NCBI GenBank assembly: GCA_963801165.1 | Contig: CAWDDT010000005.1 | Coordinates: forward strand, 544,001 to 608,000 | Direction of reading: 5' to 3' | DNA length: 64,000 bases | Origin: an uncultured bacterium | GTDB lineage: Bacteria > Actinomycetota > Acidimicrobiia > Spongiisociales > UBA5794 | Shown here: positions 1 through 64,000 of the stretch, one piece after another | How positions within the stretch are numbered: position 1 is the first letter of the stretch | Layout of the letters: the number at the start of each line of letters is the position of its first letter | Translations under genes and position numbers: made by a program | Notes under the pieces: generated by a model | What the model was told of the DNA's origin: nothing | Database searches by the model: none | The model's input: the letters and a program-made list of their open reading frames with translations, nothing else

Positions 1-37
1 TGCGGCGTGCATCGGTACAAATGCGTAAATGTCCCCG

Positions 38-2914
38 TCAGGGTTGGGTGGAGGAGCGGTGGCTCGTGACGTGTGTGGCGAGGGCTGCTCGCGAACCGAT
101 GCCGAGCCGGGTGTAGATGTGGTCGAGGTGGCTGTGAACCGTGCGGATGCTGATGAAGAGCTCTTCTGCGATCTCGGCGTTGGACATGCCCTTGGCCACG
201 AGTTCCGCCAGTTCGAGCTGACGCGGAGTGAGATCGACCTCGGTCGGTGCCGGACTGAGGTGGACCCCGAGCTGTGCGGCGATGCGTTCGGCGCGTGCCC
301 GATAGCGCTCGGCTCCGACTCGCCGCATGGTGCCCAGCCAGTGATTCATGCGGTCGTCCGGCCGAGCATGAGCTATTTCCATCGCCTCGATTCCCGCTCG
401 CGCCTCTTCAAAGGGCATCCCGAGCTGAGAGAAGGTCGCCGCGGCCTGACCCAGTGCCTCGAGAGCCTTGCCGGTCTCGTCCTGGCCAGCGTGGATATGG
501 CCTCGTATGCGAAGCGCCATCGCGTTTGGATAGGAGGGCCCCTCACCAAGGTCGGCGAGGGCCTCCGCCTCGGTCAGCGCGACGGTGGCTTGACCCATCA
601 GGGCATGCGCCATTCCGCCGGTCACCATGTCCCATGGGGGCAGCGTGGTCCCTATCTGGAGATGCTTGTTCGAGTCGATGTGGTAGAGGGCCTCTCCCGG
701 GTTGCCTCTCTCCAGGGCGAGGATGGAGGAGGCGGTGTGGAAGAGCGCCGACACCGTGACCATGGACACGGGTTCATGGACGGTGTCCATGGCCCGCCGC
801 AGACTCTGTGACGCCTGCTCGAATTCGGCGCGATGACTGTGGAGCATGACCGCCAGCAGCGCGGCCAGCAGAGATGCGAGGGCGTGGTCCATGCCGACGG
901 CGAGGAGATCCGCTTCCTGGACCGTTTCGCGCGCTCCTTCCCAATCGCCTGAAAAGAACGCCTCACAGAAGGTTCCGACGTATACCCGCGTCTCCCAGGC
1001 CGGGACCCGAATCGTACGTAGCAGGTCTTTCGCTCGGTGGTTGGCTTCCCTCAGCCCATCCAGGTCACCGAACACTGCTGCCATGTGAGCCTTGACCATG
1101 TGATGGCGCATCTCCAACCGGGAGTCGCCGGACCTAAGCATCCGACCTTGTCCCAAGATCTCCCCGACGGCTCGATAGTCCTGTTGCTCCAGGGCCGCGG
1201 ATAGGTTGCCCGCTTCCGCCAACGCTGCGGCACGCTGGCCCTGAACCGTGGCGGCAGCTTCGACCAAGCGGCGTGCCGACGACTCGACCGCGGCCAGGTC
1301 GCCGCGACGGTGGGCATTCGACACGGCCAGATAGAGGAGGTCGAGTGCTTCCTCCGGAGGGGTGTCGTCGGGCATCGCCGCCATGGCAACTTCAATCTGA
1401 CGATCCGAGTCCTCGAAGGCGACCTCACCCAGGGCAAAAGCGAGGTCGCGTTGGATGCGATAGACCGTTTGCTTATCGTGCCGATCGACCAGTTCCAGTG
1501 CCTCTCGCCACCAGGAAAGAGCGTCTTCGATCCTGGAGTTGGCCCAGCTGCACGCTCCCAGCTTCATCAGGATCCCGGGTACCTGGGTCGGGCGGGCGGA
1601 TCTCGCGACCGAGGAGGCGGTTTGGAGGAGTTGGATCGCCTCTGTGAAGGCAGAACGAGACATTGATTGGTCGGCCGCCTCCTGCAGCACGTCCACCGCC
1701 CAACCGGGGTCGAGTCGATCGAAGGCCTTTGTGATATGGGCGGCCATAGCCAGGACGGCGTCGGGCGTCACCTCCCGGTAGGCCTCGGCGAGACGCGCAT
1801 GGAGGTCGGATCGACGAGGCTCCGAGAGGTTCTGATACACGGCCCGCTGTGCGAGCGGATGCCACAGGCGTAACGCTCCGGGAGAGTCGGGCTCCTCCAC
1901 GAGTACAGACCTGCGGATCAATTCGTCCGCATGGACCCGAGTGGCCGTTGAACAGGCGGCGAGCAGGATCTCGATCTCGATCTCGACGCCGGCAGCCGTG
2001 AGGGTGACCAACTCCGCCTCCTCGGCATCGAGCGCGTCGAGCTGACTTGTGATCGCATCTTCAGCCACACCTGAGAGGATCTTCTCGAGGTCAAATTCCG
2101 AGGCGCCGCGCCCGGTTTCTGCGATGGCGTTGCTCTCCACCGCGGCCCGAACCAGGGCAGTAACGAAGAGCGGCACTCCGCCGGCCGTGGCTACGAGAGA
2201 CCGGACTGCCGCCGGTGCGGGCGACTTCCCGAGGCGGGACTCGACCAGCGTCTCGACCTCTTTGGCATCTAGGGGCCCGAGCTCGATTTCCACGAGCAGA
2301 TCGGATCTTCTCAAGCTTGATATCAGCGCTGGCAAAGCGTGCTCGGATCCTTCGGCAGGGTTCCAGGTGGCGAGGACCGCCACGGGGAGGCCGGGCAGTT
2401 CTCGACTGAGATACGCGATCAACTCGATCGAGGCGTGGTCCAACCACTGAAGGTCGTCGAGCAGCATCGCCGCGGGGGCATGTCGAGACAGGCGGTCGAC
2501 AAGACGAACCACCGCCTCGAACAGCCATGTCCGCTCGATCGACGCATCGAACCCGAAATCCCTTGCCGCCACGTCGAGTTCCTGAAACAGACGAGCCAGA
2601 GCAGGTAGGTCGGCCGTGAGCCCGAAGCGATCAGCGGCGCTCATCCCGCGCAAACGGGCGCCGAGTGCTTGGATGATCGGAGCGTAAGCAACGGTGGTGG
2701 TCAGCGGGTTCGCTCTGCCGACCATCGTCGTGAAACCACGCGACACAGCCCAGTCGAGGGCCTCTGAGGCAAGTCGAGTCTTCCCGATGCCGCTCTGGCC
2801 AGTGATCAAGATCACGCGCCCGGCAGCGTCGGCCACATCATCGAGGGTCCGGGAGATTCGCTCGCACTCAGGTCGGCGGCCAATCAAGCTCGATTGTTTC
2901 TTCCATTCTGACAT
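38..2914 (-). CDS. Large ATP-binding LuxR-family (LAL/MalT-like) transcriptional regulator
   Basis: N-terminal LIGR and Walker A GQSGIGKT, Walker B LLDDLQWLD, helical TPR-like middle, C-terminal LuxR HTH (LTPRQLELAELVAKGMSNAEIAEELFISIRTVHSHL). ORF track starts at 2962; ATG 2914 has a GAGGA SD. Confidence 0.92.
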   Translation of the reverse strand: MSEWKKQSSLIGRRPECERISRTLDDVADAAGRVILITGQSGIGKTRLASEALDWAVSRGFTTMVGRANPLTTTVAYAPIIQALGARLRGMSAADRFGLTADLPALARLFQELDVAARDFGFDASIERTWLFEAVVRLVDRLSRHAPAAMLLDDLQWLDHASIELIAYLSRELPGLPVAVLATWNPAEGSEHALPALISSLRRSDLLVEIELGPLDAKEVETLVESRLGKSPAPAAVRSLVATAGGVPLFVTALVRAAVESNAIAETGRGASEFDLEKILSGVAEDAITSQLDALDAEEAELVTLTAAGVEIEIEILLAACSTATRVHADELIRRSVLVEEPDSPGALRLWHPLAQRAVYQNLSEPRRSDLHARLAEAYREVTPDAVLAMAAHITKAFDRLDPGWAVDVLQEAADQSMSRSAFTEAIQLLQTASSVARSARPTQVPGILMKLGACSWANSRIEDALSWWREALELVDRHDKQTVYRIQRDLAFALGEVAFEDSDRQIEVAMAAMPDDTPPEEALDLLYLAVSNAHRRGDLAAVESSARRLVEAAATVQGQRAAALAEAGNLSAALEQQDYRAVGEILGQGRMLRSGDSRLEMRHHMVKAHMAAVFGDLDGLREANHRAKDLLRTIRVPAWETRVYVGTFCEAFFSGDWEGARETVQEADLLAVGMDHALASLLAALLAVMLHSHRAEFEQASQSLRRAMDTVHEPVSMVTVSALFHTASSILALERGNPGEALYHIDSNKHLQIGTTLPPWDMVTGGMAHALMGQATVALTEAEALADLGEGPSYPNAMALRIRGHIHAGQDETGKALEALGQAAATFSQLGMPFEEARAGIEAMEIAHARPDDRMNHWLGTMRRVGAERYRARAERIAAQLGVHLSPAPTEVDLTPRQLELAELVAKGMSNAEIAEELFISIRTVHSHLDHIYTRLGIGSRAALATHVTSHRSSTQP

Positions 2915-3012
2915 CGACGGTCCTCGACTGATGGCCACAGAGTATGGCGAAAAATCGGCCATGCCGACGAGCTGCCTGGCGTGCAGACTCGATGGTGCCA
3001 GGTTCGACCGCG

Positions 3013-3123
3013 CGTGCCGAGTACCCGAACCATGTGCTGGGTCTCGACTTCCAATTCGACGAAACCGCCGACCTGAGTCGTCTCAAGCTGTCGAATATCG
3101 TCGACGAAGTGTTCAGCAGGTGC
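3013..3123 (+). pseudogene. IS3-family transposase fragment (start of integrase core)
   Basis: Translates RAEYPNHVLGLDFQFDETADLSRLKLSNIVDEVFSRC, resembling the IS3 rve start (PNHVW.LDFQFD.T.DGR.LK.LNIVDE..R.C). No start codon or remainder. Confidence 0.75.
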
Positions 3124-3132
3124 CCCACATTC

Positions 3133-3176
3133 GCTCACAACCCGAAGGTCGAGGGTTCAAATCCCGCCCCTGCTAC
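3133..3176 (+). other. 3' half of a tRNA-Met(fMet)-like gene (att-site scar)
   Basis: GCTCACAACCCGAAGGTCGAGGGTTCAAATCCCGCCCCTGCTAC resembles the anticodon loop (CAT>CAC), T-arm and acceptor 3' strand of initiator tRNA. The 5' half is absent. Confidence 0.7.
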
Positions 3177-3180
3177 GAAC

Positions 3181-3213
3181 GAAGAACCCGTGTATTGCAA
3201 GGGTTCTTCTCTT
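3181..3213 (+). terminator. Hairpin downstream of tRNA fragment
   Basis: GAAGAACCC (3181-3189) / GGGTTCTTC (3201-3209) followed by TCTT. Confidence 0.55.
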
Positions 3214-3511
3214 GTCGGGACTTGTCGCTTTATCCGGCTTCGGTGGTCTCTATCGCGCGTCCGGCTGCCGAGACTTGACAGCGTCGTGCGGGGAGAGTCG
3301 TCCGAGGTGGCCTTCTGGGGGCATCAGGCCCTGTCAGAGGCCGCGTCAGGGATGGCGTGAGTCCGATGATGGCAGGCTGGGCCACACGCGTCTCAGTGTT
3401 GTAGGCCCCATTGACGGCATGCCTCGAGCATCCTTATGGTGTGGTCGGACAAGGCAGCGTCTGTTTGGGCGCACGACTGCGGGACGTACCGAGTATGACA
3501 GGAGGCGGACC

Positions 3512-4153
3512 GTGGGGCTTCGAGGCATTTCACGGATGGGGCTTACCGTCGGGCTGTTCATCGCCGTGGCGGGATGCAGCTCCGCCGGTGGCGATGAGCA
3601 AGCAACCACGACGACCAGCGACCCCGCGGCTTCCAATACGACAGCGGTCGGAGTCACCGATACAACCGGCCTTGAACCCACGACTTCTGGCGGGGACGAA
3701 CCAGCCTCCGTCGGTTCTTCAGACCTGCCGGAAATGAGTGGTGGAAGCGCAGCGTTCACGCTTGCAGGTGAACCTGAGGACTTCGATTGGTTCGTCTGCT
3801 TCTACGGAGACGCTGCCGTGGAGATGTTTGGCGATGAAGACGTCACCTTTGTTGGCATAGGTCGGCGAGGAGGGTCCTTCCCGTCCATGGATGGCGTCGA
3901 GGCACAGATTGTCGCATCCCGCTCAGAGTCGGCTCTCGGCACCAACTACACGATCCTCTACACACGCGTCGGAAACGACGGCGCCCAGACCAATTGGCAG
4001 GATGTCGGTTCTGACGCTGTACAACTCCAGGGGGATCGGGTCACCTTTCAAGGGGAGCTGAGCCGCATCATTGACAACCAGCCGAGTGACGAGTTCGACA
4101 CCGGGGCGCTGGATGCCACGTGTAGCCCCAACAGCATCGGCTCGGGTGAGTAG
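3512..4153 (+). CDS. Lipoprotein with Thr/Ser-rich linker, unknown function
   Basis: GGAGG SD then GTG 3512; hydrophobic stretch and lipobox VAGC; TTTTS linker followed by a globular domain. Confidence 0.8.
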   Translation: MGLRGISRMGLTVGLFIAVAGCSSAGGDEQATTTTSDPAASNTTAVGVTDTTGLEPTTSGGDEPASVGSSDLPEMSGGSAAFTLAGEPEDFDWFVCFYGDAAVEMFGDEDVTFVGIGRRGGSFPSMDGVEAQIVASRSESALGTNYTILYTRVGNDGAQTNWQDVGSDAVQLQGDRVTFQGELSRIIDNQPSDEFDTGALDATCSPNSIGSGE

Positions 4154-4203
4154 CGCTCGTCGAGCAGAAGAGGTCTTCATCTCTTCCAGGCAGCAAGGAC
4201 TGT

Positions 4204-4300
4204 CACGGTGGTGGGTCGAGGTCGATCGCCTGCCGAGCGTTGGTGGTCTTGCCGCGCGACTTGTGGAGCTCGTATCCGATGGAGACGCGCCCGGTTGACC
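4204..4300 (-). pseudogene. Tyrosine integrase fragment (central part)
   Basis: Minus strand reads VNR/(frameshift)/VSIGYELHKSRGKTTNARQAIDLDP, like the 'GKT..SRR.I.LD' segment of actinobacterial integrases. Confidence 0.5.
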
Positions 4301-4497
4301 TTCTGACGTCTTGAACTCGGTAGGACTGATAGGGCTCCATATCGGTATCCGTCCGCTGCGCGGCTCAGACCTCGAACAGGGTCTGTCCGATGTAGCTGCC
4401 GTCTGGGAGTCCTACATCTTCCAGGGGGTTCTTCACACCTGGAGGCTAAGACGGGGCGTTTGGTGTGCATTTGGTCCGCGGGAGAAGCGGCTTTCTG

Positions 4498-4635
4498 TCA
4501 ACCGGAGTGATGCGCGTCACTGGCGAACGCGACATCAAGGGCGTCCGAGACCTTGGATCTGTCTTCGGGGTAGAGATGCCCATACCGGTCCATCGTGAGG
4601 ACGATCGAGCTGTGACCGAGGTGCTCCTGCACTAC
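4498..4635 (-). pseudogene. Tyrosine integrase C-terminal remnant
   Basis: Minus strand reads VVQEHLGHSSIVLTMDRYGHLYPEDRSKVSDALD (box II LGH and catalytic Tyr), preceded by an in-frame stop. Confidence 0.8.
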
Positions 4636-4837
4636 CTATGGACGGCAACCCCCGGGCGATACATCCATGGTGTCACTCGCTCACGTGGAGTCCCTCGTCG
4701 CCGGCGCATCGGCGCGCGTTACAGCGGTAGGTCCCCGAGAGCGATGCGCTCATTTACGCGACGGTCCGTCGCACCGCACAACGTCGGTCACTGCGAGGAT
4801 GGCAGACCCCCCCCGTAGACACGAGGAAATTCAATTT

Positions 4838-4885
4838 GTGGGCCCAGCTGGATTTGAACCAGCGGCCTCATCCTTATCAGGGATG
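4838..4885 (-). repeat. att site: duplicate of tRNA-Ile 3' 48 bp
   Basis: GTGGGCCCAGCTGGATTTGAACCAGCGGCCTCATCCTTATCAGGGATG vs 18720-18767 with one G/A difference. Confidence 0.93.
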
Positions 4886-4990
4886 ATCAAAGAGATCTGG
4901 CGACATTGGCGATGCGGCGATATCTCCTGTGTCACAGCGGATAACGTACCTCATTGGTTCGCATCATTTCTGGACGTTTCTCGTTCTCCC

Positions 4991-5010
4991 GTGGACGCGA
5001 TGTGGACGCG
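4991..5010 (+). promoter_or_regulatory. Putative integrase arm-type sites
   Basis: GTGGACGCG twice at 11-bp period; the same pair occurs at 18630-18648 at the other end of the element. Confidence 0.65.
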
Positions 5011-5331
5011 GGCAAGCTTGATCGCGCGAGGTGCGCCTCGAGACCCCTGTTCTTACGCCGTTCTTGGAGGTCTTGCCTGCCGGGACAAATCGGCGGAGAG
5101 CCTGGTTTTCCGGGCGATTCTGCCTCTCATCGTCTTTTGTCATTTCTCATGTTTGCGCCCGTTGCGGTCCAGGTGCGACCCAACTCGGGCGCGGAGGTAT
5201 TCGGCGGTGGCAGACATGTTGTACACGCCAATGGCACCGTGATCCCGGTACCGGGTGCCCTGGGGTTGGTGGGCTATCGCTGCCCTCCGGCTCCAAAGGA
5301 TGATGAGCAGCACACGCGTCGGCCGACCGTC

Positions 5332-6036
5332 TCATGGGCACTCGATCGCAGAGTTGACAGTCACCACATCTGCGATCAGAGGCTCTGGGTCGTCTACGAT
5401 CGCTACCTCCCATACGTCGTAGAGACTGCAGAGACCCTTTATGGTTGCGGCGTAGACTTCTCCGTCCTCCGTGGTGGCATGCCGCACTAGCACGGTGCTT
5501 CCATCGGTCCCTGTGCGTTCACCGATATCCTGCGCTTCTGCGCCGTCGCCGAACGCGAGAGCGATCGCTAGTTGCTCGTCACCGACGAAGGTAGCGAGCA
5601 GGGTGTAGATAGCGTCCTCCCTCACATATGTCAGCGCCGAGTACGGTGCCCCGTGGGGTTCGTCCCAACCGGGGTCCACCACTCCGAGGGCTTGCAGCGC
5701 AGTCTCGAGCACGCCGTCCAGCTCTGATCGGTCACGGGGCACCGTCGTAGCCGTCGAATCCCTTTCCATAGCAGTGGTTGTCGTTGTGCTCTCGTGGCCT
5801 CCGGTTGTCGTAATCAGATGTACGCCGGTGGTGGAAGTTGCCTGCGTGGTCTTGCTCGCATCCGCCGGGTCGCTATCAGATGAAGTCGGTGAGGTCTCCC
5901 CCGAACATGCCGCCAGGGCAATGATCATCGCGAGGATGATCAAGTAGCTAGGTCGGCGGAATGCTGAGGGCCTACAACGGCCGACGGGTATTGAGCGGCT
6001 CGACCGGTCCGGCGGTGTCTGGGTGATCGTCGTCAT
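5332..6036 (-). CDS. Lipoprotein, unknown function
   Basis: Lipobox LAAC after hydrophobic stretch, Thr-rich linker, AAGGA SD. Confidence 0.78.
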   Translation of the reverse strand: MTTITQTPPDRSSRSIPVGRCRPSAFRRPSYLIILAMIIALAACSGETSPTSSDSDPADASKTTQATSTTGVHLITTTGGHESTTTTTAMERDSTATTVPRDRSELDGVLETALQALGVVDPGWDEPHGAPYSALTYVREDAIYTLLATFVGDEQLAIALAFGDGAEAQDIGERTGTDGSTVLVRHATTEDGEVYAATIKGLCSLYDVWEVAIVDDPEPLIADVVTVNSAIECP

Positions 6037-6114
6037 TGTCCTTCTACTCCAGGGCGGTTGTGCGTCGCGTAGCGGACGAGCGGTCAGCTGAGTGCCAGTC
6101 CGCCACGCTCACTG

Positions 6115-6984
6115 CTACCAGAGGTCGCGACGGAATTGAGCCAATTCGTCCTCGTGCTCGGCGAGGAATGAGTAGTCGAATTCGAATATCGCTTTCTCGA
6201 AGACGGGACGCAGGTCAGAGTCGCACGAGGCATTCGCCTCGTACATCGCTCGCTCAAGCTCGAGCAGCTCTGCGTAGGCCTTGTGACTCAAGCCGAGAGT
6301 CTCGTCAATCTCCGCGTCGATTGCCTGATCCAACTGTCCAAGCATGTCCCCCAAGGATGACACGTCGAATCCGTTTGAAGACATGCAGTCTGCCCATTCG
6401 TGAATTGCTCTTGAAACCCTCGGGTCCGACTCGAGCGTCGAGGCACGCGCGGCCATGTATTCGATCCTGAGTGGAGCTATCGCCACGGCAAGGCCGGGCG
6501 TCATCCTGTACGCCGCTCCAGTGCAGCTGGCCGCGAAGTCCTCAGCCGATTGGCTCGGATTCTGCCAATCGCGGCCATAGAGGGCTTCGTAGTATCGAGA
6601 GCGTTCACCCGAATCGAGGGATTCGGCATACACGATGTTGGGGTCATCGCGCACCACTAGCCCGGTCTCATTTAGCTTGTCCCTGCTGAAGGATGTGACG
6701 AAGCCGAAGTACTCCTCCGGCTCATCACTGCCTGGCTCGAAGACATTGAAATCTGGAGCCAGCGGCACAAACGGCATACCCACGCCGTTCATACACTTCT
6801 GGATCGAGTCCTGGCGTGCTGTCTCCTCAGCGTCGAAGATGCTTCTCTCGATGTCCGGGTTGTGCCCCAGACCCACGTATTCCGCGAGGGGAGAGGTAGG
6901 CACGGTCTGGGCTCGGGCCGCCGTGCCAGCAACGACTCCAACGAAGGCGACTGCGGCCACAGCTACCAGCTTGGCTGTCTTCAT
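6115..6984 (-). CDS. Secreted protein with paired Cys (CM) motifs
   Basis: AAAGGAG SD, signal peptide MKTAKLVAVAAVAFVGVVAGTAARA; motifs QKCMNGVG, SCTG, WADCMSSNG, ASCD. Confidence 0.8.
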   Translation of the reverse strand: MKTAKLVAVAAVAFVGVVAGTAARAQTVPTSPLAEYVGLGHNPDIERSIFDAEETARQDSIQKCMNGVGMPFVPLAPDFNVFEPGSDEPEEYFGFVTSFSRDKLNETGLVVRDDPNIVYAESLDSGERSRYYEALYGRDWQNPSQSAEDFAASCTGAAYRMTPGLAVAIAPLRIEYMAARASTLESDPRVSRAIHEWADCMSSNGFDVSSLGDMLGQLDQAIDAEIDETLGLSHKAYAELLELERAMYEANASCDSDLRPVFEKAIFEFDYSFLAEHEDELAQFRRDLW

Positions 6985-7010
6985 TACTTGTGCTCCTTTC
7001 ATCGACGGCA

Positions 7011-7748
7011 CTAATAGATCAGGTTTCGCGGATAGCCGAGATATGTGTCCACTCCGTAGCCGATCCGCCACTGCCATGTCCGATTGCGTAGCCAGCTGAC
7101 TCCCAAGCTGTATGAGTGGTAGTCGGCTTCGACGTAAGCTGCCTTCGCGACGGTTTGTGTTAGCTCACCCAGGGAGTCGTACTGTGAGCAATCAGGCGTG
7201 TAGCAAATCTTGTCGCCAGTGCCTGGGCTCGAGGTCTTGAGCGCATCACGAAGGTCCTCGGCGAAGGCTACCTGGCTGGTGTATTGGTAGATTATGTGTG
7301 TTCCACCGTACGACGCAGAGGCCCCGCAGTCCTTTGTCTTGGCGTTGGAGTGAATCGGGATGTGGATGTCAGCACCCCAGGAGTTCGAGTCACTGATCTT
7401 CGTGCTGGCGCTCACTCCCCAGCGCACTTTGACGTAATAATGCCGGTCTAGTAGATCCGTGCCGTAGCCGGAAGCTGCCTCCACGGCTATGTCTGGGGCG
7501 CCTTCCGATACGCTGTCCTCAACGTAGCCGTCGCAGCCCACGTTTGCACCGCCGTGATAGGCCGGAGACAGATAGACCTTGTACTGGTTCCAGCCATTCG
7601 TCGGCCAATAGTAAGCACTGCCCGCCGAGGCCGGCTGGGCAGCGACAAGATTGCCCACGGCAAACGACGCACCAAAAGCAACCAGCATCAGAATTGCCAA
7701 GCGGACAGCCTTTCGGCGCAGCTTTGCTTTATCTGCGGCATTCATCAT
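7011..7748 (-). CDS. Secreted N-acetylmuramoyl-L-alanine amidase (Amidase_3-like)
   Basis: Signal peptide ending ASA; VYLSPAYHGG...E, SNSWGADIHIPIHSNA and AYVEADYH supply Zn ligands and the catalytic Glu. Confidence 0.82.
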   Translation of the reverse strand: MMNAADKAKLRRKAVRLAILMLVAFGASFAVGNLVAAQPASAGSAYYWPTNGWNQYKVYLSPAYHGGANVGCDGYVEDSVSEGAPDIAVEAASGYGTDLLDRHYYVKVRWGVSASTKISDSNSWGADIHIPIHSNAKTKDCGASASYGGTHIIYQYTSQVAFAEDLRDALKTSSPGTGDKICYTPDCSQYDSLGELTQTVAKAAYVEADYHSYSLGVSWLRNRTWQWRIGYGVDTYLGYPRNLIY

Positions 7749-7851
7749 GACCTCACTCGAATCTCGTTTGTCTCGAACACCGTTCGTCTCCCCTTTCCTT
7801 GAAGGTCTCGCAGATCAGGAACTCTCTTGCCTGCACCTCTCTGTCGTAATA

Positions 7852-7879
7852 CTTGGTCATGACCGCCCGATGGGTTCAG
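7852..7879 (-). promoter_or_regulatory. Putative ECF promoter motif A (variant) for the amidase operon
   Basis: Minus strand CTGAACC-N16-CCAAG, one mismatch in each half relative to the copies at 8083, 9269 and 14067. Confidence 0.5.
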
Positions 7880-8082
7880 GTCGAAGTGCCCGAATCCAAC
7901 GGCTGCGAGGCCACACGGAGGAGCTCGTTCAGGTCTACGCCCAAACGAGGGCGGGCCCAGCGCTACGGAGGATGGCCGTAGCGGCGCCGGACCCACCCCC
8001 ACATAGATGTTGATCTCAGCCTGTCTGGTGGTTCACCGACCGGAGTAGGCCTGGAGCCAGCCGAGTGATTGCAGCGATGACC

Positions 8083-8110
8083 GTGAACCGAATTGCGCCT
8101 GGAGTCAAAG
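8083..8110 (+). promoter_or_regulatory. Putative ECF promoter motif A
   Basis: GTGAACC-N16-CAAAG about 33 bp upstream of 8143; same spacing as the other copies. Confidence 0.65.
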
Positions 8111-8142
8111 TGCAGTGAGTCAGTCCAGATATTGATCGGAGG

Positions 8143-8679
8143 ATGGCCGTGACTGATTTCATTGTGCAGGCGCTCGCCGCGGCGGTAATCGCTGGGTCGC
8201 TTGGGCCTGCTACCCCAGCTGTCGTAGAGCAGCACTGCGTTGTCGAGGTTGTTGGTCAGGCAGAGGATGGGGAGTTGATCATGTCTGATCCGGTGTGCTT
8301 CGCCGGGTTCGCCGAGGCGATGAGCTACGCCTCTAGCGGTGAACTGGCGTTGCCGGACCAGATCGAGGGCTCTGCTGTGCTTGTGGACGCTGCGGTGGCT
8401 GCGGCGGTGTCGTCGTTCTCGATCGGCATCCACTACTCGGATTACAACGGTGGTGGAAGCTCCATGACCATCTCAGGGTCGGCGTGCACGGGTGGCTATT
8501 GGAATGCCACTGGCTGGTGGGCGAATCGGATCAAGTCGTCATACAACGGCTGTCCGAGGCTGCGCCACTACGACAGCCCGAACCTCGGCGGAGCTTCACA
8601 GACGACGTACACCGCGGGTCAGATCGACAATCTCTCGGCGTTGGCCGGGAAGGTCGAGTCTGTCCAGTATCTGCCGTGA
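8143..8679 (+). CDS. Secreted protein with N-terminal Cys pair and beta/gamma-crystallin-like (peptidase inhibitor I36-like) domain
   Basis: Hydrophobic leader; HCVV...PVCF; HYSDYNGGGS, WWANRIKSS, HYDSPNLGG, KVESVQY Greek-key-like motifs. GTG 8149 is an alternative start after GGAGG. Confidence 0.72.
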   Translation: MAVTDFIVQALAAAVIAGSLGPATPAVVEQHCVVEVVGQAEDGELIMSDPVCFAGFAEAMSYASSGELALPDQIEGSAVLVDAAVAAAVSSFSIGIHYSDYNGGGSSMTISGSACTGGYWNATGWWANRIKSSYNGCPRLRHYDSPNLGGASQTTYTAGQIDNLSALAGKVESVQYLP

Positions 8680-8682
8680 GTC

Positions 8683-9324
8683 TTGGTGGTGAACTCCTGT
8701 CGAGCGCCGTCCCACGGCGCTCGACATCGGGGTCGGCTGTATTCTCAGGCTGACTTGATTCCAGATTCTGATGTGATCGCTGCCTCGTTGGATGTTCCGG
8801 ATCGTTTCGGTGAGATCTTTGACCGGTACGGTCGACGTGTCTTCGGATATGTCGCTAAACGGATCCCCCGCGAGGATGTGGCCGATGTCACTGGTGATGT
8901 GTTCTTGCGCGCCTTTCGGATCCGACACCGGTACGACCTTGGTCGACCCGATGCTCTGCCGTGGCTGCTTGGTATTGCTACCAACGTGATCGGCGAGTAT
9001 CTCAAGAAGCGCAAGCGGAGAGCCAGAATTGGCCTACGTCCCGATGCTGCGACCGACCTGCCCGTCGAGGAGCTTGCGACCGAGCGGGCAGACGCGGCTC
9101 AGTCCAAGCCCCTCTTGGACCAGGCACTCGCTTCGCTCCATCCTCGTGACAGGTCTGTATTGATTCTCTACGCCGTCGAGGATCTGTCGTATCGGGAGAT
9201 CAGCGACGCTCTTGCCGTCCCGGTCGGGACCGTCAAATCGCGCCTGAACCGGGCACGAGCCGCCGCAAGTGAACGCATTAGTAGTTCGCGCCAAAGACCT
9301 TACGATGGACGCAGAAATGAATAG
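8683..9324 (+). CDS. ECF-family RNA polymerase sigma factor
   Basis: Region 2 FDRYGRRVFGY...DVTGDVFLRAF...PWLLGIATN; region 4 LSYREISDALAVPVGTVKSRLNRAR. Confidence 0.93.
   Translation: MVVNSCRAPSHGARHRGRLYSQADLIPDSDVIAASLDVPDRFGEIFDRYGRRVFGYVAKRIPREDVADVTGDVFLRAFRIRHRYDLGRPDALPWLLGIATNVIGEYLKKRKRRARIGLRPDAATDLPVEELATERADAAQSKPLLDQALASLHPRDRSVLILYAVEDLSYREISDALAVPVGTVKSRLNRARAAASERISSSRQRPYDGRRNE
9269..9296 (+). promoter_or_regulatory. Putative ECF promoter motif A inside the sigma gene, upstream of the anti-sigma gene
   Basis: GTGAACG-N16-CAAAG ending 8 nt before ATG 9305. Confidence 0.6.
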
Positions 9325-10300
9325 CAGACGCGATGCAGAGCTTGATGCTGCGGTACGCTCGCTTGTGGGCGATATCGTCCCCACCGATGCCGAACTCGCA
9401 TCGGTGCGCTCGCGACTTGAGGCCGCAATATACGAGGAACGCTACCGGCGCAAGGCTGGAGTTAGTTGGCGATACGCGTGGGCAGCGGGGGTTGTTGCGG
9501 TAGCTCTCGTTGTGACCGGTGCTGTCCTGTGGGCACGACCAGCGCCCCTGCAAGCCGCGCTCGCCGAATACGCCGAGATACTCCTCCAACAGGAACCGCT
9601 GCAACCACAAGCAGGCCAGTTCATCTACCAGGAATCCCACACCACCCAGCTGGCAGTGGTCGACGGATCAGAGCTACCCGACCTTGACGTAGAACAGATC
9701 GCATATCTGATCGTTGGAGAACGGCAGGTCTGGGTTGGTGCCGACAACACCATCGAGCTCGCCATAACCCCAACCGGAGTGGAGTTCTTCTCTGACGAGG
9801 CAGCCGCCGCCTACCAACATGCCGGGCTGGCAGAACTCGACGGTATCGGTGTTACCACCACCGTCACCCAACAATCGCAACTCTTCCCTGACCTGCCCCA
9901 AACACCAGAAGAACTCGAGCAATACCTCCGCGAACAGGCCCGTCTCGGAGGAGGCGTGCTGTCCGAGGACGAACACCTCTTCAACCTCCTAGCGGCGGTC
10001 CTCGCCGATCCCACCATCCCAAACAGCTCGAAAGCTGCCGCCGCAGATGTGATCGGCACCATCAAGGGCGTGAAACTCGTGGAACGGACCGACAGCCATA
10101 TCACTCTGGCGTTGGAGTACACCGACCTCGGTCAGGTGCAACGAACCCTCACTCTCGATCTCACCGCTCCCCAACTCGCATCCGACACGACCGAGCTTCT
10201 CGGTGCCCTCGACGAACTCGACATACCGACTGGGACCATCATCGACGAGACACACTACGAGCCGTCGATCACCACAACATCCGGTTTCCCACCGAGGTAG
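9305..10300 (+). CDS. Putative membrane anti-sigma factor (CU044_5270-like)
   Basis: Overlaps sigma stop; short cytoplasmic N-terminus, one TM helix (WAAGVVAVALVVTGAVLW), extracellular domain with GQFIY, LPQTPEEL and KAAAADVI motifs. Confidence 0.78.
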   Translation: MDAEMNSRRDAELDAAVRSLVGDIVPTDAELASVRSRLEAAIYEERYRRKAGVSWRYAWAAGVVAVALVVTGAVLWARPAPLQAALAEYAEILLQQEPLQPQAGQFIYQESHTTQLAVVDGSELPDLDVEQIAYLIVGERQVWVGADNTIELAITPTGVEFFSDEAAAAYQHAGLAELDGIGVTTTVTQQSQLFPDLPQTPEELEQYLREQARLGGGVLSEDEHLFNLLAAVLADPTIPNSSKAAAADVIGTIKGVKLVERTDSHITLALEYTDLGQVQRTLTLDLTAPQLASDTTELLGALDELDIPTGTIIDETHYEPSITTTSGFPPR

Positions 10301-10771
10301 TAGAGAGGAACTTTCTGCCCAAAGGTGCAATGCCGCTTGCTCGGCAATTGTCGGCCGGGCGGCTGCGGCGATCAGAATGTGTTGGCAACGCGTTGGTACA
10401 GTCTTTCGTTGTTCACCCAGCGTCTCCATCCGTTGCCGGTGGGGTCCGGAAGTGGCATGACCTCGACTCGGGGGTTCTCCGACAATCTGATGATCGCGGG
10501 GTACCTGCTGCATGTCCTCGACGACCGCCGAGCGACCTGGTCTAGATTCGATAAGCAGCAATCCGGAATCACGGGTCGTGGACAGCAGAGCACACGTTCG
10601 AGGGCTTGCGCAGCCACGTGCCGCAGAGCCTCCACACTCTCAGGACGATTCCGGGGCCGCGCCGCCTTTCGTTGCCGCTGCGAGCGCGGCGGTTGTGGAA
10701 CAGCTGATATGTTCCGCTCGGTGGCAATACCCATACCCGGGGGCGGCGGCTTCGTGAGAATGGCTACCGTC

Positions 10772-11926
10772 CTAGCCGTGGCTTGCGCTCGCGCGATTCA
10801 GCTCCCACACTGTCACTCCATCGTGGTCAATGACGCCAATGTAGGGATCGCCGGACACCGGGTCGAGTCCCAGACTGTTCGGTGTACCCGGGTTCCGGCC
10901 CCCAAATGGATCCGGTATCGGAAGTGCGCGCACAAGGTTCCCAGACCGATCGATTTCTACGTAGGCGCCTATTCCAACTTCCTCGTTGATCTCGGAGAAT
11001 CCAGCCAGCAGCAGATGCAGCGAACCCTGGCGATCGGCGATCACCTCTACAACCGCAAAGACATCTCCACCATCGATCGACGTCATCTCGAGATCGACCA
11101 ACATGGCTGGCTGTGCGTCCGGGAGTGACATACGAACAACTGCGGGATTGCTGGGGTCGGCGGCAAGGCGATAGCGGGAGCCTGCCGGGGTCCGCAGATA
11201 GTCAACCGCCTCGGCAACGAGCGCCCCGTCTTCTATCGCAACCGCAAAGAATCGGGACCCGAGCGTTTCACGTCCAAATACGACATCGCCGTCGTTGTTG
11301 ATGAGGCTCAACAGCCTGTCGCTTTCCTGGTAGGTGATGCGATTGCCAATGATTGTCGCCAAACGCATGTTCGTGGATGAGGCAATAGCGGTCCCGTCGC
11401 TGAGTATCTGCAAACCGGAGAGGGGAGCTTCGTGGGCAATGTCTACCGAATCGAAGAAAGATCCGTCGCGTCCGTACCGGGCGATTCGATCCTTGTAGTT
11501 ATCGAGTATCCACCACCGGCCGAGGAGGTCAAGCGCCACCGGCAGTTCGGGACCCCACGGCTCGTTGACGGAATCCCCGTTCCCGAGCAAGGACTCGTCG
11601 CTCCCATAGCCAAGCGACAGCGCCACTTGCCAATCCTCCGCGAGCGAGAACGGCGTGAGGGAAACGTCATAGTGACGAGTAATCGGATCGAGGCCTACCG
11701 TTGCGGGCGCGACAGTAGTTGTCGAGGTGGTAGTTGGTTCGTCGATTCCGACGTTCTGTGTGGGAACCGTTGATGACCCGGTGTCCTGTATGGCTCCCGT
11801 CGAGCGGGAGGTTCCGGGAGGCACCGGTGGCTCGCTGGTCTCGCTGCACCCAGCGAGACCAGCGAGGACCACGACGAATACCAACCCGAGCTTGAGCGTC
11901 AACTGCAAGTGCCGTCCCAAAGACAT
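10772..11926 (-). CDS. Lipoprotein with NHL-like beta-propeller
   Basis: Lipobox LAGC, Thr linker; GYGSDESLLG...WGPELPVALDLLGRWWILDNYKDRI is paralogous to a segment of 12567-14036. Confidence 0.78.
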   Translation of the reverse strand: MSLGRHLQLTLKLGLVFVVVLAGLAGCSETSEPPVPPGTSRSTGAIQDTGSSTVPTQNVGIDEPTTTSTTTVAPATVGLDPITRHYDVSLTPFSLAEDWQVALSLGYGSDESLLGNGDSVNEPWGPELPVALDLLGRWWILDNYKDRIARYGRDGSFFDSVDIAHEAPLSGLQILSDGTAIASSTNMRLATIIGNRITYQESDRLLSLINNDGDVVFGRETLGSRFFAVAIEDGALVAEAVDYLRTPAGSRYRLAADPSNPAVVRMSLPDAQPAMLVDLEMTSIDGGDVFAVVEVIADRQGSLHLLLAGFSEINEEVGIGAYVEIDRSGNLVRALPIPDPFGGRNPGTPNSLGLDPVSGDPYIGVIDHDGVTVWELNRASASHG

Positions 11927-12570
11927 CCTCCCCAGCGACGTACGCCGGTGAAGGACGAATCACCTCGGTAGGTCCTGACCCATAACCCGGTGCCATCCGC
12001 CTCGCCCTTGGCTTCGATGATGTTGTCGGTGTTCCAGGTCGATGTTGTGGAGTAGATCATCCCAATATGCGAACTCGAAGCCAGCGCATCCATGTAGATG
12101 GTTGACGCCTTGCTGATCTGAGACAGATTTGGGCCGTCTCCTGCTTTGAATTCCGAGGCTGTAAAGGCCCCGTGGATGTTTCTGAGTTGCGGCCAGTATC
12201 TGTATCCGGTCGACGTTTCATTGTCAACCAGAGCCCAAGATTTGAATGTGAATCCCGAGCAATCGCCGCCCTCGCCATGCGTACTCGCAGTCTTAACGGG
12301 ATCGCCGGGTTGGTCATCGATGTTGTTGTTGTTCCAACAGCCGCCGTACCAGTGATACCCCTCATAGCGAGCCACATAGGAGTAGCTGCGAGCAGACGAG
12401 CGATTCCAGGACGAAAGGCTGTAGTCCGTATCCGTGTTGCAGTTGTCCCAGAAGCCATGGGCCGCTGCCTCGGGCGCGTCGATCGCGCTAACGGCAATAA
12501 GCCCCACGAGGAGACCAACGAAGAATCGGACGATGTGGAGGCGCCCGATGTAGCGAATGTGGTGTGTCAT
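11899..12570 (-). CDS. Secreted NlpC/P60-like cell-wall peptidase
   Basis: Signal peptide ending AAA; GGDCSGF (Cys), SHIGMIY (His), IIEAKG (third residue). Confidence 0.78.
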   Translation of the reverse strand: MTHHIRYIGRLHIVRFFVGLLVGLIAVSAIDAPEAAAHGFWDNCNTDTDYSLSSWNRSSARSYSYVARYEGYHWYGGCWNNNNIDDQPGDPVKTASTHGEGGDCSGFTFKSWALVDNETSTGYRYWPQLRNIHGAFTASEFKAGDGPNLSQISKASTIYMDALASSSHIGMIYSTTSTWNTDNIIEAKGEADGTGLWVRTYRGDSSFTGVRRWGGCLWDGTCS

Positions 12571-14036
12571 GACAAGCCTCCAATCTCGAAACGTGCAATC
12601 CAGAATCCAAGTTCATCGTTGCGCAGCTGGTAGAGGCCATTGGGACCAACCTCGAATCGTCCCAGCACCGAGCTGTCCGCCCACCGTGAAGCGTCGACTG
12701 CGAAATGCTCCGTTGACCCATCAGCGTTCAGCACAATGACCTCGAAGACGGCGTCGTTGTCGGTCCAAGTCCGGATGACGACCAGCAAGCGCCCGTTGAC
12801 AATCTCGGCTAGCTGAACTTCGCCGATTTCCCGGTCACTTGTGATACTCCACACAGATCGAATTGAACCCCCACTGATGAGAGCGAAGAGCGCGTGGTCG
12901 CTGTCGGCTGACACGACAAGCTGAGGTTCGGCCAGATCAATCGAGCCGGTCGCCAGCGCACCGTCAGACTCTGACGTGACTCCCGCCTCAGCGCTGGTTA
13001 CCTCAACGAGTCCGCCGATTTGAGCAGCGTCCCTGGTTCTCAAAGGTACTCCAACCGGTGCATTCTCGAGCTGGTCTGGTCGAGCAACCGGTGTGGCATC
13101 GTAAAACGTCGTTGCCCACACACTCCTCGTAGCATCGTGGAGTACCACGCTAGAGTCGATCGCTTCGAGCTTCTCCGGAAGAACATCAGCGAGGAAGCTG
13201 GTCGAGAGGAGCGCGCCTCCCGGGTCGTATGCGGTGATCTTCGGATGGATGCCCGCGCCACCATCGAGAACGAAACGCGTCCCGTCGTCACCTATCGCCA
13301 GATCGGCCAATCCTCCTGTGTGCTCAATAGTCTGAACCTCCGGAGTGCTCGCGCCGCTTGACCACGTGAGCAAGCGGCCGTTAACGCGGTCCAAGACGAC
13401 CAAGGCACCATCGGGATCGAATGCGAACGCGGCTGGACCCTGAACATCTGATTCGTGGCCACCGGTGACACCAAACTCGTTAATCCCATCACCCCATCCT
13501 CCTGAGACGATGATCTCTTCTGGCGGAGTAGCTGATGGGGATGCGGGTAGATGGGTATGGACAGCCGTGCTGTAGCTCCACGCTTCGTGAAACAGGTCAC
13601 GCCGATCCGGTACGCGCACTGTCTCTCCAGTTGCAGTGTTTGAGATTTCCGCGTAGTACTGGAAGCCGTTGTCGGTCACCTGTGGCGGGATGGTTGCTTC
13701 GAGGATAGGGGGGTACTCCCCGGGCTCAAGACTGATTCTCTGGAACGAGTCTGACCCTTGGCTCCTTACGAACACGAAGCCTTCGACGTCACACAGCATG
13801 TCACCGCGTTCGAATGCCTCTTCATCCCAAGCGCAGACAGTGTCATACACAAGCGAGACCGGCTCACCTCGTTCGACCAATACCGGCTGCTTGTGAAACG
13901 CCTGGAATCCTTCCGTTGATGTCGCCAGTCCACGGCTCTGGCCGATGACAATCAAACCTCCTACAGTGACCCCGAGGGCTAGGCCCACTGTCGCGGGCCA
14001 CCGCACGAGTCTCGAGAAAAGCTGTCCCTTGCGCAC
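12567..14036 (-). CDS. Secreted/membrane-anchored protein with NHL-like beta-propeller
   Basis: GGAGG SD then GTG 14036 (track start 14057); N-terminal TM; GGWGDGINEFG...QGPAAFAFDPDGALVVLDRVNGRL. Confidence 0.78.
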   Translation of the reverse strand: MRKGQLFSRLVRWPATVGLALGVTVGGLIVIGQSRGLATSTEGFQAFHKQPVLVERGEPVSLVYDTVCAWDEEAFERGDMLCDVEGFVFVRSQGSDSFQRISLEPGEYPPILEATIPPQVTDNGFQYYAEISNTATGETVRVPDRRDLFHEAWSYSTAVHTHLPASPSATPPEEIIVSGGWGDGINEFGVTGGHESDVQGPAAFAFDPDGALVVLDRVNGRLLTWSSGASTPEVQTIEHTGGLADLAIGDDGTRFVLDGGAGIHPKITAYDPGGALLSTSFLADVLPEKLEAIDSSVVLHDATRSVWATTFYDATPVARPDQLENAPVGVPLRTRDAAQIGGLVEVTSAEAGVTSESDGALATGSIDLAEPQLVVSADSDHALFALISGGSIRSVWSITSDREIGEVQLAEIVNGRLLVVIRTWTDNDAVFEVIVLNADGSTEHFAVDASRWADSSVLGRFEVGPNGLYQLRNDELGFWIARFEIGGLS

Positions 14037-14066
14037 AATTCCTCCATTCCTCGACAACGTTGATGT

Positions 14067-14094
14067 CTTTGCCGTGAATCGTCGACTGGTTCAC
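14067..14094 (-). promoter_or_regulatory. Putative ECF promoter motif A for the propeller-NlpC/P60 operon
   Basis: Minus strand CCGTGAACC-N16-CAAAG, about 30 nt upstream of the 14036 start; both halves identical to the 8081-8110 copy. Confidence 0.65.
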
Positions 14095-14175
14095 GGATCT
14101 CATCTCCAAGCGAAGCCTCTCGGCGCGGCCAGAGGAGATCGGGACGAGCGGGCAGGTGACGCTCTGCGGTCGTGA

Positions 14176-16836
14176 TCAAGGATGAATGTCGAGGCCACAC
14201 TCATGTCCATGTTCATGGTCAATGGCCGCCGGTCGCATCCGGCTGCGGGCGAACATTGCGGAAACGTCATCAGCTCCGGGTTGCCGTGTTCGGTGGGTGA
14301 GGTGGGTGCATTCTTCCCGGCCGGGTTCGCGGGTGGCAAGGTAGAGGGTGTTGGCGTTGCGCCCCCGGCTGAGGGCGACGTAGGCCCATTCCCGGTCGGT
14401 GGTTCCGGTGATGACGGTGAAGGTACGTCCGGTCGTGATGCCTTGGGCTTTGTGGGCGGTGAGGGCGTATCCGTACCCGACATTCCCGTCGGTGAGACAC
14501 CAACCCGGAAGCTCTCGGGTTTCGGGGTCTCGGTCGAGACGAACCGTAACGGTTCCGGCTTTCTGGTCGACGGCGGTGATGGTGCCGAGGTCGCCGTTGA
14601 GGACATCGAGGTGGTGTTGGTTTCGGCGGCAGAGGATCCGGTCACCGGCCTGGAGAACCACGCCCGACGCTTCGTGTGTGGGTCCGTGGAGGCGTCCGGA
14701 GGTGGCGAGGTGCTGGCGTGCCTTTTCGTTGAGTTCGGTGACGGTGTCGTTGTCGTGGGCTAGGAGCATTGCCGAAGCGATGTCACCCGCTCTCTGGACG
14801 TGCCGGTACCAGTCGCTGCTCGCTTGTGCAATCGTGTCGGTGCGGGTGCGTCCGAGGATGAGGCGCCGATGCTCGGCATAGGCTTGCATTGCTTGTTGTA
14901 CTGATCCGTTGCGGAGCTCGTCGAGTGCTTGGCGTTCCCAGGCCGCCTGTTGACGAACGTTGTCGGTGAGTTCGACGGCTGGTAGCCGGTTGGCGAGGGC
15001 ACGGAATAGGCCGCCAGCGTCGATCTCGGGGAGTTGCTTGTAGTCCCCGATCAGGATCAGTTTCCCTTGTGCTTGTTCGACCAGGTCGACGACGGCGGCG
15101 AGTTGCCGGGTGCCGACCATGCCGGCCTCGTCCACAACCACAACAACACCGGTAGGAAGGCCGGACCCGTGGAGGAGCCGGGCGAGGGTGGTGGAGGGGA
15201 CGCCGGTGTCGGTTTGTAGGCCGGCTGCGGTGCGGGCGGCAAGCGCGGCACCGATGATGGGTCGTCTGGTGAGTTGGGCGAGTTGGTTGATGACGGCGAC
15301 GACTGCTGTTTTGCCGCTGCCGGCGGGGCCGATACCGATGTCGATGCTGTTGCCGGAGGTTGCGAAGCTGCGCACCATCTGGCGTTGCCCTTCGGTGAGT
15401 TCCGGTCTGTGCCGTAGCCAGGTTTCCACGAGACGCCGGGGTGCCTGCCAGCGGCCCTGACCTACACCGGCCATTGCGTATTCGATGATCCGCTGTTCGG
15501 TGGCGAGGAGTTCTGCGGTGGTGTAGCTGGGCAGCGCTGGCGCGGGGAACGGCGCACCGTCACGGGTTCGCATCGCAATCACCGCTCCCTCGACGAGTTC
15601 TCGATCCTCCGGCTCGGCGGGCGAATCCGCCTCGTCCCCGGTAGCGGGTTCGAGTTGAGGGCCGGGTAGCAGTGGGATGATGTCACGGCCGGTGAGGAAT
15701 GAGTTGGCGAGGGTCTCGATCTCAGCCCGGGTGCCACCCTCGGGGAGTGCCGCGGCGATGTGTTGGATGACTTCTGGTGTGGCGAATGTCGACCTGTGGG
15801 CGGTGAGCCCGTCTGGTGACGCCAGATCCGCAAACAACGCTCCCACATCTGGTGTGGTGACCCGTCTGCTGCGATCGACGATCCGACTGATCCTCTCCGG
15901 AGTGAGACCCACCTTTGCGGCTCGTCGCTGCCAGACCGCTTCCAGCTCGTCGAGGGGACGGTTGGTCTTGGTCGTGCGGGTGGCGATCACCGCCACCTGC
16001 CGCGCCGCCGCCGTATCCGGAAGACCCTCTTCCTGTCGCCAGGCTTCGAGCTGTCGACGCCGCTGGGAGAACGCTTCGATCTGGGTACGGGTGAACCCGG
16101 CAATATCGGCGACACCGTGATGTACCGGCTGCCACCGCACCCCGAGCCGGTCCGTGAGCTCCCGGCGCAACACTGCCTCATGCAGGTAGCCGGCGGCGAG
16201 CTGATGCCGATACAACAGTCGACCGTCGATAGTCCGCCACACCCCATCGACGCCGTTGACCGTGTTGGCAACGACGACATGGGTGTGTAGCTGCGGGTCG
16301 TCGGCCCGTGACGTGTATTCGGTGAACGCCGCCGCCACATACCCCGACGTCGCGATCGGCCAGGTCTCTACCCGATACCTCGGTCGCCCATCCGGGCCAC
16401 GAACCCGATTTCCGTTCTCGTCGACGACCGGTGTCTTGGTGGCGCCACGAGTGTCGGATGCCACCGACTCCAGATAGCTGAAAGCCTGTGACGTTGCCTC
16501 GCCGAACGCCTCCAGGACCTCTTTGCGGGTGAGTTCGTCACCCAGCGCCCACAACAGCGACACCGACTTGTCCGCCGAGAAGGTCACATCCCACGCCGCC
16601 ACCCCGTCCGTGCGGAGACGACGCCCCAACTGCTCACCGGTGCCGGGATGGTTCCCGTCGAACAGCCGCACCAGACCCTCCGCCGACACACTGCCCGCAA
16701 GGCCCAACTCGGCGGCTCCCGACCCGCACCAACGACCGGTGGCGGTGCCGCCGCGCAGGTAGTAGTCCTCCCGCGGTGAGATCTCACCCAGCTTCTGCAG
16801 GTAATAGTCCTTGACCGCCTTCGCCAGACTCAACAC
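14176..16836 (-). CDS. MobF (TrwC/TraI-like) relaxase with C-terminal helicase
   Basis: N-terminal DYY..DYY tyrosines, DVTFSADKSVS, TSRADDPQLHTH (HUH), Walker A GPAGSGKT, VVDEAGM, YALTAHKAQG. Confidence 0.95.
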   Translation of the reverse strand: MLSLAKAVKDYYLQKLGEISPREDYYLRGGTATGRWCGSGAAELGLAGSVSAEGLVRLFDGNHPGTGEQLGRRLRTDGVAAWDVTFSADKSVSLLWALGDELTRKEVLEAFGEATSQAFSYLESVASDTRGATKTPVVDENGNRVRGPDGRPRYRVETWPIATSGYVAAAFTEYTSRADDPQLHTHVVVANTVNGVDGVWRTIDGRLLYRHQLAAGYLHEAVLRRELTDRLGVRWQPVHHGVADIAGFTRTQIEAFSQRRRQLEAWRQEEGLPDTAAARQVAVIATRTTKTNRPLDELEAVWQRRAAKVGLTPERISRIVDRSRRVTTPDVGALFADLASPDGLTAHRSTFATPEVIQHIAAALPEGGTRAEIETLANSFLTGRDIIPLLPGPQLEPATGDEADSPAEPEDRELVEGAVIAMRTRDGAPFPAPALPSYTTAELLATEQRIIEYAMAGVGQGRWQAPRRLVETWLRHRPELTEGQRQMVRSFATSGNSIDIGIGPAGSGKTAVVAVINQLAQLTRRPIIGAALAARTAAGLQTDTGVPSTTLARLLHGSGLPTGVVVVVDEAGMVGTRQLAAVVDLVEQAQGKLILIGDYKQLPEIDAGGLFRALANRLPAVELTDNVRQQAAWERQALDELRNGSVQQAMQAYAEHRRLILGRTRTDTIAQASSDWYRHVQRAGDIASAMLLAHDNDTVTELNEKARQHLATSGRLHGPTHEASGVVLQAGDRILCRRNQHHLDVLNGDLGTITAVDQKAGTVTVRLDRDPETRELPGWCLTDGNVGYGYALTAHKAQGITTGRTFTVITGTTDREWAYVALSRGRNANTLYLATREPGREECTHLTHRTRQPGADDVSAMFARSRMRPAAIDHEHGHECGLDIHP

Positions 16837-17017
16837 GAGACACCGCCTGAAGCAACTGGTTGCAGATGCGTGTGTCGATCAGGCCGTCGGTACAGTCGAA
16901 GCGGTACGAGTGCCGTGGCGACGATTGCGGTCGTGCCTGCTCGAGGCTGGTCGCAGACGGATCTTCCGCAAAGGTTCGGGTCTGGCCAGAGTCTCATAGC
17001 TCCGACTAGACACCCTG

Positions 17018-17192
17018 ACCCTCTCACCAGAGTCTCAAAAACCCTCCACAAATCCTGTCCAAAACCCTGTCAACCGATCCCGGCCGGCCCGCCACCAAGA
17101 AAAACCTCACCCGCCGAAATCGCCCGCCAAATCGGCGTTTCCGACCCAATGACAGGTCCAAGTGCAGCGAAATGGGACTCTGGTGAGAGGGT
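17018..17192. repeat. 20-bp inverted repeat between the divergent relaxase and xis-int genes
   Basis: ACCCTCTCACCAGAGTCTCA (17018-17037) vs reverse complement of 17173-17192 (1 mismatch); partial copy CCAGAGTCTCA at 16986-16996. Confidence 0.8.
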
Positions 17193-17211
17193 TGGACTTC
17201 ATGCTCAGAGG

Positions 17212-17412
17212 ATGGAACGTCTCGATCGGCTCCTCACTGTCCAAGAACTCGCCAACTACCTCGGAGTGCCCGTATCGACCATCTACGCGTGGCGATACCG
17301 ACACGAAGGTCCACCCGGCTTTCGCGTCGGTCGACACGTGCGCTTCCGGCGGAGCGACGTCGAACGGTGGCTCAACGATCAGCTCGACAAGGTTCGAGGA
17401 CAAAGAACTTGA
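17212..17412 (+). CDS. Excisionase-like helix-turn-helix protein
   Basis: MERLDRLLTVQELANYLGVPVSTIYAWRYRHEGPPGFRVGRHVRFRRSDVERWL, directly upstream of the integrase. Confidence 0.9.
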   Translation: MERLDRLLTVQELANYLGVPVSTIYAWRYRHEGPPGFRVGRHVRFRRSDVERWLNDQLDKVRGQRT

Positions 17413-17546
17413 AGAAGTGCCGGGGGCAATAGGCGAAGTCGGTGGTAGTTCTGACAGTCGCCTGCAACTTGCATGGCGATCTTGAGGGTGGCGCCACCTC
17501 GGACATGGGGGTACGGTCGGCGGAGGAGCTCCAGGAGGTAGACGAC

Positions 17547-18716
17547 GTGGGTTCGGTACGAAAGGTGAAGCATCGATCCGGCAAGGAGAGCTGGCAAGCA
17601 CGGTGGCGGGACCCGTCGGGCACGGACCGTTCCAAGAACTTCGACCGGAAAGTAGACGCCAGCCAATACCTCGTTGGCTTGGAGTCCGACAAGCTCCGCG
17701 GGCGTTACACCGACCCTCGTCTTGGCCGGACCAAGCTCGCCGGATGGATCCGGGAATGGCAGGCCACACGGACGAACCTGAGTCCTCAGACGCGTCTCCG
17801 TGACGAAGCCTCGATTCGCAATCACGTGCTCCCCGCATTCGGTACCGTTCCGATCGGGCAGCTCCGGCCGGCGCATGTCGCACGGTGGGTTGCGGACCTC
17901 GACGCCAACGGCTCAGCGCCGGCCACCACCCGCAAGGCCTACCAGCTTCTAGCTGCCGCACTGTCCGACGCAGTGGACAATGGGCTCATCCCGCTATCGC
18001 CATGTAGGAACGTGAAGCTCCCCAAGCTCACCTCCCCGGAGATGAGGATTCTCGAGCCGGCAGAGATCAAGGCTCTGGCCGGTGCCGTCGACGAGCGCTA
18101 CCGAGCGATGATCCTGGCCGCGGCGTACACGGGGCTACGTTTTGGTGAACTTGCCGCTCTTCGGATAGAGCGATTCGACGCCCTGCGGAGGACGATCCGA
18201 GTGGAGGAAAGCCTCGCTGAGATCCGAGGGCAGTTCATGGTGAAACCGCCGAAGTCGGACGCCTCTCGCCGGATGGTCTCAGTGCCGTCGTTCGTAGTCG
18301 AGGAGCTGGCGCAACACCTAGCTGAACATGCCGACGGTTCCGGCCTCGTTTTCAATGCACCGTCTGGTGGTCCGATCCGACGTACGAACTTTCGACGACG
18401 GGTATGGCTTCCGGCGGTCCGAGCGTCGGTCGGAGAGCCGTGCACCTTTCACGATCTCCGACATACACACGCTGCACTTCTCATCGCCGTGGGTGAACAC
18501 CCGAAAGTCATCCAGGGACGGCTCGGTCACGCGTCGATCAAGACCACTCTCGATACCTACGGGCACCTCTTCGAGGGGCTCGATGAGGCCGCCGCGGATC
18601 GTCTCGACAAGGTGTGGCGCACCGCTGCTGTGGACGCGGTGTGGACGCAGCGAGATCGGGAGATAATCGAGTTCACAGGCAGAAAACCAAAACCCCTTGC
18701 GGGGCAAGGGGTTTGA
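17547..18716 (+). CDS. Tyrosine recombinase/integrase
   Basis: Arm-binding N-terminus WQARWRDPSG..RSKNF; TGLRFGEL, HDLRHT, LGHASIKTTLDTYGH; GGAGG SD before GTG 17547. Confidence 0.96.
   Translation: MGSVRKVKHRSGKESWQARWRDPSGTDRSKNFDRKVDASQYLVGLESDKLRGRYTDPRLGRTKLAGWIREWQATRTNLSPQTRLRDEASIRNHVLPAFGTVPIGQLRPAHVARWVADLDANGSAPATTRKAYQLLAAALSDAVDNGLIPLSPCRNVKLPKLTSPEMRILEPAEIKALAGAVDERYRAMILAAAYTGLRFGELAALRIERFDALRRTIRVEESLAEIRGQFMVKPPKSDASRRMVSVPSFVVEELAQHLAEHADGSGLVFNAPSGGPIRRTNFRRRVWLPAVRASVGEPCTFHDLRHTHAALLIAVGEHPKVIQGRLGHASIKTTLDTYGHLFEGLDEAAADRLDKVWRTAAVDAVWTQRDREIIEFTGRKPKPLAGQGV
18690..18714 (-). terminator. Intrinsic terminator downstream of tRNA-Ile
   Basis: Perfect 11-bp stem AAACCCCTTGC-GGG-GCAAGGGGTTT with a T-rich tail on the minus strand. 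Confidence 0.75.
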
Positions 18717-18717
18717 C

Positions 18718-18795
18718 TGGTGGGCCCAGCTGGATTTGAACCAGCGACCTCATCCTTATCAGGGATGCGCTCTAACCGAGCTGAGCTATGGGCCC
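18718..18795 (-). tRNA. tRNA-Ile (GAT)
   Basis: GGGCCCATAGCTCAGCTCGGTTAGAGCGCATCCCTGATAAGGATGAGGTCGCTGGTTCAAATCCAGCTGGGCCCACCA folds as a cloverleaf; CCA encoded. Confidence 0.97.
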
Positions 18796-18861
18796 GTAGG
18801 GTTGGCGAGTTTACCACCATGGAGGACGAACGATCCGGGGCCGGCATGCTGAACGGCCAAC

Positions 18862-19257
18862 TCAGGCAGCCGATGAATCGTGGTCGTGGCGAGCCCGGAT
18901 TACCTCGTTGACCGAGCCCTCGACGAGCTCGATCAGGTCGCGCAGCCGTGCGGCTACCTGGGCGCCGAGGTCGGTGAGGCTGTACTCGACCCGTGGCGGA
19001 ATAGCCGATTGAACGTCACGGACGACCATGCCGTCGCGCTCGAGCGTGTGCAGGGTCTGCGACAGCATCTTCTCGCTTATGCCGTCGACCCGCCGACGCA
19101 GCGCGTTGAAACGGTACGGGCTCTCGGCAAGGGCGACCAGCGCAAGCGTCCCCCACTTCGAGGCGACGTGGTCGACGATTGTGCGCGATGGGCAATCTCG
19201 GGCGAACACATCCGCCACTAGGTCGTCGGTCGGGCCATTGGTGTCGTCGGATTCCAT
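18862..19257 (-). CDS. HxlR-family winged-helix transcriptional regulator
   Basis: CPSRTIVDHVASKW, RFNALRRRVDGISEKMLSQTL, PPRVEYSLT. Confidence 0.93.
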   Translation of the reverse strand: MESDDTNGPTDDLVADVFARDCPSRTIVDHVASKWGTLALVALAESPYRFNALRRRVDGISEKMLSQTLHTLERDGMVVRDVQSAIPPRVEYSLTDLGAQVAARLRDLIELVEGSVNEVIRARHDHDSSAA

Positions 19258-19302
19258 GGCGTCATAATACCACGTCGCTCGTAAGTACTAACTGTGTGTA
19301 TA

Positions 19303-19323
19303 GTGCTTTCTATCAGAAAGTAT
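19303..19323. promoter_or_regulatory. Candidate HxlR operator
   Basis: CTTTCT-ATC-AGAAAG inverted repeat in the AT-rich divergent spacer. Confidence 0.4.
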
Positions 19324-19363
19324 ACGTTTCTCCCGTACCGCCCGGGAGAGAGGAGCCGAAACC

Positions 19364-20224
19364 ATGACCATCGCCATAACCGGAGCCACCGGAAACTTCG
19401 GGAACCTAGCCATCCGCGACCTGCTCGGACGGGATGTGCCTGCCGCTGATCTCGTTGCAGTTGTGCGCTCACCCGAGAAGGCTCGGGAGCTCGCCGATCT
19501 CGGTGTCCAGATCCGTCGCGCCGACTACACCGATCCAGAGACGTTGCGCGCTGCATTCGACGGGGTCGACCGCCTCGTCTTCGTGTCGGGGAGCGAAGTC
19601 GGATCCCGGATCTCTCAGCATCAGAACGTCGTGGACGCTGCAGCGGCCACCGGCATCCAGCTCGTCGCATATACGAGCATCGTGCACGCCGACAGTTCGA
19701 AGATCGTCCTGGCCGGTGAGCACCTTGCCACCGAGCAGATGCTTGCCGCCAGCGGAGTTCCCCACGTGCTTCTCCGCAACAGCTGGTATCTCGAGAACTA
19801 CACCGGTGCCCTCCCCATGTACCTCGAATACGGGACCGTCCTGGGGGCGGCAGGCGACGGACGTGTCTCGGCGGCTACCCGCGCCGACTTCGCCGCCGCC
19901 GCAGCGACGGTCGTCGCTGAGGACGGTCACGCCGGTGCTGTCTACGAGCTGGGTGGCGAGCCGGCCTTCACGCTCGCGGAGCTTGCGTACACACTGAGCG
20001 AGATCTCGGGCACCAAGGTGGTGTACCAGAACCTCGACACGGAAGCACTGGTGGCGGCGCTTTCGGGCGCCGGTGTTCCCGACCCGATGGCACAGGTGTT
20101 GGCGGACTCCGACCTGGGCATCGCCCGCGGCGAGCTGTTCACCGACAGCGGCGATCTCGCCAAGCTGATCGGGCGGCCGCCGACGACCCTGGCCAGGGCA
20201 ATACGAACAGCGTTCGCCGGCTAG
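19364..20224 (+). CDS. NAD(P)H-dependent oxidoreductase, NmrA/YtfG (QOR2)-like
   Basis: ITGATGNFG Rossmann motif, QHQNVVDAA, LRNSWYLEN; divergent from HxlR regulator. Confidence 0.9.
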   Translation: MTIAITGATGNFGNLAIRDLLGRDVPAADLVAVVRSPEKARELADLGVQIRRADYTDPETLRAAFDGVDRLVFVSGSEVGSRISQHQNVVDAAAATGIQLVAYTSIVHADSSKIVLAGEHLATEQMLAASGVPHVLLRNSWYLENYTGALPMYLEYGTVLGAAGDGRVSAATRADFAAAAATVVAEDGHAGAVYELGGEPAFTLAELAYTLSEISGTKVVYQNLDTEALVAALSGAGVPDPMAQVLADSDLGIARGELFTDSGDLAKLIGRPPTTLARAIRTAFAG

Positions 20225-20250
20225 CGCCGGGTCCGGGCGTTGCCGCTGGG

Positions 20251-20324
20251 TGGAGACGATCGGATTCGAACCGACGACCCCCTGGTTGCAAACCAGGTGC
20301 TCTGCCAGGCTGAGCTACGTCCCC
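20251..20324 (-). tRNA. tRNA-Ala (TGC)
   Basis: GGGGACGTAGCTCAGCCTGGCAGAGCACCTGGTTTGCAACCAGGGGGTCGTCGGTTCGAATCCGATCGTCTCCA. Confidence 0.96.
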
Positions 20325-20412
20325 TCGAAGACGCGACATTGTAGGTTCTCCACCGGCCATTCGGTACTCGGCACCCGGTACTCTTATGGGTCTGCGGCAA
20401 AGAGGGAGCCTG

Positions 20413-21582
20413 ATGGCAAATGCAGTGATCGTCGACGCGCTTCGCACCCCGGGTGGCAAGCGGGGTGGCAAGCTCAAAGACTGGCACCCGGTCGATCTCG
20501 CCTCGGAGGTGCTGGCGGAGATCGTTGCCCGCAACAACGTGGACCCGGGAATGGTGGACGACGTCATCATGGGCTGCGTCTCCCAGACCGGTGAGCAGAG
20601 CGTCAACGTTGGTCGTAACGCCTTGCTCGCCGCCGGTTTTCCGGAGCACGTTCCCGGCGTGACCATCGATCGGCAATGTGGCTCCTCTCAGCAGGCGGTC
20701 CATTTCGCCGCCCAGGGTGTCATGGCGGGGGCGTACGACATTGTTATCGCCGCCGGTGTCGAATCGATGACCCGGGTCCCGATGGGCATCACGATGCAGC
20801 AAGGTCCCGGGGTGCCCTTCGGGCCCAAGATGAACGCCCGTTACGAGAACGGGCTCGTTCCGCAGGGCATCTCCGCCGAGCTGATCGCCGAGCAGTGGGG
20901 GATCACGAGGGAGGAGATCGACCGGCTAGCTCTCGACTCGCATCGGCGCGCCGAACGGGCCACCACCGAGGGGAGATTCAAGAGCGAGATCCTCCCGATC
21001 GCCGTCAAGAGCGATGGCGGCTCTACCGAGATGATGACCACGGACGAAGGCATCCGCCCCGAGACGACCCTCGAGGTGCTCGCCGGGTTGCGTACGGTGT
21101 TCAAGGAAGACGGTGTTGTCACCGCCGGAAACTCGTCCCAGATCAGCGACGGGGCGGCAGCTGTGTTGGTGATGAGCGAGGACAAGGCGCACCAGCTCGG
21201 TTTGGCGCCCCGGGCCCGGTTCAAGGCGTTCGCCGTCGTTGGTGTCGATCCGATAACGATGCTCACCGGACCGATCCCCGCCACCCGCAAGGTGCTCGAC
21301 AAGGCGGGGCTGACCATCGACGACATAGACTTGTTCGAAGTCAACGAGGCGTTCGCCACCGTCATCGCCGCGTGGCTACACGACACCGGCGCTGATTGGG
21401 AAAAGACCAACGTCAACGGCGGGGCCGTGGCGCTTGGTCACCCGCTCGGGGCCTCGGGTGCCAAGCTCATGACCGCCCTTGTGCACGAGATGGAGCGGCG
21501 GGGGGCACGCTACGGTCTACAGACCATGTGCGAAGGTGGCGGTATGGCCAACGCCACGATCCTGGAACTCGTCGAAAGCTAG
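20413..21582 (+). CDS. Acetyl-CoA C-acyltransferase (thiolase)
   Basis: IDRQCGSSQQA, EVNEAF, GHPLGASG, TMCEGGG motifs. Confidence 0.96.
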   Translation: MANAVIVDALRTPGGKRGGKLKDWHPVDLASEVLAEIVARNNVDPGMVDDVIMGCVSQTGEQSVNVGRNALLAAGFPEHVPGVTIDRQCGSSQQAVHFAAQGVMAGAYDIVIAAGVESMTRVPMGITMQQGPGVPFGPKMNARYENGLVPQGISAELIAEQWGITREEIDRLALDSHRRAERATTEGRFKSEILPIAVKSDGGSTEMMTTDEGIRPETTLEVLAGLRTVFKEDGVVTAGNSSQISDGAAAVLVMSEDKAHQLGLAPRARFKAFAVVGVDPITMLTGPIPATRKVLDKAGLTIDDIDLFEVNEAFATVIAAWLHDTGADWEKTNVNGGAVALGHPLGASGAKLMTALVHEMERRGARYGLQTMCEGGGMANATILELVES

Positions 21583-21591
21583 GTACGGCAA

Positions 21592-21825
21592 GTGCAAGCT
21601 GCGATCGCGATCGCGATCGGTGTGGTGATCATCGCGTTCACCCTGTGGGTGATCCGGCTGCTGCTGGTCCCCCAGCCCGAGGAGCCCGATCCCGATGCGG
21701 TCCGCGAGGTGGCGGTCGACTACCGCTGTGTCATCTGCGGCATGCGGCTGACTGTCACCCACGCCCAGGACGCCGTTCTCGACGCACCGCGTCACTGCCG
21801 CGAGGACATGGTCGAGGTGCCGTAG
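21592..21825 (+). CDS. Small membrane protein with zinc-ribbon-like motif
   Basis: N-terminal TM, YRCVICG...PRHCREDM; directly follows the thiolase. Confidence 0.7.
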   Translation: MQAAIAIAIGVVIIAFTLWVIRLLLVPQPEEPDPDAVREVAVDYRCVICGMRLTVTHAQDAVLDAPRHCREDMVEVP

Positions 21826-21889
21826 CGAGTGTGCTGAAAGAATCGAGTCACACGTGTGCGAGCCTTCGCGGCGATCAACCAGCACCCTC

Positions 21890-22830
21890 CTAGGTGTATT
21901 GATCTGTGAGGTTGTTGACGCGGGTGTTGGGTGGAGCGTCGACTGCGGTGTGATGTCTGTGGTGATTGTATTGGTGTAGCCAGTTGGGGAGATCGTCGGC
22001 TCGTTGCTGGTTCGAGGTCCAGGTTCTGGTGTAGGCCCATTCGGTGGCGAGGGTGCGCTGATAGCGTTCGACTTTGCCGTTGGTTTGGGGATGGTATGGC
22101 CAGGTGAAGATGTGTTCTATGTCGAACGATTCGATTGTGTCACGGAAGAGATTCGAGACGCATCCGGGTCCGTTGTCGGTCATGATGGCCTGGATCATCA
22201 CACCCTGGTCAGCGAACCACTGCCGGGCTCTGGCTACGAACTCGAGACAGGTGATGGCTTTCTCGTCTTTGAGGAATTCGCCGTAGGCAACCCGTGAGTA
22301 GTCGTCGACTACCGAATGCAGATAGGTGTATCCGATCTTGCCGGGACGAGAGACGTTGCCCCAGCCATGGGCTCGCCAGCCGCCCCCAGCAGGGATCTTC
22401 CCGAACTTCTTGATATCAATATGCACCAGCTCGCCAGCCACCTTCTTCTCGTAGCGGCGGATAATCCGTCCCGAAGGCGGGTCCAAATCACGTAGCCTCG
22501 ATATCCCGTATCGTCTTAAGACTCGCCACACCGTCGACGTCACCAAGTGGAGATGACCAGCAATCATCGCTGGTCCCCAACGACGGTTTACCCGTAACCC
22601 GATAATGCGTCGTTCAGTGCGTTGTGCAAGCCGATTCGGACAAGAGCGAGGCACCGATCTGCGGTCAACCAGGCCGGCCTCCCCTTCAGCCAGATAGCGG
22701 TTCCACCACTTCGATGCGACCTGACGAGCACCCCCATCTCGACAGCGACATGAGCAATCGGGCGGCCCTTATTGATTCGTTCACAAAGGATCCGGCGACC
22801 CGTCGGGGTCAAAGGCGCATTAGCGTGCAC
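21890..22830 (-). pseudogene. IS481 transposase with a single-base frameshift
   Basis: HANAPLTPTGR start; 1-nt deletion near 22728 (EMGV/SRQVASKWWNRY); DDE core HIDIKK, MTDNG, QTNGKVER. Confidence 0.88.
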
Positions 22831-22926
22831 AAGGAGCCTCCTCTGGCTGGCGTGATGCGTGTAAACACCACACAACCAGGGAGGCTCAACTAATCACAAC
22901 CGTCAACAACCTCCCGAAGCAATACA
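21895..22926 (-). mobile_element. IS481-family insertion sequence
   Basis: Ends TGTATTG..GAGGTTGTTGACG / CGTCAACAACCTC..CAATACA (TGT..ACA); 6-bp target duplication CCTAGG at 21889-21894 and 22927-22932. Confidence 0.93.
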
Positions 22927-22945
22927 CCTAGGGACGAAATTCGCG

Positions 22946-22977
22946 TTTTCCCCAGCTGTGGAGAACAGCGTGGATAA
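22946..22977. promoter_or_regulatory. Cluster of DnaA-box-like 9-mers
   Basis: TTTTCCCCA (2 mismatches), TGTGGAGAA and CGTGGATAA (1 mismatch each) relative to TTATCCACA/TGTGGATAA. Confidence 0.45.
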
Positions 22978-22998
22978 CTACAAGGCTGTAATTTGCCG

Positions 22999-23253
22999 CT
23001 ATCGGTAGTTGAGCGTCATGGCGAAACCGCCCGCGATCCCGGCCAGCCCGATCATCAGCCACATGTTCTTGGAAATGAGGGGCAACGCGACCACATAGTT
23101 GACGAGGATGAGGAGAACACCCAGACCCATGAGGCTGAACATCACGGCCACGTACCAGACCGGCGATGGGCCCTTTTCTGCGACCGGATCCGTCCTCTTC
23201 GGCGGGGTGGGGCGGTGGTTGGCTACTTTCTTGCGCTTCTTCGAGACAGGCAT
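22999..23253 (-). CDS. crgA: Cell division protein CrgA
   Basis: MPVSKKRKK...PSPVWYVAVMFSLMGLG with two TM helices; conserved position before the sortase and pabA. Confidence 0.88.
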   Translation of the reverse strand: MPVSKKRKKVANHRPTPPKRTDPVAEKGPSPVWYVAVMFSLMGLGVLLILVNYVVALPLISKNMWLMIGLAGIAGGFAMTLNYR

Positions 23254-23329
23254 GGGCGTAAAGGCTAGCGTCCACTAACCGATACTCTGCAAGCGGCTCC
23301 GGAAACAGGTGAGCCGTTTCGAGGAAGAA

Positions 23330-24115
23330 ATGACCGATACCGAGACCCCGCCAAGCGATATCACTCGCCCGGTCCCGCATGGGGGCCGCAGCATGCGGGT
23401 GATCCACGGTCTCGGGTGGACCCTCATCTACCTCGGCGTGCTCACTCTCGGTTTCGTTGTTCACGAGCTGGTGATCACGACATGGTTCGCCCAGCAGGCG
23501 CAGCCCGAACTGACCGCGGAACGGCTGGCACAGTGGGCACAGACCGATATCACCGACATGGTCGTCGTCCCTACCACGACGGCTAACCAGGGAAATGAGA
23601 ACACGACTGGCACCGGCGCCCCCGGCGACGAGGGCGGGAGCGCCCAGCCGGTAATTCTCAAAGTCGAGTCCGAACCCGAGCTGGGCACCGCGTTCGCTGT
23701 CATCCGCATCCCCAAGTTAGAGCGGCTCCGAGATGGGTGGAACGTCGTCGAGGGGGTACGGGTCGTCGATCTGCGCAACGGCGCGGGGCACATGCCGGGC
23801 ACCGCGATGCCCGGCCAACCAGGCAATGCCGTCATAAGCGGGCACCGCACCACCTACGGTCAACCGTTTCACGAGCTCAACGAGCTCGATCCCGGCGACC
23901 GTATCGAGGTCGAAACGGCCATCGGCACCAGCGTGTACGAGGTGAGGGAGATACACATCGTCGCCCCCACCGACCTCTGGGTGACCGAGCCGAGACAGGG
24001 TGCCTGGCTCACGCTCACAACGTGCCATCCCAAGTTCTCTGCCCGGCAGCGGTACGTTGTCGTCGCCGAGCTGGTGTACGGACCGAACTACGACGCAATC
24101 CAGGCGATGTCATGA
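23330..24115 (+). CDS. Class E sortase
   Basis: N-terminal TM; GAGHMPGT, GNAVISGHRTTYG, LTLTTCHP..R catalytic motifs. Confidence 0.92.
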   Translation: MTDTETPPSDITRPVPHGGRSMRVIHGLGWTLIYLGVLTLGFVVHELVITTWFAQQAQPELTAERLAQWAQTDITDMVVVPTTTANQGNENTTGTGAPGDEGGSAQPVILKVESEPELGTAFAVIRIPKLERLRDGWNVVEGVRVVDLRNGAGHMPGTAMPGQPGNAVISGHRTTYGQPFHELNELDPGDRIEVETAIGTSVYEVREIHIVAPTDLWVTEPRQGAWLTLTTCHPKFSARQRYVVVAELVYGPNYDAIQAMS

Positions 24116-24264
24116 TTACGAGAATCTGGAGACTGTTGCCCGGTCCGCTCAGTGTGCGTGTCGCGCAGGCGGTCGTGCTCACCCTCGTCTTTCTGGTCGC
24201 CCTGCACTTCTTCTACGATTGGGTCGGCAACTGGCTTCTCGACCAGGGTGGCACCGTCGGATGA
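24112..24264 (+). CDS. Small (50 aa) membrane protein
   Basis: MITRIWRLLPGPLSVRVAQAVVLTLVFLVALHFFYDWV; ATGA overlaps with both neighbours. Confidence 0.75.
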   Translation: MITRIWRLLPGPLSVRVAQAVVLTLVFLVALHFFYDWVGNWLLDQGGTVG

Positions 24265-24821
24265 AAGTACTCGTCATTGACAACTACGACTCGTTCACCT
24301 TCAACCTCGTCCAGTATCTCGGCGAGTTGGGGGCGGAACCGGTTGTCGTGCGCAACGACGCCCTCGACCCGGCGGATGCGGCCCGGCAGAGCTTCGATCG
24401 TCTCTTGATCTCGCCGGGACCAGGTCGCCCCGAGGACGCCGGCAGCTCGATTGATTTCATCAAGGTGCTCGGTCCCGCCATCCCGACTCTCGGCGTGTGC
24501 CTCGGTCATCAGGCGATCGCGGTGGCGTTTGGTGGCCGCGTAGATCTGGCACCTGAGCCGCGTCACGGCAAGGTGTCAACGATCACCCACGACGGGCGGG
24601 GGGTCTTCCGCAATCTTCCCAACCCGTTTGAAGCCACCCGGTATCACTCCCTGGCCACTATCGAATTGCCGGTTGAGCTGGAGGTGGTAGCGCACAGCGA
24701 AGATGGCGTTGTCCAGGGCATCCGGCATCGAGAGCTTCCGATCACGGGTGTCCAGTTCCACCCGGAGAGCATCATGACTACCGCCGGCAAGGATCTGCTG
24801 GCGAACTTTCTCAGCAACTAG
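24261..24821 (+). CDS. pabA: Aminodeoxychorismate/anthranilate synthase component II (glutamine amidotransferase)
   Basis: VIDNYDSFTFNL, ISPGPG, GVCLGHQ, GVQFHPES; pabA vs trpG cannot be distinguished from sequence. Confidence 0.92.
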   Translation: MKVLVIDNYDSFTFNLVQYLGELGAEPVVVRNDALDPADAARQSFDRLLISPGPGRPEDAGSSIDFIKVLGPAIPTLGVCLGHQAIAVAFGGRVDLAPEPRHGKVSTITHDGRGVFRNLPNPFEATRYHSLATIELPVELEVVAHSEDGVVQGIRHRELPITGVQFHPESIMTTAGKDLLANFLSN

Positions 24822-24822
24822 C

Positions 24823-25605
24823 GTGCCTGGCTACCTCGACACTGCGGTGGAGATAGCTGCGACGGCCAGCGAGATCATGCTGCGTTACTTCGACGCCGGC
24901 CTGTCCGCCGAGTGGAAGGCGGACGACACGCCCGTGACCATCGCCGACCGGACAATCAACGACATGGTGATCGACCGCATTGCCGCCCGGTACCCCGGCC
25001 ATGGCGTCGTCGGTGAGGAGGCTTCCCGGAATCGCCCGGAAGCGACGATGCAATGGGTGTGCGATCCCATCGACGGGACCGTGCCCTTCCTGCTGGGGAT
25101 ACCGACCAACGTCTTTGCGCTCGCCCTATGTGAGGAGGGCAAGCCGATCGTGTCGGTGATCGCCGACCCATATCTGTCCCGGACGTATACCGCCACCCAT
25201 GGCGGCGGTTCGTTCTGCAACGATCGCCGGTTATCTGTGTCGGCCACTGCCGGGTTGCCCGGTGCGATGATGAACGTGTCCGGACGCAGCGACGGCGACC
25301 CGGCCAGCGGTGCCGCCATCTACCGCGACCTCGAGGCTGCCGGTGTCAGCCAGATGCACCATTACTCGATGCTGTACGAGGCCGTCCAGGTTGCGGCAGG
25401 GAAGTTCGATGCTGCCATCTACGCCAAGTCGCACCCGTGGGATGCCGCCGCCGGTGCCCTCCTCGTGACCGAGGCCGGTGGCCGGGTCACCGACCTCCTG
25501 GGCCGAAACCAGCGCTACGACCGCACCATCACAGGTGCCGTCTTCTCCAACGGCCACGTGCACGACGACCTTGTCGCCCTGACCACCCCCCACGTAGCCA
25601 AATAG
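24823..25605 (+). CDS. Inositol monophosphatase-family protein
   Basis: KADDTPVTIAD, GEE, WVCDPIDGT, PWDAAAGALLVTEAGG. Confidence 0.92.
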   Translation: MPGYLDTAVEIAATASEIMLRYFDAGLSAEWKADDTPVTIADRTINDMVIDRIAARYPGHGVVGEEASRNRPEATMQWVCDPIDGTVPFLLGIPTNVFALALCEEGKPIVSVIADPYLSRTYTATHGGGSFCNDRRLSVSATAGLPGAMMNVSGRSDGDPASGAAIYRDLEAAGVSQMHHYSMLYEAVQVAAGKFDAAIYAKSHPWDAAAGALLVTEAGGRVTDLLGRNQRYDRTITGAVFSNGHVHDDLVALTTPHVAK

Positions 25606-25616
25606 CGATCCCACGT

Positions 25617-26066
25617 CCCGGTCCAATCCCTCCCTGCGGTCGGGTGTACCAGCAGCGATTGTGCTGGGAGCAAGTAGTGATCCCCCCATTTCGGGGGATC
25701 GGACGGCCTCCCGGGCCGTCCGAGGGGGGAAGGACGAGCGGCGTTCGCCGTTGATTGTGCCCCCCTCCCGGTCCAGTCCCTCCCTCCGGTCGGGTCTGGC
25801 CCCGCCCTCCCGCAAGGGGAGGGCCGCTACAGCAATCCCCCCATTTCGGGGGGATCGGGCGGCCTCCCGGGCCGTCCGAGGGGGGAAGGACGAGCGGCGC
25901 TCGCCGTTGATTGTGCCCCCCTCCCGGTCCAGTCCCTCCCTGCGGTCGGGTCTGGCCCCGCCCTCCCGCAAGGGGAGGGCCGCTACAGCAATCCCCCCAT
26001 TTCGGGGGGATCGGGCGGCCTCCCGGGCCGTCCGAGGGGGGAAGGACGAGCGGCGCTCGCCGTTGA
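25617..26066. repeat. Tandem array of a ~156-bp palindrome-rich (REP/BIME-like) unit
   Basis: Units start at 25680, 25835 and 25991 (about 2.5 copies) plus a partial copy at 25617; internal hairpins ATCCCCCC..GGGGGGAT and CCCTCCC-GCAA-GGGGAGGG; lies between convergent genes. Confidence 0.9.
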
Positions 26067-26071
26067 CGCAT

Positions 26072-27007
26072 CTATCTCGGGGTGCGGTACCAGTCGAGCG
26101 AGGTGCGGACCGCCTCGCCGAGCGGGGTGGCCGGGAACGGGCCGAAGACCGTCTGGTACTTGGTGTCGTCGGCGACGAAGTCCTCCGTCCACTGGTACGC
26201 GATCTCCAGACTCTCGCGCGAGATGCGATGGAACGGCGCCAGCATCCGCAGCATGTTCTTGGTGACCACGCCGGTCTTCAGCTCCGTCGGAACCTCCGCG
26301 TTGACGGTAGCGAGAAACTCTGCACCGGTTGGGGCGGGTGCGTGCGGGAGGATCCACGTCTCTCCGTCGGCCTTCGACTCGTCGCCCAATGTGACGAAGG
26401 CGCGGGCGATGTCCGGTAGGTACGCAACCGAGTGTTTCCGATCGAGGCGCCCCATCCACCTAGCGGTTTTGCCTGCGGCGGCAGGGGCGATGGCGAGGGC
26501 GGTGATCCCGCTGTTGTCCGCCGCCGGCCCGAAGTAATCGGACGCCCTGCCAATGGCGACTCGAACCCGGCCCGTGTCGTTGGCGCGACGCAGGGTCTTT
26601 GCCATGGCGGCCCGTACGTCGCCCTTCTTGGTGCCACCCATTTCTGCGAGGTCTTCGGTCAGGGTGGTTGCACCCGGGCCGTACATGTAGAGGTTGTCAA
26701 CGATCACCAGTTTGGAGCCGGTCGCGGCGACCGCATCGAGCACGGTGTCGAGCATGTGAGGGAACTCCTGCGGCCACCGGTGGTACGGAGGTTGTGCGGC
26801 GAGATACACGACTGTTGCCCCGGCGACCGCCGCCGCGGCGCCGTCCGGGGTGGTGATGTCGGCCGCTAGTCGGATGACACCCTCCGGACCCTGGGAGTCG
26901 CCGCCTCGGTTGACGGCACGGACCTGGTGGTCGCTGGCGGCCAGTGCCCGCACGATGGCGCTCCCGGCACCGCCGCTCCCGCCGAGGACGACATGCATAT
27001 CGTTCAT
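26072..27007 (-). CDS. NAD-dependent epimerase/dehydratase-family protein
   Basis: HVVLGGSGGAG, DNLYMYG, RASDYFGP; AAGGAG SD. Confidence 0.9.
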   Translation of the reverse strand: MNDMHVVLGGSGGAGSAIVRALAASDHQVRAVNRGGDSQGPEGVIRLAADITTPDGAAAAVAGATVVYLAAQPPYHRWPQEFPHMLDTVLDAVAATGSKLVIVDNLYMYGPGATTLTEDLAEMGGTKKGDVRAAMAKTLRRANDTGRVRVAIGRASDYFGPAADNSGITALAIAPAAAGKTARWMGRLDRKHSVAYLPDIARAFVTLGDESKADGETWILPHAPAPTGAEFLATVNAEVPTELKTGVVTKNMLRMLAPFHRISRESLEIAYQWTEDFVADDTKYQTVFGPFPATPLGEAVRTSLDWYRTPR

Positions 27008-27020
27008 GGTCTTCTCCTTC

Positions 27021-27069
27021 TGCGAACACCGTTCACTGTTCTTCATACAATATGCGAACAGTGTTCGCA
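27021..27069. promoter_or_regulatory. Candidate TetR operators
   Basis: Perfect palindrome TGCGAACA-G-TGTTCGCA (27053-27069) and degenerate copy TGCGAACACCGTTCACT (27021-27037) between the divergent genes. Confidence 0.7.
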
Positions 27070-27118
27070 CTGTCAAGAGTGTTTGCACCTCATGCGGATG
27101 GAAGCCACACTGGTGGCG

Positions 27119-27796
27119 ATGACGACACGACGCGAGCGGCTCCGAGCAGCGACCATCACCGAGATAAAGCAGGCGGCGCTCGAACAGATCGCCGCGGTCG
27201 GCGCACCCGCTCTGTCGCTGCGGGGAGTGGCCCGGGCAATCGGAATGAGCCCGGCCGGCCTGTATCGGTACTACGGCGGTCGCGATGCTCTGCTGACCGA
27301 TCTGATTACCGACGCCTACAACGCTCTTGCGGATGCGGTCGAGGCCGGGATGGGTGCTGCCGTGGGATCGCCGCGGGACCGGTTCGCTGCGGGAATCCGG
27401 GCCTACCGCGCCTGGTGCCTCGACCATCCGAACCAGTTCTTGCTCATCTTCGGAACGCCGATCCCTGGCTATGCCGCCCCCGAGGGTGGCCCCACGGTCG
27501 CTGCCAACCAGCGGATGGGAGAGGCCTTCTTCATGGTTGCCATCGAGGCGTGGCGGCATGGTGCGATGCGGGCGTTGGCCCCGGTACGGCCGCCTGTGGA
27601 AGGTGAAGTAGCTCTGGCGGCGCAGATAGATCCGGAGTTACCGCCCACCCTGATCGGGGTCTTGCTGGGGACCTGGGCCCAATTTCACGGTCTGATCACC
27701 CTGGAAGTGCTCGGTCAGCTCGACTGGATCTACGACGACGTCACGGTCTTCTTCGAGAGCGAGATTGCACGGTTGCTCGACGGGCTTGGCCTGTAG
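27119..27796 (+). CDS. TetR/AcrR-family regulator (WHG-like C-terminal domain)
   Basis: LSLRGVARAIGMSPAGLYRYY HTH; YRAWCLDHP, WAQFHGLITLE. Confidence 0.92.
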   Translation: MTTRRERLRAATITEIKQAALEQIAAVGAPALSLRGVARAIGMSPAGLYRYYGGRDALLTDLITDAYNALADAVEAGMGAAVGSPRDRFAAGIRAYRAWCLDHPNQFLLIFGTPIPGYAAPEGGPTVAANQRMGEAFFMVAIEAWRHGAMRALAPVRPPVEGEVALAAQIDPELPPTLIGVLLGTWAQFHGLITLEVLGQLDWIYDDVTVFFESEIARLLDGLGL

Positions 27797-27823
27797 CGGC
27801 TCCGCCGCCGAGTCGGGACGGCA

Positions 27824-30016
27824 TCAACCGCCCCCGCCACCGCCCCCGTCACCGGGAGGGGGTTCGGCCGGGGTGACGATGCCGATGTCGACGGTCACCA
27901 CCGAGCCGTCGTCGACCATCGCCCCCACGTCGGGGTTCTGGGCCGCGACCTTGCCCTCGAGACCGGAATCGGGCGGCACCTCGACCGTGCCGGCTACATT
28001 CAGGGTCAACCCCACGTCGAGCAGAGCCGATCGTGCCTCGTCCTCGGTCTTGCCCGTGAGATCCGGCACCTCTACCTGGAGGATGACGCCGAGCCTGACA
28101 TGAATCTCGTCACCAAACGCGACCTGGGTGCCTGCGGACGGGGTCTGGGCCGCGATCATGCCGACCAGACCGCTGTCCTTGGTGACCTCCACGGTCTCCG
28201 AATCAACGACCAGAGTGAGTCCCCGCTCGGAAGCGAGCGCCTGCGCTTCGGGGATCGACCGCCCGGTGAGGTCGGGGAGCGGGAACGGCTCGGGCCCCTT
28301 GGATACGTACACAGTCACCGTCGCATCGCGTTGGGCCAGTTGGTTGGCCGCCGGCTCGGTGCGGATCACAAACCCTTCCAGCATCTCGTTGTCGAAGTCC
28401 TCGGCGACGACGATATCGGTGAAGCCGAGCCTGGTCAGCTCCTCCTGAGCGGTCGTCTGTGCCACGCCTTCCAGAGACGGCATGGCGAGGAACCTCGGCC
28501 CGCTCGAGACGACCAGATCTATCTTTGTGCCCGGAGCGGCCTGGGTACCCGCCGGGAGCGACTGGGTGATGACGACGCCTTCGTCGAAGTCCTGGCTGTC
28601 GCGTAGGGTCTCCTCACCGACGACAAACCCGGAGTCGGACAGTGTCTGTCGTGCCACCTCGATGTCGAGATTGGTCACGTTGGGGATCGGGAACTGCTCA
28701 GGCCCGGAAGACACCACCAACGTCACCTTGGTTCCCGGCTCCACCTGCTCACCCTCGGGAGGCTCGGAGCGGATCACGATGTCCTCGGCGACCTCGGCGC
28801 TGGTCTCTTCCCGGAAGAAGATCTGCAGCCCGTTCTGCTGGAGGAGATCCGACGCCGCGTTGCGATCGAGCCCGGCGAGCGTTGGCACGGCCACCAGGGT
28901 TGGTGCCGTCGGCTCGTTCGTTCCGGAGACCAGCTGCCACAACATGAACGATCCGATCAACAACAAGCCGATGAGCCCGACGATGGCCAGGATGTAGCTG
29001 GTTTGGCTGCGCTCCTTGTCCGGGTACTGGGCGATGTGACGACCGGTCTGGTCGGGCGTGGCGGTCGGGGGCGGCGCGGGGCTGGCCATGAGGCGCGTCT
29101 GGGCGGTCGGTTCCTGAGGCAGGGACCGGGGAGGAGCAGCGGCCGCAGCCACGGCTTCGTGCTCGATGGTCATCTGATGGGCGACCGTCATCTCGCCCCG
29201 CAGATATCGCAAGAGGTCGGCGCGCATCTCCTCGGCCGTCTGGTAGCGGTCGTTGGGATCCTTCTCCATCGCTCGCTCGACGACTGCCTCGAGCCCGGCG
29301 GGCACGTCGGGGTTGATCCCGCTCGGAGGAGGCGCAAACTCGGCGACATGCTGGTAGGCCACCGCGACGGGGCTCTCCCCGGTGAACGGCGCCTGTCCGC
29401 ACAACAACTCGTAGAGGACCACGCCGAGCGAGTAGATGTCGGAGCGGGCATCGGCGGGAAGACCCTGCGCCTGTTCGGGGCTGAAGTAAGTCGCGGTACC
29501 GATAACCGCCCCGGTGCGGGTCAGCTCCTCGGAATCATCGAGAGCACGGGCGATACCGAAGTCTGTGACCTTCACAGTCCCGTCCGCCGTCAGCATGATG
29601 TTGCCCGGCTTTATGTCGCGGTGGTAGACACCCGCCTGGTGGGCCACCGTCAGGGCGGCCGCCGTCTCTGCGGCGATCTCGGCGGCTCGCCGGGGCAGCA
29701 GCATGCCCTCGGAGCGGCGAACGTCGCGCAGAGTCCGGCCGTGGATCAACTCCATCACCATGAAGTACGTGTCCTCATGGCTGCCAAAGTCGTAGATGCT
29801 GACGATGTTGGGGTGGTTGAGGCCGGCGGCGTTCTGCGCCTCACGGCGGAACCGCGCCACGAACGCATCGTCCCTGGCGAACTGTGGGTGCAGGATCTTC
29901 ACCGCGACGCGTCGACCCAGGGAGATGTCCTCTGCGGAGAAGACGTCTCCCATACCCCCTCGGGCGAGATGCCCGGTAATCCGGTAGCGGCCTGCGAGTA
30001 CGCGTTCGTCAGTCAC
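27824..30016 (-). CDS. pknB: Ser/Thr protein kinase PknB with PASTA domains
   Basis: ARGGMG, VAVK, HRDIKPGN, DFGIA, YFSPEQ; TM helix; about five PASTA repeats. Confidence 0.95.
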   Translation of the reverse strand: MTDERVLAGRYRITGHLARGGMGDVFSAEDISLGRRVAVKILHPQFARDDAFVARFRREAQNAAGLNHPNIVSIYDFGSHEDTYFMVMELIHGRTLRDVRRSEGMLLPRRAAEIAAETAAALTVAHQAGVYHRDIKPGNIMLTADGTVKVTDFGIARALDDSEELTRTGAVIGTATYFSPEQAQGLPADARSDIYSLGVVLYELLCGQAPFTGESPVAVAYQHVAEFAPPPSGINPDVPAGLEAVVERAMEKDPNDRYQTAEEMRADLLRYLRGEMTVAHQMTIEHEAVAAAAAPPRSLPQEPTAQTRLMASPAPPPTATPDQTGRHIAQYPDKERSQTSYILAIVGLIGLLLIGSFMLWQLVSGTNEPTAPTLVAVPTLAGLDRNAASDLLQQNGLQIFFREETSAEVAEDIVIRSEPPEGEQVEPGTKVTLVVSSGPEQFPIPNVTNLDIEVARQTLSDSGFVVGEETLRDSQDFDEGVVITQSLPAGTQAAPGTKIDLVVSSGPRFLAMPSLEGVAQTTAQEELTRLGFTDIVVAEDFDNEMLEGFVIRTEPAANQLAQRDATVTVYVSKGPEPFPLPDLTGRSIPEAQALASERGLTLVVDSETVEVTKDSGLVGMIAAQTPSAGTQVAFGDEIHVRLGVILQVEVPDLTGKTEDEARSALLDVGLTLNVAGTVEVPPDSGLEGKVAAQNPDVGAMVDDGSVVTVDIGIVTPAEPPPGDGGGGGGG

Positions 30017-30064
30017 GAGGGGGAATGGTAACGATGCTGGGGGGTACGAGTGTCATAGTCCGGT

Positions 30065-31546
30065 TCAATTGTCTTCCTGTCCAATTCCAAAGAATGCCGA
30101 GAACACCTTCTGAGCTATCGGTGCGGCCACGGTCCCACCTGTAGCTGCCTCCCCGGCGTCACCTCCCGACTCGACGAGCACCGCGATCGCTATTTGCGGG
30201 TCGCCGACGTCCGGCTCGACAGGCCCGAAACCGACGAACCAGGCATGCGGCGCCGCATCGGGGACCTCGGCGGTCCCGGTCTTACCCGCGATCCGGATGC
30301 CCGGCACCGACGCCCGTCGCCCGGTACCCGAGGTGACCACGCTCTCCATCAGACCCGTGAGCGCAGTCGAGGTTGCCGGGCTCATCGCCCGCACCCATAC
30401 CGACGGCTCGGTCGACTGCTCGACGAGACCCTCCGAGTTGAAGACCTCCTGTACGAGGTAGGGGACCATGATCTCACCGTTGTTGGCGACGGCCGCGGCG
30501 GTGAGCGCCATCTCGAGCGGGGTGGCAAGCACGTCGCGTTGGCCGATCGCCGACTGCGCCACCCCGGGCACGTCGAACTCGAAGGTGCTCGCAGCGGGGA
30601 TGGTTGATTCAATGGACCGCAGCTCAAAGGGGACCTCGCTGTTGAATCCGAACGACTCGGCGGTATCGACCAGCTGCTCGGCACCGACCGACATGCCGAG
30701 CATTCCGAAGATCGTGTTACACGAGTTGGTGAACGCCCGTGACAGCGGCACCTCGGCACCGGAGCCGCAGGCTTTCCCATCGAAGTTGCTGATGGTGGCG
30801 GTCGACCCGGGAAGCTCGAGCTCGACCGGGTTGGGAAACGGCGTTTCCGCGGAGGCAACACCGGATTCGAGGGCGGCGGCTGTGGTTATCAACTTGAACG
30901 TCGACCCCGGAGGGTACGACGCCGCTATGGCGCGGTTCAGCAGCGGCTGGTCGGGGTCGTCCTCGAGGGCAGTGCCGGTGGGTCCGGCGTCGCCGCCGGT
31001 CAGTGTGTTCGGATCGAAGTCCGGGGTCGAGACCATGGCGAGGATCGCCCCGGTGGCCGGGTCGAGGGCAACCACCGCGCCCCGCTGATCACCGAGTGCC
31101 TCGCGGGCGACGGTCTGCAGATCATGCTCGACGGTGAGGCGGAGCCCGCGAGGGCGAACGTCGCCGCCGAACAGCGCACTGAGAACACCCGAGATGGTGG
31201 CGTCACGGTAGGACACGAGATCATCGGCCCGGGTCGACTCGAGACCGTGGCTGCCAAAGAGAAGGGTCGTGTAGCCGATCGTTTGGGAGTACAACGATCC
31301 CTCCGGGTATGTCCTCCGAAACGACAACGGGTCCGCCGGATCGGCAATCGACTCCGCAACCACGACACCGTCGGCGGTGATGATGGTTCCGCGCTCCCTT
31401 CCATTCTGGCTGGTGGCAACCCGAACGTTGCGTGGATCGTCGCGGTAGTCGGGCCCAACAATCACCTGGTGGTACGTGACGGCACCGACGAGAACCGCAA
31501 ACAAGGCGAAGACTGCGCTGGCGAGCACGCGTATCGGCCGGTTCAT
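30065..31546 (-). CDS. pbpA: Penicillin-binding protein A (class B transpeptidase)
   Basis: STFK, SCN and KTG motifs; between rodA and pknB. Confidence 0.93.
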   Translation of the reverse strand: MNRPIRVLASAVFALFAVLVGAVTYHQVIVGPDYRDDPRNVRVATSQNGRERGTIITADGVVVAESIADPADPLSFRRTYPEGSLYSQTIGYTTLLFGSHGLESTRADDLVSYRDATISGVLSALFGGDVRPRGLRLTVEHDLQTVAREALGDQRGAVVALDPATGAILAMVSTPDFDPNTLTGGDAGPTGTALEDDPDQPLLNRAIAASYPPGSTFKLITTAAALESGVASAETPFPNPVELELPGSTATISNFDGKACGSGAEVPLSRAFTNSCNTIFGMLGMSVGAEQLVDTAESFGFNSEVPFELRSIESTIPAASTFEFDVPGVAQSAIGQRDVLATPLEMALTAAAVANNGEIMVPYLVQEVFNSEGLVEQSTEPSVWVRAMSPATSTALTGLMESVVTSGTGRRASVPGIRIAGKTGTAEVPDAAPHAWFVGFGPVEPDVGDPQIAIAVLVESGGDAGEAATGGTVAAPIAQKVFSAFFGIGQEDN

Positions 31547-32838
31547 GTCCGCTCCCCGTGCGAGGCGCGCACCAACAACGCCACCAGGACCATGTTGGCG
31601 AGCAGTGACGATCCCCCGTAGGACATGAACGGCAGTGTTATGCCCGTGACCGGGAACAGCCGCAGTACGCCCGCGAGGATCAGACAGGCCTGGACCGCAA
31701 GCACGGTCGTGAGGCCGAACGCCAGGAACTTGCGGAACACGTCGCGGGAGCGTAGGGCAATGCCATACCCGGCAGCAGCGATCAGGGCATAGGCCGCCAG
31801 TACCGCGATAGAGCCCGCAAACCCCATCTCCTCGGCTACCGAAGCAAATATGAAATCGGTCGCAGCAGCCGGGATCAGGTCGGGCCGGCCCAAACCGAGC
31901 CCGCTGCCGGTCAGTGATCCGCTCCCCATAGCGAAGAGGCCCTGGATGGTCTGATAGCCGGCGTCGGCGAAATCGTTGAACGGGTGTAGCCAGGCAAACA
32001 CCCGGCGCTGGACGTGTGTGAAATGCTGGTAGGCGAACATGCCGCCGCCCGCGATCAGCAGAAGGCCGGTGACCAGGTAGGTCGCCCTGCCGGTCGCCAC
32101 GTAGACCATGCTGATGAACAGCACGAACAGGAGCAGGGACGCACCGAGATCTCGCTGATAGACCAGGACCGCAAAGCTGGCACCGGCTGCGATGAGGATA
32201 GGGCCGAGCTGGCGCGGCTCGGGGAGCCGGATCGGGCCGAGCTTGCGGCCGGTGGTGGACATTGCCAGGTGGCGATCGGCGAGATAGGAGGCGAGGAAGA
32301 TGACGAGCAGGACCTTGGCAACCTCACCGGGTTGAAAGCTGAGCGAGCGGGACCCGACGGGTATGTCGAGACGGACCCAGAGCCGGGAGCCGTTGATCTC
32401 CGCTCCGTGCAGCGGCCACGACTCGGGTAGCAGCGGCAGCAGCAGCAGGATCACCGCACCGGCGAGGAACAGGTAGCGGTAACGTCGGAGCATGCTCACG
32501 CCTTCGTCGCGCAGAAGGACGAGAACCGCGACCGTCACCGCGGCGGCGAGCAGCAGCGACCAGCGTTGAATCGATGCGAGGTCCGTGTCGAGTCGGTAGA
32601 TCTCGGTGAAGCCGATGGCGGTGAGAAAGGCGGCGATCGGGAATAGATACGGGTTGCCTTCGGGTGCCCACCGCCGCAGCGCCATGTGGATCGACCCGAA
32701 GCTGAAGGCAAAGACGAGGAACGTCAACGCCACCTGCGCATCGAAGCCGCGGCCACCGGCAAAGTTGACCAGGGCAACGCCCATCGAGGCAACTACGGAA
32801 GCGGCGGCCAGCAAGGCCGCCTCGGCGTTCCTGGTCAC
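31543..32838 (-). CDS. rodA: SEDS-family protein RodA
   Basis: Multi-TM; SFQPGEVAK, DLG, TDFIF, TGITLPFMSYGGSS. Confidence 0.93.
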   Translation of the reverse strand: MTRNAEAALLAAASVVASMGVALVNFAGGRGFDAQVALTFLVFAFSFGSIHMALRRWAPEGNPYLFPIAAFLTAIGFTEIYRLDTDLASIQRWSLLLAAAVTVAVLVLLRDEGVSMLRRYRYLFLAGAVILLLLPLLPESWPLHGAEINGSRLWVRLDIPVGSRSLSFQPGEVAKVLLVIFLASYLADRHLAMSTTGRKLGPIRLPEPRQLGPILIAAGASFAVLVYQRDLGASLLLFVLFISMVYVATGRATYLVTGLLLIAGGGMFAYQHFTHVQRRVFAWLHPFNDFADAGYQTIQGLFAMGSGSLTGSGLGLGRPDLIPAAATDFIFASVAEEMGFAGSIAVLAAYALIAAAGYGIALRSRDVFRKFLAFGLTTVLAVQACLILAGVLRLFPVTGITLPFMSYGGSSLLANMVLVALLVRASHGERT

Positions 32839-33554
32839 GAGGAGACGTCGACGACTGCGACGGTCGTGTTGTCGACGCCGCCGGCCGCGTTGGCGGCTTC
32901 GACCAGCGACCACGCTGCCTCGGAAGGGGATGAGGCGCGTCGCGAGATGGCTTCGATGGTTGCATCGGACAGCATGGAATTGAGACCATCCGAGCAGATG
33001 ATCACCCGATCGTCCGGTTGCAGCTCGAGGTCGATCTCATCGACATCGACCGCGGAGGTGCCAATGACCCTGGTCACCAGGTTGCGGCGGGGATGGGTCT
33101 TGGCTTGCTCGGCGGTGATCTTGCCCATGGCAACGAGATCGGCAACGAGCGTGTGGTCTCTGGTGATTTGCCGAAGCTCGCCGGACCGCAGCAGATAGAG
33201 ACGGCTGTCCCCGATATGGGCAATGCCTGCGGTGCCATCGGGCAGGAAATGGCCCAGGGTGAGCGTCGTTCCCATACCGGAGAGGTTGTAGTCGCCCTCG
33301 ACAGCTCTCATGACCGCGTCGTTGCCCAGCCGTACCCTATCGCCCGGGGTGATGTCCGAGTCGGTCCCGGGCGCGACCGCGGCGTCGATGGCGATGCGTG
33401 AGGCGACTTCGCCGGCTACCGCACCGCCCATCCCGTCTGCGACCGCGACGATGACCGGCTCGTCGGTAGAGCCATCGGTGGTCGGGCGTACCGAGTCTTC
33501 ATTGCCGGTGCGAACAAGCCCGATGTGTGTTGCACTAGCCCAGGTGTATCTCAT
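32835..33554 (-). CDS. pstP: PP2C-family Ser/Thr phosphatase
   Basis: GLVRTGNED, VADGMGG, HIGDSR, CSDGL, GGVDNTT; no C-terminal TM. Confidence 0.92.
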   Translation of the reverse strand: MRYTWASATHIGLVRTGNEDSVRPTTDGSTDEPVIVAVADGMGGAVAGEVASRIAIDAAVAPGTDSDITPGDRVRLGNDAVMRAVEGDYNLSGMGTTLTLGHFLPDGTAGIAHIGDSRLYLLRSGELRQITRDHTLVADLVAMGKITAEQAKTHPRRNLVTRVIGTSAVDVDEIDLELQPDDRVIICSDGLNSMLSDATIEAISRRASSPSEAAWSLVEAANAAGGVDNTTVAVVDVSS

Positions 33555-33723
33555 CACTCCACCCTGTTGCCGCCGGGTTGCCGGGGTCAACATATCGCCA
33601 AATCGAGATTGTGCCGGTACCCGGGAGCATACGCAACGACGCTGACGTGGTGCCCGGACTCAAGGACGGACGACACAGGCCGACAGTATGACATATAGGG
33701 TCGTATAGGAAGGTGTTGTTCCG

Positions 33724-35046
33724 ATGACCTTTGTGCCGCATTCCTGGAGGCAAGCAAGGGGGGGTTCCAACCCCGGCGATGCGGCGCGCCCTGGCAACCA
33801 GATTCATCCCGACGAGCTCTCGATGCTGCTCCGGATAACCGACGCGTGCTCGTCGGGGTCCAGTGTCGATAAAATCCTCGATTCGCTATATGACGAGATA
33901 CAAGCCCTGATCCCCTTCGACCGGCTCGAATACGCCGTCATCGACGACACCGGGCATACGCTGACCACGAAATGGTTCCGTGCGACGTACGACTCGGTGC
34001 TCCTGCCAATCGGAACCTCGTTTCGTCGGAGTCAGAGCGTCGCCACGGAGCCGAAATACCGGGTCACGACCATCGACAACGACATGCCTACCTATGCGCT
34101 GGATCGGCCGGCCAACCATCCGGTTTCTCTCCTTGTCCGCGAGGGCATCAAGTCGTCGCTGAGCTGCCCCCTCATCGTCGATGACGAGATGAAGGGCTTC
34201 CTCTTCTTCAACTGGCGCCGGCACGACGGGTACACGAAGCACCATGCCGATCTGATCCAACTGATCGCCGGGCACCTTGCCTCGGTGATCGAGCAGAGCC
34301 GGCTCAACGAGCAGCTCCAGGAGCGCAACGATCGTCTTCAGGAGTTGGAGCAATCGCGGCTCGAGTTCATCGCTTCGATCAGCCACGAGTTACGTACCCC
34401 GCTCACCGCCGTCGTTGGGTTTGCGTCGGAGATGCAGGATCGGGTGGGGGACTTCTCACCCGAGGAGCTGCGCCAGTTCGCCGGCGTCATTGCGGCACAG
34501 AGCAATGAGGTGGCGGGCATCGTGGAGGATTTGCTCGTTATCACCCGAGCCGAGGCGGGGCATCTCGCCGTGAACCCCGGGCCTGTGAACGTCGGGCTGG
34601 AGCTGAATGCCATACGTGCGTCCCTTCCAGACGACCGACCACAGCAGCGTCTGACCCTGGGTCTCAGCGAGGTAGTGGCCTGGGCCGATCCGCTCCGGGT
34701 GCGCCAGATCCTACGCAACCTGCTCTCGAACGCACAGCGTTACGGCGGCGACGACGTCAGGGTCTCGGTGACGGGATCGGATGAGCACGTTGCTGTTGTC
34801 GTTGCCGACGACGGGCCCGGCATTCCGGAGAGTGACCGTGAGGTTGTCTTCCAGGCGTACGGGCGGTCACACAGGTCTGAGAGCAAACCGGGGTCGATCG
34901 GGCTCGGTCTGACGGTATCCCGTTATCTTGCGGAGGCCATGGAAGGGAGTCTCGAGTACGAGCGGGCAGACGGCCTGACCCGGTTCCGCTTGACGCTACC
35001 TCGATACAATCCCGGTTCGAGCAGGTTCGAGCGGCGCTCTATCTGA
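33724..35046 (+). CDS. GAF-domain sensor histidine kinase (orphan)
   Basis: GAF (SSLSCPL), SHELRTPLT H-box, NLLSNA, DDGPGI, GLGL. Start codon uncertain. Confidence 0.9.
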   Translation: MTFVPHSWRQARGGSNPGDAARPGNQIHPDELSMLLRITDACSSGSSVDKILDSLYDEIQALIPFDRLEYAVIDDTGHTLTTKWFRATYDSVLLPIGTSFRRSQSVATEPKYRVTTIDNDMPTYALDRPANHPVSLLVREGIKSSLSCPLIVDDEMKGFLFFNWRRHDGYTKHHADLIQLIAGHLASVIEQSRLNEQLQERNDRLQELEQSRLEFIASISHELRTPLTAVVGFASEMQDRVGDFSPEELRQFAGVIAAQSNEVAGIVEDLLVITRAEAGHLAVNPGPVNVGLELNAIRASLPDDRPQQRLTLGLSEVVAWADPLRVRQILRNLLSNAQRYGGDDVRVSVTGSDEHVAVVVADDGPGIPESDREVVFQAYGRSHRSESKPGSIGLGLTVSRYLAEAMEGSLEYERADGLTRFRLTLPRYNPGSSRFERRSI

Positions 35047-35452
35047 CCTCGAGGATCGTCTTGCCGATCTGCACCGCATCGCCCTTCTGAAGCGACGTCG
35101 GCACCGTCACCCTACGCCCGTTTACATACGTGCCGTTGGTTGAGCCGAGGTCGCTCAGCACCACCCCATCGTCCTGAACACCGATCCGGACGTGGAACTC
35201 GGAGGCATAGGCATCGTCGATGTAGATGTCCGCGTCCTCGCTGCGCCCGAGCACTGCAGGGGCGCCGATCGGGAAGCGCTGGCCGGCGATGGTGTCGGAG
35301 CGAACGACCACCAGCTCGCCTCCCTTCTTGGAGCGGCGCACCGATTGCGAAGGCCCGATGTGCGCACCGATCGACCGGCCTATCTGCCACAGGAACAGGT
35401 AGATCAGTGCGATGAAGATCAGCTTCAGCAGGTTGAGGAACAGAGCGGGCAA
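35039..35452 (-). CDS. fhaB: FHA domain protein FhaB/FipA
   Basis: N-terminal TM; LGR, ASEFH, DLGSTNGT FHA motifs. Confidence 0.88.
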   Translation of the reverse strand: MPALFLNLLKLIFIALIYLFLWQIGRSIGAHIGPSQSVRRSKKGGELVVVRSDTIAGQRFPIGAPAVLGRSEDADIYIDDAYASEFHVRIGVQDDGVVLSDLGSTNGTYVNGRRVTVPTSLQKGDAVQIGKTILEVR

Positions 35453-35460
35453 AATGCTTC

Positions 35461-36123
35461 CTACTCGACTCGTAGCGCGAATGTTGTCGGACCGAACGAC
35501 AGCATATCTCCCGAGCCCACCTCGATGGGTTCCGCCGCGACGTGGGCACCGTTCACCGTAGTCCCGTTGGCGGATCCCAGGTCGGCGAGCCAGAGCCTTC
35601 CTCCCTCACGGAATAGCACGGCTTGCAGGCGGGAGACTTCAGGTGAGTCGATAGCGACATCTGCGTCGTGGGATCGACCGATGGAAACACGGTTGTCGCG
35701 GAGCGGGTAGCGACGATCTCCGCGATGTTCGGCCAGCTCACCCCAGGCAGGGAGCTGTGCGGGGATGGATGCGGCGCTGCATTTTATGGAGCCGCGCCCG
35801 ACGCTGGCGTCGGGATTGAGCCTGACGGAGATCGGTCCTTTGGTACGCCAGCCGCGATCCTCCGCCGTCACCTCGAGCGTGTGGCTCAGCTCTCTCGTCA
35901 ACTCGGCGGTGTTGATGTCCGCCACGATGTCTGCTGCGCTCACCGATACGTCGAAATGGTTTGGGATGCTGGGGCCGGTGGCGTCGTCGGTGACCAGGAG
36001 GTCTGCCTGGCGTACCAGTCGATTGGCGAGATCGACGGGCTGCATCTTGCCGCGAAAGATCGCCGCCGAGAGGCCGTCGGCAAGCCGCTCCAGCCGTCTC
36101 TCCAGGTTGCGTGCGATACCCAC
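35461..36123 (-). CDS. fhaA: FhaA (DUF3662 plus FHA domain)
   Basis: LERRLERLADG..QPVDLA..PN.F; IGR, VSR, DLGSANGT. Confidence 0.9.
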   Translation of the reverse strand: MGIARNLERRLERLADGLSAAIFRGKMQPVDLANRLVRQADLLVTDDATGPSIPNHFDVSVSAADIVADINTAELTRELSHTLEVTAEDRGWRTKGPISVRLNPDASVGRGSIKCSAASIPAQLPAWGELAEHRGDRRYPLRDNRVSIGRSHDADVAIDSPEVSRLQAVLFREGGRLWLADLGSANGTTVNGAHVAAEPIEVGSGDMLSFGPTTFALRVE

Positions 36124-36157
36124 GATCAGGATTGTACGGACGGGCGTGGCTTATGGG

Positions 36158-37810
36158 TCAGGCTTGATCGGCGTCGACGTCGAGCGGGATCGACCCGTCA
36201 CGGCGGTGATAATCCTCGTGGGCCTCGACGAGGATGGTCCAGTTCTCGGGGCTCTCGACGTCGACGGCCACCATGTGCGTCGTCCTCGGCCGCCCCGTGA
36301 CGTCGAGGTGACGGGCATTGCGCAGGACGGCCGCGCTGGTGTCGTCGATGCGCCGATGCTGTGCCAGATGCTCTTCCCACGAGACGGTCAGGAACAGCTC
36401 GTAGAGACGGTGCGGGTTGGAGGCGTCGCGATATAGCCGCCACCTGTAGGCACCGGTGCGAAGTCGCACCAGCCGGATTTGCTGCATCACGGCGATGAAC
36501 TCATCGAGACGTCTGTGATCGATGTCCCACGTGGTTGTGATCAGCACCGGTCCGCCGATGGTGGTGACGTGGTCGGGCAGATCGCGGCGCTCCTCGAAGA
36601 TGGGTGAATCCACATCGTCGATCGCCGGTATCCGGAGAGCCGGCGCGACTACGAAACCCACCAGCGCACAGATCGCTCCGAGCAGCATGTAGGCGCCGTC
36701 GGCCCCGAGGTGATCAGCGATCCACCCGGCGAGGATCGACCCGAGCGGCAGCACCCCGACAAACGACAGGCTGTACAGGCTCATTGCCCGTCCCCGCACC
36801 CATTCGGGCGACATGAGCTGGGCGGTGGCGTTGAGGTTGGCGAGCACCCACACCCACGTGACGCCGGCGCACAGCAGCGTGAAAATCGCAACGATGTAGT
36901 TGCCGGCGAGACCGGTGCCGACCGAGGCCAATCCAAAGAGCCCTATCGAGATCGGGATGGTCCGTGCCCCGAAACGGTCCGACACGACGTGCCTGCTGAA
37001 ACCGCCGACGAGCGCGCCTAGCCCCATAGAACCCAGCAGGATCCCGTACCCCCCGGCACCACCGCCAAGCTCCTCGGTCCGGTTGGGGAGCATCGACTGG
37101 ACCACCGCGGAGGTCATCGCATACATCGCGGCCAGAGCAAGCAATCTCCTGAACGCGGGCGTGAAGCGAGCGAACCGCACCCCGAGCGCGATGGCGTTGA
37201 CCATGGAGCTTTCTTCGCGGTCGGGTGTCGGCATCACCCGGGCCAGTGAGATCAGAACGACGATGACCCCTAGGAACGAGAGCGAATTGAGGGCGAAGGC
37301 GAGTTCGGGCCCGGAGATCACGAGAATGGCGCCACCGATGGCAGGTCCGACGGCGCGGGCGACGTTGAACGCAACCGAGTTGAGGGCGACCGCGCTCGCC
37401 ACCATCCCGCGTGGCACGAGGTCGGGAATCGTCGCCTGCCACGCCGGCAGGTTGAATGCGAGCCCGACACCCATCAGCAAACCCAGAGTCAGCAGCATGA
37501 CGGGGGTGATGCGGCCCATGTGGGTGAGGATCGCCATTGCTGCAGCGGATGCCCCCATCGTCGTCTGGGCGACCACCAGTACCCAGCGGCGGTCGAACAT
37601 GTCGGCGAACGCCCCCGCGGCCAGCGACAGAAACAGAAGCGGAAGCGTCGATGAGGCTGCCATCAGCCCCACCCAGGTCGCAGAACCGGTCAGTTCGAGC
37701 ATCAGCCAGGATGCCGCCACCGTCTGGAGAAACGATCCGACGTTGGAGAAGATCGAGGCAACCCACAGTGTTCGGAAGCGGCGGATCTTGAGCGGAGCGA
37801 CGGTGGTCAT
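36158..37810 (-). CDS. MFS transporter with C-terminal soluble extension
   Basis: FRTLWVASIFSNVG, GAFADMFDRR, about 12 TMs, C-terminal RLRTGAYRW..SWEEHLAQH. Confidence 0.9.
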   Translation of the reverse strand: MTTVAPLKIRRFRTLWVASIFSNVGSFLQTVAASWLMLELTGSATWVGLMAASSTLPLLFLSLAAGAFADMFDRRWVLVVAQTTMGASAAAMAILTHMGRITPVMLLTLGLLMGVGLAFNLPAWQATIPDLVPRGMVASAVALNSVAFNVARAVGPAIGGAILVISGPELAFALNSLSFLGVIVVLISLARVMPTPDREESSMVNAIALGVRFARFTPAFRRLLALAAMYAMTSAVVQSMLPNRTEELGGGAGGYGILLGSMGLGALVGGFSRHVVSDRFGARTIPISIGLFGLASVGTGLAGNYIVAIFTLLCAGVTWVWVLANLNATAQLMSPEWVRGRAMSLYSLSFVGVLPLGSILAGWIADHLGADGAYMLLGAICALVGFVVAPALRIPAIDDVDSPIFEERRDLPDHVTTIGGPVLITTTWDIDHRRLDEFIAVMQQIRLVRLRTGAYRWRLYRDASNPHRLYELFLTVSWEEHLAQHRRIDDTSAAVLRNARHLDVTGRPRTTHMVAVDVESPENWTILVEAHEDYHRRDGSIPLDVDADQA

Positions 37811-37860
37811 CTGACCGATGAGTGTAAGCCCCGCATCCGCCCGGGTAGCAACGCCGACCG

Positions 37861-37976
37861 CGGTTCGTCCTTCCCCCCTCGTTCGGGCTGACGCACTGCC
37901 GGTCCCCCGGGGGTGGGGGATCATTGTTGTTTTCCGGCGGTGGCCTGGTGGTGCCCCTCCCTTTGCGGGAGGGTCG
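37861..37976 (-). repeat. Diverged solo copy of the 156-bp palindromic repeat
   Basis: Reverse complement gives CCCTCCCGCAAAGGGAGGG ... GATCCCCCACCCCCGGGGGACC ... CGAGGGGGGAAGGACGA, matching the 25680-26066 unit. Confidence 0.75.
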
Positions 37977-38121
37977 AGGGAGCCATGACGCCGAGTTCGG
38001 CGAAGCTGAACTCGAACCTCAGCGAAGCTGAGGCAGCGACTGAGAGGAGTGGGCAACAGCGGCAAATGGGTGCTCCCCCGGGCGGGCGTCGTTGTATAGA
38101 GTCTGTTGCGTGCCTCCTCGT

Positions 38122-40488
38122 GTGATCACCCCACCGCCCGCCTACCTGTATCCACCGGATCCGTGGAGGATCGTCGAGACCCGCTTCTCCTCCGGCCACT
38201 TTGGCAGGGCTGAGACGTTCTTCGCCCTCAGCAATGGCTACCTCGGTGTGCGCGGGACGTTCGAGGAAGGTCGACCCGGGCTTTCGCCGGGGACATTCAT
38301 CAACGGCTTCCACGAGACCTGGCCGATCGTCCACGCTGAGGATGCATACGGCCTGGCGCGTACCGGTCAAACGATCGTGAACGTCCCCGACTTCACCCCG
38401 TTGAAGCTCTATGTGGACGACGAGCCGCTGTACCTGCCGGTCGCCCGGATGACGGACTATCGCAGGGTGCTCGACATGCAGGCAGGCACGTTGACCCGCG
38501 AGTTGGTGTGGTCGACACCATCGGGCAAGCATGTCCGGGTGCGCTCCTGCCGGGTCGTATCGCTGGAGTCGCGCCACGTTGCCGCGATCAGATACGAGGT
38601 GACGGTCCTCGGACACGCGGCACCGATTGTGATCTCGTCCGAGGTCGTCAACCGCCAGGATACCCAATCCGCTGAGGTGTCGCCTGAGGCCATGGACCCG
38701 CGGCTGGCGAAGACCTTCAGCGAGCGGGTGTGCAACGCGGTCGTTGTCGATCAAGTCGACAACCGGCTGCTGCTCGGATATCGCACAACCAACAGCAAGA
38801 TGACGCTCGGCCTTGCCATTGACCACATCATCGAGACCGAGAACGCCCACCGAAGCGAGATCGCAGTCGGACCGGACGAAGGCAAGCTCGTGCTCACCGT
38901 TGACGCTCAACCGGGCGTCCCCGTTCAGGTCACCAAATTCGCCGCGTTCCACACGTCGCGGTCCGTTGCCCCGGCCGAGCTCGTCGACCGTGCGGTGCGG
39001 AGCCTGGATCGCGCCGTCCGGGAAGGTTTCGATCATCTGCTGGACGAACAGCGCACCGAGCTCGATCGGTTCTGGGAGCACGCCGATGTGCGGGTGGATA
39101 CCGGCGGTGGCGACAGCGTTGCGCTCCAGCAGGCCGTGCGCTGGAACCTGTTCCAGCTCGCCCAGGCGACCTGGCGGGCGGAGGGGTCCGGGATCCCGGC
39201 CAAGGGCTTGACCGGCCAGGCGTACGAGGGACATTACTTCTGGGACACGGAGGTGTACGTGCTCCCGTTCCTGGCGTACACCCAGCCCCGGATTGCCCGC
39301 AACCTCCTGCGGTTTCGCTACTCGATGCTCGACCAGGCCCGCGAGCGGGCAAGCAAGGTCTCTCAGCGCGGTGCGTTGTTCCCATGGCGGACCATCAACG
39401 GTGAAGAAGCATCCGCCTACTACCAGGCCGGCACCGCCCAGTACCACATCAACGCAGATATTGCGTATGCGATCCGCAAGTACGTCGATGTGCGCGGGGA
39501 CTTTGCATTCCTCGAGGAGGTCGGTCAGATCCTCGTGGAGACGGCGCGGATGTGGGAGGACCTCGGCTTCTACGGCGATGACGGGCGGTTCCACCTCCAC
39601 GGCGTGACCGGGCCCGACGAGTACACGACGGTCGTGAACGACAACGCCTACACCAACCTGATGGCCCGTCTCAACCTCAACTACGCCGCGTCGGCCGTTC
39701 GCCGGATGGAGAAGGAGCGGCCCGACTCATACGCCGCGCTCGCCGCCGAGGTGGGGCTGCGGCCCGGTGAGGTCGAGGCGTGGGAGGCTGCCGCAGTTGC
39801 GATGTACGTGCCGTTCGATGAGACGCGCGGTATCAACCCTCAGGACGACACGTTTCTCGACCGGGAGGTGTGGGATCTGGAGGCAACTCCTCCCGATCGG
39901 TTCCCGTTGCTGCTCCACTATCACCCGCTGGTCATCTACCGCTTCCAGGTGCTCAAGCAGGCCGACATCGTGTTGGCGATGTTCCTACTCGGCAACGAGT
40001 TCGGCGTCGAGCAGAAGCGACGCAACTTCGACTACTACGATCCGCTGACCACCGGCGACTCGTCGTTGTCGGCGTCTGTGCAGAGCATCGTCGCTGCCGA
40101 GATCGGCAACGACTCCAAGGCGCTCGAGTACTTCGATTACGCGCTCATGATGGACCTCGGTGACGTCGCCGGGAACGTCTCTGACGGTGTGCACATCGCT
40201 TCGACCGGCGGCGTCTGGATGGCACTCGTTTTTGGCTTCGGTGGGGTGAGGGACTTCGACGGAGAGCTGTCCATCGACCCCCACCTCCCCGCAGTATGGG
40301 AGCGGATCGAGTTCAACATCCGCGTTCAGGATCGGCAGATCCGGGTGACGCTCAGCCACACCGAGGAGCGATACGTCGTGGAGGAGGGAGAGCCGCTCGA
40401 GGTGCAGATTCGCGGCGAGCGGCGTGTGCTTACGCCCGGGGAGCCACTGGTGCTTTCGGCGCCGGCGGCCGGTGGTCCGATGAGCTGA
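38122..40488 (+). CDS. Glycoside hydrolase family 65 (trehalose/maltose/kojibiose phosphorylase-like)
   Basis: ETFFALSNGYLGVRG, YEGHYFWDTE, VTGPDEY, KQAD, DSSLS. Confidence 0.94.
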   Translation: MITPPPAYLYPPDPWRIVETRFSSGHFGRAETFFALSNGYLGVRGTFEEGRPGLSPGTFINGFHETWPIVHAEDAYGLARTGQTIVNVPDFTPLKLYVDDEPLYLPVARMTDYRRVLDMQAGTLTRELVWSTPSGKHVRVRSCRVVSLESRHVAAIRYEVTVLGHAAPIVISSEVVNRQDTQSAEVSPEAMDPRLAKTFSERVCNAVVVDQVDNRLLLGYRTTNSKMTLGLAIDHIIETENAHRSEIAVGPDEGKLVLTVDAQPGVPVQVTKFAAFHTSRSVAPAELVDRAVRSLDRAVREGFDHLLDEQRTELDRFWEHADVRVDTGGGDSVALQQAVRWNLFQLAQATWRAEGSGIPAKGLTGQAYEGHYFWDTEVYVLPFLAYTQPRIARNLLRFRYSMLDQARERASKVSQRGALFPWRTINGEEASAYYQAGTAQYHINADIAYAIRKYVDVRGDFAFLEEVGQILVETARMWEDLGFYGDDGRFHLHGVTGPDEYTTVVNDNAYTNLMARLNLNYAASAVRRMEKERPDSYAALAAEVGLRPGEVEAWEAAAVAMYVPFDETRGINPQDDTFLDREVWDLEATPPDRFPLLLHYHPLVIYRFQVLKQADIVLAMFLLGNEFGVEQKRRNFDYYDPLTTGDSSLSASVQSIVAAEIGNDSKALEYFDYALMMDLGDVAGNVSDGVHIASTGGVWMALVFGFGGVRDFDGELSIDPHLPAVWERIEFNIRVQDRQIRVTLSHTEERYVVEEGEPLEVQIRGERRVLTPGEPLVLSAPAAGGPMS

Positions 40489-40569
40489 CGGCGGCGGCAA
40501 TCCCTCTCGTCGTGTGACATGCCCCGCTGACCATCTGCCTCACGGAGGTGATACCATCCTGTCCCCCAC

Positions 40570-40652
40570 GGGCGAGTGGCGGAATGGCAGACGCGGAGGA
40601 TTCAGGTTCCTGTGAGGTAACACTCGTGAGGGTTCAAGTCCCTCCTCGCCCA
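40570..40652 (+). tRNA. tRNA-Leu (CAG)
   Basis: GGGCGAGTGGCGGAATGGCAGACGCG..TTCAGGT..GGTTCAAGTCCCTCCTCGCCCA with long variable arm. Confidence 0.95.
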
Positions 40653-40809
40653 CACCGGTCGCCGGGTGCGACCCAACGGAGTTTGCTTTGCGAACTCTCG
40701 CACCGGGCCGAGCCTGGTCCAGGAACTGTCCTGCCAGGCTCACCGGTGGGCTTGTCAGCTCCCGCCGATCGGCGACCTCAGATCGCTCCGTCCATCCGGG
40801 TTCCATCAC

Positions 40810-41820
40810 ATGGCATATTCCGACTTCGCACCGCACCACCGCTGGCGGAGGCGGCGCAATGTCGTCCTCCTCATCGTGCTGGTCGTGATCATTGGCGTTG
40901 TGACTCTCGCGGTCAGGTATCGCACCGAGCGGCGCGAGAGCATCGACTACCTGGCGGTCGCTGCCGACATGGGTCGCAGCCATGCGGACATCGCGGACGA
41001 GCTCGGTATGTTGCTTCAGGGCCTGGGTGGTGGGGATCGGCCGGATATGGAGCTTCGGCTCGACACTATGGCAGGGAACGCCCGCCAGCTGGCGGACACG
41101 CTGGCAGAACAGGTCGTGCCCCGGCCGGTCTCCGAAGTCTCGGGTCTCATGGTCGTCGCCGCTTCGTCATGGGCGGACGGCATTGCCGACGTGGGTCAGG
41201 CGATCAATGCAATTCTCGATGGTGATGAGAGTGAAGGTACCGGCGACGCCAAACTCCGCAGTGCGTTCGATCTGATCCGGGTGGGGGACCGCGCCTACGC
41301 CCGTGGTGTGGCGGCGATGGCGAAGCTGGATCCGGAGATCGTTCCCACCGAGTTCCCTGATGTCTCGTATACGGAAGGTGTCTACGCTCCTCTGTACGAC
41401 GCAGCAGCGATCGCCGATCGGCTTCGCCAACAGGGCACGCTTGCCAAGCTGGTCGACGTCAAGCTGGTAGGCCTCACCGATCCGGAGCCGGTCAGCGAGT
41501 CGGACGCCGGGATCTGGACGATTCCAGCCTCGGACTCGCTGTCGTTGCAGGTGAAGGTCAGCAATACCGGCAACGTCACTGCCGAGAACATCACCGTACT
41601 TGTGACCCTCCAGCGCGTCGGCTCCGCCGAGACCATCGAGCCCGTCAGTCAGCTCATCCCGTCCATCGATCCGGGCCAGTCCGAGATCCTCGACTTCGAG
41701 AACCTCGCCGCCGAGCCCGGCGCCGTGTACTCGCTGACGGCAACCGCTACCGTCGCGGACGTCGAGGACCCAACGGACGACAACACATTCAGTCTGGTTT
41801 TCCAAAGGAACACGCAATGA
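40810..41820 (+). CDS. Membrane-anchored protein with C-terminal CARDB/Ig-like domain
   Basis: RRRR then TM helix; VKVSNTGNVTAENITV and DDNT motifs. Confidence 0.78.
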   Translation: MAYSDFAPHHRWRRRRNVVLLIVLVVIIGVVTLAVRYRTERRESIDYLAVAADMGRSHADIADELGMLLQGLGGGDRPDMELRLDTMAGNARQLADTLAEQVVPRPVSEVSGLMVVAASSWADGIADVGQAINAILDGDESEGTGDAKLRSAFDLIRVGDRAYARGVAAMAKLDPEIVPTEFPDVSYTEGVYAPLYDAAAIADRLRQQGTLAKLVDVKLVGLTDPEPVSESDAGIWTIPASDSLSLQVKVSNTGNVTAENITVLVTLQRVGSAETIEPVSQLIPSIDPGQSEILDFENLAAEPGAVYSLTATATVADVEDPTDDNTFSLVFQRNTQ

Positions 41821-42260
41821 TCGAGATTGCCATGGCGGTTGCGATTGTCGCTCTGGTCGGCGTCATCGTCATTGCGGCGCAGACGTATGCGCTGCGGCGC
41901 CGTTTCAGCGCCATGCCGGCCGACCAGAACATCTTTGCGATCCTGCGGGGAATCGACAACGAGTTGGGCCGTCTCGACACCGCGAGCGCATCAATGGAGC
42001 CACGGTTGGCGAGGGCGGAGGCGATCCTTCCCCGCGCCATCGTCAACACAGGCATCGTCAACTACGACGCGTTCGGGGACATCGCCGGCAATCTGTCACG
42101 TTCGATGGCGCTGCTGAGTCTCAACGGCGATGGCGTGGTCCTCACGATCATGGTTGGCCGTCTCGACGTGCGTGTCTTCACCAAGGAAGTGCGTGGCTTC
42201 CGGGGGGTTGAGGAGCTCTCCCCCGAGGAGGATGAAGCGGTGGCCCGGGCGCGGGGTTAA
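41817..42260 (+). CDS. DUF4446-like membrane protein
   Basis: TM, coiled coil, GIVNYDAFGDIAGNLSRSMALL, LSPEE. Confidence 0.82.
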   Translation: MIEIAMAVAIVALVGVIVIAAQTYALRRRFSAMPADQNIFAILRGIDNELGRLDTASASMEPRLARAEAILPRAIVNTGIVNYDAFGDIAGNLSRSMALLSLNGDGVVLTIMVGRLDVRVFTKEVRGFRGVEELSPEEDEAVARARG

Positions 42261-42271
42261 CCTGCCGGGGC

Positions 42272-43525
42272 ATGATTGATCCACGTATTCTCCGAAACAC
42301 ACCGGAAGCACTCGAGACGTCGCTTCGTCGCCGCGGCATCGATCTCGACGTGGGTGCTCTGGTGGCTCTCGACGAGCGTCGCCGTGTCGAGCGTGCCGGC
42401 GCCGAGCAGATTCGGTCCGAACAGAGGGACGTGGGCAAGTCTGTCGCCGGGCTCCAGGGTGACGAGAAACAGGCCGCGATCGCCAGAGCGAGCGAGCTGT
42501 CGACCGCCTACAAGGAGGCGCTTGCAGTCGCCGACGCTGCCGATGAGGAGTTCAACGAGACGTGGGCGACGCTTCCCAACCTGGTCGATCCCACCGCAGC
42601 CGACGGCACCGCAGAGGAGGACGCCGAGACCCTGCGTACCTGGGGTGAGCCGCCGCAGGGCGAGTTCCTCGACCATGTCGAGCTGGGCGAGAAGCACGGG
42701 TTCCTCGACATCGAGCGCGCCTCGAAGGTCTCGGGGAGCCGGTTCGGCTACATCCTCGGGCCGCTCGTCCGTCTCGAGTTCGGTCTCGTCAACTACGCCC
42801 TCGACACGCTCGAGCCGCACGGTTTCATCCCGGTGCTGCCACCGGTGCTGGTGCGGGAGATGGCGTTGTACGGCACTGGTTTTTTCCCGGGAGACCGGGA
42901 GCAGGTGTACTCGCTGCCGGACGACGATCTATTTCTGGTTGGGACCTCGGAGGTGGCCCTGGCCGCGATGCATGCCGACGAGATCCTCGATCCCGAGGTG
43001 CTTCCGATGCGCTACGCCGGGTTCTCGACGTGTTTCCGCCGGGAGTCGGGCACCTACGGCAAGGACACGCGCGGCATCTTCCGGGTTCACCAGTTCGACA
43101 AAGTGGAGATGTTCTCGTTCGTTCATCCCGATACAGCCGGGGACGAGCACGACTTCCTGCTCGCCCGGGAGGAGGAACTGGTGCAGGGTCTCGGCATCCC
43201 ATACCGGGTGATGAACATCGCGGCTGGTGATCTGGGTGCGTCGGCCGCCAAGAAGTACGACATCGAGGCGTGGTTCCCCGGGCAGGGACGGTACCGGGAG
43301 ATCACTTCGACCTCGAACACAACCGACTACCAGGCACGCCGGCTCAAGATCCGGTTCCATGGTGATGAGGGCAACGAGCTGGTGCACACGCTCAATGGCA
43401 CCGCCATCGCCATGGGCCGCTGGCTGATCGCCATCGTCGAGAACTACCAGCAGCCGGATGGGACGATCCTGGTGCCCGACGTGCTCCGCAAGTACGTCGG
43501 CTTCGAAACGATCGGCGCGGTTTGA
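42272..43525 (+). CDS. serS: Serine--tRNA ligase
   Basis: N-terminal coiled coil, LVGTSEV, CFRRESG, GIFRVHQFDKVE, HTLNGT. Confidence 0.97.
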   Translation: MIDPRILRNTPEALETSLRRRGIDLDVGALVALDERRRVERAGAEQIRSEQRDVGKSVAGLQGDEKQAAIARASELSTAYKEALAVADAADEEFNETWATLPNLVDPTAADGTAEEDAETLRTWGEPPQGEFLDHVELGEKHGFLDIERASKVSGSRFGYILGPLVRLEFGLVNYALDTLEPHGFIPVLPPVLVREMALYGTGFFPGDREQVYSLPDDDLFLVGTSEVALAAMHADEILDPEVLPMRYAGFSTCFRRESGTYGKDTRGIFRVHQFDKVEMFSFVHPDTAGDEHDFLLAREEELVQGLGIPYRVMNIAAGDLGASAAKKYDIEAWFPGQGRYREITSTSNTTDYQARRLKIRFHGDEGNELVHTLNGTAIAMGRWLIAIVENYQQPDGTILVPDVLRKYVGFETIGAV

Positions 43526-44148
43526 GCAACGGGTCGGTCTTCACCGACATTGCCGGCAAGTACGACCGGATCAATCGCGTCCTGTCGCTTGGACGCGACC
43601 AGGCATGGCGGCGGCGAGTCGTCGACTTCCTGCCCGCCGGCAGGCTGCTCGATCTCGGTGCCGGCACCGGCGCCGCCAACCCGGTTTTCGGTGAAAGGGA
43701 GGTCGTCGCACTCGATCCGTCGCGGGCCATGCTGTCGCACAACACTGCCGGCAGGCGCATTGTCGCGGTGGGTGAGAGCCTGCCGTTCGACGATGACGCA
43801 TTCGATGCAGTGTTCTCTGCCTATGTGGTCCGCAACCTCGATTCGGTTGAGGGCACCGTCGCCGAAGCGGCCCGGGTGTTGCGCCCGGGTGGCCGGCTCG
43901 GCATCGTCGGACTGAGCCGTCCCCGCAACCGGTATGCGGCGGTGCTGCACCGCACCGGGTCGTCGCTGTTACTTCCGGTCGTGGGGACCCTCGCCGGCAA
44001 CCGCGACGAGTACGTCTATCTCAACCGCTCCCTGGACAAGCTGCCGCCGCCCGAGGAGATCTACGCCAGTACACCGCTGCGTCGGGTCGCTCTGTGGCGG
44101 ATGGGCCAGCTCGGTTTTGTCTACGGCGTTGTCTTGGAGAAGGTGTGA
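43522..44148 (+). CDS. Class I SAM-dependent methyltransferase (UbiE/MenG-like)
   Basis: FTDIAGKYDRINRVLSLGRDQAWR, LDLGAGTG, LPFDDDAFD, RVLRPGG. Confidence 0.88.
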   Translation: MSNGSVFTDIAGKYDRINRVLSLGRDQAWRRRVVDFLPAGRLLDLGAGTGAANPVFGEREVVALDPSRAMLSHNTAGRRIVAVGESLPFDDDAFDAVFSAYVVRNLDSVEGTVAEAARVLRPGGRLGIVGLSRPRNRYAAVLHRTGSSLLLPVVGTLAGNRDEYVYLNRSLDKLPPPEEIYASTPLRRVALWRMGQLGFVYGVVLEKV

Positions 44149-44213
44149 TCCCCGGGCCGGACGTTTCTGTGCAGCGGAAACTCGAAGTTGTCCGGGCATT
44201 GATGTGTCAATGT

Positions 44214-44484
44214 GCCGTGCACCCGCCGTCGGGCGCGATGCGTGCGGCGCAGCCGGGGGGTCGACTCCAGCCAGGCTGCCCTGCGGCACCCGGGTACAAA
44301 CCGCTTAGGGCTGCTTCCTTCCGGACCTGACCCGGTTCACGGCGCCCCGCCGCGCAGGACCCAGCCATCAACATCGACACATCCCGGTGCTAGACCCGCA
44401 AACACCCCACCCTCGGGCGGGAATTCAGCCCCGCGTGAGAGGGTTTCGGGTTCAGGGCACCCCTAGCGCCCCACCTAGCACGGC
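44214..44484 (-). ncRNA. ffs: Signal recognition particle RNA, large (Alu-containing) form
   Basis: Helix 8 GGGTCAGGTCCGGAAGGAAGCAGCCC; 5' GCCGTGC pairs with 3' GCACGGC; about 271 nt with a Bacillus scRNA-like 5' domain. Confidence 0.92.
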
Positions 44485-44557
44485 AAGGCGCAATGGTAAC
44501 CACTTCAGGAACGCTTTGAACAGCCGACGCCTTCGGAGTGCTAACTTCACATGCCCA

Positions 44558-44647
44558 GGAGGGATCGCATAGTTTGGCCTAGTGCGCGCGCCTGGAAAGC
44601 GCGTAAGCGGTTATCCCGCTTCGTGGGTTCAAATCCCACTCCCTCCG
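44558..44647 (+). tRNA. tRNA-Ser (GGA)
   Basis: GGAGGGA acceptor stem, CGCGC-CTGGAAA-GCGCG anticodon arm, long variable arm, GTTCAAATC. Confidence 0.95.
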
Positions 44648-44781
44648 CGTTAGAAGCCCAGTACCAGGTGGGCTTCCAGGCGTCGACTCACGCTTCCACC
44701 TGGGAGGCTTGCCGCTGATTCGCGAGCGGAGCCCAGGCTGAGCCCGACCGAACGTAAAGAGGGGAGGGACGACGACTTCAC

Positions 44782-45744
44782 TTACGGGTTGCCGTGCGCA
44801 TAGAACGAGAGATATTCGGGAAGGTTCGATCGCCAGTAGCCGAAGCTGTGGGTGCCGTCGCGAACTTCGAGTCGCACGTCGACGCCGAGGTCTGACAGCA
44901 GCCGGGCCATTTCCTCTGTGGGCTCGAGGAAGCCCCACTCGTCCTGAGCCCCGACGTCGAGATAGACCGCCAGACCGGCGAGGTTTGCCTTCTCCGCGAT
45001 CAGGAAGGGGTCGCGAGTGTCGAGTGCTACGTCGGGCGGATACAGCCACGTGAAGTCGCGGTCGCGGATAAGAGCCGGCGAGTGGCCACCGACCCGGGAG
45101 AACAACCCGGGGTGGCGGAAGGCCAGATGGATGGCGGCGAAACCGCCCATGGAGATCCCGCCGACATACCGGTCGGCGCGGTCTGTAATCGTCTCGTAGT
45201 TGGTGTCGATGTAGTCGATGAGGTCGACGGCGAGGAAATCCTCGTAGTGGTTCCCGTCGTAGTGGACTAAAGGCCCGTTGGGCACTTCGACCAGCGCCGA
45301 CTCCTCGTTGTTCACCCCGAAGCTGTTGTCGATATCGGGCATCACGATGAGCAGAGGCCGTATCGAGCCGTCTGCGATCAGCTGGTCGGCGACGTCGGAT
45401 AGCCCGAGGTTGAGCCACATACGGTTGTTCTCTTGTTGGCCGTGGAGCAGGTACACGACAGGGAGAGGGCCGGAATCCGGGTAGCCGGCCGGCGTGTAGA
45501 TCGTCACCTCCTGATCGTGGCCGAGGGCGGCGCTCGGCACCGATACATCGAGTACCGACCCGAATTGCGGCTGCGATGTCGTTGTCGAAGAACTGGGAAG
45601 AGTGGTGGGCGAAGTTGGCTCTGTCGCGGTGGTGGGCGCGCTCGTGGCCGGCGGCTGAGTCGGCGTGGTTGTTGCCGCCTGGCCTGCGGCACATGCCACC
45701 ACGGCCACCGCAAGCATTGTGGTCGTCAGCTTTGTTCTGATCAT
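44782..45744 (-). CDS. Secreted/lipoprotein esterase (alpha/beta hydrolase)
   Basis: Signal and Thr-rich linker; PVVYLLHG, GISMGG nucleophile elbow, D and H of the triad. Confidence 0.88.
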   Translation of the reverse strand: MIRTKLTTTMLAVAVVACAAGQAATTTPTQPPATSAPTTATEPTSPTTLPSSSTTTSQPQFGSVLDVSVPSAALGHDQEVTIYTPAGYPDSGPLPVVYLLHGQQENNRMWLNLGLSDVADQLIADGSIRPLLIVMPDIDNSFGVNNEESALVEVPNGPLVHYDGNHYEDFLAVDLIDYIDTNYETITDRADRYVGGISMGGFAAIHLAFRHPGLFSRVGGHSPALIRDRDFTWLYPPDVALDTRDPFLIAEKANLAGLAVYLDVGAQDEWGFLEPTEEMARLLSDLGVDVRLEVRDGTHSFGYWRSNLPEYLSFYAHGNP

Positions 45745-45802
45745 GTCGCGATGATTGTCGTGGCTTCACATGCCAGCGCAAGGACCCGACTGTCGCGGTA
45801 AC

Positions 45803-46279
45803 GTGGCTTGTCTGATCGAGGAAGCAGCCATCGACTACGAAACACCAATGAAGCGAGCGCTGGTTGAGGCGCGTGCTGCCCAAGAGCACGACGATGTCCC
45901 GATTGGTGCCGTTCTCCTCGATGGCGGCGGTGCGGTTGTGGCTGCAGATCACAACCGCCGTGAGGAGCGGTCGGATGCCACCGCCCACGCCGAGATGCTC
46001 GTCCTGTCCGCGGCGTCGCAAGCCCGGGGGAACTGGCGGCTGGATGGCCACACCCTCGTCGTCACCCTCGAGCCGTGCCCGATGTGTGCCATGGCGGCAG
46101 TGTGGGCTCGGGTACAGCACATCGTGTATGCGGTCGCCGATCTCAAGGGCGGCGGGGTGTGGAGCCTCTACAACATCCCGCAGGACGAGCGACTCAACCA
46201 TCGCTGCGAGGTCACCGCCGGTGTCTGTGAGATCGAGTCGCGGCAATTGCTCGAGGGTTTCTTTGCAGAGCGCCGCTGA
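45803..46279 (+). CDS. tadA: tRNA adenosine deaminase TadA
   Basis: DVPIGAV, DATAHAE, TLEPCPMC, LNH. Start may be ATG 45848. Confidence 0.9.
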   Translation: MACLIEEAAIDYETPMKRALVEARAAQEHDDVPIGAVLLDGGGAVVAADHNRREERSDATAHAEMLVLSAASQARGNWRLDGHTLVVTLEPCPMCAMAAVWARVQHIVYAVADLKGGGVWSLYNIPQDERLNHRCEVTAGVCEIESRQLLEGFFAERR

Positions 46280-48023
46280 TCGCCGTCGTCACCAGCGGGT
46301 CGGCGTCGGATGGTTTGCCGTCCTTGCGGTGGTACTCGCTGGTTGCACGTCCGCGAGCGTGCCGACGACGACTTCTGTGGTTTCCACCGTCACCTCGTCG
46401 ACAACCACGACGGCCTCGACAACGACTGCGGTCGCCGGCACGACCAGTACTCAGACCAGTACCACGGTTCCGGAACGCCAAGCCCATTGGATCACGGTCG
46501 CGGGTGATCGATTCGTTGACGCCCGGACAGGCTCAGAGTTCGTCCCCGTTGGCGTGAACCTCCTGATGAAGCTGGGTGGGGGCGGCCCCGACCGCATGTT
46601 CGAGGCTTACAACCCCGACTGGGTCGATGAGCAGCTGGACGGGATCGCCGCACTCGATTTCAACACTGTTCGTGTCTTCTTGGACATGTGCATGCAATGC
46701 ACGTCGACCAGTAGCGGCATTCGTGACGACTACCTGGACCACCTGGCCGATCTGCTCACCCGCATCGAGGCCCATGGGCTCGTCGTATTGCCCACCAGCA
46801 ACGATGTCCCGGACCCGGGCTACAGCGAACGTCTGCCCTGCTGCGAGCCGTTTGGCGGCTACCGCAACTCCCTGTACCTCACGTCGCAGGGGCACCAGAT
46901 TGCGTCCCAGTATTGGACCGATCTCATCACCGGTCTAGAGCAACGCGGCGCCCCCACCCACAACATCCTGGGCTGGGAGCTCGCCAACGAGCAGTTCGTG
47001 CTTCGTTCGGTCCCGCCGATCTCGCTGTCCGAAGGAACGGTGACAACTGCAGACGGGAAGACATACGACCTCACCGACGACTCCGCCGTTGCCGAGATGG
47101 TCACCAGCAACTTGCGCTCGTACATAACCGACGTCGGTGACACCGTCCGGAGTCTGGACCCTGGTGCCCTTGTCACCATGGGCTTCTTCTCTTCCGACCA
47201 GCCTGATGCCGGCCGGATTGCCAACGACGACAGATGGGTCGTCCCCGACGACATCCTTGCCGAGTCCACGCTCGATTTTGTCGACCTGCATGCCTATCCC
47301 GGCTTCGGGGGCAGATGGGATGCCATCGGTGCCGCGTTCGGCCTTACCGGCAAGACGTCCGACTTCCCCGTCATCCTCGGCGAGTTCGGCGCCTTCGAGG
47401 AGGCCTACCCGGACGCGGAGGATGGAGCGGCCGCGATGGCACGGTGGCAAGCAGCATCGTGTGACCACGGGTTCAGCGGCTGGCTGCTCTGGTTCTGGGG
47501 AGCGGACAAAGATGACGAGGTGATTCCCGTCGAGACCAACGACGCCGCCATCGCCCGGGCAATCTCGCCGCAGATCCGACCCGACCCCTGCGACGCAGGA
47601 CCGTACGAGAGCAGCAACTTCGCACTGGACCGCCCGGTCACGGCTTCGGCCCAGGAGAACGAGGAATACGGGGTGGCGAACCTCGTCGATGGCAGCGACG
47701 CGACGTGGTGGAGCGCAGGCGCCGAGCCACCGCAGTGGGCAGAGGTGGATCTGGAGCAAGATCGCACCGTTGCCAGAGCGGAGATCCTGATCGGGCATGT
47801 CTCTCCACCGGGTCCGCAGACACATCGCATTTGGGTGCGCGGTGCCGATGAGGACGGCCCGGGGACTCTCGCCGGGGAGGTAACGGCTGATGCGAAGAGC
47901 GGTGATGTGCTGGTCGTCGACTTCGACCCGATCCCCGGTGTGCGGTACGTGCGGGTGGAGACGGTATCCGCCGACGGCTGGGTGATTCTCCACGAGTTGC
48001 GGGTGTTCGGGCCGGAAGACTGA
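46263..48023 (+). CDS. Lipoprotein glycoside hydrolase (clan GH-A, GH5-like) with C-terminal F5/8 discoidin (CBM32-like) domain
   Basis: Lipobox LAGC; FNTVRVF, WELANE, VDLHAY, ILGEFG; NLVDGSDATWW..WAEVDL. Confidence 0.85.
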   Translation: MQSAADRRRHQRVGVGWFAVLAVVLAGCTSASVPTTTSVVSTVTSSTTTTASTTTAVAGTTSTQTSTTVPERQAHWITVAGDRFVDARTGSEFVPVGVNLLMKLGGGGPDRMFEAYNPDWVDEQLDGIAALDFNTVRVFLDMCMQCTSTSSGIRDDYLDHLADLLTRIEAHGLVVLPTSNDVPDPGYSERLPCCEPFGGYRNSLYLTSQGHQIASQYWTDLITGLEQRGAPTHNILGWELANEQFVLRSVPPISLSEGTVTTADGKTYDLTDDSAVAEMVTSNLRSYITDVGDTVRSLDPGALVTMGFFSSDQPDAGRIANDDRWVVPDDILAESTLDFVDLHAYPGFGGRWDAIGAAFGLTGKTSDFPVILGEFGAFEEAYPDAEDGAAAMARWQAASCDHGFSGWLLWFWGADKDDEVIPVETNDAAIARAISPQIRPDPCDAGPYESSNFALDRPVTASAQENEEYGVANLVDGSDATWWSAGAEPPQWAEVDLEQDRTVARAEILIGHVSPPGPQTHRIWVRGADEDGPGTLAGEVTADAKSGDVLVVDFDPIPGVRYVRVETVSADGWVILHELRVFGPED

Positions 48024-48101
48024 AGACGTCGTTGCGAGCGACCGATGACAGTGCCGCGGGACTGGTTACAATCTCGCCGGTTGGCGACTCGATCGCCACG
48101 A

Positions 48102-48190
48102 GGAGAGATGGCCGAGCGGACGAAGGCGACGGTCTCGAAAACCGTTGAATCCTGTTTGGGGTTCCGTGGGTTCAAATCCCACTCTCTCCG
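48102..48190 (+). tRNA. tRNA-Ser (CGA)
   Basis: GGAGAGATGGCCGAGCGGACGAAGGCG-ACGGT-CTCGAAA-ACCGT...GTTCAAATCCCACTCTCTCCG. Confidence 0.95.
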
Positions 48191-48279
48191 CTCTCCTTCC
48201 CCCAGCCGAGCCGGGGGAAGGTACCCGGTGGCGCAGCCGCTAGGTGGTTCCGATCTGGGGGAAGCGCTCCACAGCTCAT

Positions 48280-48363
48280 GGAGGGATGGCCGAGCGGACG
48301 AAGGCGACGGTCTTGAAAACCGTTGAGGTAACACCTCCGTGGGTTCGAATCCCACTCCCTCCG
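48280..48363 (+). tRNA. tRNA-Ser (TGA); integration site of element 2
   Basis: GGAGGGATGGCCGAGCGG...ACGGT-CTTGAAA-ACCGT...GTTCGAATCCCACTCCCTCCG. Confidence 0.95.
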
Positions 48364-48366
48364 CTT

Positions 48367-48399
48367 AGCGAAAAGCCCTGCTACACAGGGCTTCTCGCT
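48367..48399 (+). terminator. Hairpin after tRNA-Ser(TGA)
   Basis: AGCGAAAAGCCCTG-CTACA-CAGGGCTTCTCGCT. Confidence 0.65.
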
Positions 48400-49601
48400 G
48401 TATGCGAGTCGATCGGCAGCACCGCCGCAGCGGCCCCCGGGGCGCGCTCGGGGCGCGATAGGGGCGCGGGAGAATCGCTCGAGCTTTGATGGGGGCGCAT
48501 CTGGGGCGGTGTGGTGGCGGCGATGTAGCGACGGTCGAGCGCATCGGAGAGGGCATCGAGGTCGTCTTCGTAGAGGTGTCCGTATAGGTCGAGCGTCATC
48601 GCTGCTGAGGCGTGACCGAGCTGACGCTGTACCGCTTTGATGTTGGCGCCGGACGAGATCATGAGTGAGGCGGCGGTGCCGCGTAGGTCGTGGATGCGGA
48701 GTTGCTCGAGGCCTGCTGTTTCGATGGCCGGTACCCAGACGGCCTGCCGGAACGGGGAGGAGCGGAGTGGGCCGCCTTTTGGTGCGGTGAAGACGAGCCC
48801 GTCGTCGGTGATGGTGCCGAGGTGTGCGGCGAGACGATCGGCGAGGAATGCAGGCATGGTGACGAGACGCCGTTCGTGGGTTTTGGGTGTTCCCCACGAG
48901 AGACCCGACCCGAGTTCGGTTGCTGATTCGGCGATCTCGATGCGACGCCGCAGCAGGTGGATACGTGGTCGCCGCAAGGCGACGAGTTCGCCCCATCGCA
49001 TCCCGACCCATGCCAGGGTCTCGATGATGAGCCCGGATCCGGTCTGAGTGTTCTCGGCGGCTGCGGCGAGGGCGGTGACTTGTTCGGCGGTGAGGAAGCG
49101 CTGCTCGCGGCGCCGCACCGTCCGGACCTTCACCCCGGAGGTTGGGTCGCGGGCCAGGATCCCGTCGTTGACGGCCAGCTTGAGCGGTGCTGATAGGACT
49201 TGTTTGGCTTGTTTGATCCGTGACGCAGAGAGCCCGCCGGTGGTCATGTCGGCGATCCATTCCCGCACCATGGCCGGCGAGATGCGGTTGACCGGCAGAT
49301 CCCCGAACACGGGTAGCACGCGTGAGCGGAGCAGCGACTCGTACCCGGCCCGGGTTTTGGGTTTGATGTCCAACCCGGAGAGCCAGGCGTCGGCGGCTTC
49401 GGCGAGTGGGATGTCTCCGGCTTCGGGAGCGATCCAATCGCCCCGGTCGATTGACCCGAGCCTGGCAACCAGCCAACGGTCGGCGTCGACTTTCCGGTCG
49501 AAGCTACGAGAGCGGATGCGTCCGTCGGGACCTCGATAGCGGGCTCGCCAGCGTCTACCGGTTCGTCCCTGCCGGTCTTCGATCCAACCGGAGCGTCTCA
49601 T
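48381..49601 (-). CDS. Tyrosine recombinase/integrase
   Basis: WRARYRGPDGRIRSRSF, GMRWGEL, HDLRGT, LGHASAAMTLDLYGH; GGGAGGG SD. Confidence 0.95.
   Translation of the reverse strand: MRRSGWIEDRQGRTGRRWRARYRGPDGRIRSRSFDRKVDADRWLVARLGSIDRGDWIAPEAGDIPLAEAADAWLSGLDIKPKTRAGYESLLRSRVLPVFGDLPVNRISPAMVREWIADMTTGGLSASRIKQAKQVLSAPLKLAVNDGILARDPTSGVKVRTVRRREQRFLTAEQVTALAAAAENTQTGSGLIIETLAWVGMRWGELVALRRPRIHLLRRRIEIAESATELGSGLSWGTPKTHERRLVTMPAFLADRLAAHLGTITDDGLVFTAPKGGPLRSSPFRQAVWVPAIETAGLEQLRIHDLRGTAASLMISSGANIKAVQRQLGHASAAMTLDLYGHLYEDDLDALSDALDRRYIAATTPPQMRPHQSSSDSPAPLSRPERAPGAAAAVLPIDSHTARSPV
48439..48509 (+). promoter_or_regulatory. Putative integrase arm-type repeats
   Basis: GGGGCGCG at 48439, 48450 and 48461 (11-bp period), plus GGGGCG at 48492 and 48503. 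Confidence 0.55.
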
Positions 49602-49727
49602 AAGGTTCTCCCTCCCTACGTCTCGATGCTGCATCTACTCGTATCCATAACACGGAATCCGGTGTGGCGGGCTGTCGATCCATCGCCGGCCACAACTCTG
49701 AGACGGTATGACGGCGAGTTCACGTTT

Positions 49728-49790
49728 CTCATCATTGCTCATCATCTCTCATTAGTTTGCATTACTTATACACCATCAATGTTGTATAAG
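49728..49790. promoter_or_regulatory. AT-rich control region / oriT candidate between integrase and relaxase
   Basis: CTCATCAT-like repeats at 10-bp period (49728, 49738, 49748, 49758), then inverted repeat CTTATACA..TGTATAAG. Confidence 0.5.
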
Positions 49791-49924
49791 AGTTATGATA
49801 GTCGAAGGAACCGAACCCGTACCGAGAATTCTTTCATGACCCCAGCCACCAACCCGCAGCGACCCCTCAGATTCTTTGAGGACAGACGAGTGCACACCTG
49901 TGGTGACAGAGTGGAGGTGGCACT

Positions 49925-52672
49925 GTGACAGTGCGGGTGACGACGTTGAAGGGCAGCGACGCTGGTCGCTACTACACCGAGCAGCTCCCGTCGTACTACT
50001 TGGATGCGGGTGAGCCGCCGGGTCGCTGGTTCGGACACGGCGCCCGGATGCTCGGTCTCGACGGTGTCGTCGACGATGAGGCGTTCCTGGCGGTGATGGC
50101 CGGCCTGCATCCGACGACAGGGGAGCGGCTGGGTCGCCGCTTCGGCGACAGCTCGGTGCGGGGATTCGATGCCACGTTTTCGGCGCCGAAGTCGGTGTCG
50201 GTGCTGTTCGCCGTAGGCGACCAACAGTTGCGCCGGGAGGTGACCGAGGCGCACGACCGGGCAGTCGACGCGGTGCTCGACTGGATCGAGTCCCAAGCGC
50301 ATACGAGGTTGCGGTGGCGGGGGCATGTGGTGTGTGTCGACGCCGAGGGCATCATGGTCGGGGTGTTTCGTCAGCACACGAGTCGCCGCCTCGACCCGCA
50401 GTTGCATACCCATGCGGTGATCGCCAACCGAGTCAAGGCTCCGGATGGGCGCTGGTTGGCGCTCGATGCCCGCACCATCAAGATGGATCAGCGGACCCTG
50501 TCCAGCGTGTATCACGCCGGGCTGCGCGCCGAGCTGACCCGCCGCCTCGGAGTCCAATGGCACCAACCCGAAAACGGGATTGCCGAGATGGTCGGTGTCG
50601 ATGCGGACATACTGGCCGAGTTCTCCCAACGCAGCCGTGAAATGGAAGACCGGGTGGGTGAGAAACTGGACCGGTTCCGCATCGACCTCGACCGCGAGCC
50701 GACGCCTCGGGAACGATGGCGTCTGGAACGCGAAGCCGTGCTCGATAGTCGCCCCGCTAAGACTCACGATCACGCTGCGGGCGAGTTGCATGCCGGGTGG
50801 CGGACGCGGGCGGCCAATCTCGGTTTCGAGCCGCACGACCTCGTCAGTGGCACGCTGGGTCGGGTCCGGCGGGCGGCCGGCATCGACCAGGCGACGATGG
50901 CAGGAATGGTGGAGGGGGCGTTGGAGGCGTTGACGGATCGGCAGTCGACATGGCGTCCCGCCGAACTGGTCCGTGAGCTCGCCGCCCAAGTCCCCACCAA
51001 TGTCACCGTCGAACCCGAGCGTCTATGCGGGTTCCTGCAGGACCTCGCCAACCATGTCGCCGCTGACCGCTGTGTCGACCTGTCCCCACCAGTACCGTCT
51101 GGTGCCGTGCTGCGCCGTGACCGTCGTCCGATCAGCGAAGCCGCCGTCGACCGGGCCCTCACCACCCAAGCGATCCTTGAGGAGGAGGAACGGATCGTGG
51201 AATGGGCCGGGCGCCTGCGCCGCTTCGCCGACATGATCAACACCACACGTCGGGGTCTCGACACGCAGGGTTTGAGTGCGGGTCAGTCCGAAGCGTGTCG
51301 AGCAGCAGCAGGTGGGGCTCCGTTGGAGCTGATCGTCGGACCCGCCGGATCCGGCAAGACCACCGCCCTCGCACCCGCCGTCGCCCACCTACAACACCGC
51401 GGCGAGACGGTGTTCGGGGTGGCCCCGACTGCAGCAGCGGCCGAGGTGCTTGCCACCGAAACCACCATGACGGCCGACACATTGGACAAGCTCCTCTATG
51501 AACACTCCCGGCCCGACCGGTCACCACAACCGGTGTATGACTTGCCGAGGGGGTCGACGGTGATCGTCGATGAGGCCGGTACCGTGTCCACTCCGAAACT
51601 CGCCGCGCTCACCCGTCTCGCCGATGACAAGTTGTGGCGGGTGGTGATGGTGGGTGATCCCCGCCAGTTCTCCGCCGTTGGTCGGGGCGGCATGTTTACT
51701 CACCTCATCGACACCTGTGGTGCTATCGAACTCGACCACATCCACCGATTCGTCCACCAGTGGGAAGCCGACGCCACCCGACGACTCCGTACCGGAGATG
51801 TCTCCGTCCTAGCGCAGTATGAGCGTCACGGTCGCCTCCACGACGGCACCCCCGAGGTTATGGAGACAGCCATCGTGGACGCCTGGTACCAGGCGCGCCA
51901 AGAGGGCGAGTCGGTGGCGTTGATGGCCAACACCAACCACACCGTCAACCGGCTCAACCAGCACGCGCAACGAAGACGCATCGCCACCGGTGAGCTCGAC
52001 CCAAACAGGCCCGGCATCGACCTCGGCTGGCAGCGGCTGCTCGTCGGTGACGAAGTGGTCACCCGCCGCAACCAGCGCACTCTGCGTACCGACCACGGGG
52101 TCATGGTCAAGAACCGGGACCACTGGACCATCGAAGCCATCCACCCCGACGGTGCCGTCACCGTCACCGGACGAGCAGGCAGGGTGCGGCTACCCGCCGA
52201 CTACGCCTCCGAGGAACTCGAACTCGGGTATGCCCAAACCAGCCACGCCACCCAAGGCCGCACCGTAGACACCGGCCTCCTCCTCGTCGACGGCCCCATC
52301 GACAGCCGCGGCATCTACACACCGCTAACCCGCGGCCGAAACACAAACCACGCCTACGTCATCACCAACGAGAACCAGACGGCCGTGGACGTCCTGACCG
52401 AGGCGATCGTCCGGGACTGGATCGACCAACCCGCCATCACCCGAAGAACACGCCTCGAAGTCGACAAGGTCGTGGACCCCATGCTCGGACACAGCCAGCT
52501 CAGAGACGATCAGCAAGAAGTGACGCACCCCGATCGCTATGTCGGCAAGCCGGATCTCAGCTCCGACGACTACCAAACCTGGCAGAAGATCAACCGCAGC
52601 ATCGAAGCCGCCAAGCAACGTCAGGCCGCTGAGCGCAGCCGGAGCCGACAGACCCCCGGCATCGGCCGCTGA
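49925..52672 (+). CDS. MobF (TrwC/TraI-like) relaxase with C-terminal helicase
   Basis: RYY..SYY, DATFSAPKSVS, HTSRRLDPQLHTH, GPAGSGKT, IVDEAG, YAQTSHATQG; GGAGG SD. Confidence 0.95.
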   Translation: MTVRVTTLKGSDAGRYYTEQLPSYYLDAGEPPGRWFGHGARMLGLDGVVDDEAFLAVMAGLHPTTGERLGRRFGDSSVRGFDATFSAPKSVSVLFAVGDQQLRREVTEAHDRAVDAVLDWIESQAHTRLRWRGHVVCVDAEGIMVGVFRQHTSRRLDPQLHTHAVIANRVKAPDGRWLALDARTIKMDQRTLSSVYHAGLRAELTRRLGVQWHQPENGIAEMVGVDADILAEFSQRSREMEDRVGEKLDRFRIDLDREPTPRERWRLEREAVLDSRPAKTHDHAAGELHAGWRTRAANLGFEPHDLVSGTLGRVRRAAGIDQATMAGMVEGALEALTDRQSTWRPAELVRELAAQVPTNVTVEPERLCGFLQDLANHVAADRCVDLSPPVPSGAVLRRDRRPISEAAVDRALTTQAILEEEERIVEWAGRLRRFADMINTTRRGLDTQGLSAGQSEACRAAAGGAPLELIVGPAGSGKTTALAPAVAHLQHRGETVFGVAPTAAAAEVLATETTMTADTLDKLLYEHSRPDRSPQPVYDLPRGSTVIVDEAGTVSTPKLAALTRLADDKLWRVVMVGDPRQFSAVGRGGMFTHLIDTCGAIELDHIHRFVHQWEADATRRLRTGDVSVLAQYERHGRLHDGTPEVMETAIVDAWYQARQEGESVALMANTNHTVNRLNQHAQRRRIATGELDPNRPGIDLGWQRLLVGDEVVTRRNQRTLRTDHGVMVKNRDHWTIEAIHPDGAVTVTGRAGRVRLPADYASEELELGYAQTSHATQGRTVDTGLLLVDGPIDSRGIYTPLTRGRNTNHAYVITNENQTAVDVLTEAIVRDWIDQPAITRRTRLEVDKVVDPMLGHSQLRDDQQEVTHPDRYVGKPDLSSDDYQTWQKINRSIEAAKQRQAAERSRSRQTPGIGR

Positions 52673-52927
52673 CGACGGCCACGGAAGGTGGTATTCCCAT
52701 AACTGGCTACTCATCCAGATTGCCGGTTATCTCTCGCTTGTGGGCGCTCGATAACGCGCGCAGTGGCGACTGTTATGGGCGGCCTCGGCCTGAGGATGAA
52801 TCATGTCGAGTGTCTCATCGTCCCGCCCTCAACAATCCCAGGCGGGAAGTCCGCCGGTTCAGCTTCGAGATTGCCGTCCAGGTCGGTCGATAGAGTGTCA
52901 GATCATGGCACCACTCAGGATCACTTG

Positions 52928-53899
52928 ATGGACGCTACGGACCGCACGCGCATGGGGACGTTGATAAGGGACGCGGCCTACACGCTGAGCCACGTACGGC
53001 GAGGCTTCAATGACCCTCAGCTGGAGTCCCGCGGCGCAGACGATCTAGCGAATCTCGAAGTCCGGCGTGACGGCACGCCGTGGGGTGAGCTACCTGTTCG
53101 TACCTACATCTCAATCGTGTCGGGACTCGCCGCATTTGCTGTCGACCATCTGCACGCCTGCGCCCAGACAATGCTCGATGATGTCGACTTCGGTCCTGCA
53201 GTGACGGCCAGATCGGCCGTCGAGGCTGCAGGGCGAATGGTCTACCTGCTCGACCCCGACGCCGATGTTCGGACCCGGGTCGGCCGCGGCTATGGACTGC
53301 GCCTTCGCGGAGTTCGCGACACTGCAAACAATGTAGCCGCCCTCGCCGAGAGCGAACAGAAGAGCCGTAGTGCGCAGCTACCCACGGCCGACAGCGCGAC
53401 ACGCGCCGAGCTCGATGCAAATGCCGAGCGGCTGGCTACCGCAGTCGCCGATGCCAAGGCGAGTATCCAGCGCGTCATCGACCAGATGCGCGTGCTGGGG
53501 TTCAAGCCCCACCGCGACCCTAAGACGAGGGACTTGATCGGGATCGACGGCTTCGGTCAGCCAAGCGGACCAGAACTTGCGTACAAGGCACTCGCCCACC
53601 TTGACGTATCGGTGCTCGAACAGATGTACCCGGCGTGGTCATCCATTGCGCATTCTGCATACGACGCATTGCGCAATCACCTCGATGTAGTCGACGACGG
53701 GCACTCCCTAGCGCGGCTCGGCACCACAGACGCCAGCCGGATTGTCACTGCCGGCCTTGCCGCCGAGGCCGTTGTCCACGGGTGCGATATCGCGATCAGC
53801 TACTTCCGTGCCGATCCAGACATACGCCTGCGTCTCAACGCCGAAGTGCTTCCTGAGATCAGACGCCTCTTCATCGCTGCCGTAGACGGACAGGGATAA
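52928..53899 (+). CDS. Hypothetical all-helical protein (DUF5677-like motifs)
   Basis: ARSAVEAAGRMVYLLDP and YPAWSSIAH resemble the R..lE...ylL / Y...S...H pattern of DUF5677-like proteins. Confidence 0.6.
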   Translation: MDATDRTRMGTLIRDAAYTLSHVRRGFNDPQLESRGADDLANLEVRRDGTPWGELPVRTYISIVSGLAAFAVDHLHACAQTMLDDVDFGPAVTARSAVEAAGRMVYLLDPDADVRTRVGRGYGLRLRGVRDTANNVAALAESEQKSRSAQLPTADSATRAELDANAERLATAVADAKASIQRVIDQMRVLGFKPHRDPKTRDLIGIDGFGQPSGPELAYKALAHLDVSVLEQMYPAWSSIAHSAYDALRNHLDVVDDGHSLARLGTTDASRIVTAGLAAEAVVHGCDIAISYFRADPDIRLRLNAEVLPEIRRLFIAAVDGQG

Positions 53900-53962
53900 C
53901 AGCCGCGTCCGGTTGTCCACCTGGTGTCAGCCGTTGGGGGGACGGGGCGTTATCCTGCCGCG

Positions 53963-54550
53963 ATGGAGGCAACCCTCTTCCTGCTGACCGGGTTCCCCGG
54001 AACGGGGAAGCTCACGGTGGCTCGATCACTCGCCCAGCAGATCGAAGCGATCGGCGAAACGGTCCGTGTGGTCGACAATCATTGGATCAACAACCCCATC
54101 TTTGGGCTGGTCGCCCAAGACGGCATGACCCCCCTCCCGTGGACGGTCTGGGAGCGGGTCGGTGAGGTAGCCGAAGCAGTCATCCGCACCGTAGAAGAAC
54201 TAACCCCCCGAGGATGGCATGTCATCTTCACCGCCTACCTCGACGGTGTCACCGACACCGGGTACGCACCCCGCCTCGCAGCGGTCGCCGCGTCGCGGGG
54301 TTCTGTGTTCGTTCCGGTGCGGCTCTTGTGTGACCCAGAAGAGAACGCCAGAAGGATCGTTTCGTCCGAGCGGAGTGACCGCATGAAATCGATCGACCCC
54401 GGCGAGCCATTCCGGTTAGCAGCCGACGGTGAGCCCTACCACCCTGGCCACCCCAACACCCTGACCCTCGACATCACCGCCACACCACCCGACGACGCCG
54501 CGGCGAAGATCCTCACACACACGGTCGGAATCGCCGCTCGCCACGGGTAG
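53963..54550 (+). CDS. P-loop small-molecule kinase (AAA_33/NMP-kinase-like)
   Basis: LLTGFPGTGKLT, VVDNH, LLCDPEENARRI..R lid. Confidence 0.82.
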   Translation: MEATLFLLTGFPGTGKLTVARSLAQQIEAIGETVRVVDNHWINNPIFGLVAQDGMTPLPWTVWERVGEVAEAVIRTVEELTPRGWHVIFTAYLDGVTDTGYAPRLAAVAASRGSVFVPVRLLCDPEENARRIVSSERSDRMKSIDPGEPFRLAADGEPYHPGHPNTLTLDITATPPDDAAAKILTHTVGIAARHG

Positions 54551-55423
54551 CGCGCTCACCGTGAGCCGAAGACCGATCGGAACCTAGCCGGGCCACAGTC
54601 TGTCAAAGTCGTGCGTTTCAGCGTTCGTACGCTGCTCGGATCTGGCTCCCGATGACCCCGAGCTCAGCGCGGGTCGGCGCATCTTCCCAATCAGCGTCAA
54701 TCTTGCGGTCTGGGTATAGCAAGCCTCGCGTTGATTCATCCGCCCTCCTGGCCACCATCCTGAATCACCAAATAAGGGCCATATCGCACTGATCACCCAA
54801 CCACGCATATCGGCAGCTGCTGATCGGTTGGGTCGGTCACGGGAAGTGGTGGTTTCGGATCGCTGACGGGAGCAAGCAGATTGAGCCCGCTGCCTGCTAG
54901 CTCTGCCTATTTCGCAGGTTTTGGTGCCGGTTTCGTGGTGCCGGTGTTGTATTGGTGGAGTGCAGGTCGGTTCGGTTCCCGGTGAGGGGAAGGAACCATG
55001 ATGACAACCAAAGAAACCAGGTTCATGCCGGCGTTGTGGACTCCGGACATCGACTCGTTTGAGGTGCGCCAGGCTATCGCCGGTTTCCTGGCCGGATATG
55101 GTGAGATGACTCGTGAGGCCTACAGCTTGGATCTTCGGCAGTGGCTGAGGTGGTGCGACACCCATCAGCTGAAGGTGTTTGATGTGAAGCGGGCCCATAT
55201 CGAGTTGTTCGCCCGCAGTCTTGAGGCAGACGGCAAAGCGAGAGCCACCGTGGCTCGGCGTCTATCGACGGTGGCTGGGTTCTACCGATATTGCTTTGAG
55301 GAACAACTGATTCCTTTGTCGCCGGCGGTTCATGTGCGTCGACCCCGCGTCGACTACGAATCCAACACCACGGGATTGGATCGCAACGAGCTTGGCATGT
55401 TCTTAGTCCAAGCCGGACTCGCC

Positions 55424-56842
55424 GGGCCTGTCAGATGCTTTGTGTAAGTGGGGTGGCCTGACATAGTGGCCCTGGACGCGGGTGGCGTTTGGGGTCTGTG
55501 GAAGGACCCACTGATGATGATTGACAAGGACGAGGCGACGGAGGTGGCGAAGGCTGCTGCGACTCCGCTGGTGTCGGCTGAGGTGTTGGACGAGTTGATG
55601 GCTCGGGTCAATGATGAAGGAGCCGAGCTGTTGGGCCCTGAGGGGCTGTTGTCGCAGGTGACCAAGGCGGTGTTGGAACGGGCTTTGGATGAGGAACTGA
55701 CTGGCGAGTTGGGTTATGAGAAGCATGACCCGGCGGGTCGGGGTTCTGGTAACTCGCGGAACGGCACCAGTTCGAAGACGGTGTTGACCGATATCGGTGC
55801 TATCGATTTGGAGATACCTCGGGATCGGAACGGCGATTTCGAACCGAAGATCGTCCCTAAGGGCACGACCAGGTTGAAGGGCTTCAATGAGCGGATCATT
55901 GCGTTGTATGCCCGAGGGATGACGGTTCGTGATATCCGTTCTCATCTCGCAGAGATCTACGGGGTTGACGTGTCACCGGATCTGATCTCGAAAGTCACCG
56001 ACGCTGTGTGGGATGAACTCGAATCCTGGCGCAACCGGCCGCTGGATGCGGTGTATCCGATTGTCTATATCGACGCTCTGAACATCAAGATCCGAGACGG
56101 GATCGTCCAGAACCGCCCGGCCTATCTGGCCGTCGGAGTTGATTTGGAGGGCCGCAAACACGTCCTTGGGATCTGGATCGGCGACTCGAACGGTGAAGGC
56201 GCCAAGTTTTGGCTCAAAGTGCTTTCCGAACTCAAGAACCGCGGCGTCAACGACGTGTTGATCGTCGCCTGTGACGGTCTCAAGGGTCTCCCCGAATCGA
56301 TCGAAACCGTGTGGCCACAAGCAGTGATCCAGACATGTGTCGTGCATCTGCTGCGAGGTTCGTTCCGATACGCCTCATACAAAGACCGCAAGAAGATCGC
56401 CACCGCGCTCCGGCCGGTCTACCAGGCGACATCAAAGGAAGCCGCCGTCGAGGCGCTCGGCAACTTCGAAGACGATTACGGGACAAAGTATCCCGCCATC
56501 GTCAAGTTGTGGCGGGACGCTTGGGAAGAGTTCACCCCCTTCTTGGACTATCCGCCGGAGATCCGCCGAGTGGTTTACACCACCAACATGATCGAATCGA
56601 TCAACTACCAGCTACGGAAGGTCACCAAGAACCGGGGGCACTTCCCCACCGAGAAAGCAGCCCTCAAACTGCTTTATCTCGCGGTGCGTAACATCACTAC
56701 CAACAGAGGAGGTGACACCGGCACAGGAACATGGGGATGGAGCAAGTGCCTCAACGCACTCGCCATCTACTTCCCCGGACGATTCACCATCGTCTAACCA
56801 AAACCGAATGCCACCCACTTACACAAACGTGCTGACACCCCC
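55424..56842 (+). mobile_element. IS256-family insertion sequence
   Basis: TIRs GGGCCTGTCAG..TTGTGTAAGTGGGGTGGC / GCCACCCACTTACACAA..CTGACACCCCC; 8-bp target duplication GACTCGCC (55416-55423, 56843-56850). Confidence 0.95.
55514..56797 (+). CDS. IS256-family transposase
   Basis: NSRNG, PRDRNGDFEP, VYIDA, ACDGLKG, QTCVVH, YTTNMIES. Confidence 0.96.
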   Translation: MMIDKDEATEVAKAAATPLVSAEVLDELMARVNDEGAELLGPEGLLSQVTKAVLERALDEELTGELGYEKHDPAGRGSGNSRNGTSSKTVLTDIGAIDLEIPRDRNGDFEPKIVPKGTTRLKGFNERIIALYARGMTVRDIRSHLAEIYGVDVSPDLISKVTDAVWDELESWRNRPLDAVYPIVYIDALNIKIRDGIVQNRPAYLAVGVDLEGRKHVLGIWIGDSNGEGAKFWLKVLSELKNRGVNDVLIVACDGLKGLPESIETVWPQAVIQTCVVHLLRGSFRYASYKDRKKIATALRPVYQATSKEAAVEALGNFEDDYGTKYPAIVKLWRDAWEEFTPFLDYPPEIRRVVYTTNMIESINYQLRKVTKNRGHFPTEKAALKLLYLAVRNITTNRGGDTGTGTWGWSKCLNALAIYFPGRFTIV

Positions 56843-57546
56843 GACTCGCCGGTGGGAGAGACCATGCTTTGGCTTGCCTGCTGGCGTTGAACGGGTTGCG
56901 GATTTCAGAAGCCCTCAACGCCGATATTGAGGATCTTGGGTTGGAACGCGGTCATCGCACCCTGACGGTCACTAGGAAGGGAGGCAAGATCGTCACCATC
57001 CCAATGGCACCCCGGACCGCAAGAGCCATCGACCTCTGTGTTGGTGGACGAGAGAACGGACCCATCTTCCTGAACCATGACGGCACCCGCCGCCTCGACC
57101 GGCACGCAGCTACCCGCATCTTCAAACGGCTTGCCAGGCACGAAGGGATTGAGAAGAACATCTCACCGCACTCGCTGCGGCACTCATTCATAACCGCCGC
57201 CCTCGATGCCGGTGTCGCTCTACGAGATGTCCAAGAGGCAGCATCCCACGCCGATCCCAGAACAACCATGCGCTACGACATGGCAAGACGATCACTAGAC
57301 CGGCACGCCACCTACATCGTCGCAACCTTCGTCGCCGGAGCCAGCCGATAGAACGCCCCGCTGGGCGTCGCCACCACCCACCGTGATGGCGCCGCGCCTA
57401 TCTGCCGGCTCGGGGACGCGAGTTGGTAGTCTATCCCGTAGCCGATCGGCGGGAAGAGCCGGGCGCCACTCGGCATCCGGCATATCACCTACCCAATACC
57501 ACGGCCTTGCGCGGCCCGTGGGGTACCCCGCCTCCGACGCTAGGTC

Positions 57547-58305
57547 CTAAGGCGAGCTGTTCACACCCGGGTCTTCGTTCGGGGGCGGAATGGGAATAGG
57601 CACGAGGTTGATTGTCTTACCTGGGACGTCGAGGCTGAAGCTGGCACACGGCCGTTCGTCAGTGGGTTCAGTCGCCACCACCATGCGCCACGTTGTCAGG
57701 TTATGGCTGTCTAGCAGTTGGTTGATCCGTTGCTGGGCATCGGCGATAGAGAGGCACTCCTCAGTATGGAACATGTCGACGAGGAGACTGATGAGTGCGG
57801 TGTTGTCATCTGGGGTGCGTGTTGGTTCGTGGTTGGCGAGGCCAAGTTCCTTGCACAGCGATTCATCGTGGCTTGGGAAGACCCACAGGGTGCCGGTGTC
57901 GTTGACGCATCCGACGAGTGAAGGGATTTCCCCTTTGTCTACCGATTCGGACTTGAGTGTGCCGTCTCGCCAGGGCTGCTCGCACGCAGCAACGGTCAGC
58001 GCTGGTGGGGCGGCGACCGCTTCTCGTGTCGAGTCGAGGGTGGTGGCTTCGTAGCAGACAACGACGCTGGGTTGTGTGGCTGGGCGGGCGAGGTAGTAGG
58101 CGGCAGCAACGCCGGCCAGTGCAGCGGCGGCTGCAATGGCTACGGTCAGGACTCGTCGTTTCCCTTGCGCCACAGTGGGAGTGTCCGCCTTGGCGGCCGC
58201 CTTGACACGCTGGCCGAAGTCCGATTCGGGGCCGGGCATGTCTTTGAGTGGCGCGGGATCGGACCGGCGCAGCATCTCGAACGGGTCTTCGTTATCTTTG
58301 GGCAC
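57547..58305 (-). CDS. Putative membrane anti-sigma factor with Cys-rich extracellular domain
   Basis: Overlaps sigma stop; DPFEMLRRSDP N-terminus, single TM (VLTVAIAAAAALAGVAAAYY), six extracellular Cys. Confidence 0.75.
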   Translation of the reverse strand: MPKDNEDPFEMLRRSDPAPLKDMPGPESDFGQRVKAAAKADTPTVAQGKRRVLTVAIAAAAALAGVAAAYYLARPATQPSVVVCYEATTLDSTREAVAAPPALTVAACEQPWRDGTLKSESVDKGEIPSLVGCVNDTGTLWVFPSHDESLCKELGLANHEPTRTPDDNTALISLLVDMFHTEECLSIADAQQRINQLLDSHNLTTWRMVVATEPTDERPCASFSLDVPGKTINLVPIPIPPPNEDPGVNSSP

Positions 58306-58927
58306 ACGCACCCCCTGATTCTCCCGGTTCGTCCCCTCGGCTTGTGTCTGATATGGATGTGTCCGCCTCACCAGGATTGTCGTCCGTCCCCAACCGGCTC
58401 AGCTGTTGCTCAAGGCGCTTGCGTGCCGAATAGCGGCGATCTCGCACTCTGTCGGGCCGAATGTCGAGGACGATTCCGATTTCGCTATTGCTGAGCCCTT
58501 CGAAAGCTGCGAGGCGTATGAGTTCTTGGTCTATTGGAGAAAGCTGCGCTAGCGCCAGCAAGATTGCGTCTGATCCCTCGCTGGAGGTGACCAGTTCGGC
58601 GGGATTGTCGCTGCGTTTCTGCCGCCAATCAGTTGTGAGGCGATCGACCAACCGGCGCCTACGGGATCGTGCACGGTGTTGGTTGGCGAGGACACGGCGA
58701 GCGACCCCGTACAGCCAAGCTATGTGTACGTCGGCGGAGCGCACCTGATGAAGCTTGCGCCAAGCGACCACATAGACCTCGGCCACTGCATCGTCGGCGT
58801 CCTCAGGAGTCGCCGCCCGCCTCCTGCAATAGGCAACGACCTGTCTGAAGGTTGCTGCATGAAGCTCGTCAAAGAACCGATCCGCTTGCAGGCTGGCTTC
58901 CCTCGCGGTGTTGTCTTTGGCAGCCAC
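58292..58927 (-). CDS. ECF-family RNA polymerase sigma factor
   Basis: VVAYCRRR..DADDAVAEVYVVAWRK, AWLYGVARRVLAN, LAAFEGLSNSEIGIVL..VRDRRYSARKRL. Confidence 0.93.
   Translation of the reverse strand: MAAKDNTAREASLQADRFFDELHAATFRQVVAYCRRRAATPEDADDAVAEVYVVAWRKLHQVRSADVHIAWLYGVARRVLANQHRARSRRRRLVDRLTTDWRQKRSDNPAELVTSSEGSDAILLALAQLSPIDQELIRLAAFEGLSNSEIGIVLDIRPDRVRDRRYSARKRLEQQLSRLGTDDNPGEADTSISDTSRGDEPGESGGACAQR
58358..58382 (-). promoter_or_regulatory. Putative ECF promoter motif B inside the sigma gene, upstream of the anti-sigma gene
   Basis: Minus strand CGAC-N13-CGGACACA. Confidence 0.62.
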
Positions 58928-58948
58928 GTCCCCCCTCAGGACGGCAGG

Positions 58949-59548
58949 TCATGTGATCCACACCGACGACACGTCGTTGTTCCATCCCGTGGCCATCGAT
59001 GTAGCCACATCGTACGCTTGAGTCTGACTTGTCGGATACCAGTCACCAGTGCCGCCGGCGAGATCAGCGAAGTACGCAGAGCATGCGCCGATTTTGAACG
59101 ACGACGTCTTCTGGTTGAAACCCGAATCCACAAGGTTGTACCACACTTGTCGGCCCCGGAGATAAAGAGCCGATCCCGTATAGGACGTGCCGTCGTAGAG
59201 ACGCACGGAGCTGGAGCAGTACGTCACACCCATCGTTGCAGCGTCCAGGTCTTGGTGAGGACGGGCTTCGACTTGCGGTAGCTTGCTCTCGAGCTCGGCG
59301 ATCCGCTTGTCCATCTCCACCTCGGTGCGGAAACACTCCGGTGTGTCGATGGCCGCTGGCCAGACCATGCACGCAGCGGCGCCCTCCCAATCACGGCTCA
59401 TGTCAATGAGCTCGCCCTCAAACAACGCCAGGGTCGCCTCTGCACTAGGCGGCGCTTCGTTCTCCGAAGCGGATGCCGTTGCCGGCGCCGCCATCACAAT
59501 GAACATGGCAATCGTCACAATCAAGCGAGTGATTCGTCGGTAATCCAT
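58949..59548 (-). CDS. Secreted protein with N-terminal Cys pair and beta/gamma-crystallin-like domain
   Basis: Signal peptide ending ASA; ACMVW..PECF; LYDGTSYTG, FNQKTSS, WNNDVSSV; resembles 8143-8679. Confidence 0.78.
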   Translation of the reverse strand: MDYRRITRLIVTIAMFIVMAAPATASASENEAPPSAEATLALFEGELIDMSRDWEGAAACMVWPAAIDTPECFRTEVEMDKRIAELESKLPQVEARPHQDLDAATMGVTYCSSSVRLYDGTSYTGSALYLRGRQVWYNLVDSGFNQKTSSFKIGACSAYFADLAGGTGDWYPTSQTQAYDVATSMATGWNNDVSSVWIT

Positions 59549-59623
59549 AGTCTGTGTCTCTCCTTTGCTAAACGGCGCCTGGCATCGCGCCGGCGCAGCA
59601 ACAGAACCACGCCTATCAGGATG

Positions 59624-59648
59624 TGTGTCCGGGTACGGTCAAACGTCG
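59624..59648 (-). promoter_or_regulatory. Putative ECF promoter motif B
   Basis: Minus strand CGAC-N13-CGGACACA, 75 nt upstream of the 59548 start. Confidence 0.65.
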
Positions 59649-59707
59649 GCGACATTTCTTAGCGAACCGACACTAATAACACGACCAGTTCTCTCAGGAG
59701 GTGACTC

Positions 59708-60307
59708 ATCGCACAAGTAGTAGGGCTGTCGCTGAGCAGCAACGCCGTGTGCGCGCTGTCAGTGTCCACCCTCATTGCCAGTCAACACGGACTCATCGAT
59801 CACCTGCGCCAAACAGGAGTTCGGGTTGTTCCGGTTGCTCAAGGAAGGTCGTATCCGCCCTGGATTCATGTGATCGCGTGGGAGGAGCTGGCAGAATGGA
59901 AGGCCGAGGACACTCCCAGCCTGATCGTAATCGCGCAGCGGGCAGACGAGTCTGAGCAACGGTTAGCCGCCAAACTTGGTGCGGCGGCGCTGATCGCCGA
60001 CGATAGGTTACGCGAAGATTTCGCGTCGGTTATTCAGGCTGTGACGGCAGGCTTCTACCCGGTGCCCCTTCGCGTCGCTCCGAGTCTGGCATCCCGCATT
60101 GCCGTTCCCCCGGCCAGCATCGGGTTGGATGACGTCGCCATACTGAAGTACCTGCTGCAAGGGGCGACCGTTGCGGATGTCGCAGCTGAGATGGGATGCT
60201 CCGAGCGGCATGCCCGCCGCAAACTACGGACAGTATGGGATCAAATGGGGGTTAGTGGGCGCCGAGAAGGCCTTGCCGAAGCCGTACGGTGGGGACTGTC
60301 GCATTGA
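59708..60307 (+). CDS. LuxR/NarL-like regulator with degenerate receiver domain
   Basis: C-terminal HTH ILKYLLQGATVADVAAEMGCSERHARRKL..MGV; no canonical receiver Asp motif. Track start GTG 59747; frame open back to ATC 59708 after AGGAGGT. Confidence 0.75.
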   Translation: MAQVVGLSLSSNAVCALSVSTLIASQHGLIDHLRQTGVRVVPVAQGRSYPPWIHVIAWEELAEWKAEDTPSLIVIAQRADESEQRLAAKLGAAALIADDRLREDFASVIQAVTAGFYPVPLRVAPSLASRIAVPPASIGLDDVAILKYLLQGATVADVAAEMGCSERHARRKLRTVWDQMGVSGRREGLAEAVRWGLSH

Positions 60308-60535
60308 GGTCTCGACAGCCTCATCCAGAGGATCGATACCCCGGTAGGTGCTACGTGGAGGCCAACCCGAAAACGGTCGGTTGTGTGCAAGGCTCACCGA
60401 GCCAGGTTCCTATCCGACCTAACGCTGGCGTCAACAGCCACCACCGGGATCCCGACTGCCACGCCTCGTATGGCACCTCGCTGCATCCCATCTCCTCTCG
60501 CCCCGACCTGGGCCGCCCGAGCTGAGGAAGGCGTC

Positions 60536-60560
60536 CGACAAACAGGGCTGTGCGGACACA
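60536..60560 (+). promoter_or_regulatory. Putative ECF promoter motif B for the peptide-ABC operon
   Basis: CGAC-N13-CGGACACA about 50 nt upstream of 60610. Confidence 0.65.
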
Positions 60561-60609
60561 TAAGGATTGTCTGGGGCTCTCACAGTGGGAGCCCTGTTGG
60601 AAGGAGATG

Positions 60610-60927
60610 ATGGAAGTGGAGCTAGTCGTACGTCGTAGACTGCCAGCGCTCTTGCTTGCGTTGGCAATGCTCGTGGGGATGCTGGGCGTCACGGCCGGTC
60701 CCGCAGACGCGGTGGATTGCATCCGTGGTGACACGGTGAGCTACTCGAGCGATTGGGCTCGAACCGTCGATGTGAACGGCTATTGCGGCACTGTCGGCGC
60801 GAATCACAAATACGACCCGGTATGGAGCAGCAACAACTACTGGACCGGTTGGTATTACGGTGCCGACGTCGCCCAGACGCCGAGCACGGCGGAGCTGTAC
60901 CTACACGCACATTGGTCCAGTTCGTAG
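60610..60927 (+). CDS. Small secreted protein (about 70-aa mature, two Cys, Trp/Tyr-rich); bacteriocin-like candidate
   Basis: AAGGAG SD; Sec signal ending ADA; mature VDCIRGD...GYCG...YWTGWYYG; first gene of an exporter operon. Confidence 0.72.
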   Translation: MEVELVVRRRLPALLLALAMLVGMLGVTAGPADAVDCIRGDTVSYSSDWARTVDVNGYCGTVGANHKYDPVWSSNNYWTGWYYGADVAQTPSTAELYLHAHWSSS

Positions 60928-60932
60928 TTAGC

Positions 60933-61541
60933 ATGCGACTCGTGAGAAGCGTCGTTTTGCTTGGGCTAGTTGTCCTCGTTGCCGGTTGTTCAGGCAACGG
61001 GGACAACCCGTCTGTCCCGTCGTCGTCGGCCGTACCCGGAGAAGATATCCCGGGCCTCTATCAGGAGGCAGAAGCTGCGGGCGCCGACGAGAGCCAGCTT
61101 GCGGCACTTGCGGACGCTGTTGTCACCTTCGGTGAGTATGAGACGTCGATGCAGCAGACGTTTGCGTGCATCCGTGATGCTGGAGTTGAGGTGGTGGAAC
61201 TGGGGACGGACGAGTCACGCGGGTTCCCAATACTCAACTATGCGACGGCGGCCAGCGCCCCCGGCCTCACAGAGGCTGAGGTAGCGGCGGCTACCGAGGA
61301 TTGTATGGTGCGGTTTGGCAAGTTCGTGGATACAGCATGGCAGGTCTATAGCGATGAGGCTGTCGAGGCATCGGATGCTCGTTGGGATCGGGTGCGAGCA
61401 CCGCTTCTTGAGTGTCTCTCGGCGGCTGGAGAGGATCTCCCTCCGGATGCGTCGCGCACCGAGATGCTTGCGGCGTCGCAGCAGATCATGGATCGTGGCG
61501 GGGTGGATTGCCTGACCGAGGCTGACTTCTTCGGCGAGTAG
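60933..61541 (+). CDS. Lipoprotein with paired Cys motifs
   Basis: Lipobox VAGC; FACIRDAGV, DCM, LECLSAAG, DCL. Confidence 0.8.
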   Translation: MRLVRSVVLLGLVVLVAGCSGNGDNPSVPSSSAVPGEDIPGLYQEAEAAGADESQLAALADAVVTFGEYETSMQQTFACIRDAGVEVVELGTDESRGFPILNYATAASAPGLTEAEVAAATEDCMVRFGKFVDTAWQVYSDEAVEASDARWDRVRAPLLECLSAAGEDLPPDASRTEMLAASQQIMDRGGVDCLTEADFFGE

Positions 61542-61564
61542 TAGGAGGCGACGACATCCGAGTT

Positions 61565-62587
61565 GTGCTGTTGTTCGTGACGCTGGTATTCCTGGTCCCA
61601 GGTGCGATCTTGGCTGCAATCGTGGTGGCAGGAAGCGATGACCCTTCTCCGCTGACGGGTGACGTCGCTTCGGAGCCGCTCGTTGTAGATGTGTCCGTCT
61701 CGAGTCGTCTTGACGAATACCGGGTCGCGCTCACTGTGAATAGTCTCCCGCCGGCAACGCTCAAGGCCGTAGGGCTGTCCGGTCGGATAACCGACGTCAA
61801 TGTTGCTTCTGGGGCAACGTTGACCTCCGGTGACCCGATTCTGGCAGTAGGTGACGTCGAGCGACTGGCCATGGTGGCCGACGGTCCGCTGTGGCGTGAC
61901 CTCGGCAGCGGCGACAACGGTGATGATGTCGAGAGGCTGCAGCGGTTCCTCACCGACCTTGGCTACGACACGAGTGGGGCGGACGGTTCCGTTGGTCCGA
62001 GCACGTTGGCAGCGATTCGAGCGTTCAACAACGACTACGGGTGGGGTCAGCCGTCGGGCCTGTTTCGTAGCGGTGCCGTCATCTGGATCGGGGCAACCGA
62101 CTTCGCTGTGGGCGAAGTGGCTGTCAAGACCGGAGATCTGATCGACGGCGGCCAAGAGCTCGCCATTGGCCCCGAATATGCCAAGTCGGTGACAGTGGCA
62201 GAACCGCCCAATGCCCCCAGGCAAACAGATGAGGACTACGTCCTGGTTGTAGAAGGCATTTCTGTTCCCTACGTACCGGGGTCGGACGTAATCGACGACT
62301 TCGATGACGCTCAAGCGGTGGCGAATGCAGTTGGTGACAGTGAGGAACCAGGCGGCGTCGTGCAACGCAATGAAGCTCGACAAGTCAAGGTCGTCCCCGC
62401 TACCGCGGTGGTGACGGATCAAGCAGGGGGACGATGTGTCTATGTCCCCGACGGATCTGGATTCCTCCCCGTTGCTGTGGAACCTATCGGCGGAGGCGTC
62501 GCCACTGTCGAGATAGACGCCTCGTTCAACCACGAAACCGTCCTCTCCAACCCGCGACAAGTTCTCGGGGCACCGACGTGCAGCTGA
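61565..62587 (+). CDS. Peptidoglycan-binding, membrane-fusion-like transporter adaptor
   Basis: N-terminal TM; lipoyl-like GRITDVNVASG; PG-binding WRDLGSGDNGDDVERLQRFLTDLGY; VVPATAV. Confidence 0.82.
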   Translation: MLLFVTLVFLVPGAILAAIVVAGSDDPSPLTGDVASEPLVVDVSVSSRLDEYRVALTVNSLPPATLKAVGLSGRITDVNVASGATLTSGDPILAVGDVERLAMVADGPLWRDLGSGDNGDDVERLQRFLTDLGYDTSGADGSVGPSTLAAIRAFNNDYGWGQPSGLFRSGAVIWIGATDFAVGEVAVKTGDLIDGGQELAIGPEYAKSVTVAEPPNAPRQTDEDYVLVVEGISVPYVPGSDVIDDFDDAQAVANAVGDSEEPGGVVQRNEARQVKVVPATAVVTDQAGGRCVYVPDGSGFLPVAVEPIGGGVATVEIDASFNHETVLSNPRQVLGAPTCS

Positions 62588-63216
62588 GCGCGACCGACAT
62601 CACACATCGATACGACCGCACAGCCTCACCGGTCCTCGACGACGTCACTCTTGAGGTGGGCCTTGGCGAGCGAGTAGCGGTGATGGGCCCGTCGGGCTCG
62701 GGCAAAACCACCCTGCTTGCGATCCTCGGCGGCATGCTCAAACCCACACACGGTCGTGCCGCCATTCACGTCGACGACGACCGAACCCTCTCGCCCGGCG
62801 GCTATGTAGCATGGGTACTCCAGACCAGCAACATCCTGCCCGACCGCTCCACCCTCGACAATGTCACTATCGGAGCCTTCGCCGCAGGTCAAAGACGACC
62901 TGCCGCGACACGCGAAGCCGGACATGCCCTCGGTTTGGTTGGCCTGTCCTCCCTTGCGACAAGGCCGGTGCGCCAACTCTCCGGAGGTGAGGTGCAACGA
63001 GTCGCCACCGCAAGGGCCATCGTTTCACGACGTCCGTTCATTCTCGCCGACGAGCCTACCGGCCAACTAGACCAGGCTACATCCGTACCGGTCCTTGATG
63101 CGCTCCTTGCTGACAGCGAGTCCAGAGGTGTGGTCGTTGTAACTCACGACCCTGCCGTCGCGCAGCGGTGCGATCGGATCTACCGGCTCGAGAACGCCCG
63201 ACTCGTGACGGCATGA
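62578..63216 (+). CDS. ABC transporter ATP-binding protein (LolD/MacB-like)
   Basis: GPSGSGKT, LSGGE, ILADEPTGQLD, VVTHD. Confidence 0.93.
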   Translation: MQLSATDITHRYDRTASPVLDDVTLEVGLGERVAVMGPSGSGKTTLLAILGGMLKPTHGRAAIHVDDDRTLSPGGYVAWVLQTSNILPDRSTLDNVTIGAFAAGQRRPAATREAGHALGLVGLSSLATRPVRQLSGGEVQRVATARAIVSRRPFILADEPTGQLDQATSVPVLDALLADSESRGVVVVTHDPAVAQRCDRIYRLENARLVTA

Positions 63217-64000
63217 CTCGCACTCCGAACCCCGCACCTCGTCAGCGTTGGCCCCTAACAGCTGCGGTTGGAGAGGGAGTACGCAACGCGGCCCACGGCC
63301 GGACTTCTACCGCAGTGCTCTTGTTATTGATCGGCTGGGGAATCGGAGCACTCGCAAGCCTCGACGCCCGCAACGTAAACCAAATAGTCATCGAGGAACA
63401 GCAGTTCGTAGACGCCGGGGGTCGGGTTCTCGTCGCAGAAACACCCACCGGCGTAGACCGGCAGCGCTGCGACGCTCTCAACTCAAGTACCGGCGTGGTC
63501 GCGGCAACGGCCGTATCCCGTCTAACTGTCTTCTATGAGATCAGAGCCCTTCCCGGCAGCCAGGTCGCCGTCATCACCGCGACCAGCGGGATCGCCGGGT
63601 TTGTCGCCAATGCTGCTCCGGTCGGAACTCAAGCAGCATTGACTCCCCAACTCACAGAACGAATCGGAATCGGACCCGGCGAATCTATCGAACTAGTCGA
63701 ACCGAACCAACGCTCCGGACCAGTGACCACGAACGACACCGTTCCAGCAGAACCGCTCACCATCGGTCCAGCAGTAGATCTTGCTCTACTTGGTGACACC
63801 TACAACACCGGGGTGCTGATCCCGGCCGCTCCGATCGGGGTCGCGGATGCATGTTACGTTTGGGCTGAACCCAGCCACCTGGAAGCTCTCTCGGCGGCGC
63901 TCCCCGCACTACTCGTCCGTGATGGTGAAGAGGCTACCGTCCGACCGCGGCTCTTCGAAGGCGAGTTCACGGTGGACTACCAACGCCAGTACGACTCCCG
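63213..64000 (+). CDS. Putative ABC permease (FtsX/MacB-like), truncated by the window end
   Basis: ATGA overlap with the ATPase; MTRTPNP..EGVRNAAHGRTSTAVLLLLIGWGIGALASL TM followed by an extracellular domain. Not in the ORF track, consistent with no stop before the window end. Confidence 0.72.
   Translation, partial: MTRTPNPAPRQRWPLTAAVGEGVRNAAHGRTSTAVLLLLIGWGIGALASLDARNVNQIVIEEQQFVDAGGRVLVAETPTGVDRQRCDALNSSTGVVAATAVSRLTVFYEIRALPGSQVAVITATSGIAGFVANAAPVGTQAALTPQLTERIGIGPGESIELVEPNQRSGPVTTNDTVPAEPLTIGPAVDLALLGDTYNTGVLIPAAPIGVADACYVWAEPSHLEALSAALPALLVRDGEEATVRPRLFEGEFTVDYQRQYDS

Follow-up and report, generated by a model that had tools for sequence, protein, structure and literature searches.

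Genes of the integrated element

The window analysed here is a stretch of 64,000 nt from an uncultured bacterium (GCA_963801165.1 CAWDDT010000005.1:544001-608000). It contains a 13.9-kb element (4838-18767) integrated at a tRNA-Ile gene (18718-18795, minus strand) and bounded by 48-bp direct repeats. The right attachment repeat (18720-18767) lies within the tRNA gene. The left one (4838-4885) duplicates the tRNA-Ile 3' portion, is 97.9% identical to the right repeat and scores as a weak tRNA fragment with Rfam. The mobility module (14176-18716, Pfam assignments) comprises a TrwC-type relaxase (14176-16836, minus strand, E 3e-74), a small HTH ORF and a tyrosine integrase (17442-18716, plus strand). 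Apart from the relaxase, no mating-pore or transfer-protein families were found among the scanned ORFs of the element, which included part of the small ORFs only. With an integrase beside a tRNA gene, a tRNA 3' repeat at the far end and a relaxase without mating-pore genes, the element is of the integrative mobilisable type.

Two three-gene cargo operons are encoded on the minus strand. The left operon (5332-7748) consists of 7011-7748, 6115-7077 and 5332-6036. The first product matches Amidase_3 (E 1e-4, 22.8 bits), so that the amidase label given in an earlier note has a family match behind it, but one under the 27-bit cut-off. The other two are secreted or lipoprotein-like proteins of unassigned family, their translations having N-terminal hydrophobic segments. 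The right operon (10772-14036) contains three overlapping genes. The first (12567-14036) starts with a GTG at 14036 preceded by GGAGGA and encodes a possibly propeller-like protein, with an NHL repeat found only at E 0.11; the last (10772-11926) encodes a DUF7485 protein (E 3e-32). The middle gene (11899-12570) had been labelled NlpC/P60. Its C104 (in DCSGF) and H168 (in HIG) are invariant in 20 homologues, and the profile match to the NlpC/P60 catalytic domain of LytE was weak and sub-threshold (E 0.012 over 47 residues). No Pfam match appeared even at E 5, and none of the 120 listed homologues has a Pfam domain.

Between the cargo operons lies a plus-strand operon encoding a sigma factor. 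Its first gene (8149-8679) encodes a secreted, Cys-rich protein of 176 aa; the start codon, GTG 8149-8151, was placed by alignment with the ATG of the orthologue in locus L001, the closest relative (sigma factors 70% identical). The protein is weakly like peptidase inhibitor I36, a beta-gamma-crystallin-type family, but its score against the Pfam model PF03995 (E 0.009, 16.3 bits) falls under the 21.1-bit cut-off, so that the crystallin-like label of the earlier note has a sub-threshold match behind it. The L001 orthologue is also sub-threshold, the orthologue in a second related locus, L002, does not match I36, and a profile search of the PDB with the first gene gave no match. Orthologues of this gene precede the sigma gene in both L001 (62%) and L002 (42%).

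The sigma factor (8755-9324, plus strand) has 189 aa from TTG 8755, a start set by alignment with L001 and close homologues, whereas the gene caller chose GTG 8689. It matches Sigma70_r2 (E 1.4e-10) and Sigma70_r4_2 (E 1.2e-16) of Pfam, without an r3 or r1 match, and scores 82.6 bits with the TIGR02937 sigma70-ECF model (cut-off 42.9 bits). Having sigma-2 and sigma-4 domains only, it is by sequence an ECF (group 4) sigma factor. The gene lacks a Shine-Dalgarno (SD) sequence, and a search for a housekeeping-type promoter that could give basal sigma expression found none. A 13-bp hairpin without a U-tract (8698-8726, plus strand, fold z -3.28) lies between the first gene and the sigma gene; L001 retains the stem with changes on both arms, and the hairpin is a candidate attenuator or 3'-end stabiliser. 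The gene overlapping the sigma stop codon (9305-10300, plus strand, starting at ATG 9305 or ATG 9317) encodes a putative single-pass anti-sigma protein, with one hydrophobic segment at about residues 53-73. It matches the NCBIfam CU044_5270 model (E 8e-18, 65 bits, under the 100-bit cut-off) and contains no anti-sigma domain recognised by Pfam.

A bipartite motif in the element and upstream of sigma relatives

The earlier note had placed the motif GTGAAC[C/G]-N16-CAAAG or a variant of it at five positions, and direct reading of the sequence confirmed all five coordinates. Every site lies within the 13.9-kb element and points into a gene, from intergenic DNA or from the sigma tail. Site C (GTGAACC-N16-CAAAG, 8083-8110, plus strand) is a promoter candidate for the operon of the first gene, sigma and anti-sigma. 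Site D (GTGAACG-N16-CAAAG, 9269-9296, plus strand) lies in sigma codons 172-181, 8 nt before ATG 9305, and is an internal promoter candidate for the anti-sigma gene. Site E (GTGAACC-N16-CAAAG, 14067-14094, minus strand) is a promoter candidate for the right cargo operon; its transcription start is predicted some 23 nt upstream of GTG 14036. At sites C and E, an SD sequence and start codon follow 23-32 nt past the predicted transcription start. Site A (CTGAACC-N16-CCAAG, 7852-7879, minus strand) lies about 95 nt before ATG 7748 as a proximal promoter candidate for the left operon, and site B (GTGAACC-N16-TCAAC, 8009-8036, minus strand), with a predicted start near 8001, is a divergent promoter candidate. 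These two variant sites are real but read better as TGAAC-N18-CAA, being TGAAC-N18-CAAG and TGAAC-N18-CAAC, respectively.

The exact motif was counted three times in the window, where 0.01 were expected, and none of 100 shuffled sequences reached three. The loose motif (two or fewer mismatches) gave 15 matches against 7.4 expected and is not specific by itself. In comparison with 60 first-order Markov simulations, TGAAC-N17-CAA was observed six times (0.82 expected) and TGAAC-N18-CAA three times (1.07 expected), two of the latter being sites A and B. Five of these nine core matches fall inside 7839-14094 (post-hoc Poisson P 1.5e-6). Such window statistics are circular, the pattern having been defined from the sites counted; the independent test is provided by other genomes.

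We compared 80 loci encoding relatives of the sigma factor (1.2 Mb). Just before the sigma gene, GTGAAC and CAATAC were enriched more than any other words. In the 270-nt upstream stretches, GTGAAC was present in 42 loci (6 control stretches), TGAACC in 31 (1 control) and GCAATA in 33 (1 control). Of the 80 loci, 38 have a match to [G/C]TGAAC-N15-19-CAA, and at 35 of these 38 sites the gap is 18 nt long. By pattern match, 36 of 79 loci have CGTGAAC[C/T]-N17-CAATAC directly before the sigma gene. These 36 loci supplied 33 unique sites for a family position weight matrix (PWM), in which the TGAAC and CAA columns are invariant by construction; 20 of 43 held-out loci beat the control 99th percentile with it. 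For 38 of the 80 loci the gene following sigma was submitted for family assignment, and in 29 of them it is a CU044_5270 member. These comparisons suggest that the sigma factor is one of an ECF group that is widespread in actinobacteria and has single-pass anti-sigma proteins of the CU044_5270 type as partners. Promoters of this group would consist of [G/T]GAAC[C/T] (-35), a gap of 17-18 nt and CAA[T/A] (-10). In 21 of 36 loci an in-frame start codon of the sigma gene lies 11 nt past the C of CAA, which suggests that the mRNAs are leaderless; leaderless predicted ECF promoters have been reported in Actinobacteria (PMC7776599).

With this PWM, trained on other loci, the five sites ranked 2, 5, 12, 23 and 62 among the 127,880 window positions. 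Site E scored 16.6 bits (rank 2; the top match with the first PWM version), site A 6.4 bits (rank 23) and site B 4.0 bits (rank 62). Site C scored 10.0 bits and site D 8.0 bits, the latter just below the control 99th percentile of 8.5; both scores are low because the CAAAG and 17-nt gap of the window differ from the commonest CAATAC and 18 nt of the family. The sole exact motif in the 1.2 Mb was found in L001 (4939-4966), before the first-gene orthologue and thus in the place of site C, where the -35 and -10 elements are kept and the spacer has diverged. A 20-nt block at the site C region, TCAAAGTGCAGTGAGTCAGT, is identical in L001, and L002 has the variant GTGAAT-N17-CAAATAG at that place. 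Over 12.8 kb, L002 has four TGAA[C/G/T]-N17/18-CAA matches: one precedes the first gene, another falls in the 3' end of sigma, a third is on the divergent strand and the last precedes a PG_binding_1 gene. The family motif upstream of sigma genes, the exact motif in L001 and the recurrence of a site in the sigma 3' end argue for the earlier reading of the motif as a promoter of the element's own ECF sigma factor. In silico, the sigma operon thus appears to be preceded by an autoregulatory bipartite promoter with an AAC-containing -35 element and a fixed spacer.

L001 shares with the element the relaxase (66%) and the integrase (47%), lacks both cargo operons and carries core sites only. The left operon's first gene has a homologue in L002 (36% identity) with no site within 200 nt upstream, and homologues of the right operon were absent from the fetched loci. 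Sites E and A are without comparative support because no fetched locus has a site-bearing cargo orthologue.

Sites within the sigma gene and on the divergent strand

A promoter-like site recurs in the sigma 3' end of L001 (6127-6154), L002 and at least 12 further loci. Sigma 3'-end scores in 14 loci were 9.8-22.2 bits, compared with the control 99th percentile of 8.5, and 13 loci besides L001 reached 12.3-22.2 bits. The site is reflected in codon choice. The aligned Glu is encoded by GAA in 20 of 22 sequences against a background of 22.8% (P 2e-11, which is overstated as related loci are not independent), and the Gln seven codons further on by CAA in 9 of 10, again among related loci. Among 14 close homologues, residues 172-174 and 180-181 always fit nGT GAA Cnn ... 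CAA Ann, bar one Asn. The same Glu and Gln residues in L042 are encoded by GAG and CAG. The use of rare codons at site D points to selection on the DNA. The distance from the internal site to the anti-sigma start is 9-26 nt in the window, L001 and several relatives. At the sequence level, site D resembles an internal promoter of the rseA P3 type, one of the sigma factor's own kind placed inside the sigma gene and ahead of the anti-sigma gene. The leaderless anti-sigma transcript suggested earlier would be possible in the window, where an ATG lies at +13, but this arrangement is not conserved, being out of frame in L001.

Site B is conserved in the three loci sharing the first gene of the sigma operon; its counterparts by position score 8.4 in L001 (rank 3 of 28,208) and 15.9 in L002 (rank 1 of 25,526). 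The 5' end of the predicted RNA from site B would form a 54-nt stem-loop (7947-8000, minus strand; -44.1 kcal/mol, z -2.98), and none of 200 shuffled sequences was equally stable. Its apical loop and 3' arm include ACGGCCAUCCUCCG, the complement of the first-gene SD and start region; this 14-nt complement to the ribosome-binding site (RBS) was matched in none of 2000 shuffles. The complementarity derives from a 14-nt repeat, CGGAGGATGGCCGT, present twice in the window against 0.06 expected. In the minus-strand RNA, the complement of the upstream copy (7966-7979, plus strand) forms the anti-RBS segment, and the downstream copy (8137-8150, plus strand) covers the SD sequence GGAGG (8138-8142) and the first two bases of the GTG at 8149-8151. 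The architecture of stem-loop and anti-RBS segment is alike in L001 and L002. A site B RNA with an anti-RBS stem-loop is a predicted feature newly found here, although this RNA may be no more than the divergent operon's leader.

Proposed regulation, alternatives and known systems

Taken together, the motif is probably the cognate promoter of the ECF sigma factor at 8755-9324, which would control a regulon with feedbacks. Sequence and comparison show the sites and how they are conserved, the biased codon use, and the folding and complementarity of the RNA; for the transcription starts, their dependence on sigma, the binding of sigma by anti-sigma and an inducing signal, the following is what we infer. 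Once freed from the anti-sigma protein, the sigma factor would start transcription at five places. Transcription from 8083-8110 would produce the I36-like gene, sigma and anti-sigma, a positive feedback damped by the hairpin before sigma. The exact motif before the sigma operon agrees with the positive feedback proposed earlier, but this loop needs read-through of a conserved hairpin, and feedback through site C may be weak because sigma is preceded by a strong hairpin and lacks an SD sequence. Transcription from 9269-9296, with a leader that is very short or absent, would give extra anti-sigma and hence negative feedback. The site at 14067-14094 would drive the three-gene operon of secreted proteins including the NlpC/P60-like one, and 7852-7879 would be the proximal promoter of the amidase-like operon. 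From 8009-8036, a divergent RNA whose stem-loop is complementary to the first-gene RBS could act as a second brake. The element thus seems to bring a self-limiting switch for its own cargo.

That the motif is no promoter, and the sites a chance cluster or the remnant of a repeat, is disfavoured and very improbable. The pattern was indeed defined from the sites counted, and enrichment is only twofold with two mismatches, but the sites show no relation to one another in their flanks or spacers, and both blocks also characterise the DNA upstream of most relatives in other genomes. A chromosomal paralogue of the host might instead serve these promoters wholly or partly, the cargo being plugged into a host regulon. 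Chromosomal sigma genes of many Actinomycetota share this promoter type, L045, L064, L076 and L079 contain tandem paralogues that have it as well, and the best PWM match in the window (27689, minus strand, 18.5 bits) is outside the element. However, most of the family lacks the 17-nt gap that the window shares with L001, L014 and four Acidimicrobiaceae loci, and sites co-vary within a locus: L002 has TGAA[G/T] at three sites, and L063 has GGGAAAGA both upstream and internally. Furthermore, no second sigma factor of the group was seen in the 64-kb window, in whose right-hand part 15 ORFs were scanned. We consider service by a host paralogue quite unlikely.

Slightly less unlikely, yet still doubtful, is that C, D and perhaps B are functional while E and A are chance or decayed matches and there is no cargo regulon. 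The extra high-scoring sites in other loci mostly belong to paralogous sigma genes rather than cargo, L001 has core sites alone, and site A departs from the strict motif at two positions. On the other hand, site E is exact, stands second in a ranking by a PWM trained elsewhere and is followed after about 23 nt by an SD sequence and start codon, in a gap with no other promoter. A site in L002 precedes the gene of a peptidoglycan-binding protein, and two same-strand TGAAC-N18-CAA matches within 160 nt are unlikely by chance given 1.07 expected per 128 kb. The most serious competitor, possible but still the less probable reading, concerns the 12-14 nt repeats by the divergent promoters, which could be operators of a DNA-binding protein or relics of duplication rather than serve RNA-RNA pairing. 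Operators are commonly laid out as direct repeats, a small HTH protein is encoded on the element, and the divergent RNA is a predicted transcript only. Against operators, the repeat sequence differs across the three loci with both copies changing together. One copy always lies over the first-gene 5'UTR or SD sequence, and the other always at +22 to +26 of the predicted divergent RNA, in a stem-loop from the predicted +1. In L002, where a 7-nt bulge splits the pairing, the SD sequence is still covered.

Cis-encoded antisense and anti-SD RNAs are structured, expose in a loop a complement to the SD and start region of their target and arise from a nearby promoter. The predicted site B RNA is like cis-encoded anti-SD RNAs in its loop-exposed complement to the SD and start of the first gene. 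Unlike cis-antisense RNAs, it would not overlap its target but be made from the other strand some 120-230 nt upstream, and it owes its complementarity to a short direct DNA repeat.

Among ECF groups, ECF17 (Mycobacterium tuberculosis SigL, Streptomyces coelicolor SigU) is likewise actinobacterial and autoregulated, with a TGAACC -35 element (PMC7826278), and the dissected Pecf17 promoter is TGAACA-N14-TCCGTAC (PMC9194655). Membership in ECF17 was considered and rejected: its -10 element is CGT, and that of the present group is CAAAG or CAATAC, i.e., CAA[T/A]. The sigma factor came near the cut-off of none of the NCBIfam SigL/SigU models. Unlike in ECF17, its partner is of the CU044_5270 type without a recognised anti-sigma domain. 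The small actinobacterial group ECF209 has a predicted -35 element, CCGTGAACC, almost identical to the family consensus CGTGAACC (PMC7826278). ECF209 combines a -10 element CCGACTGT with a variable spacer, in contrast to CAA[T/A] and 17-18 nt here, so the sigma factor was not assigned to it; the ECF209 +1 protein has four transmembrane helices, compared with one hydrophobic segment here (PMC7826278).

The closest parallel in layout considered here is the rseA P3 system, in which an ECF sigma factor drives its own operon and a second promoter within the sigma gene serves the anti-sigma genes only (PMC8595263). As in that system, an internal promoter in the sigma gene would build negative feedback (PMC8595263). 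The proteins and the type of anti-sigma are unrelated beyond the ECF fold. P3 is described as lying 228-230 nt upstream of rseA with a long regulated leader, whereas the present site occupies the last sigma codons, 9-26 nt from the anti-sigma start, and, unlike P3, appears to be maintained by rare synonymous codons.

The element and its sigma-factor operon

Element 1 (4838-18767) is flanked by a 48-bp repeat (4838-4885 and 18720-18767, 97.9% identical), a copy of the 3' part of the tRNA-Ile gene at 18718-18795. The repeats at tRNA-Ile, together with a tyrosine integrase gene abutting this tRNA gene (17442-18716) and a TrwC relaxase gene (14176-16836), identify Element 1 as a 13.9-kb integrative mobilisable element. 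The block GCAACTGGTTGCAGATGCGTGTGT (16852-16875), just upstream of the relaxase start and conserved with L001, a related locus of another genome, contains the short inverted repeat GCAAC/GTTGC; we take it to be a candidate oriT by its likeness to relaxase-proximal inverted repeats. An Rfam search over 4000-19000 returned nothing beyond the tRNA and its att fragment. A low-GC stretch just beyond the element contains an rve-type transposase ORF (21890-22654, minus strand). A second integrative element (48280-57351) begins at a tRNA-Ser gene (48280-48364) and carries an integrase gene (48381-49634, minus strand), a second TrwC relaxase gene (49925-52672, plus strand) and an integrase-like gene that a Mutator-family transposase (55448-56797) apparently divides in two (54998-55447 and 56869-57351); the 15 ORFs scanned contained no sigma factor.

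The rightward-reading operon of Element 1 encodes a secreted Cys-rich protein with a sub-threshold I36 match (the first gene, 8149-8679), the ECF sigma factor (8755-9324) and a single-pass membrane protein, the putative anti-sigma factor (9305- or 9317-10300). The sigma factor has sigma-2 and sigma-4 domains only and passes the ECF superfamily model; among NCBIfam equivalogs, none came near its cut-off. The protein encoded after it matches the NCBIfam family CU044_5270 at 65 bits, below the 100-bit cut-off, and the close homologues of both proteins are mostly metagenomic. A leftward operon comprises 7011-7748 (Amidase_3-like, sub-threshold), 6115-7077 and 5332-6036, and a second leftward operon comprises 12567-14036, 11899-12570 and 10772-11926 (DUF7485). 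The earlier note had proposed that the sigma factor switches on these cargo operons and its own operon from a shared motif. This ECF-regulon reading is the best explanation that we have, and its core, supported by comparison with relatives elsewhere, is quite probably right as far as sequence can tell.

Direct reading of the sequence confirmed all five proposed sites, each inside the element: A (7852-7879, minus strand), B (8009-8036, minus), C (8083-8110, plus), D (9269-9296, plus) and E (14067-14094, minus). Exact matches to GTGAAC[C/G]-N16-CAAAG in the window are sites C, D and E, three against 0.01 expected, a number reached in 0 of 100 shuffles. With two mismatches allowed, the strict pattern is unspecific and uninformative alone (15 matches against 7.4 expected). 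The core TGAAC-N17-CAA occurs six times in the window (0.82 expected) and TGAAC-N18-CAA three times (1.07 expected); sites A and B are two of the three N18 matches and thus read TGAAC-N18-CAAG and TGAAC-N18-CAAC. The stretch 7839-14094 contains five of the nine core matches, each pointing into a gene. The other four were rejected: those at 1242, 29383 and 34331 are on the antisense strand inside coding regions, and the second-element match TGAAC-N17-CAA at 59500 (plus strand), with a score below 8 bits, falls within the 5' end of an ORF on the other strand. These window statistics alone settle nothing, since the pattern was derived from the same sites.

A probable promoter type shared by related sigma factors

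A single scan of species-representative genomes, using an alignment of close sigma homologues as the query, yielded 80 loci encoding relatives of the window sigma factor. The relative in L001, from a MAG, is 70% identical to it; those of the other loci, from Microbacteriaceae, Streptosporangiales, Acidimicrobiia, Solirubrobacterales and others, are 36-46% identical. The hexamers most enriched in the 270-nt stretch before the sigma match were GTGAAC (42 of the 80 loci against 6 control stretches), GAACCG (39 against 6), CGTGAA (38 against 4), GCAATA (33 against 1), CAATAC (32 against 3) and TGAACC (31 against 1), which merge into CGTGAAC[C/T]-N17-CAATAC. The pattern [G/C]TGAAC-N15-19-CAA was matched in 38 of the 80 loci, with a gap of 18 nt in 35 of the 38 sites. 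The 33 unique sites of 36 loci gave a promoter matrix (PWM), and the 43 loci left out of its building served to test it, with 1011 stretches from the same loci as controls; 22 of the held-out loci scored above the 95th control percentile and 20 above the 99th. Those that passed mostly have GGAAC or GCGAAC instead of GTGAAC, some have an AAAT, AAAG or AAGA-type -10, and in Acidimicrobiia the gap is 17 nt. The gene after sigma matched CU044_5270 in 29 of the 38 loci submitted (of 80), in 11 of them above the curated cut-off.

This comparison places the window sigma factor in a large actinobacterial ECF group. The putative signature of the group upstream of its own sigma gene, which we take as autoregulatory, is [G/T]GAAC[C/T], 17-18 nt and CAA[T/A], and the motif of the earlier note is its 17-nt-gap, CAAAG version. 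The foreign PWM ranked the five window sites 2nd, 5th, 12th, 23rd and 62nd of 127,880 positions. A match just before the integrase start (17402-17440, plus strand) was treated as chance for want of conservation in L001. The GTGAACT that immediately precedes sigma (8689-8695) was not taken as a promoter, as it lacks CAA at the right distance; its L001 counterpart is GTGAGC, and its PWM score is 0.8. The top match of the window lies outside Element 1 (27655-27691, minus strand, CGTGAAA-N17-CAAGAC, 18.5 bits), some 100 nt before an epimerase-like gene (26072-27559) and adjoining a PASTA Ser/Thr kinase gene (27824-30016); it is possibly a host target of a related sigma factor, or else a chance match.

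Counted from the C of CAA, an in-frame start is at +11 in 21 of 36 family loci, suggesting leaderless sigma mRNAs; others lie at +13 (one locus), +2 (one) and +40 (two), and 11 loci have none in range. Passages of PMC7776599 report leaderless transcripts from predicted ECF promoters in Actinobacteria. Extra strong sites in L045 (11316), L064 (6185), L076 (8823) and L079 (8823) likewise have a GTG or ATG start about 11 nt downstream, which in the last three is GTGAGCACAG, as in sigma genes. These sites probably belong to paralogous sigma genes in tandem that share this type of promoter.

Putative feedback devices around the sigma operon

Across the 80 loci (1.2 Mb), the strict motif is matched exactly only once, in L001 (4939-4966), at the place orthologous to site C. 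Besides the sigma factor, L001 shares with the window the first gene (62% identity), the anti-sigma factor (48%), the relaxase (66%) and the integrase (47%), and it contains neither window cargo operon. At site C, the alignment keeps GTGAACCGA and shows no relation upstream of the -35 and a diverged spacer; TCAAAGTGCAGTGAGTCAGT, the 20 nt running from the -10 (8105-8124), is identical in both, and the SD is kept too. The AGTGAG part of TCAAAGTGCAGTGAGTCAGT aligns with the family sequence AGTGTGAG, in which GTG is the leaderless sigma start, and TCAAAGTGCAGTGAGTCAGT could be the relic of an ancestral sigma start before which the first gene was inserted. L002 (Acidimicrobiia, sigma 46% identical) repeats this order of first gene, sigma and anti-sigma; there, TGAA[C/G/T]-N17/18-CAA has only four matches in 12.8 kb: before the first gene, in the sigma 3' end, on the divergent strand and before a peptidoglycan-binding-domain gene.

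That promoter, first gene, sigma and anti-sigma keep this order in three loci supports autoregulation from site C. The positive feedback suggested earlier is strengthened to this extent, with the qualification that in the window and L001 the signal must pass a hairpin. This 13-bp hairpin (8698-8726) precedes sigma, and its stem is kept in L001 with changes on both arms; in L002 the gap between first gene and sigma is only 32 nt. The window sigma start is TTG 8755, aligned to a GTG in L001 and without an SD. A consensus scan of 7700-10800 found no sigma-70-type promoter. TATTCT lies 9 nt before the TTG in the window and TAATTT 8 nt before the GTG in L002, and L001 has no comparable hexamer before its sigma start; the hexamers could give basal leaderless sigma transcripts in the window and L002. 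The L001 element carries a second, distant ECF sigma gene (1534-2154, minus strand, 31% identical), with a metallopeptidase-like gene (3384-4481) among its divergent neighbours. The only motif site before these neighbours is the divergent stem-loop promoter, so they may answer to the second sigma factor.

Site D lies inside the sigma 3' end, and L001 has GTGAACT-N16-CAAAC at the same position. In the last 130 nt of sigma in the 80 loci, the PWM gave at least 14 loci a score of 9.8-22.2 bits, the 99th percentile of the controls being 8.5; those among the matches listed are L039, L080, L070, L065, L020, L014, L074, L002, L050, L032, L066, L068, L063 and L001; window site D scores 8.0 bits. The -10 variant agrees between the upstream and internal sites of one locus, with GGGAAAGA at both in L063 and GGGAACTTTTG...GGGCAATA at both in L065, L070 and L080. 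The column of window E173 holds Glu in 22 of 81 sequences, encoded by GAA in 20 of the 22 against a background of 22.8% in these genes (binomial P 2e-11, too small a value as the loci are related). Gln seven codons later is encoded by CAA in 9 of 10 cases (background 24.5%), and L042 has the same Glu and Gln, encoded by GAG and CAG. Other residues occupy these positions in relatives that lack the site, so this Glu and Gln are dispensable for the sigma protein. In 14 close homologues, known as proteins only, residues 172-174 (S/G/R/N-E-R/L/H) and 180-181 (Q-R/I/T) fit nGT GAA Cnn and CAA Ann, bar one Asn. The direction of this evidence is clear, and it points to conservation of the internal site on the DNA rather than the protein level.

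The distance from the internal site to the downstream long-ORF start varies: +9 (L074, L068), +10 (L066), +13 (L067 and the window) and +15 (L032), at least +20 in L063 and L001, and only TTG at +6 and GTG at +39 in L002; in seven loci no such start lies within 40 nt. The L001 ATG aligned with window ATG 9305 is out of frame, and the L001 anti-sigma start is a GTG overlapping the sigma stop, after GAGGGA. The gene caller begins the window anti-sigma gene at ATG 9317. A leaderless anti-sigma transcript, as suggested in the earlier note, is thus plausible in the window, with ATG 9305 at +13; the frame in L001 and the varied distances indicate that such a start is not a conserved feature.

Site B, previously regarded as a weaker site, proved to be conserved in the three loci holding the first gene. 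The predicted divergent minus-strand promoters, of the family type, read GTGAACC-N17-CAAC in the window, AAGAACC-N17-CAATTC in L001 (8.4 bits, rank 3 of 28,208) and ATGAAGC-N17-CAATAC in L002 (15.9 bits, rank 1 of 25,526). Each predicted RNA folds over its first 51-59 nt into a single long stem-loop beginning within 1 base of the predicted +1 (window 7947-8000, L001 4709-4767, L002 3598-3648, all minus strand), with energies of -44.1, -40.8 and -37.9 kcal/mol and z-scores of -3.0, -3.6 and -3.4, respectively. These hairpins have no repeats elsewhere in the window or the loci. Site B probably makes a structured RNA, to judge from these predictions, either a small RNA or the leader of the divergent operon.

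The window contains two copies of the 14-mer CGGAGGATGGCCGT (0.06 expected), one at 7966-7979 and the other at 8137-8150, over the first-gene SD and start. L001 likewise repeats a 13-mer of its own (4728-4740 and 4992-5004), and L002 an unrelated 12-mer (3612-3623 and 3725-3736). In all three loci, one copy lies in the first-gene 5'UTR/SD and the other upstream of the first-gene promoter, at +22 to +26 of the predicted divergent RNA. This RNA would thus contain a perfect complement of the ribosome-binding region; shuffles equalled this complementarity in 0/2000 (window), 0/2000 (L001) and 1/2000 (L002) cases. The apical loop contains CCAUCCU in the window and UCAUCCU in L001. Our hypothesis is that the divergent RNA can mask the ribosome-binding site of the first gene of the sigma operon. 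The main rival reading takes the direct repeats themselves as a protein operator.

Cargo operons and comparison with known systems

Site E is an exact match and has the highest foreign-PWM score of the five sites. About 23 nt further on comes GGAGGA-N3-GTG 14036, where a three-gene operon whose stops and starts overlap is likely to begin. Site A is a candidate promoter about 95 nt before ATG 7748. A tblastn search of the 80 loci with the cargo proteins found only amidase-like and first-gene homologues, both in L002, and no homologue of the second leftward operon (10772-14036); alignment of the L001 anti-sigma/relaxase spacer with the flanks of that operon showed nothing. The identity of the cargo proteins is soft. 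The 11899-12570 product belongs to a large family of about 210-aa proteins (894 matches) with DCSGF and HIG invariant in 20 members and no Pfam domain in the 120 matches listed; its profile matches the LytE NlpC/P60 domain at an E of only 0.012. The "propeller" label of 12567-14036 corresponds to an NHL repeat at an E of only 0.11.

The comparison adds two conserved putative feedback devices that the earlier note had guessed at or not seen. We tentatively envisage, as a reading less likely than not, a portable self-limiting ECF circuit that drives all passenger operons, encoding cell-wall-active secreted proteins, through three feedback layers. The sigma factor would autoregulate through an operon headed by a secreted inhibitor-like protein, the anti-sigma promoter would be written in synonymous codons of the sigma tail, and a sigma-dependent structured divergent-strand RNA would mask the first-gene ribosome-binding site with its loop. 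Driving all passenger operons, such a circuit would let the island express its cargo independently of host regulators in any host entered. If it works as inferred, it would be a natural orthogonal expression cassette for horizontally moved cargo, define the promoter of a widespread actinobacterial ECF group uncharacterised in the literature searched, and offer two compact feedback devices, an anti-RBS stem-loop RNA and a synonymous-codon-embedded promoter. Looking for such a codon-level footprint is also a simple means of finding promoters embedded in the coding sequence of other sigma genes.

The role usually assigned to ECF sigma/anti-sigma pairs is that of chromosomal stress sensors; in Element 1, a complete pair moves as part of a small integrative mobilisable element, along with its putative promoters and target operons. 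A literature search judged by titles and abstract openings found nothing on this promoter type, a CU044_5270 partner or an integrative-element-borne ECF regulon, which is no proof of absence. The arrangement is unusual, and the kind of system is well known, not new. The group descriptions consulted from supplementary file 1 of PMC7826278 include five groups with a TGAAC-type -35: TGAACC with CGT for ECF17, TGAAC with CGT for ECF31, TGAACCTTT for ECF33, CCGTGAACC with CCGACTGT and a four-helix +1 protein for ECF209, and TGAAC with TGTATA for ECF212; a CAATAC-type -10 is absent from those examined. PMC9194655 gives Pecf17 as TGAACA-N14-TCCGTAC. By these descriptions, none of ECF17, ECF31, ECF33, ECF209 and ECF212 combines a CAA[T/A] -10 with a one-helix CU044_5270 partner. 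For a promoter inside a sigma gene that transcribes anti-sigma genes, E. coli rseA P3 is a precedent: as described in PMC8595263, this promoter within the rpoE coding sequence depends on sigmaE and transcribes rseABC only.

Follow-up and report, generated by a model that had tools for sequence, protein, structure and literature searches.

A recurrent three-gene unit coding for a crystallin-like protein, an ECF sigma factor and a candidate anti-sigma factor in a soil actinobacterium

Copies of the unit and the islands that carry two of them

The window, that is, the whole stretch of 64,000 nucleotides that was analysed, comes from the genome of a soil actinobacterium in which we found three copies of a unit of three genes (A-S-R). 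A codes for a crystallin-like protein that is predicted to be secreted, S for an ECF sigma factor, and R for a single-pass membrane protein that is a candidate anti-sigma factor. Copies 1 (A1-S1-R1) and 2 (A2-S2-R2) lie in the window and give their names to type 1 and type 2, respectively, and copy 3 is complete and located outside it (Table 1). The proteins of copy 3 share 45% (A), 41% (S) and 27% (R) identity with those of copy 1. It had been predicted from the sequence alone that the same A, S and R genes occur at both sites of the window, and both the gene content and the coordinates were confirmed by the ORFs and the domain hits. The coordinates of S1 are those of the longest ORF, and its real start is probably further downstream. 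For positions 57400-60400 the datasets listed were four DNA runs, all from one study, and no RNA dataset.

Table 1. Positions of the genes and other features, counted from the first nucleotide of the window unless another reference is given.
Feature	Position	Strand	Description
Island 1	4838..18795		Holds copy 1
Direct repeat	4838-4885		48 nt, repeat of the 3' part of tRNA-Ile
Type-1 motif	8085..8109	+	GAACC-N14-GTCAAA, ECF-type promoter-like, 58 nt upstream of the A1 start codon
A1	8143..8679	+	178 aa, predicted secreted; N-terminal Cys-pair domain and C-terminal crystallin/I36-like domain
S1	8683..9324	+	ECF sigma; Sigma70_r2, Sigma70_r4_2
R1	9269..10300	+	Single-pass anti-sigma candidate; CU044_5270-like ectodomain; ORF start overlaps S1
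TrwC relaxase	14176-16836		Island 1
Integrase	17442-18716		Island 1
tRNA-Ile	18718-18795		Island 1
Island 2	48280..64000, on to ~68046		Holds copy 2
tRNA-Ser(tga)	48280-48364		Island 2
Integrase	48381-49634		Island 2
TrwC relaxase	49925-52672		Island 2
Transposase	55448-56797		Mutator family, Island 2
Integrase fragment	56869-57351		Island 2
R2	57547..58371	-	Single-pass anti-sigma candidate; ectodomain with six invariant Cys
S2	58292..58927	-	ECF sigma; Pfam r2, r4_2, Sigma70_ECF
A2	58949..59548	-	199 aa, predicted secreted; N-terminal Cys-pair domain (~40-90) and C-terminal beta/gamma-crystallin domain (~112-199)
Type-2 motif	59623..59655	-	TGTCGCCGAC-N13-CGGACAC, promoter-like; precedes A2, within the region that A2 and the divergent LuxR-like gene have in common
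LuxR-type HTH protein	59747..60307	+	Divergent from A2; weak Pfam GerE, HTH_23
Putative MacB-like pump operon	61565..64000	+	Continues past the window end with a 394-aa membrane protein
Adaptor	61565-62587	+	PG_binding_1/lipoyl-like
ABC ATPase	62434-63216	+	Sub-threshold match to TIGR03608
Copy 3 (A3-S3-R3)	G000:C5:615082-617276 (L005 7082-9276)		7 kb past the window end

The two copies of the window are each located in a tRNA-integrated mobilisable island with a tRNA repeat at the far end, a tyrosine integrase and a TrwC/MobF relaxase. The direct repeat of Island 1 has 98% identity with the 3' part of tRNA-Ile, and in Island 2 a repeat of 87 nt (95% identity) of tRNA-Ser(tga) is found past the window end. 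The presence of triads in relaxase-bearing islands of this kind means that such switches travel as cargo. Spread of the unit by MobF elements had been proposed, which holds for copies 1 and 2, but copy 3 is outside both islands and had no relaxase in the flanking DNA examined, and in the short flanks of the homologue loci, foreign or own, a TrwC match was detected in only 4/110 cases (3/109 without locus L093, which belongs to the unpublished genome G254).

Components of the unit

A1 and A2 belong to a sizeable unnamed family for which no Pfam or NCBIfam model passes its threshold; the A1 family comprises 24 clusters, with four invariant Cys, and the A2 family 132 clusters at 90% identity and 793 at 50% identity (E<=1e-3). 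A1 was judged to carry a signal peptide, considering its hydrophobic N-terminus and its homologues. The BLASTP comparison of A1 with A2 was not significant and differed in register (E 0.016). Alignment of the family profiles with hhalign (25 and 56 sequences) covered 121 columns with a probability of 94.5% and E 7.9e-8, and it paired PVCF with PECF, HYSDYNGGG with LYDGTSYTG, NRIKSS with NQKTSS and KVESV with DVSSV. This is the register of the original prediction, which described two strongly diverged proteins with shared motifs, and A1 and A2 are remote homologues by this alignment. A foreign protein (L105) was matched by the profiles of both families.

The AF2 model of A2 (pLDDT 83.7) was used for structural comparison. 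Foldseek aligned the C-terminal domain with 2bv2_A (probability 1.00, TM 0.85, rmsd 1.9), and VIA with 2bv2 at Z 14.1 and rmsd 1.5 over 81 residues and with Protein S at Z 11.9; taken together, Protein S, clostrillin, flavollin and the Ciona crystallin are superimposable with this domain at Z 11.9-14.1 and rmsd 1.5-1.7 over ~80 residues. Lower in the VIA list were MiAMP1 (Z 8.3), the Streptomyces tendae antifungal protein (6.2), SKLP (5.6) and the Williopsis killer toxin (5.5). The lists were filled by the crystallin domain, and SMPI was absent from both the Foldseek and the VIA lists. In the model the C-terminal domain of A2 has the two Greek-key motifs that characterize the beta/gamma-crystallin superfamily, in agreement with the crystallin-like fold that had been proposed; A1 would be placed there by its profile alignment to A2. 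When solved structures were searched by sequence profile, A2 gave no match and A1 only matches at chance level.

At the level of Pfam the scores were below the cut-offs. A2 reached 15.7 bits with Crystall_3 (cut-off 27.3), for which A1 had no match, and Inhibitor_I36 (PF03995; cut-off 21.1) gave 16.3 bits (E 0.0095) for A1 and 13.5 bits (E 0.073) for A2; the Atlas clusters nearest to A carry this last domain. In beta/gamma-crystallins Y-x4-Y-x-G is a motif of the fold, and Ca2+ is bound by the motif N/D-N/D-x-x-S/T-S. Y-x4-Y-x-G and N-N-x-x-S-S-like motifs are present in A, the latter being NQKTSS and NNDVSS in A2, ANRIKS and AGKVES in A1, and DNRISS and DNKAES in A3. They are partly canonical, and Ca2+ binding by A is putative.

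S1, S2 and S3 consist of the sigma-2 and sigma-4 domains only, with about 200 aa, as is the case for group IV (ECF) sigma factors, and score 82.1, 71.9 and 86.4 bits, respectively, with TIGR02937 (cut-off 42.9). The identity of S2 with S1 is 28% (E 4e-7), and that of S1 with S3 is 41%. Together with the sigmas of three paralogous pairs of this genome that have no A, they form a clade of six sigma factors with support 100/99.

An ORF for a single-pass membrane protein overlaps or abuts the stop codon of the sigma gene in 3/3 copies and in 76/80 type-2 loci, so that a co-encoded anti-sigma candidate stands directly downstream of S. For R1, the anti-sigma role is suggested by its position, its topology and an N-terminal motif shared with R2. 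R1 and R3 resemble NF038083 (the CU044_5270 family, which has no functional name) below its cut-off of 100 bits (R1, E 8.9e-18, 65 bits; R3, E 2.5e-11, 44 bits), and neither R1 nor R2 matched any Pfam family, anti-sigma and zf-HC2 included. Among R2 and its relatives (48 aligned sequences) C106, C130, C155, C173, C206 and C242 are invariant. In the AF2 model of R2 (pLDDT 84.7) a TM helix (70-94) separates two short helices on the cytoplasmic side from an alpha/beta ectodomain; for this ectodomain Foldseek returned nothing at E<=0.001, the wide VIA search reached at best Z 4.2, mostly from the TM helix, and the Protein Atlas gave no usable match.

BLASTP detected no similarity between R1 and R2, and in the comparison of their profiles only ~38 N-terminal cytoplasmic residues aligned (probability 92.5%, E 4.9e-7); the two ectodomains are therefore dissimilar, as had been claimed. 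The typing of R rests on a clean alignment (A4). An iterated R1 profile was discarded for this use, having drifted onto the N-terminal segment that is common to R2-type proteins. The anti-sigma domain of class I has some 90 aa folded into four N-terminal helices and frequently contains H-x3-C-x2-C. The cytoplasmic part of R, of ~50-70 residues and without conserved Cys or His, falls outside this class, and a short class-II-like binding mode is possible.

Linkage, upstream motifs and neighbours

The genomic neighbourhood of the A homologues was surveyed in 110 loci. A same-strand ECF sigma gene adjoins A in 77/80 type-2 and 28/30 type-1 loci (105/110 in total), in many genera; at the three type-2 loci that miss it the contig ends, and the other misses are due to a contig end or a spurious match. 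A comes first (A-S-R) in 48 loci and last (S-R-A) in 29, with short or overlapping intergenic gaps, and the identities of the homologue loci range from 34% to 82%, so that they are not near-identical copies of one element. This enrichment beside ECF sigma genes, and the finding of a third copy, indicate that the unit is a conserved system and no coincidence, as the original prediction had it. The family hardly ever occurs apart from a single ECF subgroup, to which it gives a defined third component.

The linkage is one-way. In the sampled genomes at least ten S-R pairs of the same types stand without A, six of type 2 (L117, L118, L119, L121, L122 and L123) and four to five of type 1 (among them L125, L126, L127 and L129), apart from the three paralogous pairs of this genome. 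A homologues occur with two or more unrelated families of ectodomains and also with anti-sigmas that match neither the R1-type nor the R2-type profile (L106-L110). The distribution is patchy, with 20 and 27 of 401 genomes of the class, and none of the units occurs in G372, a genome of the same genus. In 60 type-2 triads, the divergence of A correlated with that of the R ectodomain at a partial r of 0.55 when S was controlled for, as compared with 0.22 for A with S when the R ectodomain was controlled for, and 0/500 permutations reached it; we take this as weak evidence, because the sequences compared are related to each other and A, like R, is extracytoplasmic.

Promoter-like motifs were found upstream of A in both types. 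The type-1 motif, GAACC-N14-15-G.SAAW, lies on the coding strand 54-103 nt upstream of A in 19/29 type-1 loci, with 51 matches on both strands against a shuffle mean of 9.4, and it is also seen in S-R-A loci, there just past the R stop codon. The type-2 motif, CGC(G)GAC-N12-15-YGGACM (core CGCGAC-N13-CGGACA), lies upstream of A in 25/44 A-S-R loci, with a mirrored copy on the opposite strand in 17/44, and there were 84 matches against 7.8 in shuffles. As consensus matches, these motifs may function as promoters, and the type-2 motif could instead be the operator of the LuxR-like protein. The genome-wide scan with the type-2 motif gave one convincing site, the one upstream of A2, so that no regulon can be read from it, and the type-1 motif is too short for a genome-wide call. 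With their distinct motifs, the two types offer candidates for orthogonal promoter/sigma pairs.

Relatives of the LuxR-like gene were found in 30/80 type-2 loci; most of them adjoin A on its upstream side and are read in the opposite direction. Those of the pump adaptor and ATPase occur in 29/80 and 24/80, respectively, and in S-R-A loci they directly follow A on the same strand; locus L122 has the order S-R-adaptor-ABC without A. The ATPase matches TIGR03608 (lactococcin-972-type bacteriocin exporter) below threshold (E 3.3e-38), and the 394-aa protein had no family match, so we infer its identity as the permease. The original prediction also supposed that the unit controls secreted effectors; A itself and, in type 2, the LuxR-like gene and the pump operon were the only conserved candidate sigma targets found. 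No conserved pump was detected within the flanking DNA examined of the type-1 loci.

Possible roles of the secreted protein

Pairs of ECF sigma and anti-sigma factors are a major signalling device of bacteria, and most of their inputs and outputs are obscure. Our tentative reading, to which we give slightly less than even confidence, is that the unit is an autoregulated envelope switch and A its extracytoplasmic output, which depends on sigma and can be dispensed with. We read A as output and not as signal because there are S-R pairs without A, several ectodomains linked to A and promoter-like motifs upstream of A. R would hold S at the membrane through the short cytoplasmic N-terminal segment common to both types, and the variable ectodomain of R would be the input. 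Once released, S would drive its own operon from the ECF-type promoter directly upstream of A, so that A, co-transcribed with S and R, would be made and exported when the switch fires. Secreted by Sec, with a disulfide-stapled N-terminal domain and a beta/gamma-crystallin domain, A could be an envelope-protective protein, possibly Ca2+-binding, inhibitor-like or antimicrobial. In type 2 the same control region would also face the LuxR-like gene and the MacB-like pump operon, an arrangement that suggests a defence or envelope-stress regulon. The position of A between the regulators and the adaptor/ABC genes in S-R-A loci is that of an output, and the crystallin fold modelled for A2, like the nearby PF03995 clusters, would suit an effector.

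The original prediction had made A a ligand or co-sensor of R, and for this we found no proof: the pairs without A, the unrelated ectodomains and the position of the ECF-type motifs agree with an optional, sigma-dependent output no less well than with a partner of the receptor. Less probably than an output, A is a co-sensor or feedback modulator that would bind the ectodomain of its cognate R and present a signal or shield it from site-1 cleavage, functioning like RseB on RseA or CnrX on CnrY, with the cassette as a portable signal-receptor-sigma unit. Near-obligate linkage in two gene orders, with no A standing apart from S-R wherever there was DNA to examine, points more to a co-regulator than to an effector, effectors being often encoded elsewhere, and this counts against an output, as do the sub-threshold scores for Crystall_3 and Inhibitor_I36. 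Copies 1 and 3 show joint divergence of all three components, and A follows the R ectodomain after S is removed, more closely than it follows S. Between the types A is the most diverged component, past the reach of BLAST where S keeps 28%, exactly where the ectodomain was exchanged, and co-adaptation to a replaced ectodomain would have this effect. Dependence of A on sigma is also compatible with such a role, rseB being sigma-E dependent. But the co-sensor would be missing from at least ten S-R loci of both types and from the three paralogues of this genome, and one A family would need to bind several unrelated ectodomains. Fusions of A with an anti-sigma were absent among the top 150 representatives (113-270 aa) and from a search of longer proteins with the A1 profile, the latter being weak evidence. 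The complex prediction of A2 (34-199) with the R2 ectodomain (97-268), both entered as alignments and without controls, scored 0.27 and 0.30 where the mark is 0.32, and was counted neither way. The stricter proposal, in which A is a dedicated extracellular partner of the R ectodomain (a co-receptor or a Ca2+- or protease-sensitive shield) that co-diversified with swapped sensors in a self-contained signal-receptor-sigma cassette of the Acidimicrobiia, portable by horizontal transfer, appears less likely than not. If A does act on the anti-sigma, ECF signalling would have an extracellular accessory of a new type, and through a partnership of this kind a bacterial beta/gamma-crystallin would for the first time have a part in signalling.

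We consider it improbable that A acts outside the cell as an antimicrobial or in competition, in the manner of killer toxins or antifungal proteins, with the type-2 pump for self-protection, the ECF and LuxR-like proteins as regulators and the unit as a typical passenger of integrative elements. Copies 1 and 2 are indeed island cargo, the distribution is patchy, the ATPase resembles a bacteriocin exporter, and antifungal and toxin proteins appear in the fold list (Z 8.3-5.5); yet the classical Ca2+-binding crystallins match far better (Z 12-14), the type-1 loci have no conserved pump within the DNA examined, and the Sec-type N-terminus of A would make an ABC exporter unneeded. That A merely hitch-hikes beside a common sigma/anti-sigma pair, the similarity of A1 with A2 being due to chance, is hardly credible. 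The BLASTP result and the abundance of ECF pairs (45 ECF-like ORFs in the genome) would agree with it, but it is already contradicted by the linkage in two gene orders and many genera, and the profile-profile alignment, the short or overlapping gaps and the motifs conserved upstream of A also speak against it.

The output reading may be compared with known systems. In RpoE-RseA-RseB of E. coli and CnrH-CnrY-CnrX of Cupriavidus, RseB and CnrX bind their anti-sigma and have folds that differ from crystallin. Each combines in one autoregulated operon, as is proposed for the present unit, an ECF sigma, an anti-sigma with a single membrane pass and a third, extracytoplasmic protein; they differ in that A is dispensable in many related loci, pairs with unrelated ectodomains, and binds R only putatively. 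The oatA gene sits within the sigV-rsiV operon. Operons of this type (PMC5014341) are likewise autoregulated ECF operons with an output gene beside sigma and anti-sigma, the effector family, the anti-sigma and the phylum (Firmicutes) being different. Like SMPI (I36), A appears to be a secreted actinobacterial protein with disulfides, although its PF03995 scores stay under the gathering threshold, SMPI is missing from the fold lists, and an inhibitor role is putative.

No description of the triad was found in the literature searched, and publications outside that search might still hold one; crystallin, I36, PF03995 and Acidimicrobi were all absent from the main text and part of one supplement of the ECF reclassification paper. 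The triad is widespread in its class and apparently undescribed, as had been expected. It gives the bacterial beta/gamma-crystallins a regulatory context: in comparison with the microbial crystallins, A has an additional conserved N-terminal Cys-pair domain, a Pfam crystallin score below threshold and a fixed partnership, presumably in an operon, with an ECF switch, for which the literature searched had no precedent. In Caulobacter, the gene of a periplasmic Ca2+-binding protein (CaBP), of the EF-hand kind as distinct from the crystallins, adjoins that of the ECF sigma sigV; according to PMC13171946, the genes are monocistronic with separate promoters, in a proteobacterium and with no anti-sigma identified.

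Gene content and fold of the predicted secreted protein

The three-gene unit comprises a predicted secreted crystallin-like protein (A), an ECF sigma (S) and a single-pass anti-sigma candidate (R) and, as the original prediction had it, the order A-S-R is the same at both sites of the window. Neighbouring genes abut or overlap, the gap between A2 and S2 being 21 nt, and the extent of the S/R overlap varies with the chosen start codon. A whole-genome search located a third copy at L005 (7082-9276 of that locus), about 7 kb beyond the window end. Its identities to copy 1 were 45% for A, 41% for S and 27% for R, and therefore all three genes have diverged jointly.

Features of the three-gene units and their surroundings (window coordinates)
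Feature	Coordinates	Strand	Remark
25-nt tRNA-Ile copy	-3356 to -3332		G000:C5, left of window
STAND-type ATPase	38-2962	-	974 aa
Island 1, 48-nt repeat	4838-4885		
Type-1 ECF-like motif	8085-8109		consensus match upstream of A1
A1	8143-8679	+	ORF, 178 aa, hydrophobic N-terminus
S1	8683-9324	+	ECF sigma ORF
R1	9269-10300	+	343 aa, one predicted membrane helix
DUF7485 protein	10772-11926	-	
496-aa ORF	12567-14057	-	
Type-1-like motif	14068-14092	-	GAACC-N..-GGCAAA
Island 1, tRNA-Ile	18718-18795		
Island 2, tRNA-Ser(tga)	48280-48364		
Mutator-family transposase	55448-56797		
Tyrosine integrase C-terminal fragment	56869-57351		
R2	57547-58371	-	copy 2
S2	58292-58927	-	copy 2
A2	58949-59548	-	copy 2
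Type-2 motif, window's version	59623-59655		consensus match upstream of A2
LuxR-like, adaptor, ABC genes	59747-64000 and beyond		divergent from A2
Two ORFs	60550-60927, 60753-61541	+	signal-peptide-like N-termini
Island 2, 87-nt repeat	67961-68046		

The relationship between A1 and A2 was not detected by BLASTP. The A1 family has 24 clusters and the A2 family 132, the A2 profile reaching 793 representatives at 50% identity. The proposed homology was supported by profile-profile comparison of both family alignments (94.5% probability, E 7.9e-8, 121 columns), which starts at the second N-terminal Cys, extends to the C-terminus and pairs exactly the shared motifs first noticed in the sequences. 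Both profiles also matched the foreign protein L105. Four Cys are invariant in either family, two per domain. In the AF2 model of A2 (pLDDT 83.7) a small N-terminal domain of four strands and one helix (residues 40-90) is followed by a disordered linker and a C-terminal domain, which by this model is a beta/gamma-crystallin. This domain aligned with 2bv2_A at TM 0.85 and rmsd 1.9 in Foldseek, and its Z scores in VIA were 14.1 against 2bv2 and 11.9 against Protein S; A2 scored Z 5.5-8.3 against killer-toxin-like and antifungal members of the fold. The predicted crystallin-like fold is thereby borne out for the C-terminal domain of A2, the protein that was modelled. Matches of A to Pfam Inhibitor_I36 and Crystall_3 stayed under threshold, NCBIfam has no model for A, and the Atlas clusters nearest to A carry PF03995.

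The regulators and their linkage to A

The sigma tree was built with the 39 of 45 ECF-like ORFs of this genome that cover both sigma domains. S1, S2 and S3 fell together in one six-member clade (support 100/99), S1 and S3 clustering with one A-less paralogue and S2 with two. Similarity between R1-type and R2-type proteins was limited to about 38 cytoplasmic N-terminal residues (profile comparison, probability 92.5%). The ectodomains are unrelated, in agreement with the earlier remark that no similarity is visible between them. R1 and R3 matched NCBIfam NF038083 (CU044_5270 family) below its cut-off; the R2 ectodomain is alpha/beta with six Cys, and its comparison with PDB structures gave no clear match. 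We infer the anti-sigma role of R from position and topology. A class I anti-sigma domain would not fit in the cytoplasmic part, which is too short.

The expected association of A with ECF sigmas was found in both types of loci. For type 2 (copy 2-like), the best 80 of 116 relatives in species-representative genomes were surveyed, and a same-strand ECF sigma adjoins A in 77, with order A-S-R in 48 and S-R-A in 29 (L012 was assigned by hand because its sigma ORF is open to the contig end). Contig ends cut the relevant side of the three misses (L036, L072, L077), and an R2-type ORF was present in 76 of the 80. Type-1 (copy 1-like) A was found in 27 of 401 sampled genomes of the class. Here sigma adjoins A in 28 of 30 loci, which include two own copies of this genome and L093 from the unpublished genome G254; of the two misses, L111 lies at a contig end and L112 is a spurious match of 18 residues.

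An R2-type profile search of the same 401 genomes gave about 29 strong full-length matches, and eight R2-type regions without a nearby A match (L117-L124) were examined. A was absent even at E<=10 from the S-R pairs of L117, L118, L119, L121, L122 and L123, and in L124 it is divergent from S-R. Nor was A found at the R1-type pairs L125, L126, L127 and L129; at L128, also R1-type, the upstream sequence is only 575 nt. Considering that A is nearly always beside S-R and that A-less S-R loci exist, A depends on S-R and S-R not on A. The R types also differ among A loci, the anti-sigmas of the distant type-1-like loci L106-L110 matching neither R profile, so that A accompanies several different input domains. 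In L120 (G082:C4:313000-320000) an extra A-less S-R pair stands back-to-back with a complete A-S-R operon, both having a single intergenic region in common. Downstream of A, the distant S-R-A loci L107, L108 and L110 have a conserved 283-aa ORF, in which an acyl-carrier-like stretch was noticed only by eye.

Around type-2 A, a LuxR-type gene recurs in 30 of the 80 loci, a PG_binding_1/lipoyl-like adaptor in 29 and a MacB/LolD-like ABC ATPase in 24. Adaptor and ATPase come directly after A in S-R-A loci, and L122 has S-R-adaptor-ABC without A. Between the LuxR-like and putative MacB-like pump genes of the window there are two ORFs for which a family search gave no match; one has about 75 aa when mature, with two Cys, and the other 262 aa, with relatives in 9 of the 80 loci.

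Control regions and the possible role of A

Upstream of A, 19 of 29 type-1 loci have the classical ECF-like motif GAACC-N14-15-G.SAAW, at a distance of 54-103 nt from the start codon; the motif was also seen in L107, L108 and L110, immediately past the R stop codon. In type-2 A-S-R loci the motif CGC(G)GAC-N12-15-YGGACM lies upstream of A in 25 of 44, mirrored on the opposite strand, facing the divergent LuxR-like gene, in 17, within the 3' end of S, ahead of R, in 11, and past R in 9 (84 matches in total versus 7.8 in shuffles). These consensus matches could be a promoter or, equally, an operator. Type-2 S-R-A loci have instead, by eye, GGAACA...GACACT-like motifs upstream of S.

The unit would be an autoregulated ECF switch with which a crystallin-fold protein, predicted to be secreted, is co-transcribed. 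The best single reading, which we put a little short of an even chance, is that A would be an optional sigma-dependent output of this switch, because its dependence on S-R is one-way, the input domains paired with it vary, it is positioned between regulators and putative pump, and promoter-like motifs lie directly upstream of it. The near-obligate linkage would also suit an action of A on the anti-sigma ectodomain, in line with the ligand or co-sensor first proposed. The divergence of A also had a partial correlation of 0.55 with that of the R ectodomain once S was removed, which is weak evidence in the same direction, given the relatedness of the sequences and the extracellular location of both proteins. 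We regard this action as possible but rather doubtful. That A might be a competition protein seems to us improbable.

Three-gene systems that pair an ECF sigma and its anti-sigma with a further, extracytoplasmic protein are in principle already known. Our literature search, which took in part of the supplement of the ECF reclassification paper, found neither the A family nor its fixed ECF partnership, and within that coverage the triad has no prior description, as had been supposed.

The form CGCGAC-N13-CGGACA was seen inside the sigma 3' end, some 100 nt ahead of the start of the anti-sigma gene and with a spacer varying among loci, in L008, L009, L012, L014, L016, L017, L021, L031, L032 and L034, and further in L038, L040 and L041; it may be an internal promoter for separate anti-sigma expression. 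The type-1-like motif within island 1 is just upstream of the 496-aa ORF, which heads a minus-strand gene row convergent with copy 1 and ending in the DUF7485 protein. This site may mark another target of S1 or have arisen by chance, given an expectation of about 0.1 matches per kb.

Mobility and genomic setting

Copy 1 is within a 13.9-kb island with integrase and TrwC relaxase, which extends from the 48-nt repeat up to tRNA-Ile, and copy 2 within one of about 19.7 kb with integrase, TrwC relaxase, IS and an integrase fragment, which extends from tRNA-Ser(tga) up to the 87-nt repeat. The proposed spread by MobF elements would fit these two copies, but copy 3 is outside both islands, with chemoreceptor, hydrolase and serpin genes as neighbours, and TrwC relatives occur in the short flanks of 4 of 110 loci (3 of 109 when L093 from G254 is left out). 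Relatives of the integrase were found in 4 of the 110. The A families are patchy (27 and 20 of 401 genomes), and neither was found in the same-genus genome G372 (95% complete).

With the Mutator-family transposase adjoining the integrase fragment beside copy 2, island 2 may combine two elements, of which the IS disrupted one. The 25-nt sequence left of the window repeats the 3' part of tRNA-Ile once more without mismatch, and may point to an earlier or tandem island left of island 1. Directly downstream of copy 3, beside an alpha/beta hydrolase, there is a full-length serpin gene (L005 10930-12297, minus strand; Pfam Serpin, E 1.9e-104). The same type-1 triad occurs twice, 22 kb apart and with identical scores, on one contig (L095 and L114; G098:C59:31500-35030 and 53936-57466), which suggests that the triad was duplicated recently or belongs to a repeated element. 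Just outside island 1, the AAA_16/STAND-type ATPase has a C-terminal LuxR (GerE) HTH.

Follow-up and report, generated by a model that had tools for sequence, protein, structure and literature searches.

The 64-kb stretch of DNA analysed here (the window) carries the gene of an ECF sigma factor, sigma 2, around which one two-block motif, CGAC-N13-CGGACACA, is repeated. Which regulator reads this motif, and what kind of circuit would result, is the question raised by the locus. The original prediction described three exact copies around the sigma gene and read them as ECF promoters. All three were recovered with no mismatch, on the predicted strands and in the predicted relation to the neighbouring genes; a fourth copy is degenerate:

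59624..59648, minus strand: P1, exact match to CGAC-N13-CGGACACA, 75 nt upstream of the ATG at 59548
58358..58382, minus strand: P2, the internal copy, exact match within the tail at the 3' end of the sigma ORF
60536..60560, plus strand: P3, the cargo-operon copy, exact match 46 nt upstream of the ATG of a small secreted protein
59650..59674, plus strand: P4, degenerate copy, CGAC-N13-CCGACACT, back to back with P1

Every exact copy is directed at a gene on the same strand, whose start codon follows 46–75 nt downstream. P2 is located 66 nt ahead of the sigma stop codon and 46 nt ahead of the GTG of the putative anti-sigma gene. The predicted number of three holds for the exact copies, not for the sites overall, owing to the weak copy P4, which lies 72 nt upstream of a LuxR-like ORF and matches the relaxed core CGAC-N15-GACAC. 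This relaxed core has six matches in the window, compared to 1.96 expected, and four of the six fall within this 2.2-kb locus. In 100 dinucleotide-preserving shuffles of the window, CGAC-N13-CGGACACA was matched 0.01 times on average, and three matches were reached in none of the 100. The octamer CGGACACA by itself is ordinary, with five matches in the window against 3.78 expected; the signal resides in the two blocks at fixed spacing.

The motif copies are embedded in the following genes:

57547..58311, minus strand: putative membrane anti-sigma factor, 254 aa from the GTG at 58311, assigned by position and conservation
58292..58927, minus strand: ECF sigma factor (sigma 2), 211 aa, with Pfam Sigma70_r2, Sigma70_r4_2 and Sigma70_ECF matches
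58949..59548, minus strand: I36/crystallin-like secreted protein, 199 aa, first gene of the sigma operon, sub-threshold Pfam matches
59747..60307, plus strand: LuxR/GerE-like HTH protein, 186 aa, sub-threshold Pfam matches
60610..60927, plus strand: small secreted protein of ~105 aa with signal peptide, first gene behind P3, assigned by ORF and ribosome-binding site
60933..64000, plus strand: remainder of the cargo operon, ORFs with overlapping stop/start codons and Pfam matches, made up of the next four entries
60933-61541, plus strand: lipoprotein, sub-threshold LPAM_1 match
61565-62587, plus strand: PG-binding protein, PG_binding_1 at 33.1 bits
~62578-63216, plus strand: ABC ATPase, ABC_tran at 96.3 bits
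from 63213 past the window end, plus strand: putative permease, assigned by position, with no Pfam match

Sigma 2 matches Sigma70_r2 (E-value 2.3e-8), Sigma70_r4_2 (1.3e-8) and Sigma70_ECF (7.3e-6). Pfam gives no region 3 match, leaving regions 2 and 4 only, as in ECF (group IV) sigma factors. With the ECF superfamily model TIGR02937 the protein reaches 71.9 bits (cut-off 42.9), whereas all 24 specific NCBIfam subfamily models among the 25 listed stay far below their cut-offs; the best of them, the BldN family, reaches 62.9 bits against 206. The C-terminal tail of the sigma is ~35 aa in length, and P2 is embedded in it.

The ORF downstream of the sigma gene shares 20 nt with the 3' end of the latter, and its orthologues directly follow the sigma gene in six related loci (L002–L007). 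Members of the family share a conserved N-terminal segment, a single hydrophobic stretch and six cysteines that never vary. Neither the protein nor the family profile matched any entry of Pfam, NCBIfam or PDB, the known anti-sigma domains (zf-HC2/ZAS, RskA, RseA, FecR) included, and the PDB profile search with the family returned no match at E-values up to 1. From its position and conservation, we regard the protein as the putative anti-sigma factor of sigma 2. Unlike RshA, a cytoplasmic zinc anti-sigma factor, it combines a membrane segment with a Cys-rich outer domain.

The labels 'crystallin' and 'LuxR-like' of the original prediction correspond to sub-threshold Pfam matches, with a fold lead in addition for a homologue of the first gene. 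The first gene scores 15.7 bits with Crystall_3 (gathering threshold 27.3, E 0.017) and 13.5 bits with Inhibitor_I36 (gathering threshold 21.1, E 0.073), both below threshold. Each of the two domains matches four of the seven family members, with best E-values of 0.0056 and 0.025, respectively. For a homologue with 82% identity, the Atlas model reaches a TM score of 0.65 to a cluster in which 83% of the members carry Inhibitor_I36. There are 132 homologues; the 120 listed have no Pfam domain and, where named, are called hypothetical, and the PDB profile search with the family gave no match at E-values up to 1. As a lead, the C-terminal domain of the first gene product may be beta-gamma-crystallin- or peptidase-inhibitor-I36-like. 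The LuxR-like protein scores 19.2 bits with GerE (cut-off 23.5) and 22.2 bits with HTH_23 (cut-off 24.6), again below threshold. The small secreted protein behind P3 matches no Pfam family and has only five homologues, unnamed or hypothetical.

We compared the window with 80 loci carrying relatives of the sigma (1,035,688 bases); these loci are short stretches, mostly of metagenome-assembled genomes. The seven closest loci (L001–L007, 79,303 bases) come from other genomes, and their sigmas are 43–77% identical. The nearest sigma relatives, 68–79% identical, are located on short metagenome contigs, and only L001 among them was compared as DNA. Allowing up to one mismatch, the motif has 19 matches in the seven closest loci and seven in the other 73 (956,385 bases). 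Seventeen of the 19 sit at the three positions homologous to P1–P3, and the start codon mostly follows 42–63 nt downstream.

A position weight matrix was built from these 17 foreign sites only, with the window sites left out; in the window it ranks P1 first (26.0 bits), P2 second (16.2 bits) and P3 third (14.7 bits). The consensus of the 17 sites is CGCGAC ... CCGGACACA. The core of P4 scores 9.9 bits, which by itself is not above background: 26 hits of at least 10 bits occur in the other 73 loci, part of which may represent genuine sites of the sister clade. The site equivalent to P1 is occupied in all six loci that have the first gene (L001–L006). In L007 no copy could be recognised ahead of the sigma gene, where the best candidate has four mismatches; autoregulation would therefore not be universal in the clade. 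The site equivalent to P2 is found at the same place in five of the seven loci (L001, L003, L004, L006 and L007) and was not found in L002 and L005. A P3-type motif with at most one mismatch is directed away from the sigma operon in L002–L007. The sequence of the motif, its positions and its conservation can be read directly from these loci.

Could this repetition be functionless, arising by chance or as a by-product of coding or neutral conservation? The chance rate of the octamer alone would fit such an explanation; moreover, the window and L001, as well as L003 and L004, are close pairs in which part of the conservation may be neutral, and translation of the internal copy gives a conserved D...DT peptide in five loci. 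However, beyond the shuffling result, the blocks have been retained despite divergence of the 13-nt spacer and of the flanks, in loci whose proteins are only 35–50% identical. The internal copy lies in codon phase 1 in L007 and in phase 3 elsewhere, and the peptide encoded between its two blocks varies among loci. The Thr codon inside the internal copy is ACA in all five in-frame loci, a rare choice that accounts for only 8–22% of Thr codons. We consider a functionless origin extremely improbable.

In addition to the three positions, the LuxR-like gene has a variant or exact site in front of it in all four other loci that carry it (L001 at 4087, L003 at 6182, L004 at 2909 and L006 at 6141, all on the minus strand). 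By a second explanation, the blocks may serve as operators for a transcription factor instead of as sigma elements, the regulator being the neighbouring LuxR-like HTH protein or some other one. Both the window and these four loci, which carry its orthologues, indeed have the LuxR-like gene placed between divergent units, and in the MibX/MibR system a LuxR-type regulator works beside an ECF sigma (as described in part of PMC4973701). Yet the motif is fully kept in L002, L005 and L007, where the HMM search found no LuxR-like gene within up to 7 kb on each side. Sequence inspection revealed neither dyad nor direct-repeat symmetry in the blocks, and the motif is always directed at a downstream gene, mostly at 42–75 nt, as a promoter would be. 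The type of the motif also tracks the sigma tree (see below). Operators are thus very unlikely, and the LuxR-like protein as the binder, the alternative named in the original prediction, is disfavoured. We return to the promoter reading.

In the sigma tree, the eight motif-bearing sigmas form a single clade (support 98/95). The neighbouring sigma clade has the variant TGAY-N13-xGGGCAY, in divergent pairs ~85 and ~125 nt before the sigma gene, and in L070 GAAAG-N13-CGGACA occupies the two equivalent places, one ahead of the first gene and one within the 3' end of the sigma gene. Across the loci compared, the motif type changes with the sigma clade, and the motif and this clade are distributed together. 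These data bear on a third explanation, by which the sites are promoters read by another alternative sigma encoded elsewhere in the genome. The evidence on which sigma reads the motif is indirect, L007 lacks a copy before its own sigma gene, and our view of this genome spans 64 kb. Nevertheless, among the 80 loci the motif was found only beside this sigma clade, it shifts in step with the sigma in neighbouring clades, it precedes the sigma-containing operon in six of the seven related loci, and the only other sigma of the window has its own, different motif. Reading by a sigma from elsewhere is therefore improbable.

That other sigma, sigma 1, belongs to a separate module of the window and is 27% identical to sigma 2. 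The original prediction that both modules are wired alike with unrelated motifs is borne out by TGAACC-N14-18-CAARK at matching places around sigma 1, a pattern that is post hoc, having been written after three of its sites were seen. No homology was detectable between the protein families of the sigma 2 module and the sigma 1 module proteins by profile comparison (probabilities 0.6 and 0.4) or BLASTP. Given the 27% identity and the different motifs, the two sigmas may be orthogonal.

Taken together, the seven related loci, the matrix built from foreign sites, the sigma phylogeny and the presence of the motif where the LuxR-like gene is absent all favour the ECF promoter reading of the original prediction. 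We consider it probable that the motif is a group-specific promoter of the adjacent ECF sigma, used for both positive and negative autoregulation; from the sequence evidence we infer that this sigma reads the motif and that transcription start sites lie downstream. Typical ECF promoters have AAC in the -35 and CGT in the -10 element. The 17-site consensus has neither in its blocks and departs from the canonical ECF consensus; the 13-nt gap between the blocks agrees with the geometry of ECF promoters only when GACAC or ACACA is taken as the -10 core. The -35-like block is (C)GCGAC, and the -10-like core is GACAC within CCGGACACA, at fixed spacing.

In the proposed mechanism, the sigma, once freed from its membrane partner, would transcribe four units. 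P1 would drive its own operon, encoding the secreted I36/crystallin-like protein, the sigma and the anti-sigma, and provide positive feedback; P2, in the sigma 3' tail, would yield extra anti-sigma message and act as negative feedback or shut-off. P3 would drive a lineage-specific cargo operon, here the small secreted protein, the lipoprotein and the PG-binding/ABC exporter set, and P4, more weakly, the LuxR-like regulator gene. The predicted link between the sigma triad and the peptide/ABC operon stands for this genome; the cargo itself is not conserved, and relatives carry other secreted-protein genes behind the P3-type promoter.

An inverted repeat overlaps P3 and the ribosome-binding site. 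Fold z-scores of -0.80, -0.25, -1.38 and +1.73 led us to abandon an RNA-structure reading of the leaders and of this repeat. Rfam gave a single unrelated sub-threshold match (snoZ6) on 54000-64000, and a scan of 57300-61100 for sigma-70-type promoters found no site. BLAST of 57400-64000 against plasmids returned five records, all short ABC-ATPase fragments covering at most 2% of the query each.

ECF sigmas usually autoregulate, and their promoters are predicted by such conserved motifs (in part of PMC7826278). A bipartite motif before the sigma's operon, as expected of an autoregulated promoter, is found in the window and in L001–L006; an internal anti-sigma promoter of the rseA P3 or rshA type is predicted in the window and five of the seven loci. 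In Escherichia coli, as predicted here, an ECF sigma transcribes its own operon, and a second such promoter within the coding sequence of the sigma, rseA P3, gives an anti-sigma-only message (part of PMC8595263, citing Rhodius 2006). Different from this locus, rseA P3 belongs to another phylum, has another motif and no I36-like first gene, and lies ~228 nt before rseA, compared to about 40 nt for P2. RseA represents a defined anti-sigma family, whereas the putative anti-sigma here matches none. In the actinobacterial Corynebacterium glutamicum, a sigma-dependent promoter likewise drives the anti-sigma gene rshA alone, and quick shut-down has been proposed (PMC3489674); sigH itself differs in having housekeeping promoters and no autoregulation.

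The MibX/MibW/MibR system of Microbispora corallina and PspX/PspW/PspR each combine an ECF sigma with a membrane anti-sigma and with a regulator of the LuxR type; the MibX motif GAACC-N15-GCTAC stands upstream of the sigma operon, of the regulator gene and, next to a secreted peptide, of operons for transport and immunity (both from part of PMC4973701). By arrangement, our locus is similar in its gene set and in one bipartite motif before several units. Unlike that system, it has no lantibiotic biosynthesis genes by Pfam; in the same part of PMC4973701, mibXW is described as co-transcribed, with no mention of an internal promoter such as P2. Use of the MibX motif was rejected: GAACC-N14-16-GCTAC has three matches among the 80 loci, none near a sigma, and one unrelated match in the window (22214). 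Groups such as ECF218, ECF221 and ECF222 are restricted to Actinobacteria, with a putative anti-sigma at +1 that contains a single transmembrane helix and, in most cases, lacks a Pfam domain, and their predicted promoters are subgroup-specific (part of PMC7826278). By these descriptions alone, our locus resembles them, with its putative anti-sigma at +1, one hydrophobic stretch and no Pfam match. The part of the PMC7826278 supplement text searched did not contain GGACA, GACAC, CGGAC, GCGAC, TGACC or GGGCA; the logos there are figures and may include a description. In the available part of the ECF classification 2.0 group descriptions, no I36/crystallin-like gene at -1 is given, and 'crystallin' has no occurrence in that supplement text. 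We found no published description of CGAC-N13-CGGACACA, which may nevertheless appear among the ECF classification logos.

The kind of circuit is already known from E. coli rseA P3, C. glutamicum rshA and MibX/MibR, and its logic, in which a sigma regulates itself, drives the anti-sigma gene from an additional promoter of its own and controls a target operon nearby, is standard textbook material that specialists would find unsurprising. As a speculative extension, possible though doubtful in our judgement, a three-part ECF module may be widespread in Acidimicrobiia, in which signalling would depend on the I36/crystallin-like protein as an obligatory third partner (for example an extracellular-protease decoy or sensor), the otherwise unconserved sigma tail would be kept mainly as carrier of the anti-sigma promoter, and the non-canonical CGCGAC-N12-CCGGACACA would plug in swappable secreted cargo, which would be a protease in one genome and the small secreted protein plus ABC exporter in another. 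The two sigma modules with different motifs in one window could serve as insulated parts for synthetic circuits. What is gained is a specific promoter prediction that lends itself to testing, together with four predicted transcription units and a small predicted regulon for an uncharacterised ECF sigma clade, in a host class, Acidimicrobiia, that is little studied and mostly uncultured. The non-canonical motif, shifting by one or two bases in neighbouring clades, would offer a natural series in which ECF sigmas and their promoters change together.

The bipartite motif CGAC-N13-CGGACACA, the proposed promoter of the ECF sigma factor sigma 2, has exactly three matches in the window. The window scan bore out the original prediction of these sites in coordinates, strands and all 12 fixed bases. 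All three copies (P1–P3) are oriented toward a gene on the same strand; a fourth, weaker site is listed with them as P4.

P1, 59624–59648 (-), motif end 75 nt 5′ of the start codon (ATG) of the first operon gene
P2, 58358–58382 (-), motif end 46 nt 5′ of the start codon (GTG) of the putative anti-sigma gene; within the sigma ORF, 66 nt 5′ of the sigma stop
P3, 60536–60560 (+), motif end 46 nt 5′ of the start codon (ATG) for the small secreted protein
P4, 59650–59674 (+), CGAC-N13-CCGACACT, adjoining P1 on the opposite strand, 72 nt 5′ of the LuxR-like ORF

Dinucleotide-preserving shuffles gave a mean expected count of 0.01, and none of the 100 shuffles contained three copies. The CGGACACA octamer by itself is at chance level (5 observed versus 3.78 expected in the window); therefore, the signal resides in the two blocks paired at fixed spacing. 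One further octamer (61690–61697, -), antisense within the PG-binding gene, was rejected as a motif site, since the CGAC upstream of it is 6 nt away instead of 13. Around P3, a 16-nt inverted repeat (60534–60549 and 60590–60605, 81% complementary) pairs the -35/spacer region with the RBS of the small secreted protein; the leader fold containing it was no better than shuffles.

The genes of the locus are as follows.

58949–59548 (-), secreted protein of 199 aa, first operon gene
58292–58927 (-), ECF sigma factor (sigma 2), Pfam Sigma70_r2, Sigma70_r4_2 and Sigma70_ECF
57547–58311 (-), downstream ORF of 254 aa, overlapping the sigma stop by 20 nt
59747–60307 (+), HTH protein (LuxR-like), sub-threshold GerE/LuxR matches
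60610–60927 (+), small secreted protein, ORF
next genes (+), lipoprotein, PG_binding_1 protein, ABC ATPase and putative permease, the last continuing past the window edge

Sigma 2 scored 71.9 bits against TIGR02937 (cut-off 42.9), and no specific subfamily model reached its cut-off. The 254-aa protein found no match in Pfam, NCBIfam or PDB; its N-terminal segment is conserved, and it has a single hydrophobic stretch and, in the outer part, six invariant Cys. Because of these features and its position it is labelled a putative anti-sigma factor. The 199-aa product was named crystallin owing to sub-threshold Crystall_3 and Inhibitor_I36 matches and to an 82%-identical homologue whose Atlas model has a TM of 0.65 to a cluster with Inhibitor_I36 in 83% of its members.

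The relatives of sigma 2 come mainly from Acidimicrobiia metagenome-assembled genomes; a GTDB genome scan with an alignment of 18 relatives as query returned at least 80 loci. The motif is conserved in the closest of the loci listed: with at most one mismatch, it occurs 19 times in L001–L007 (79,303 bases; sigma 43–77% identical) versus 7 times in the remaining 73 listed loci (956,385 bases), and 17 of the 19 copies occupy the three homologous positions. It precedes the first operon gene in all six loci having that gene (L001–L006), lies within the sigma 3′ end in L001, L003, L004, L006 and L007, and is found on the opposite strand, directed away, in L002–L007. L002–L006 have kept all three members of the triad (first gene, sigma, downstream protein). 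The L001 sequence stops within sigma. In L007 the first gene is missing, and no recognisable motif copy lies 5′ of its own sigma gene. With a weight matrix built from the 17 foreign sites only, the three window sites ranked 1, 2 and 3 among all window positions (26.0, 16.2 and 14.7 bits; next position, 13.5). The foreign consensus extends to CGCGAC-t-N12-CCGGACACA, with variable spacer and flanks.

The L004 contig, labelled uncultured Gammaproteobacteria, is probably mis-binned; four of its genes (sigma, first gene, downstream protein and LuxR-like) group closely with their counterparts in L003, an Acidimicrobiales MAG. These two loci share a conserved stretch of ∼100 nt 3′ of the divergent motif (L003 ∼5330–5478, -; L004 ∼2020–2166, -), which contains one GC-rich hairpin-like string and may be a leader or small RNA. 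Among L003 ORFs of at least 40 codons, none begins within 149 nt of the divergent motif.

The internal copy P2 is conserved at the DNA level. Its first C is at codon position 3 in the window, L001, L003, L004 and L006, where the peptide is xD-(variable)-xDT. The Thr codon within the motif is ACA in 5/5 in-frame loci, which represent about three independent lineages, although only 8–22% of the Thr codons of these genes are ACA. In L007, the equivalent 25 nt are read from codon position 1, giving the peptide RHSTRSGHN. No internal copy was found in L002 and L005, where the end of the sigma gene has only a CGAC-N11-CGG(C/Y)YACA-like string. The region around P2 (58354–58382) is 72% identical to 58582–58610 in the linker between sigma regions 2 and 4 (peptides DDNPGEADTS and SDNPAELVTS); this repeat may be due to chance, or to an old duplication within the gene from which the sigma tail arose.

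P4 scored 9.9 bits, which is background level: 26 matches of at least 10 bits occur in the remaining 73 listed loci, and some of these could be genuine variant sites. The LuxR-like gene has an exact or variant copy 5′ of it in 4/4 other loci with that gene (L001 4087, L003 6182, L004 2909 and L006 6141, all -). GACAC is common to all sites preceding LuxR-like genes and is taken as the putative -10 core. CGAC-N15-GACAC has six window matches versus 1.96 expected, four of them within the sigma 2 locus.

Which factor reads the motif was approached through a maximum-likelihood tree, built from 79 sigma segments (the window and 78 loci; L012 and L062 were left out owing to a stop in the matched stretch). 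All eight sigmas with the motif fall in a single clade (support 98/95). In the neighbouring clade, TGAY-N13-xGGGCAY occurs as divergent promoter-like pairs ∼85 and ∼125 nt 5′ of sigma; the strict pattern is present in 5 of 10 members (L008, L016, L028, L050 and L053). L070, which has homologues of both the first gene and the downstream protein, carries GAAAG-N13-CGGACA 5′ of the first gene and once more in the sigma 3′ end. These variants indicate that the motif drifts together with sigma. An HMM of the LuxR-like protein (E up to 10) detected no such gene in L002, L005 and L007; the motif blocks are without dyad symmetry, and the scan of 57300–61100 found no sigma-70-type promoters. Autoregulation is usual for ECF sigma factors and is accepted ground for ECF promoter prediction (PMC7826278). 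The sequence shows where the sites lie and that they are conserved; from it we infer the sigma dependence, the transcription start points and the anti-sigma function of the downstream protein. The motif did not turn up in the portion of the ECF classification supplement's text that was searched, where logos are figures, and full-text literature searches gave no description of the sigma 2 clade.

The other ECF module of the window, element 1, was predicted to have the same wiring with an unrelated motif, and this holds in view of the TGAACC-N14-18-CAARK sites around sigma 1 (8683–9324). This pattern, which is post hoc and was composed with three sites already known, has four window matches versus 0.23 expected.

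7851–7878 (-), 5′ of the divergent amidase-like gene
8084–8110 (+), 5′ of the I36-like first gene
9245–9270 (+), within the sigma 1 3′ end, ahead of its downstream gene
14067–14093 (-), just 5′ of a 496-aa ORF (12567–14057)

Sigma 1 and sigma 2 are 27% identical, and homology between their neighbours was not detectable; the first gene of each module has a sub-threshold Inhibitor_I36 match.

Directly adjoining the sigma 2 locus is a tyrosine recombinase/integrase gene (54998–57351) interrupted by a Mutator-family (IS256-like) transposase gene.

54998–55447, N-terminal SAM-like part of the integrase
55448–56797, transposase
56869–57351, catalytic part of the integrase

A relaxase of the TrwC type that includes a RecD-like helicase part (14176–16836, -) suggests that some of the window belongs to a conjugative or integrative element. 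The stretches 4000–14000 and 54000–64000, containing both ECF modules, have G+C of 0.58–0.62 versus about 0.64–0.67, and a GC3 > 0.70 filter was passed by most large ORFs and by no sigma 2 operon or cargo ORF; these low values are consistent with acquired DNA.

The cargo behind the proposed divergent promoter differs between loci. The small secreted protein has five homologues only, and neither it nor the exporter genes were found in L001–L007. The gene behind a variant copy in L001 (1325, +) encodes a ∼417-aa secreted protein that contains GDSGG and has a sub-threshold match to Trypsin. Membrane or secreted proteins without family lie behind the divergent copy of L002 and L005, with an adjoining subtilase in L005, and in L006 the LuxR-like gene lies behind it.

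In the proposed circuit, sigma 2, once released from the membrane protein, would fire P1–P4. P1 would drive sigma's own operon as a positive loop, P2 would supply additional anti-sigma message as a negative loop or rapid shut-off, P3 would drive the cargo operon and P4, weakly, the HTH regulator gene. In E. coli, rpoE P is sigmaE-dependent, as is a second promoter, rseA P3, located inside the rpoE coding region (PMC8595263), and in C. glutamicum rshA alone is driven from a SigH-dependent promoter (PMC3489674). In the system of MibX, MibW and the LuxR-type MibR, a single ECF motif, GAACC-N15-GCTAC, precedes the sigma operon, the regulator gene and the transporter operons (PMC4973701). By these parallels, the sigma 2 circuit would belong to a known kind.
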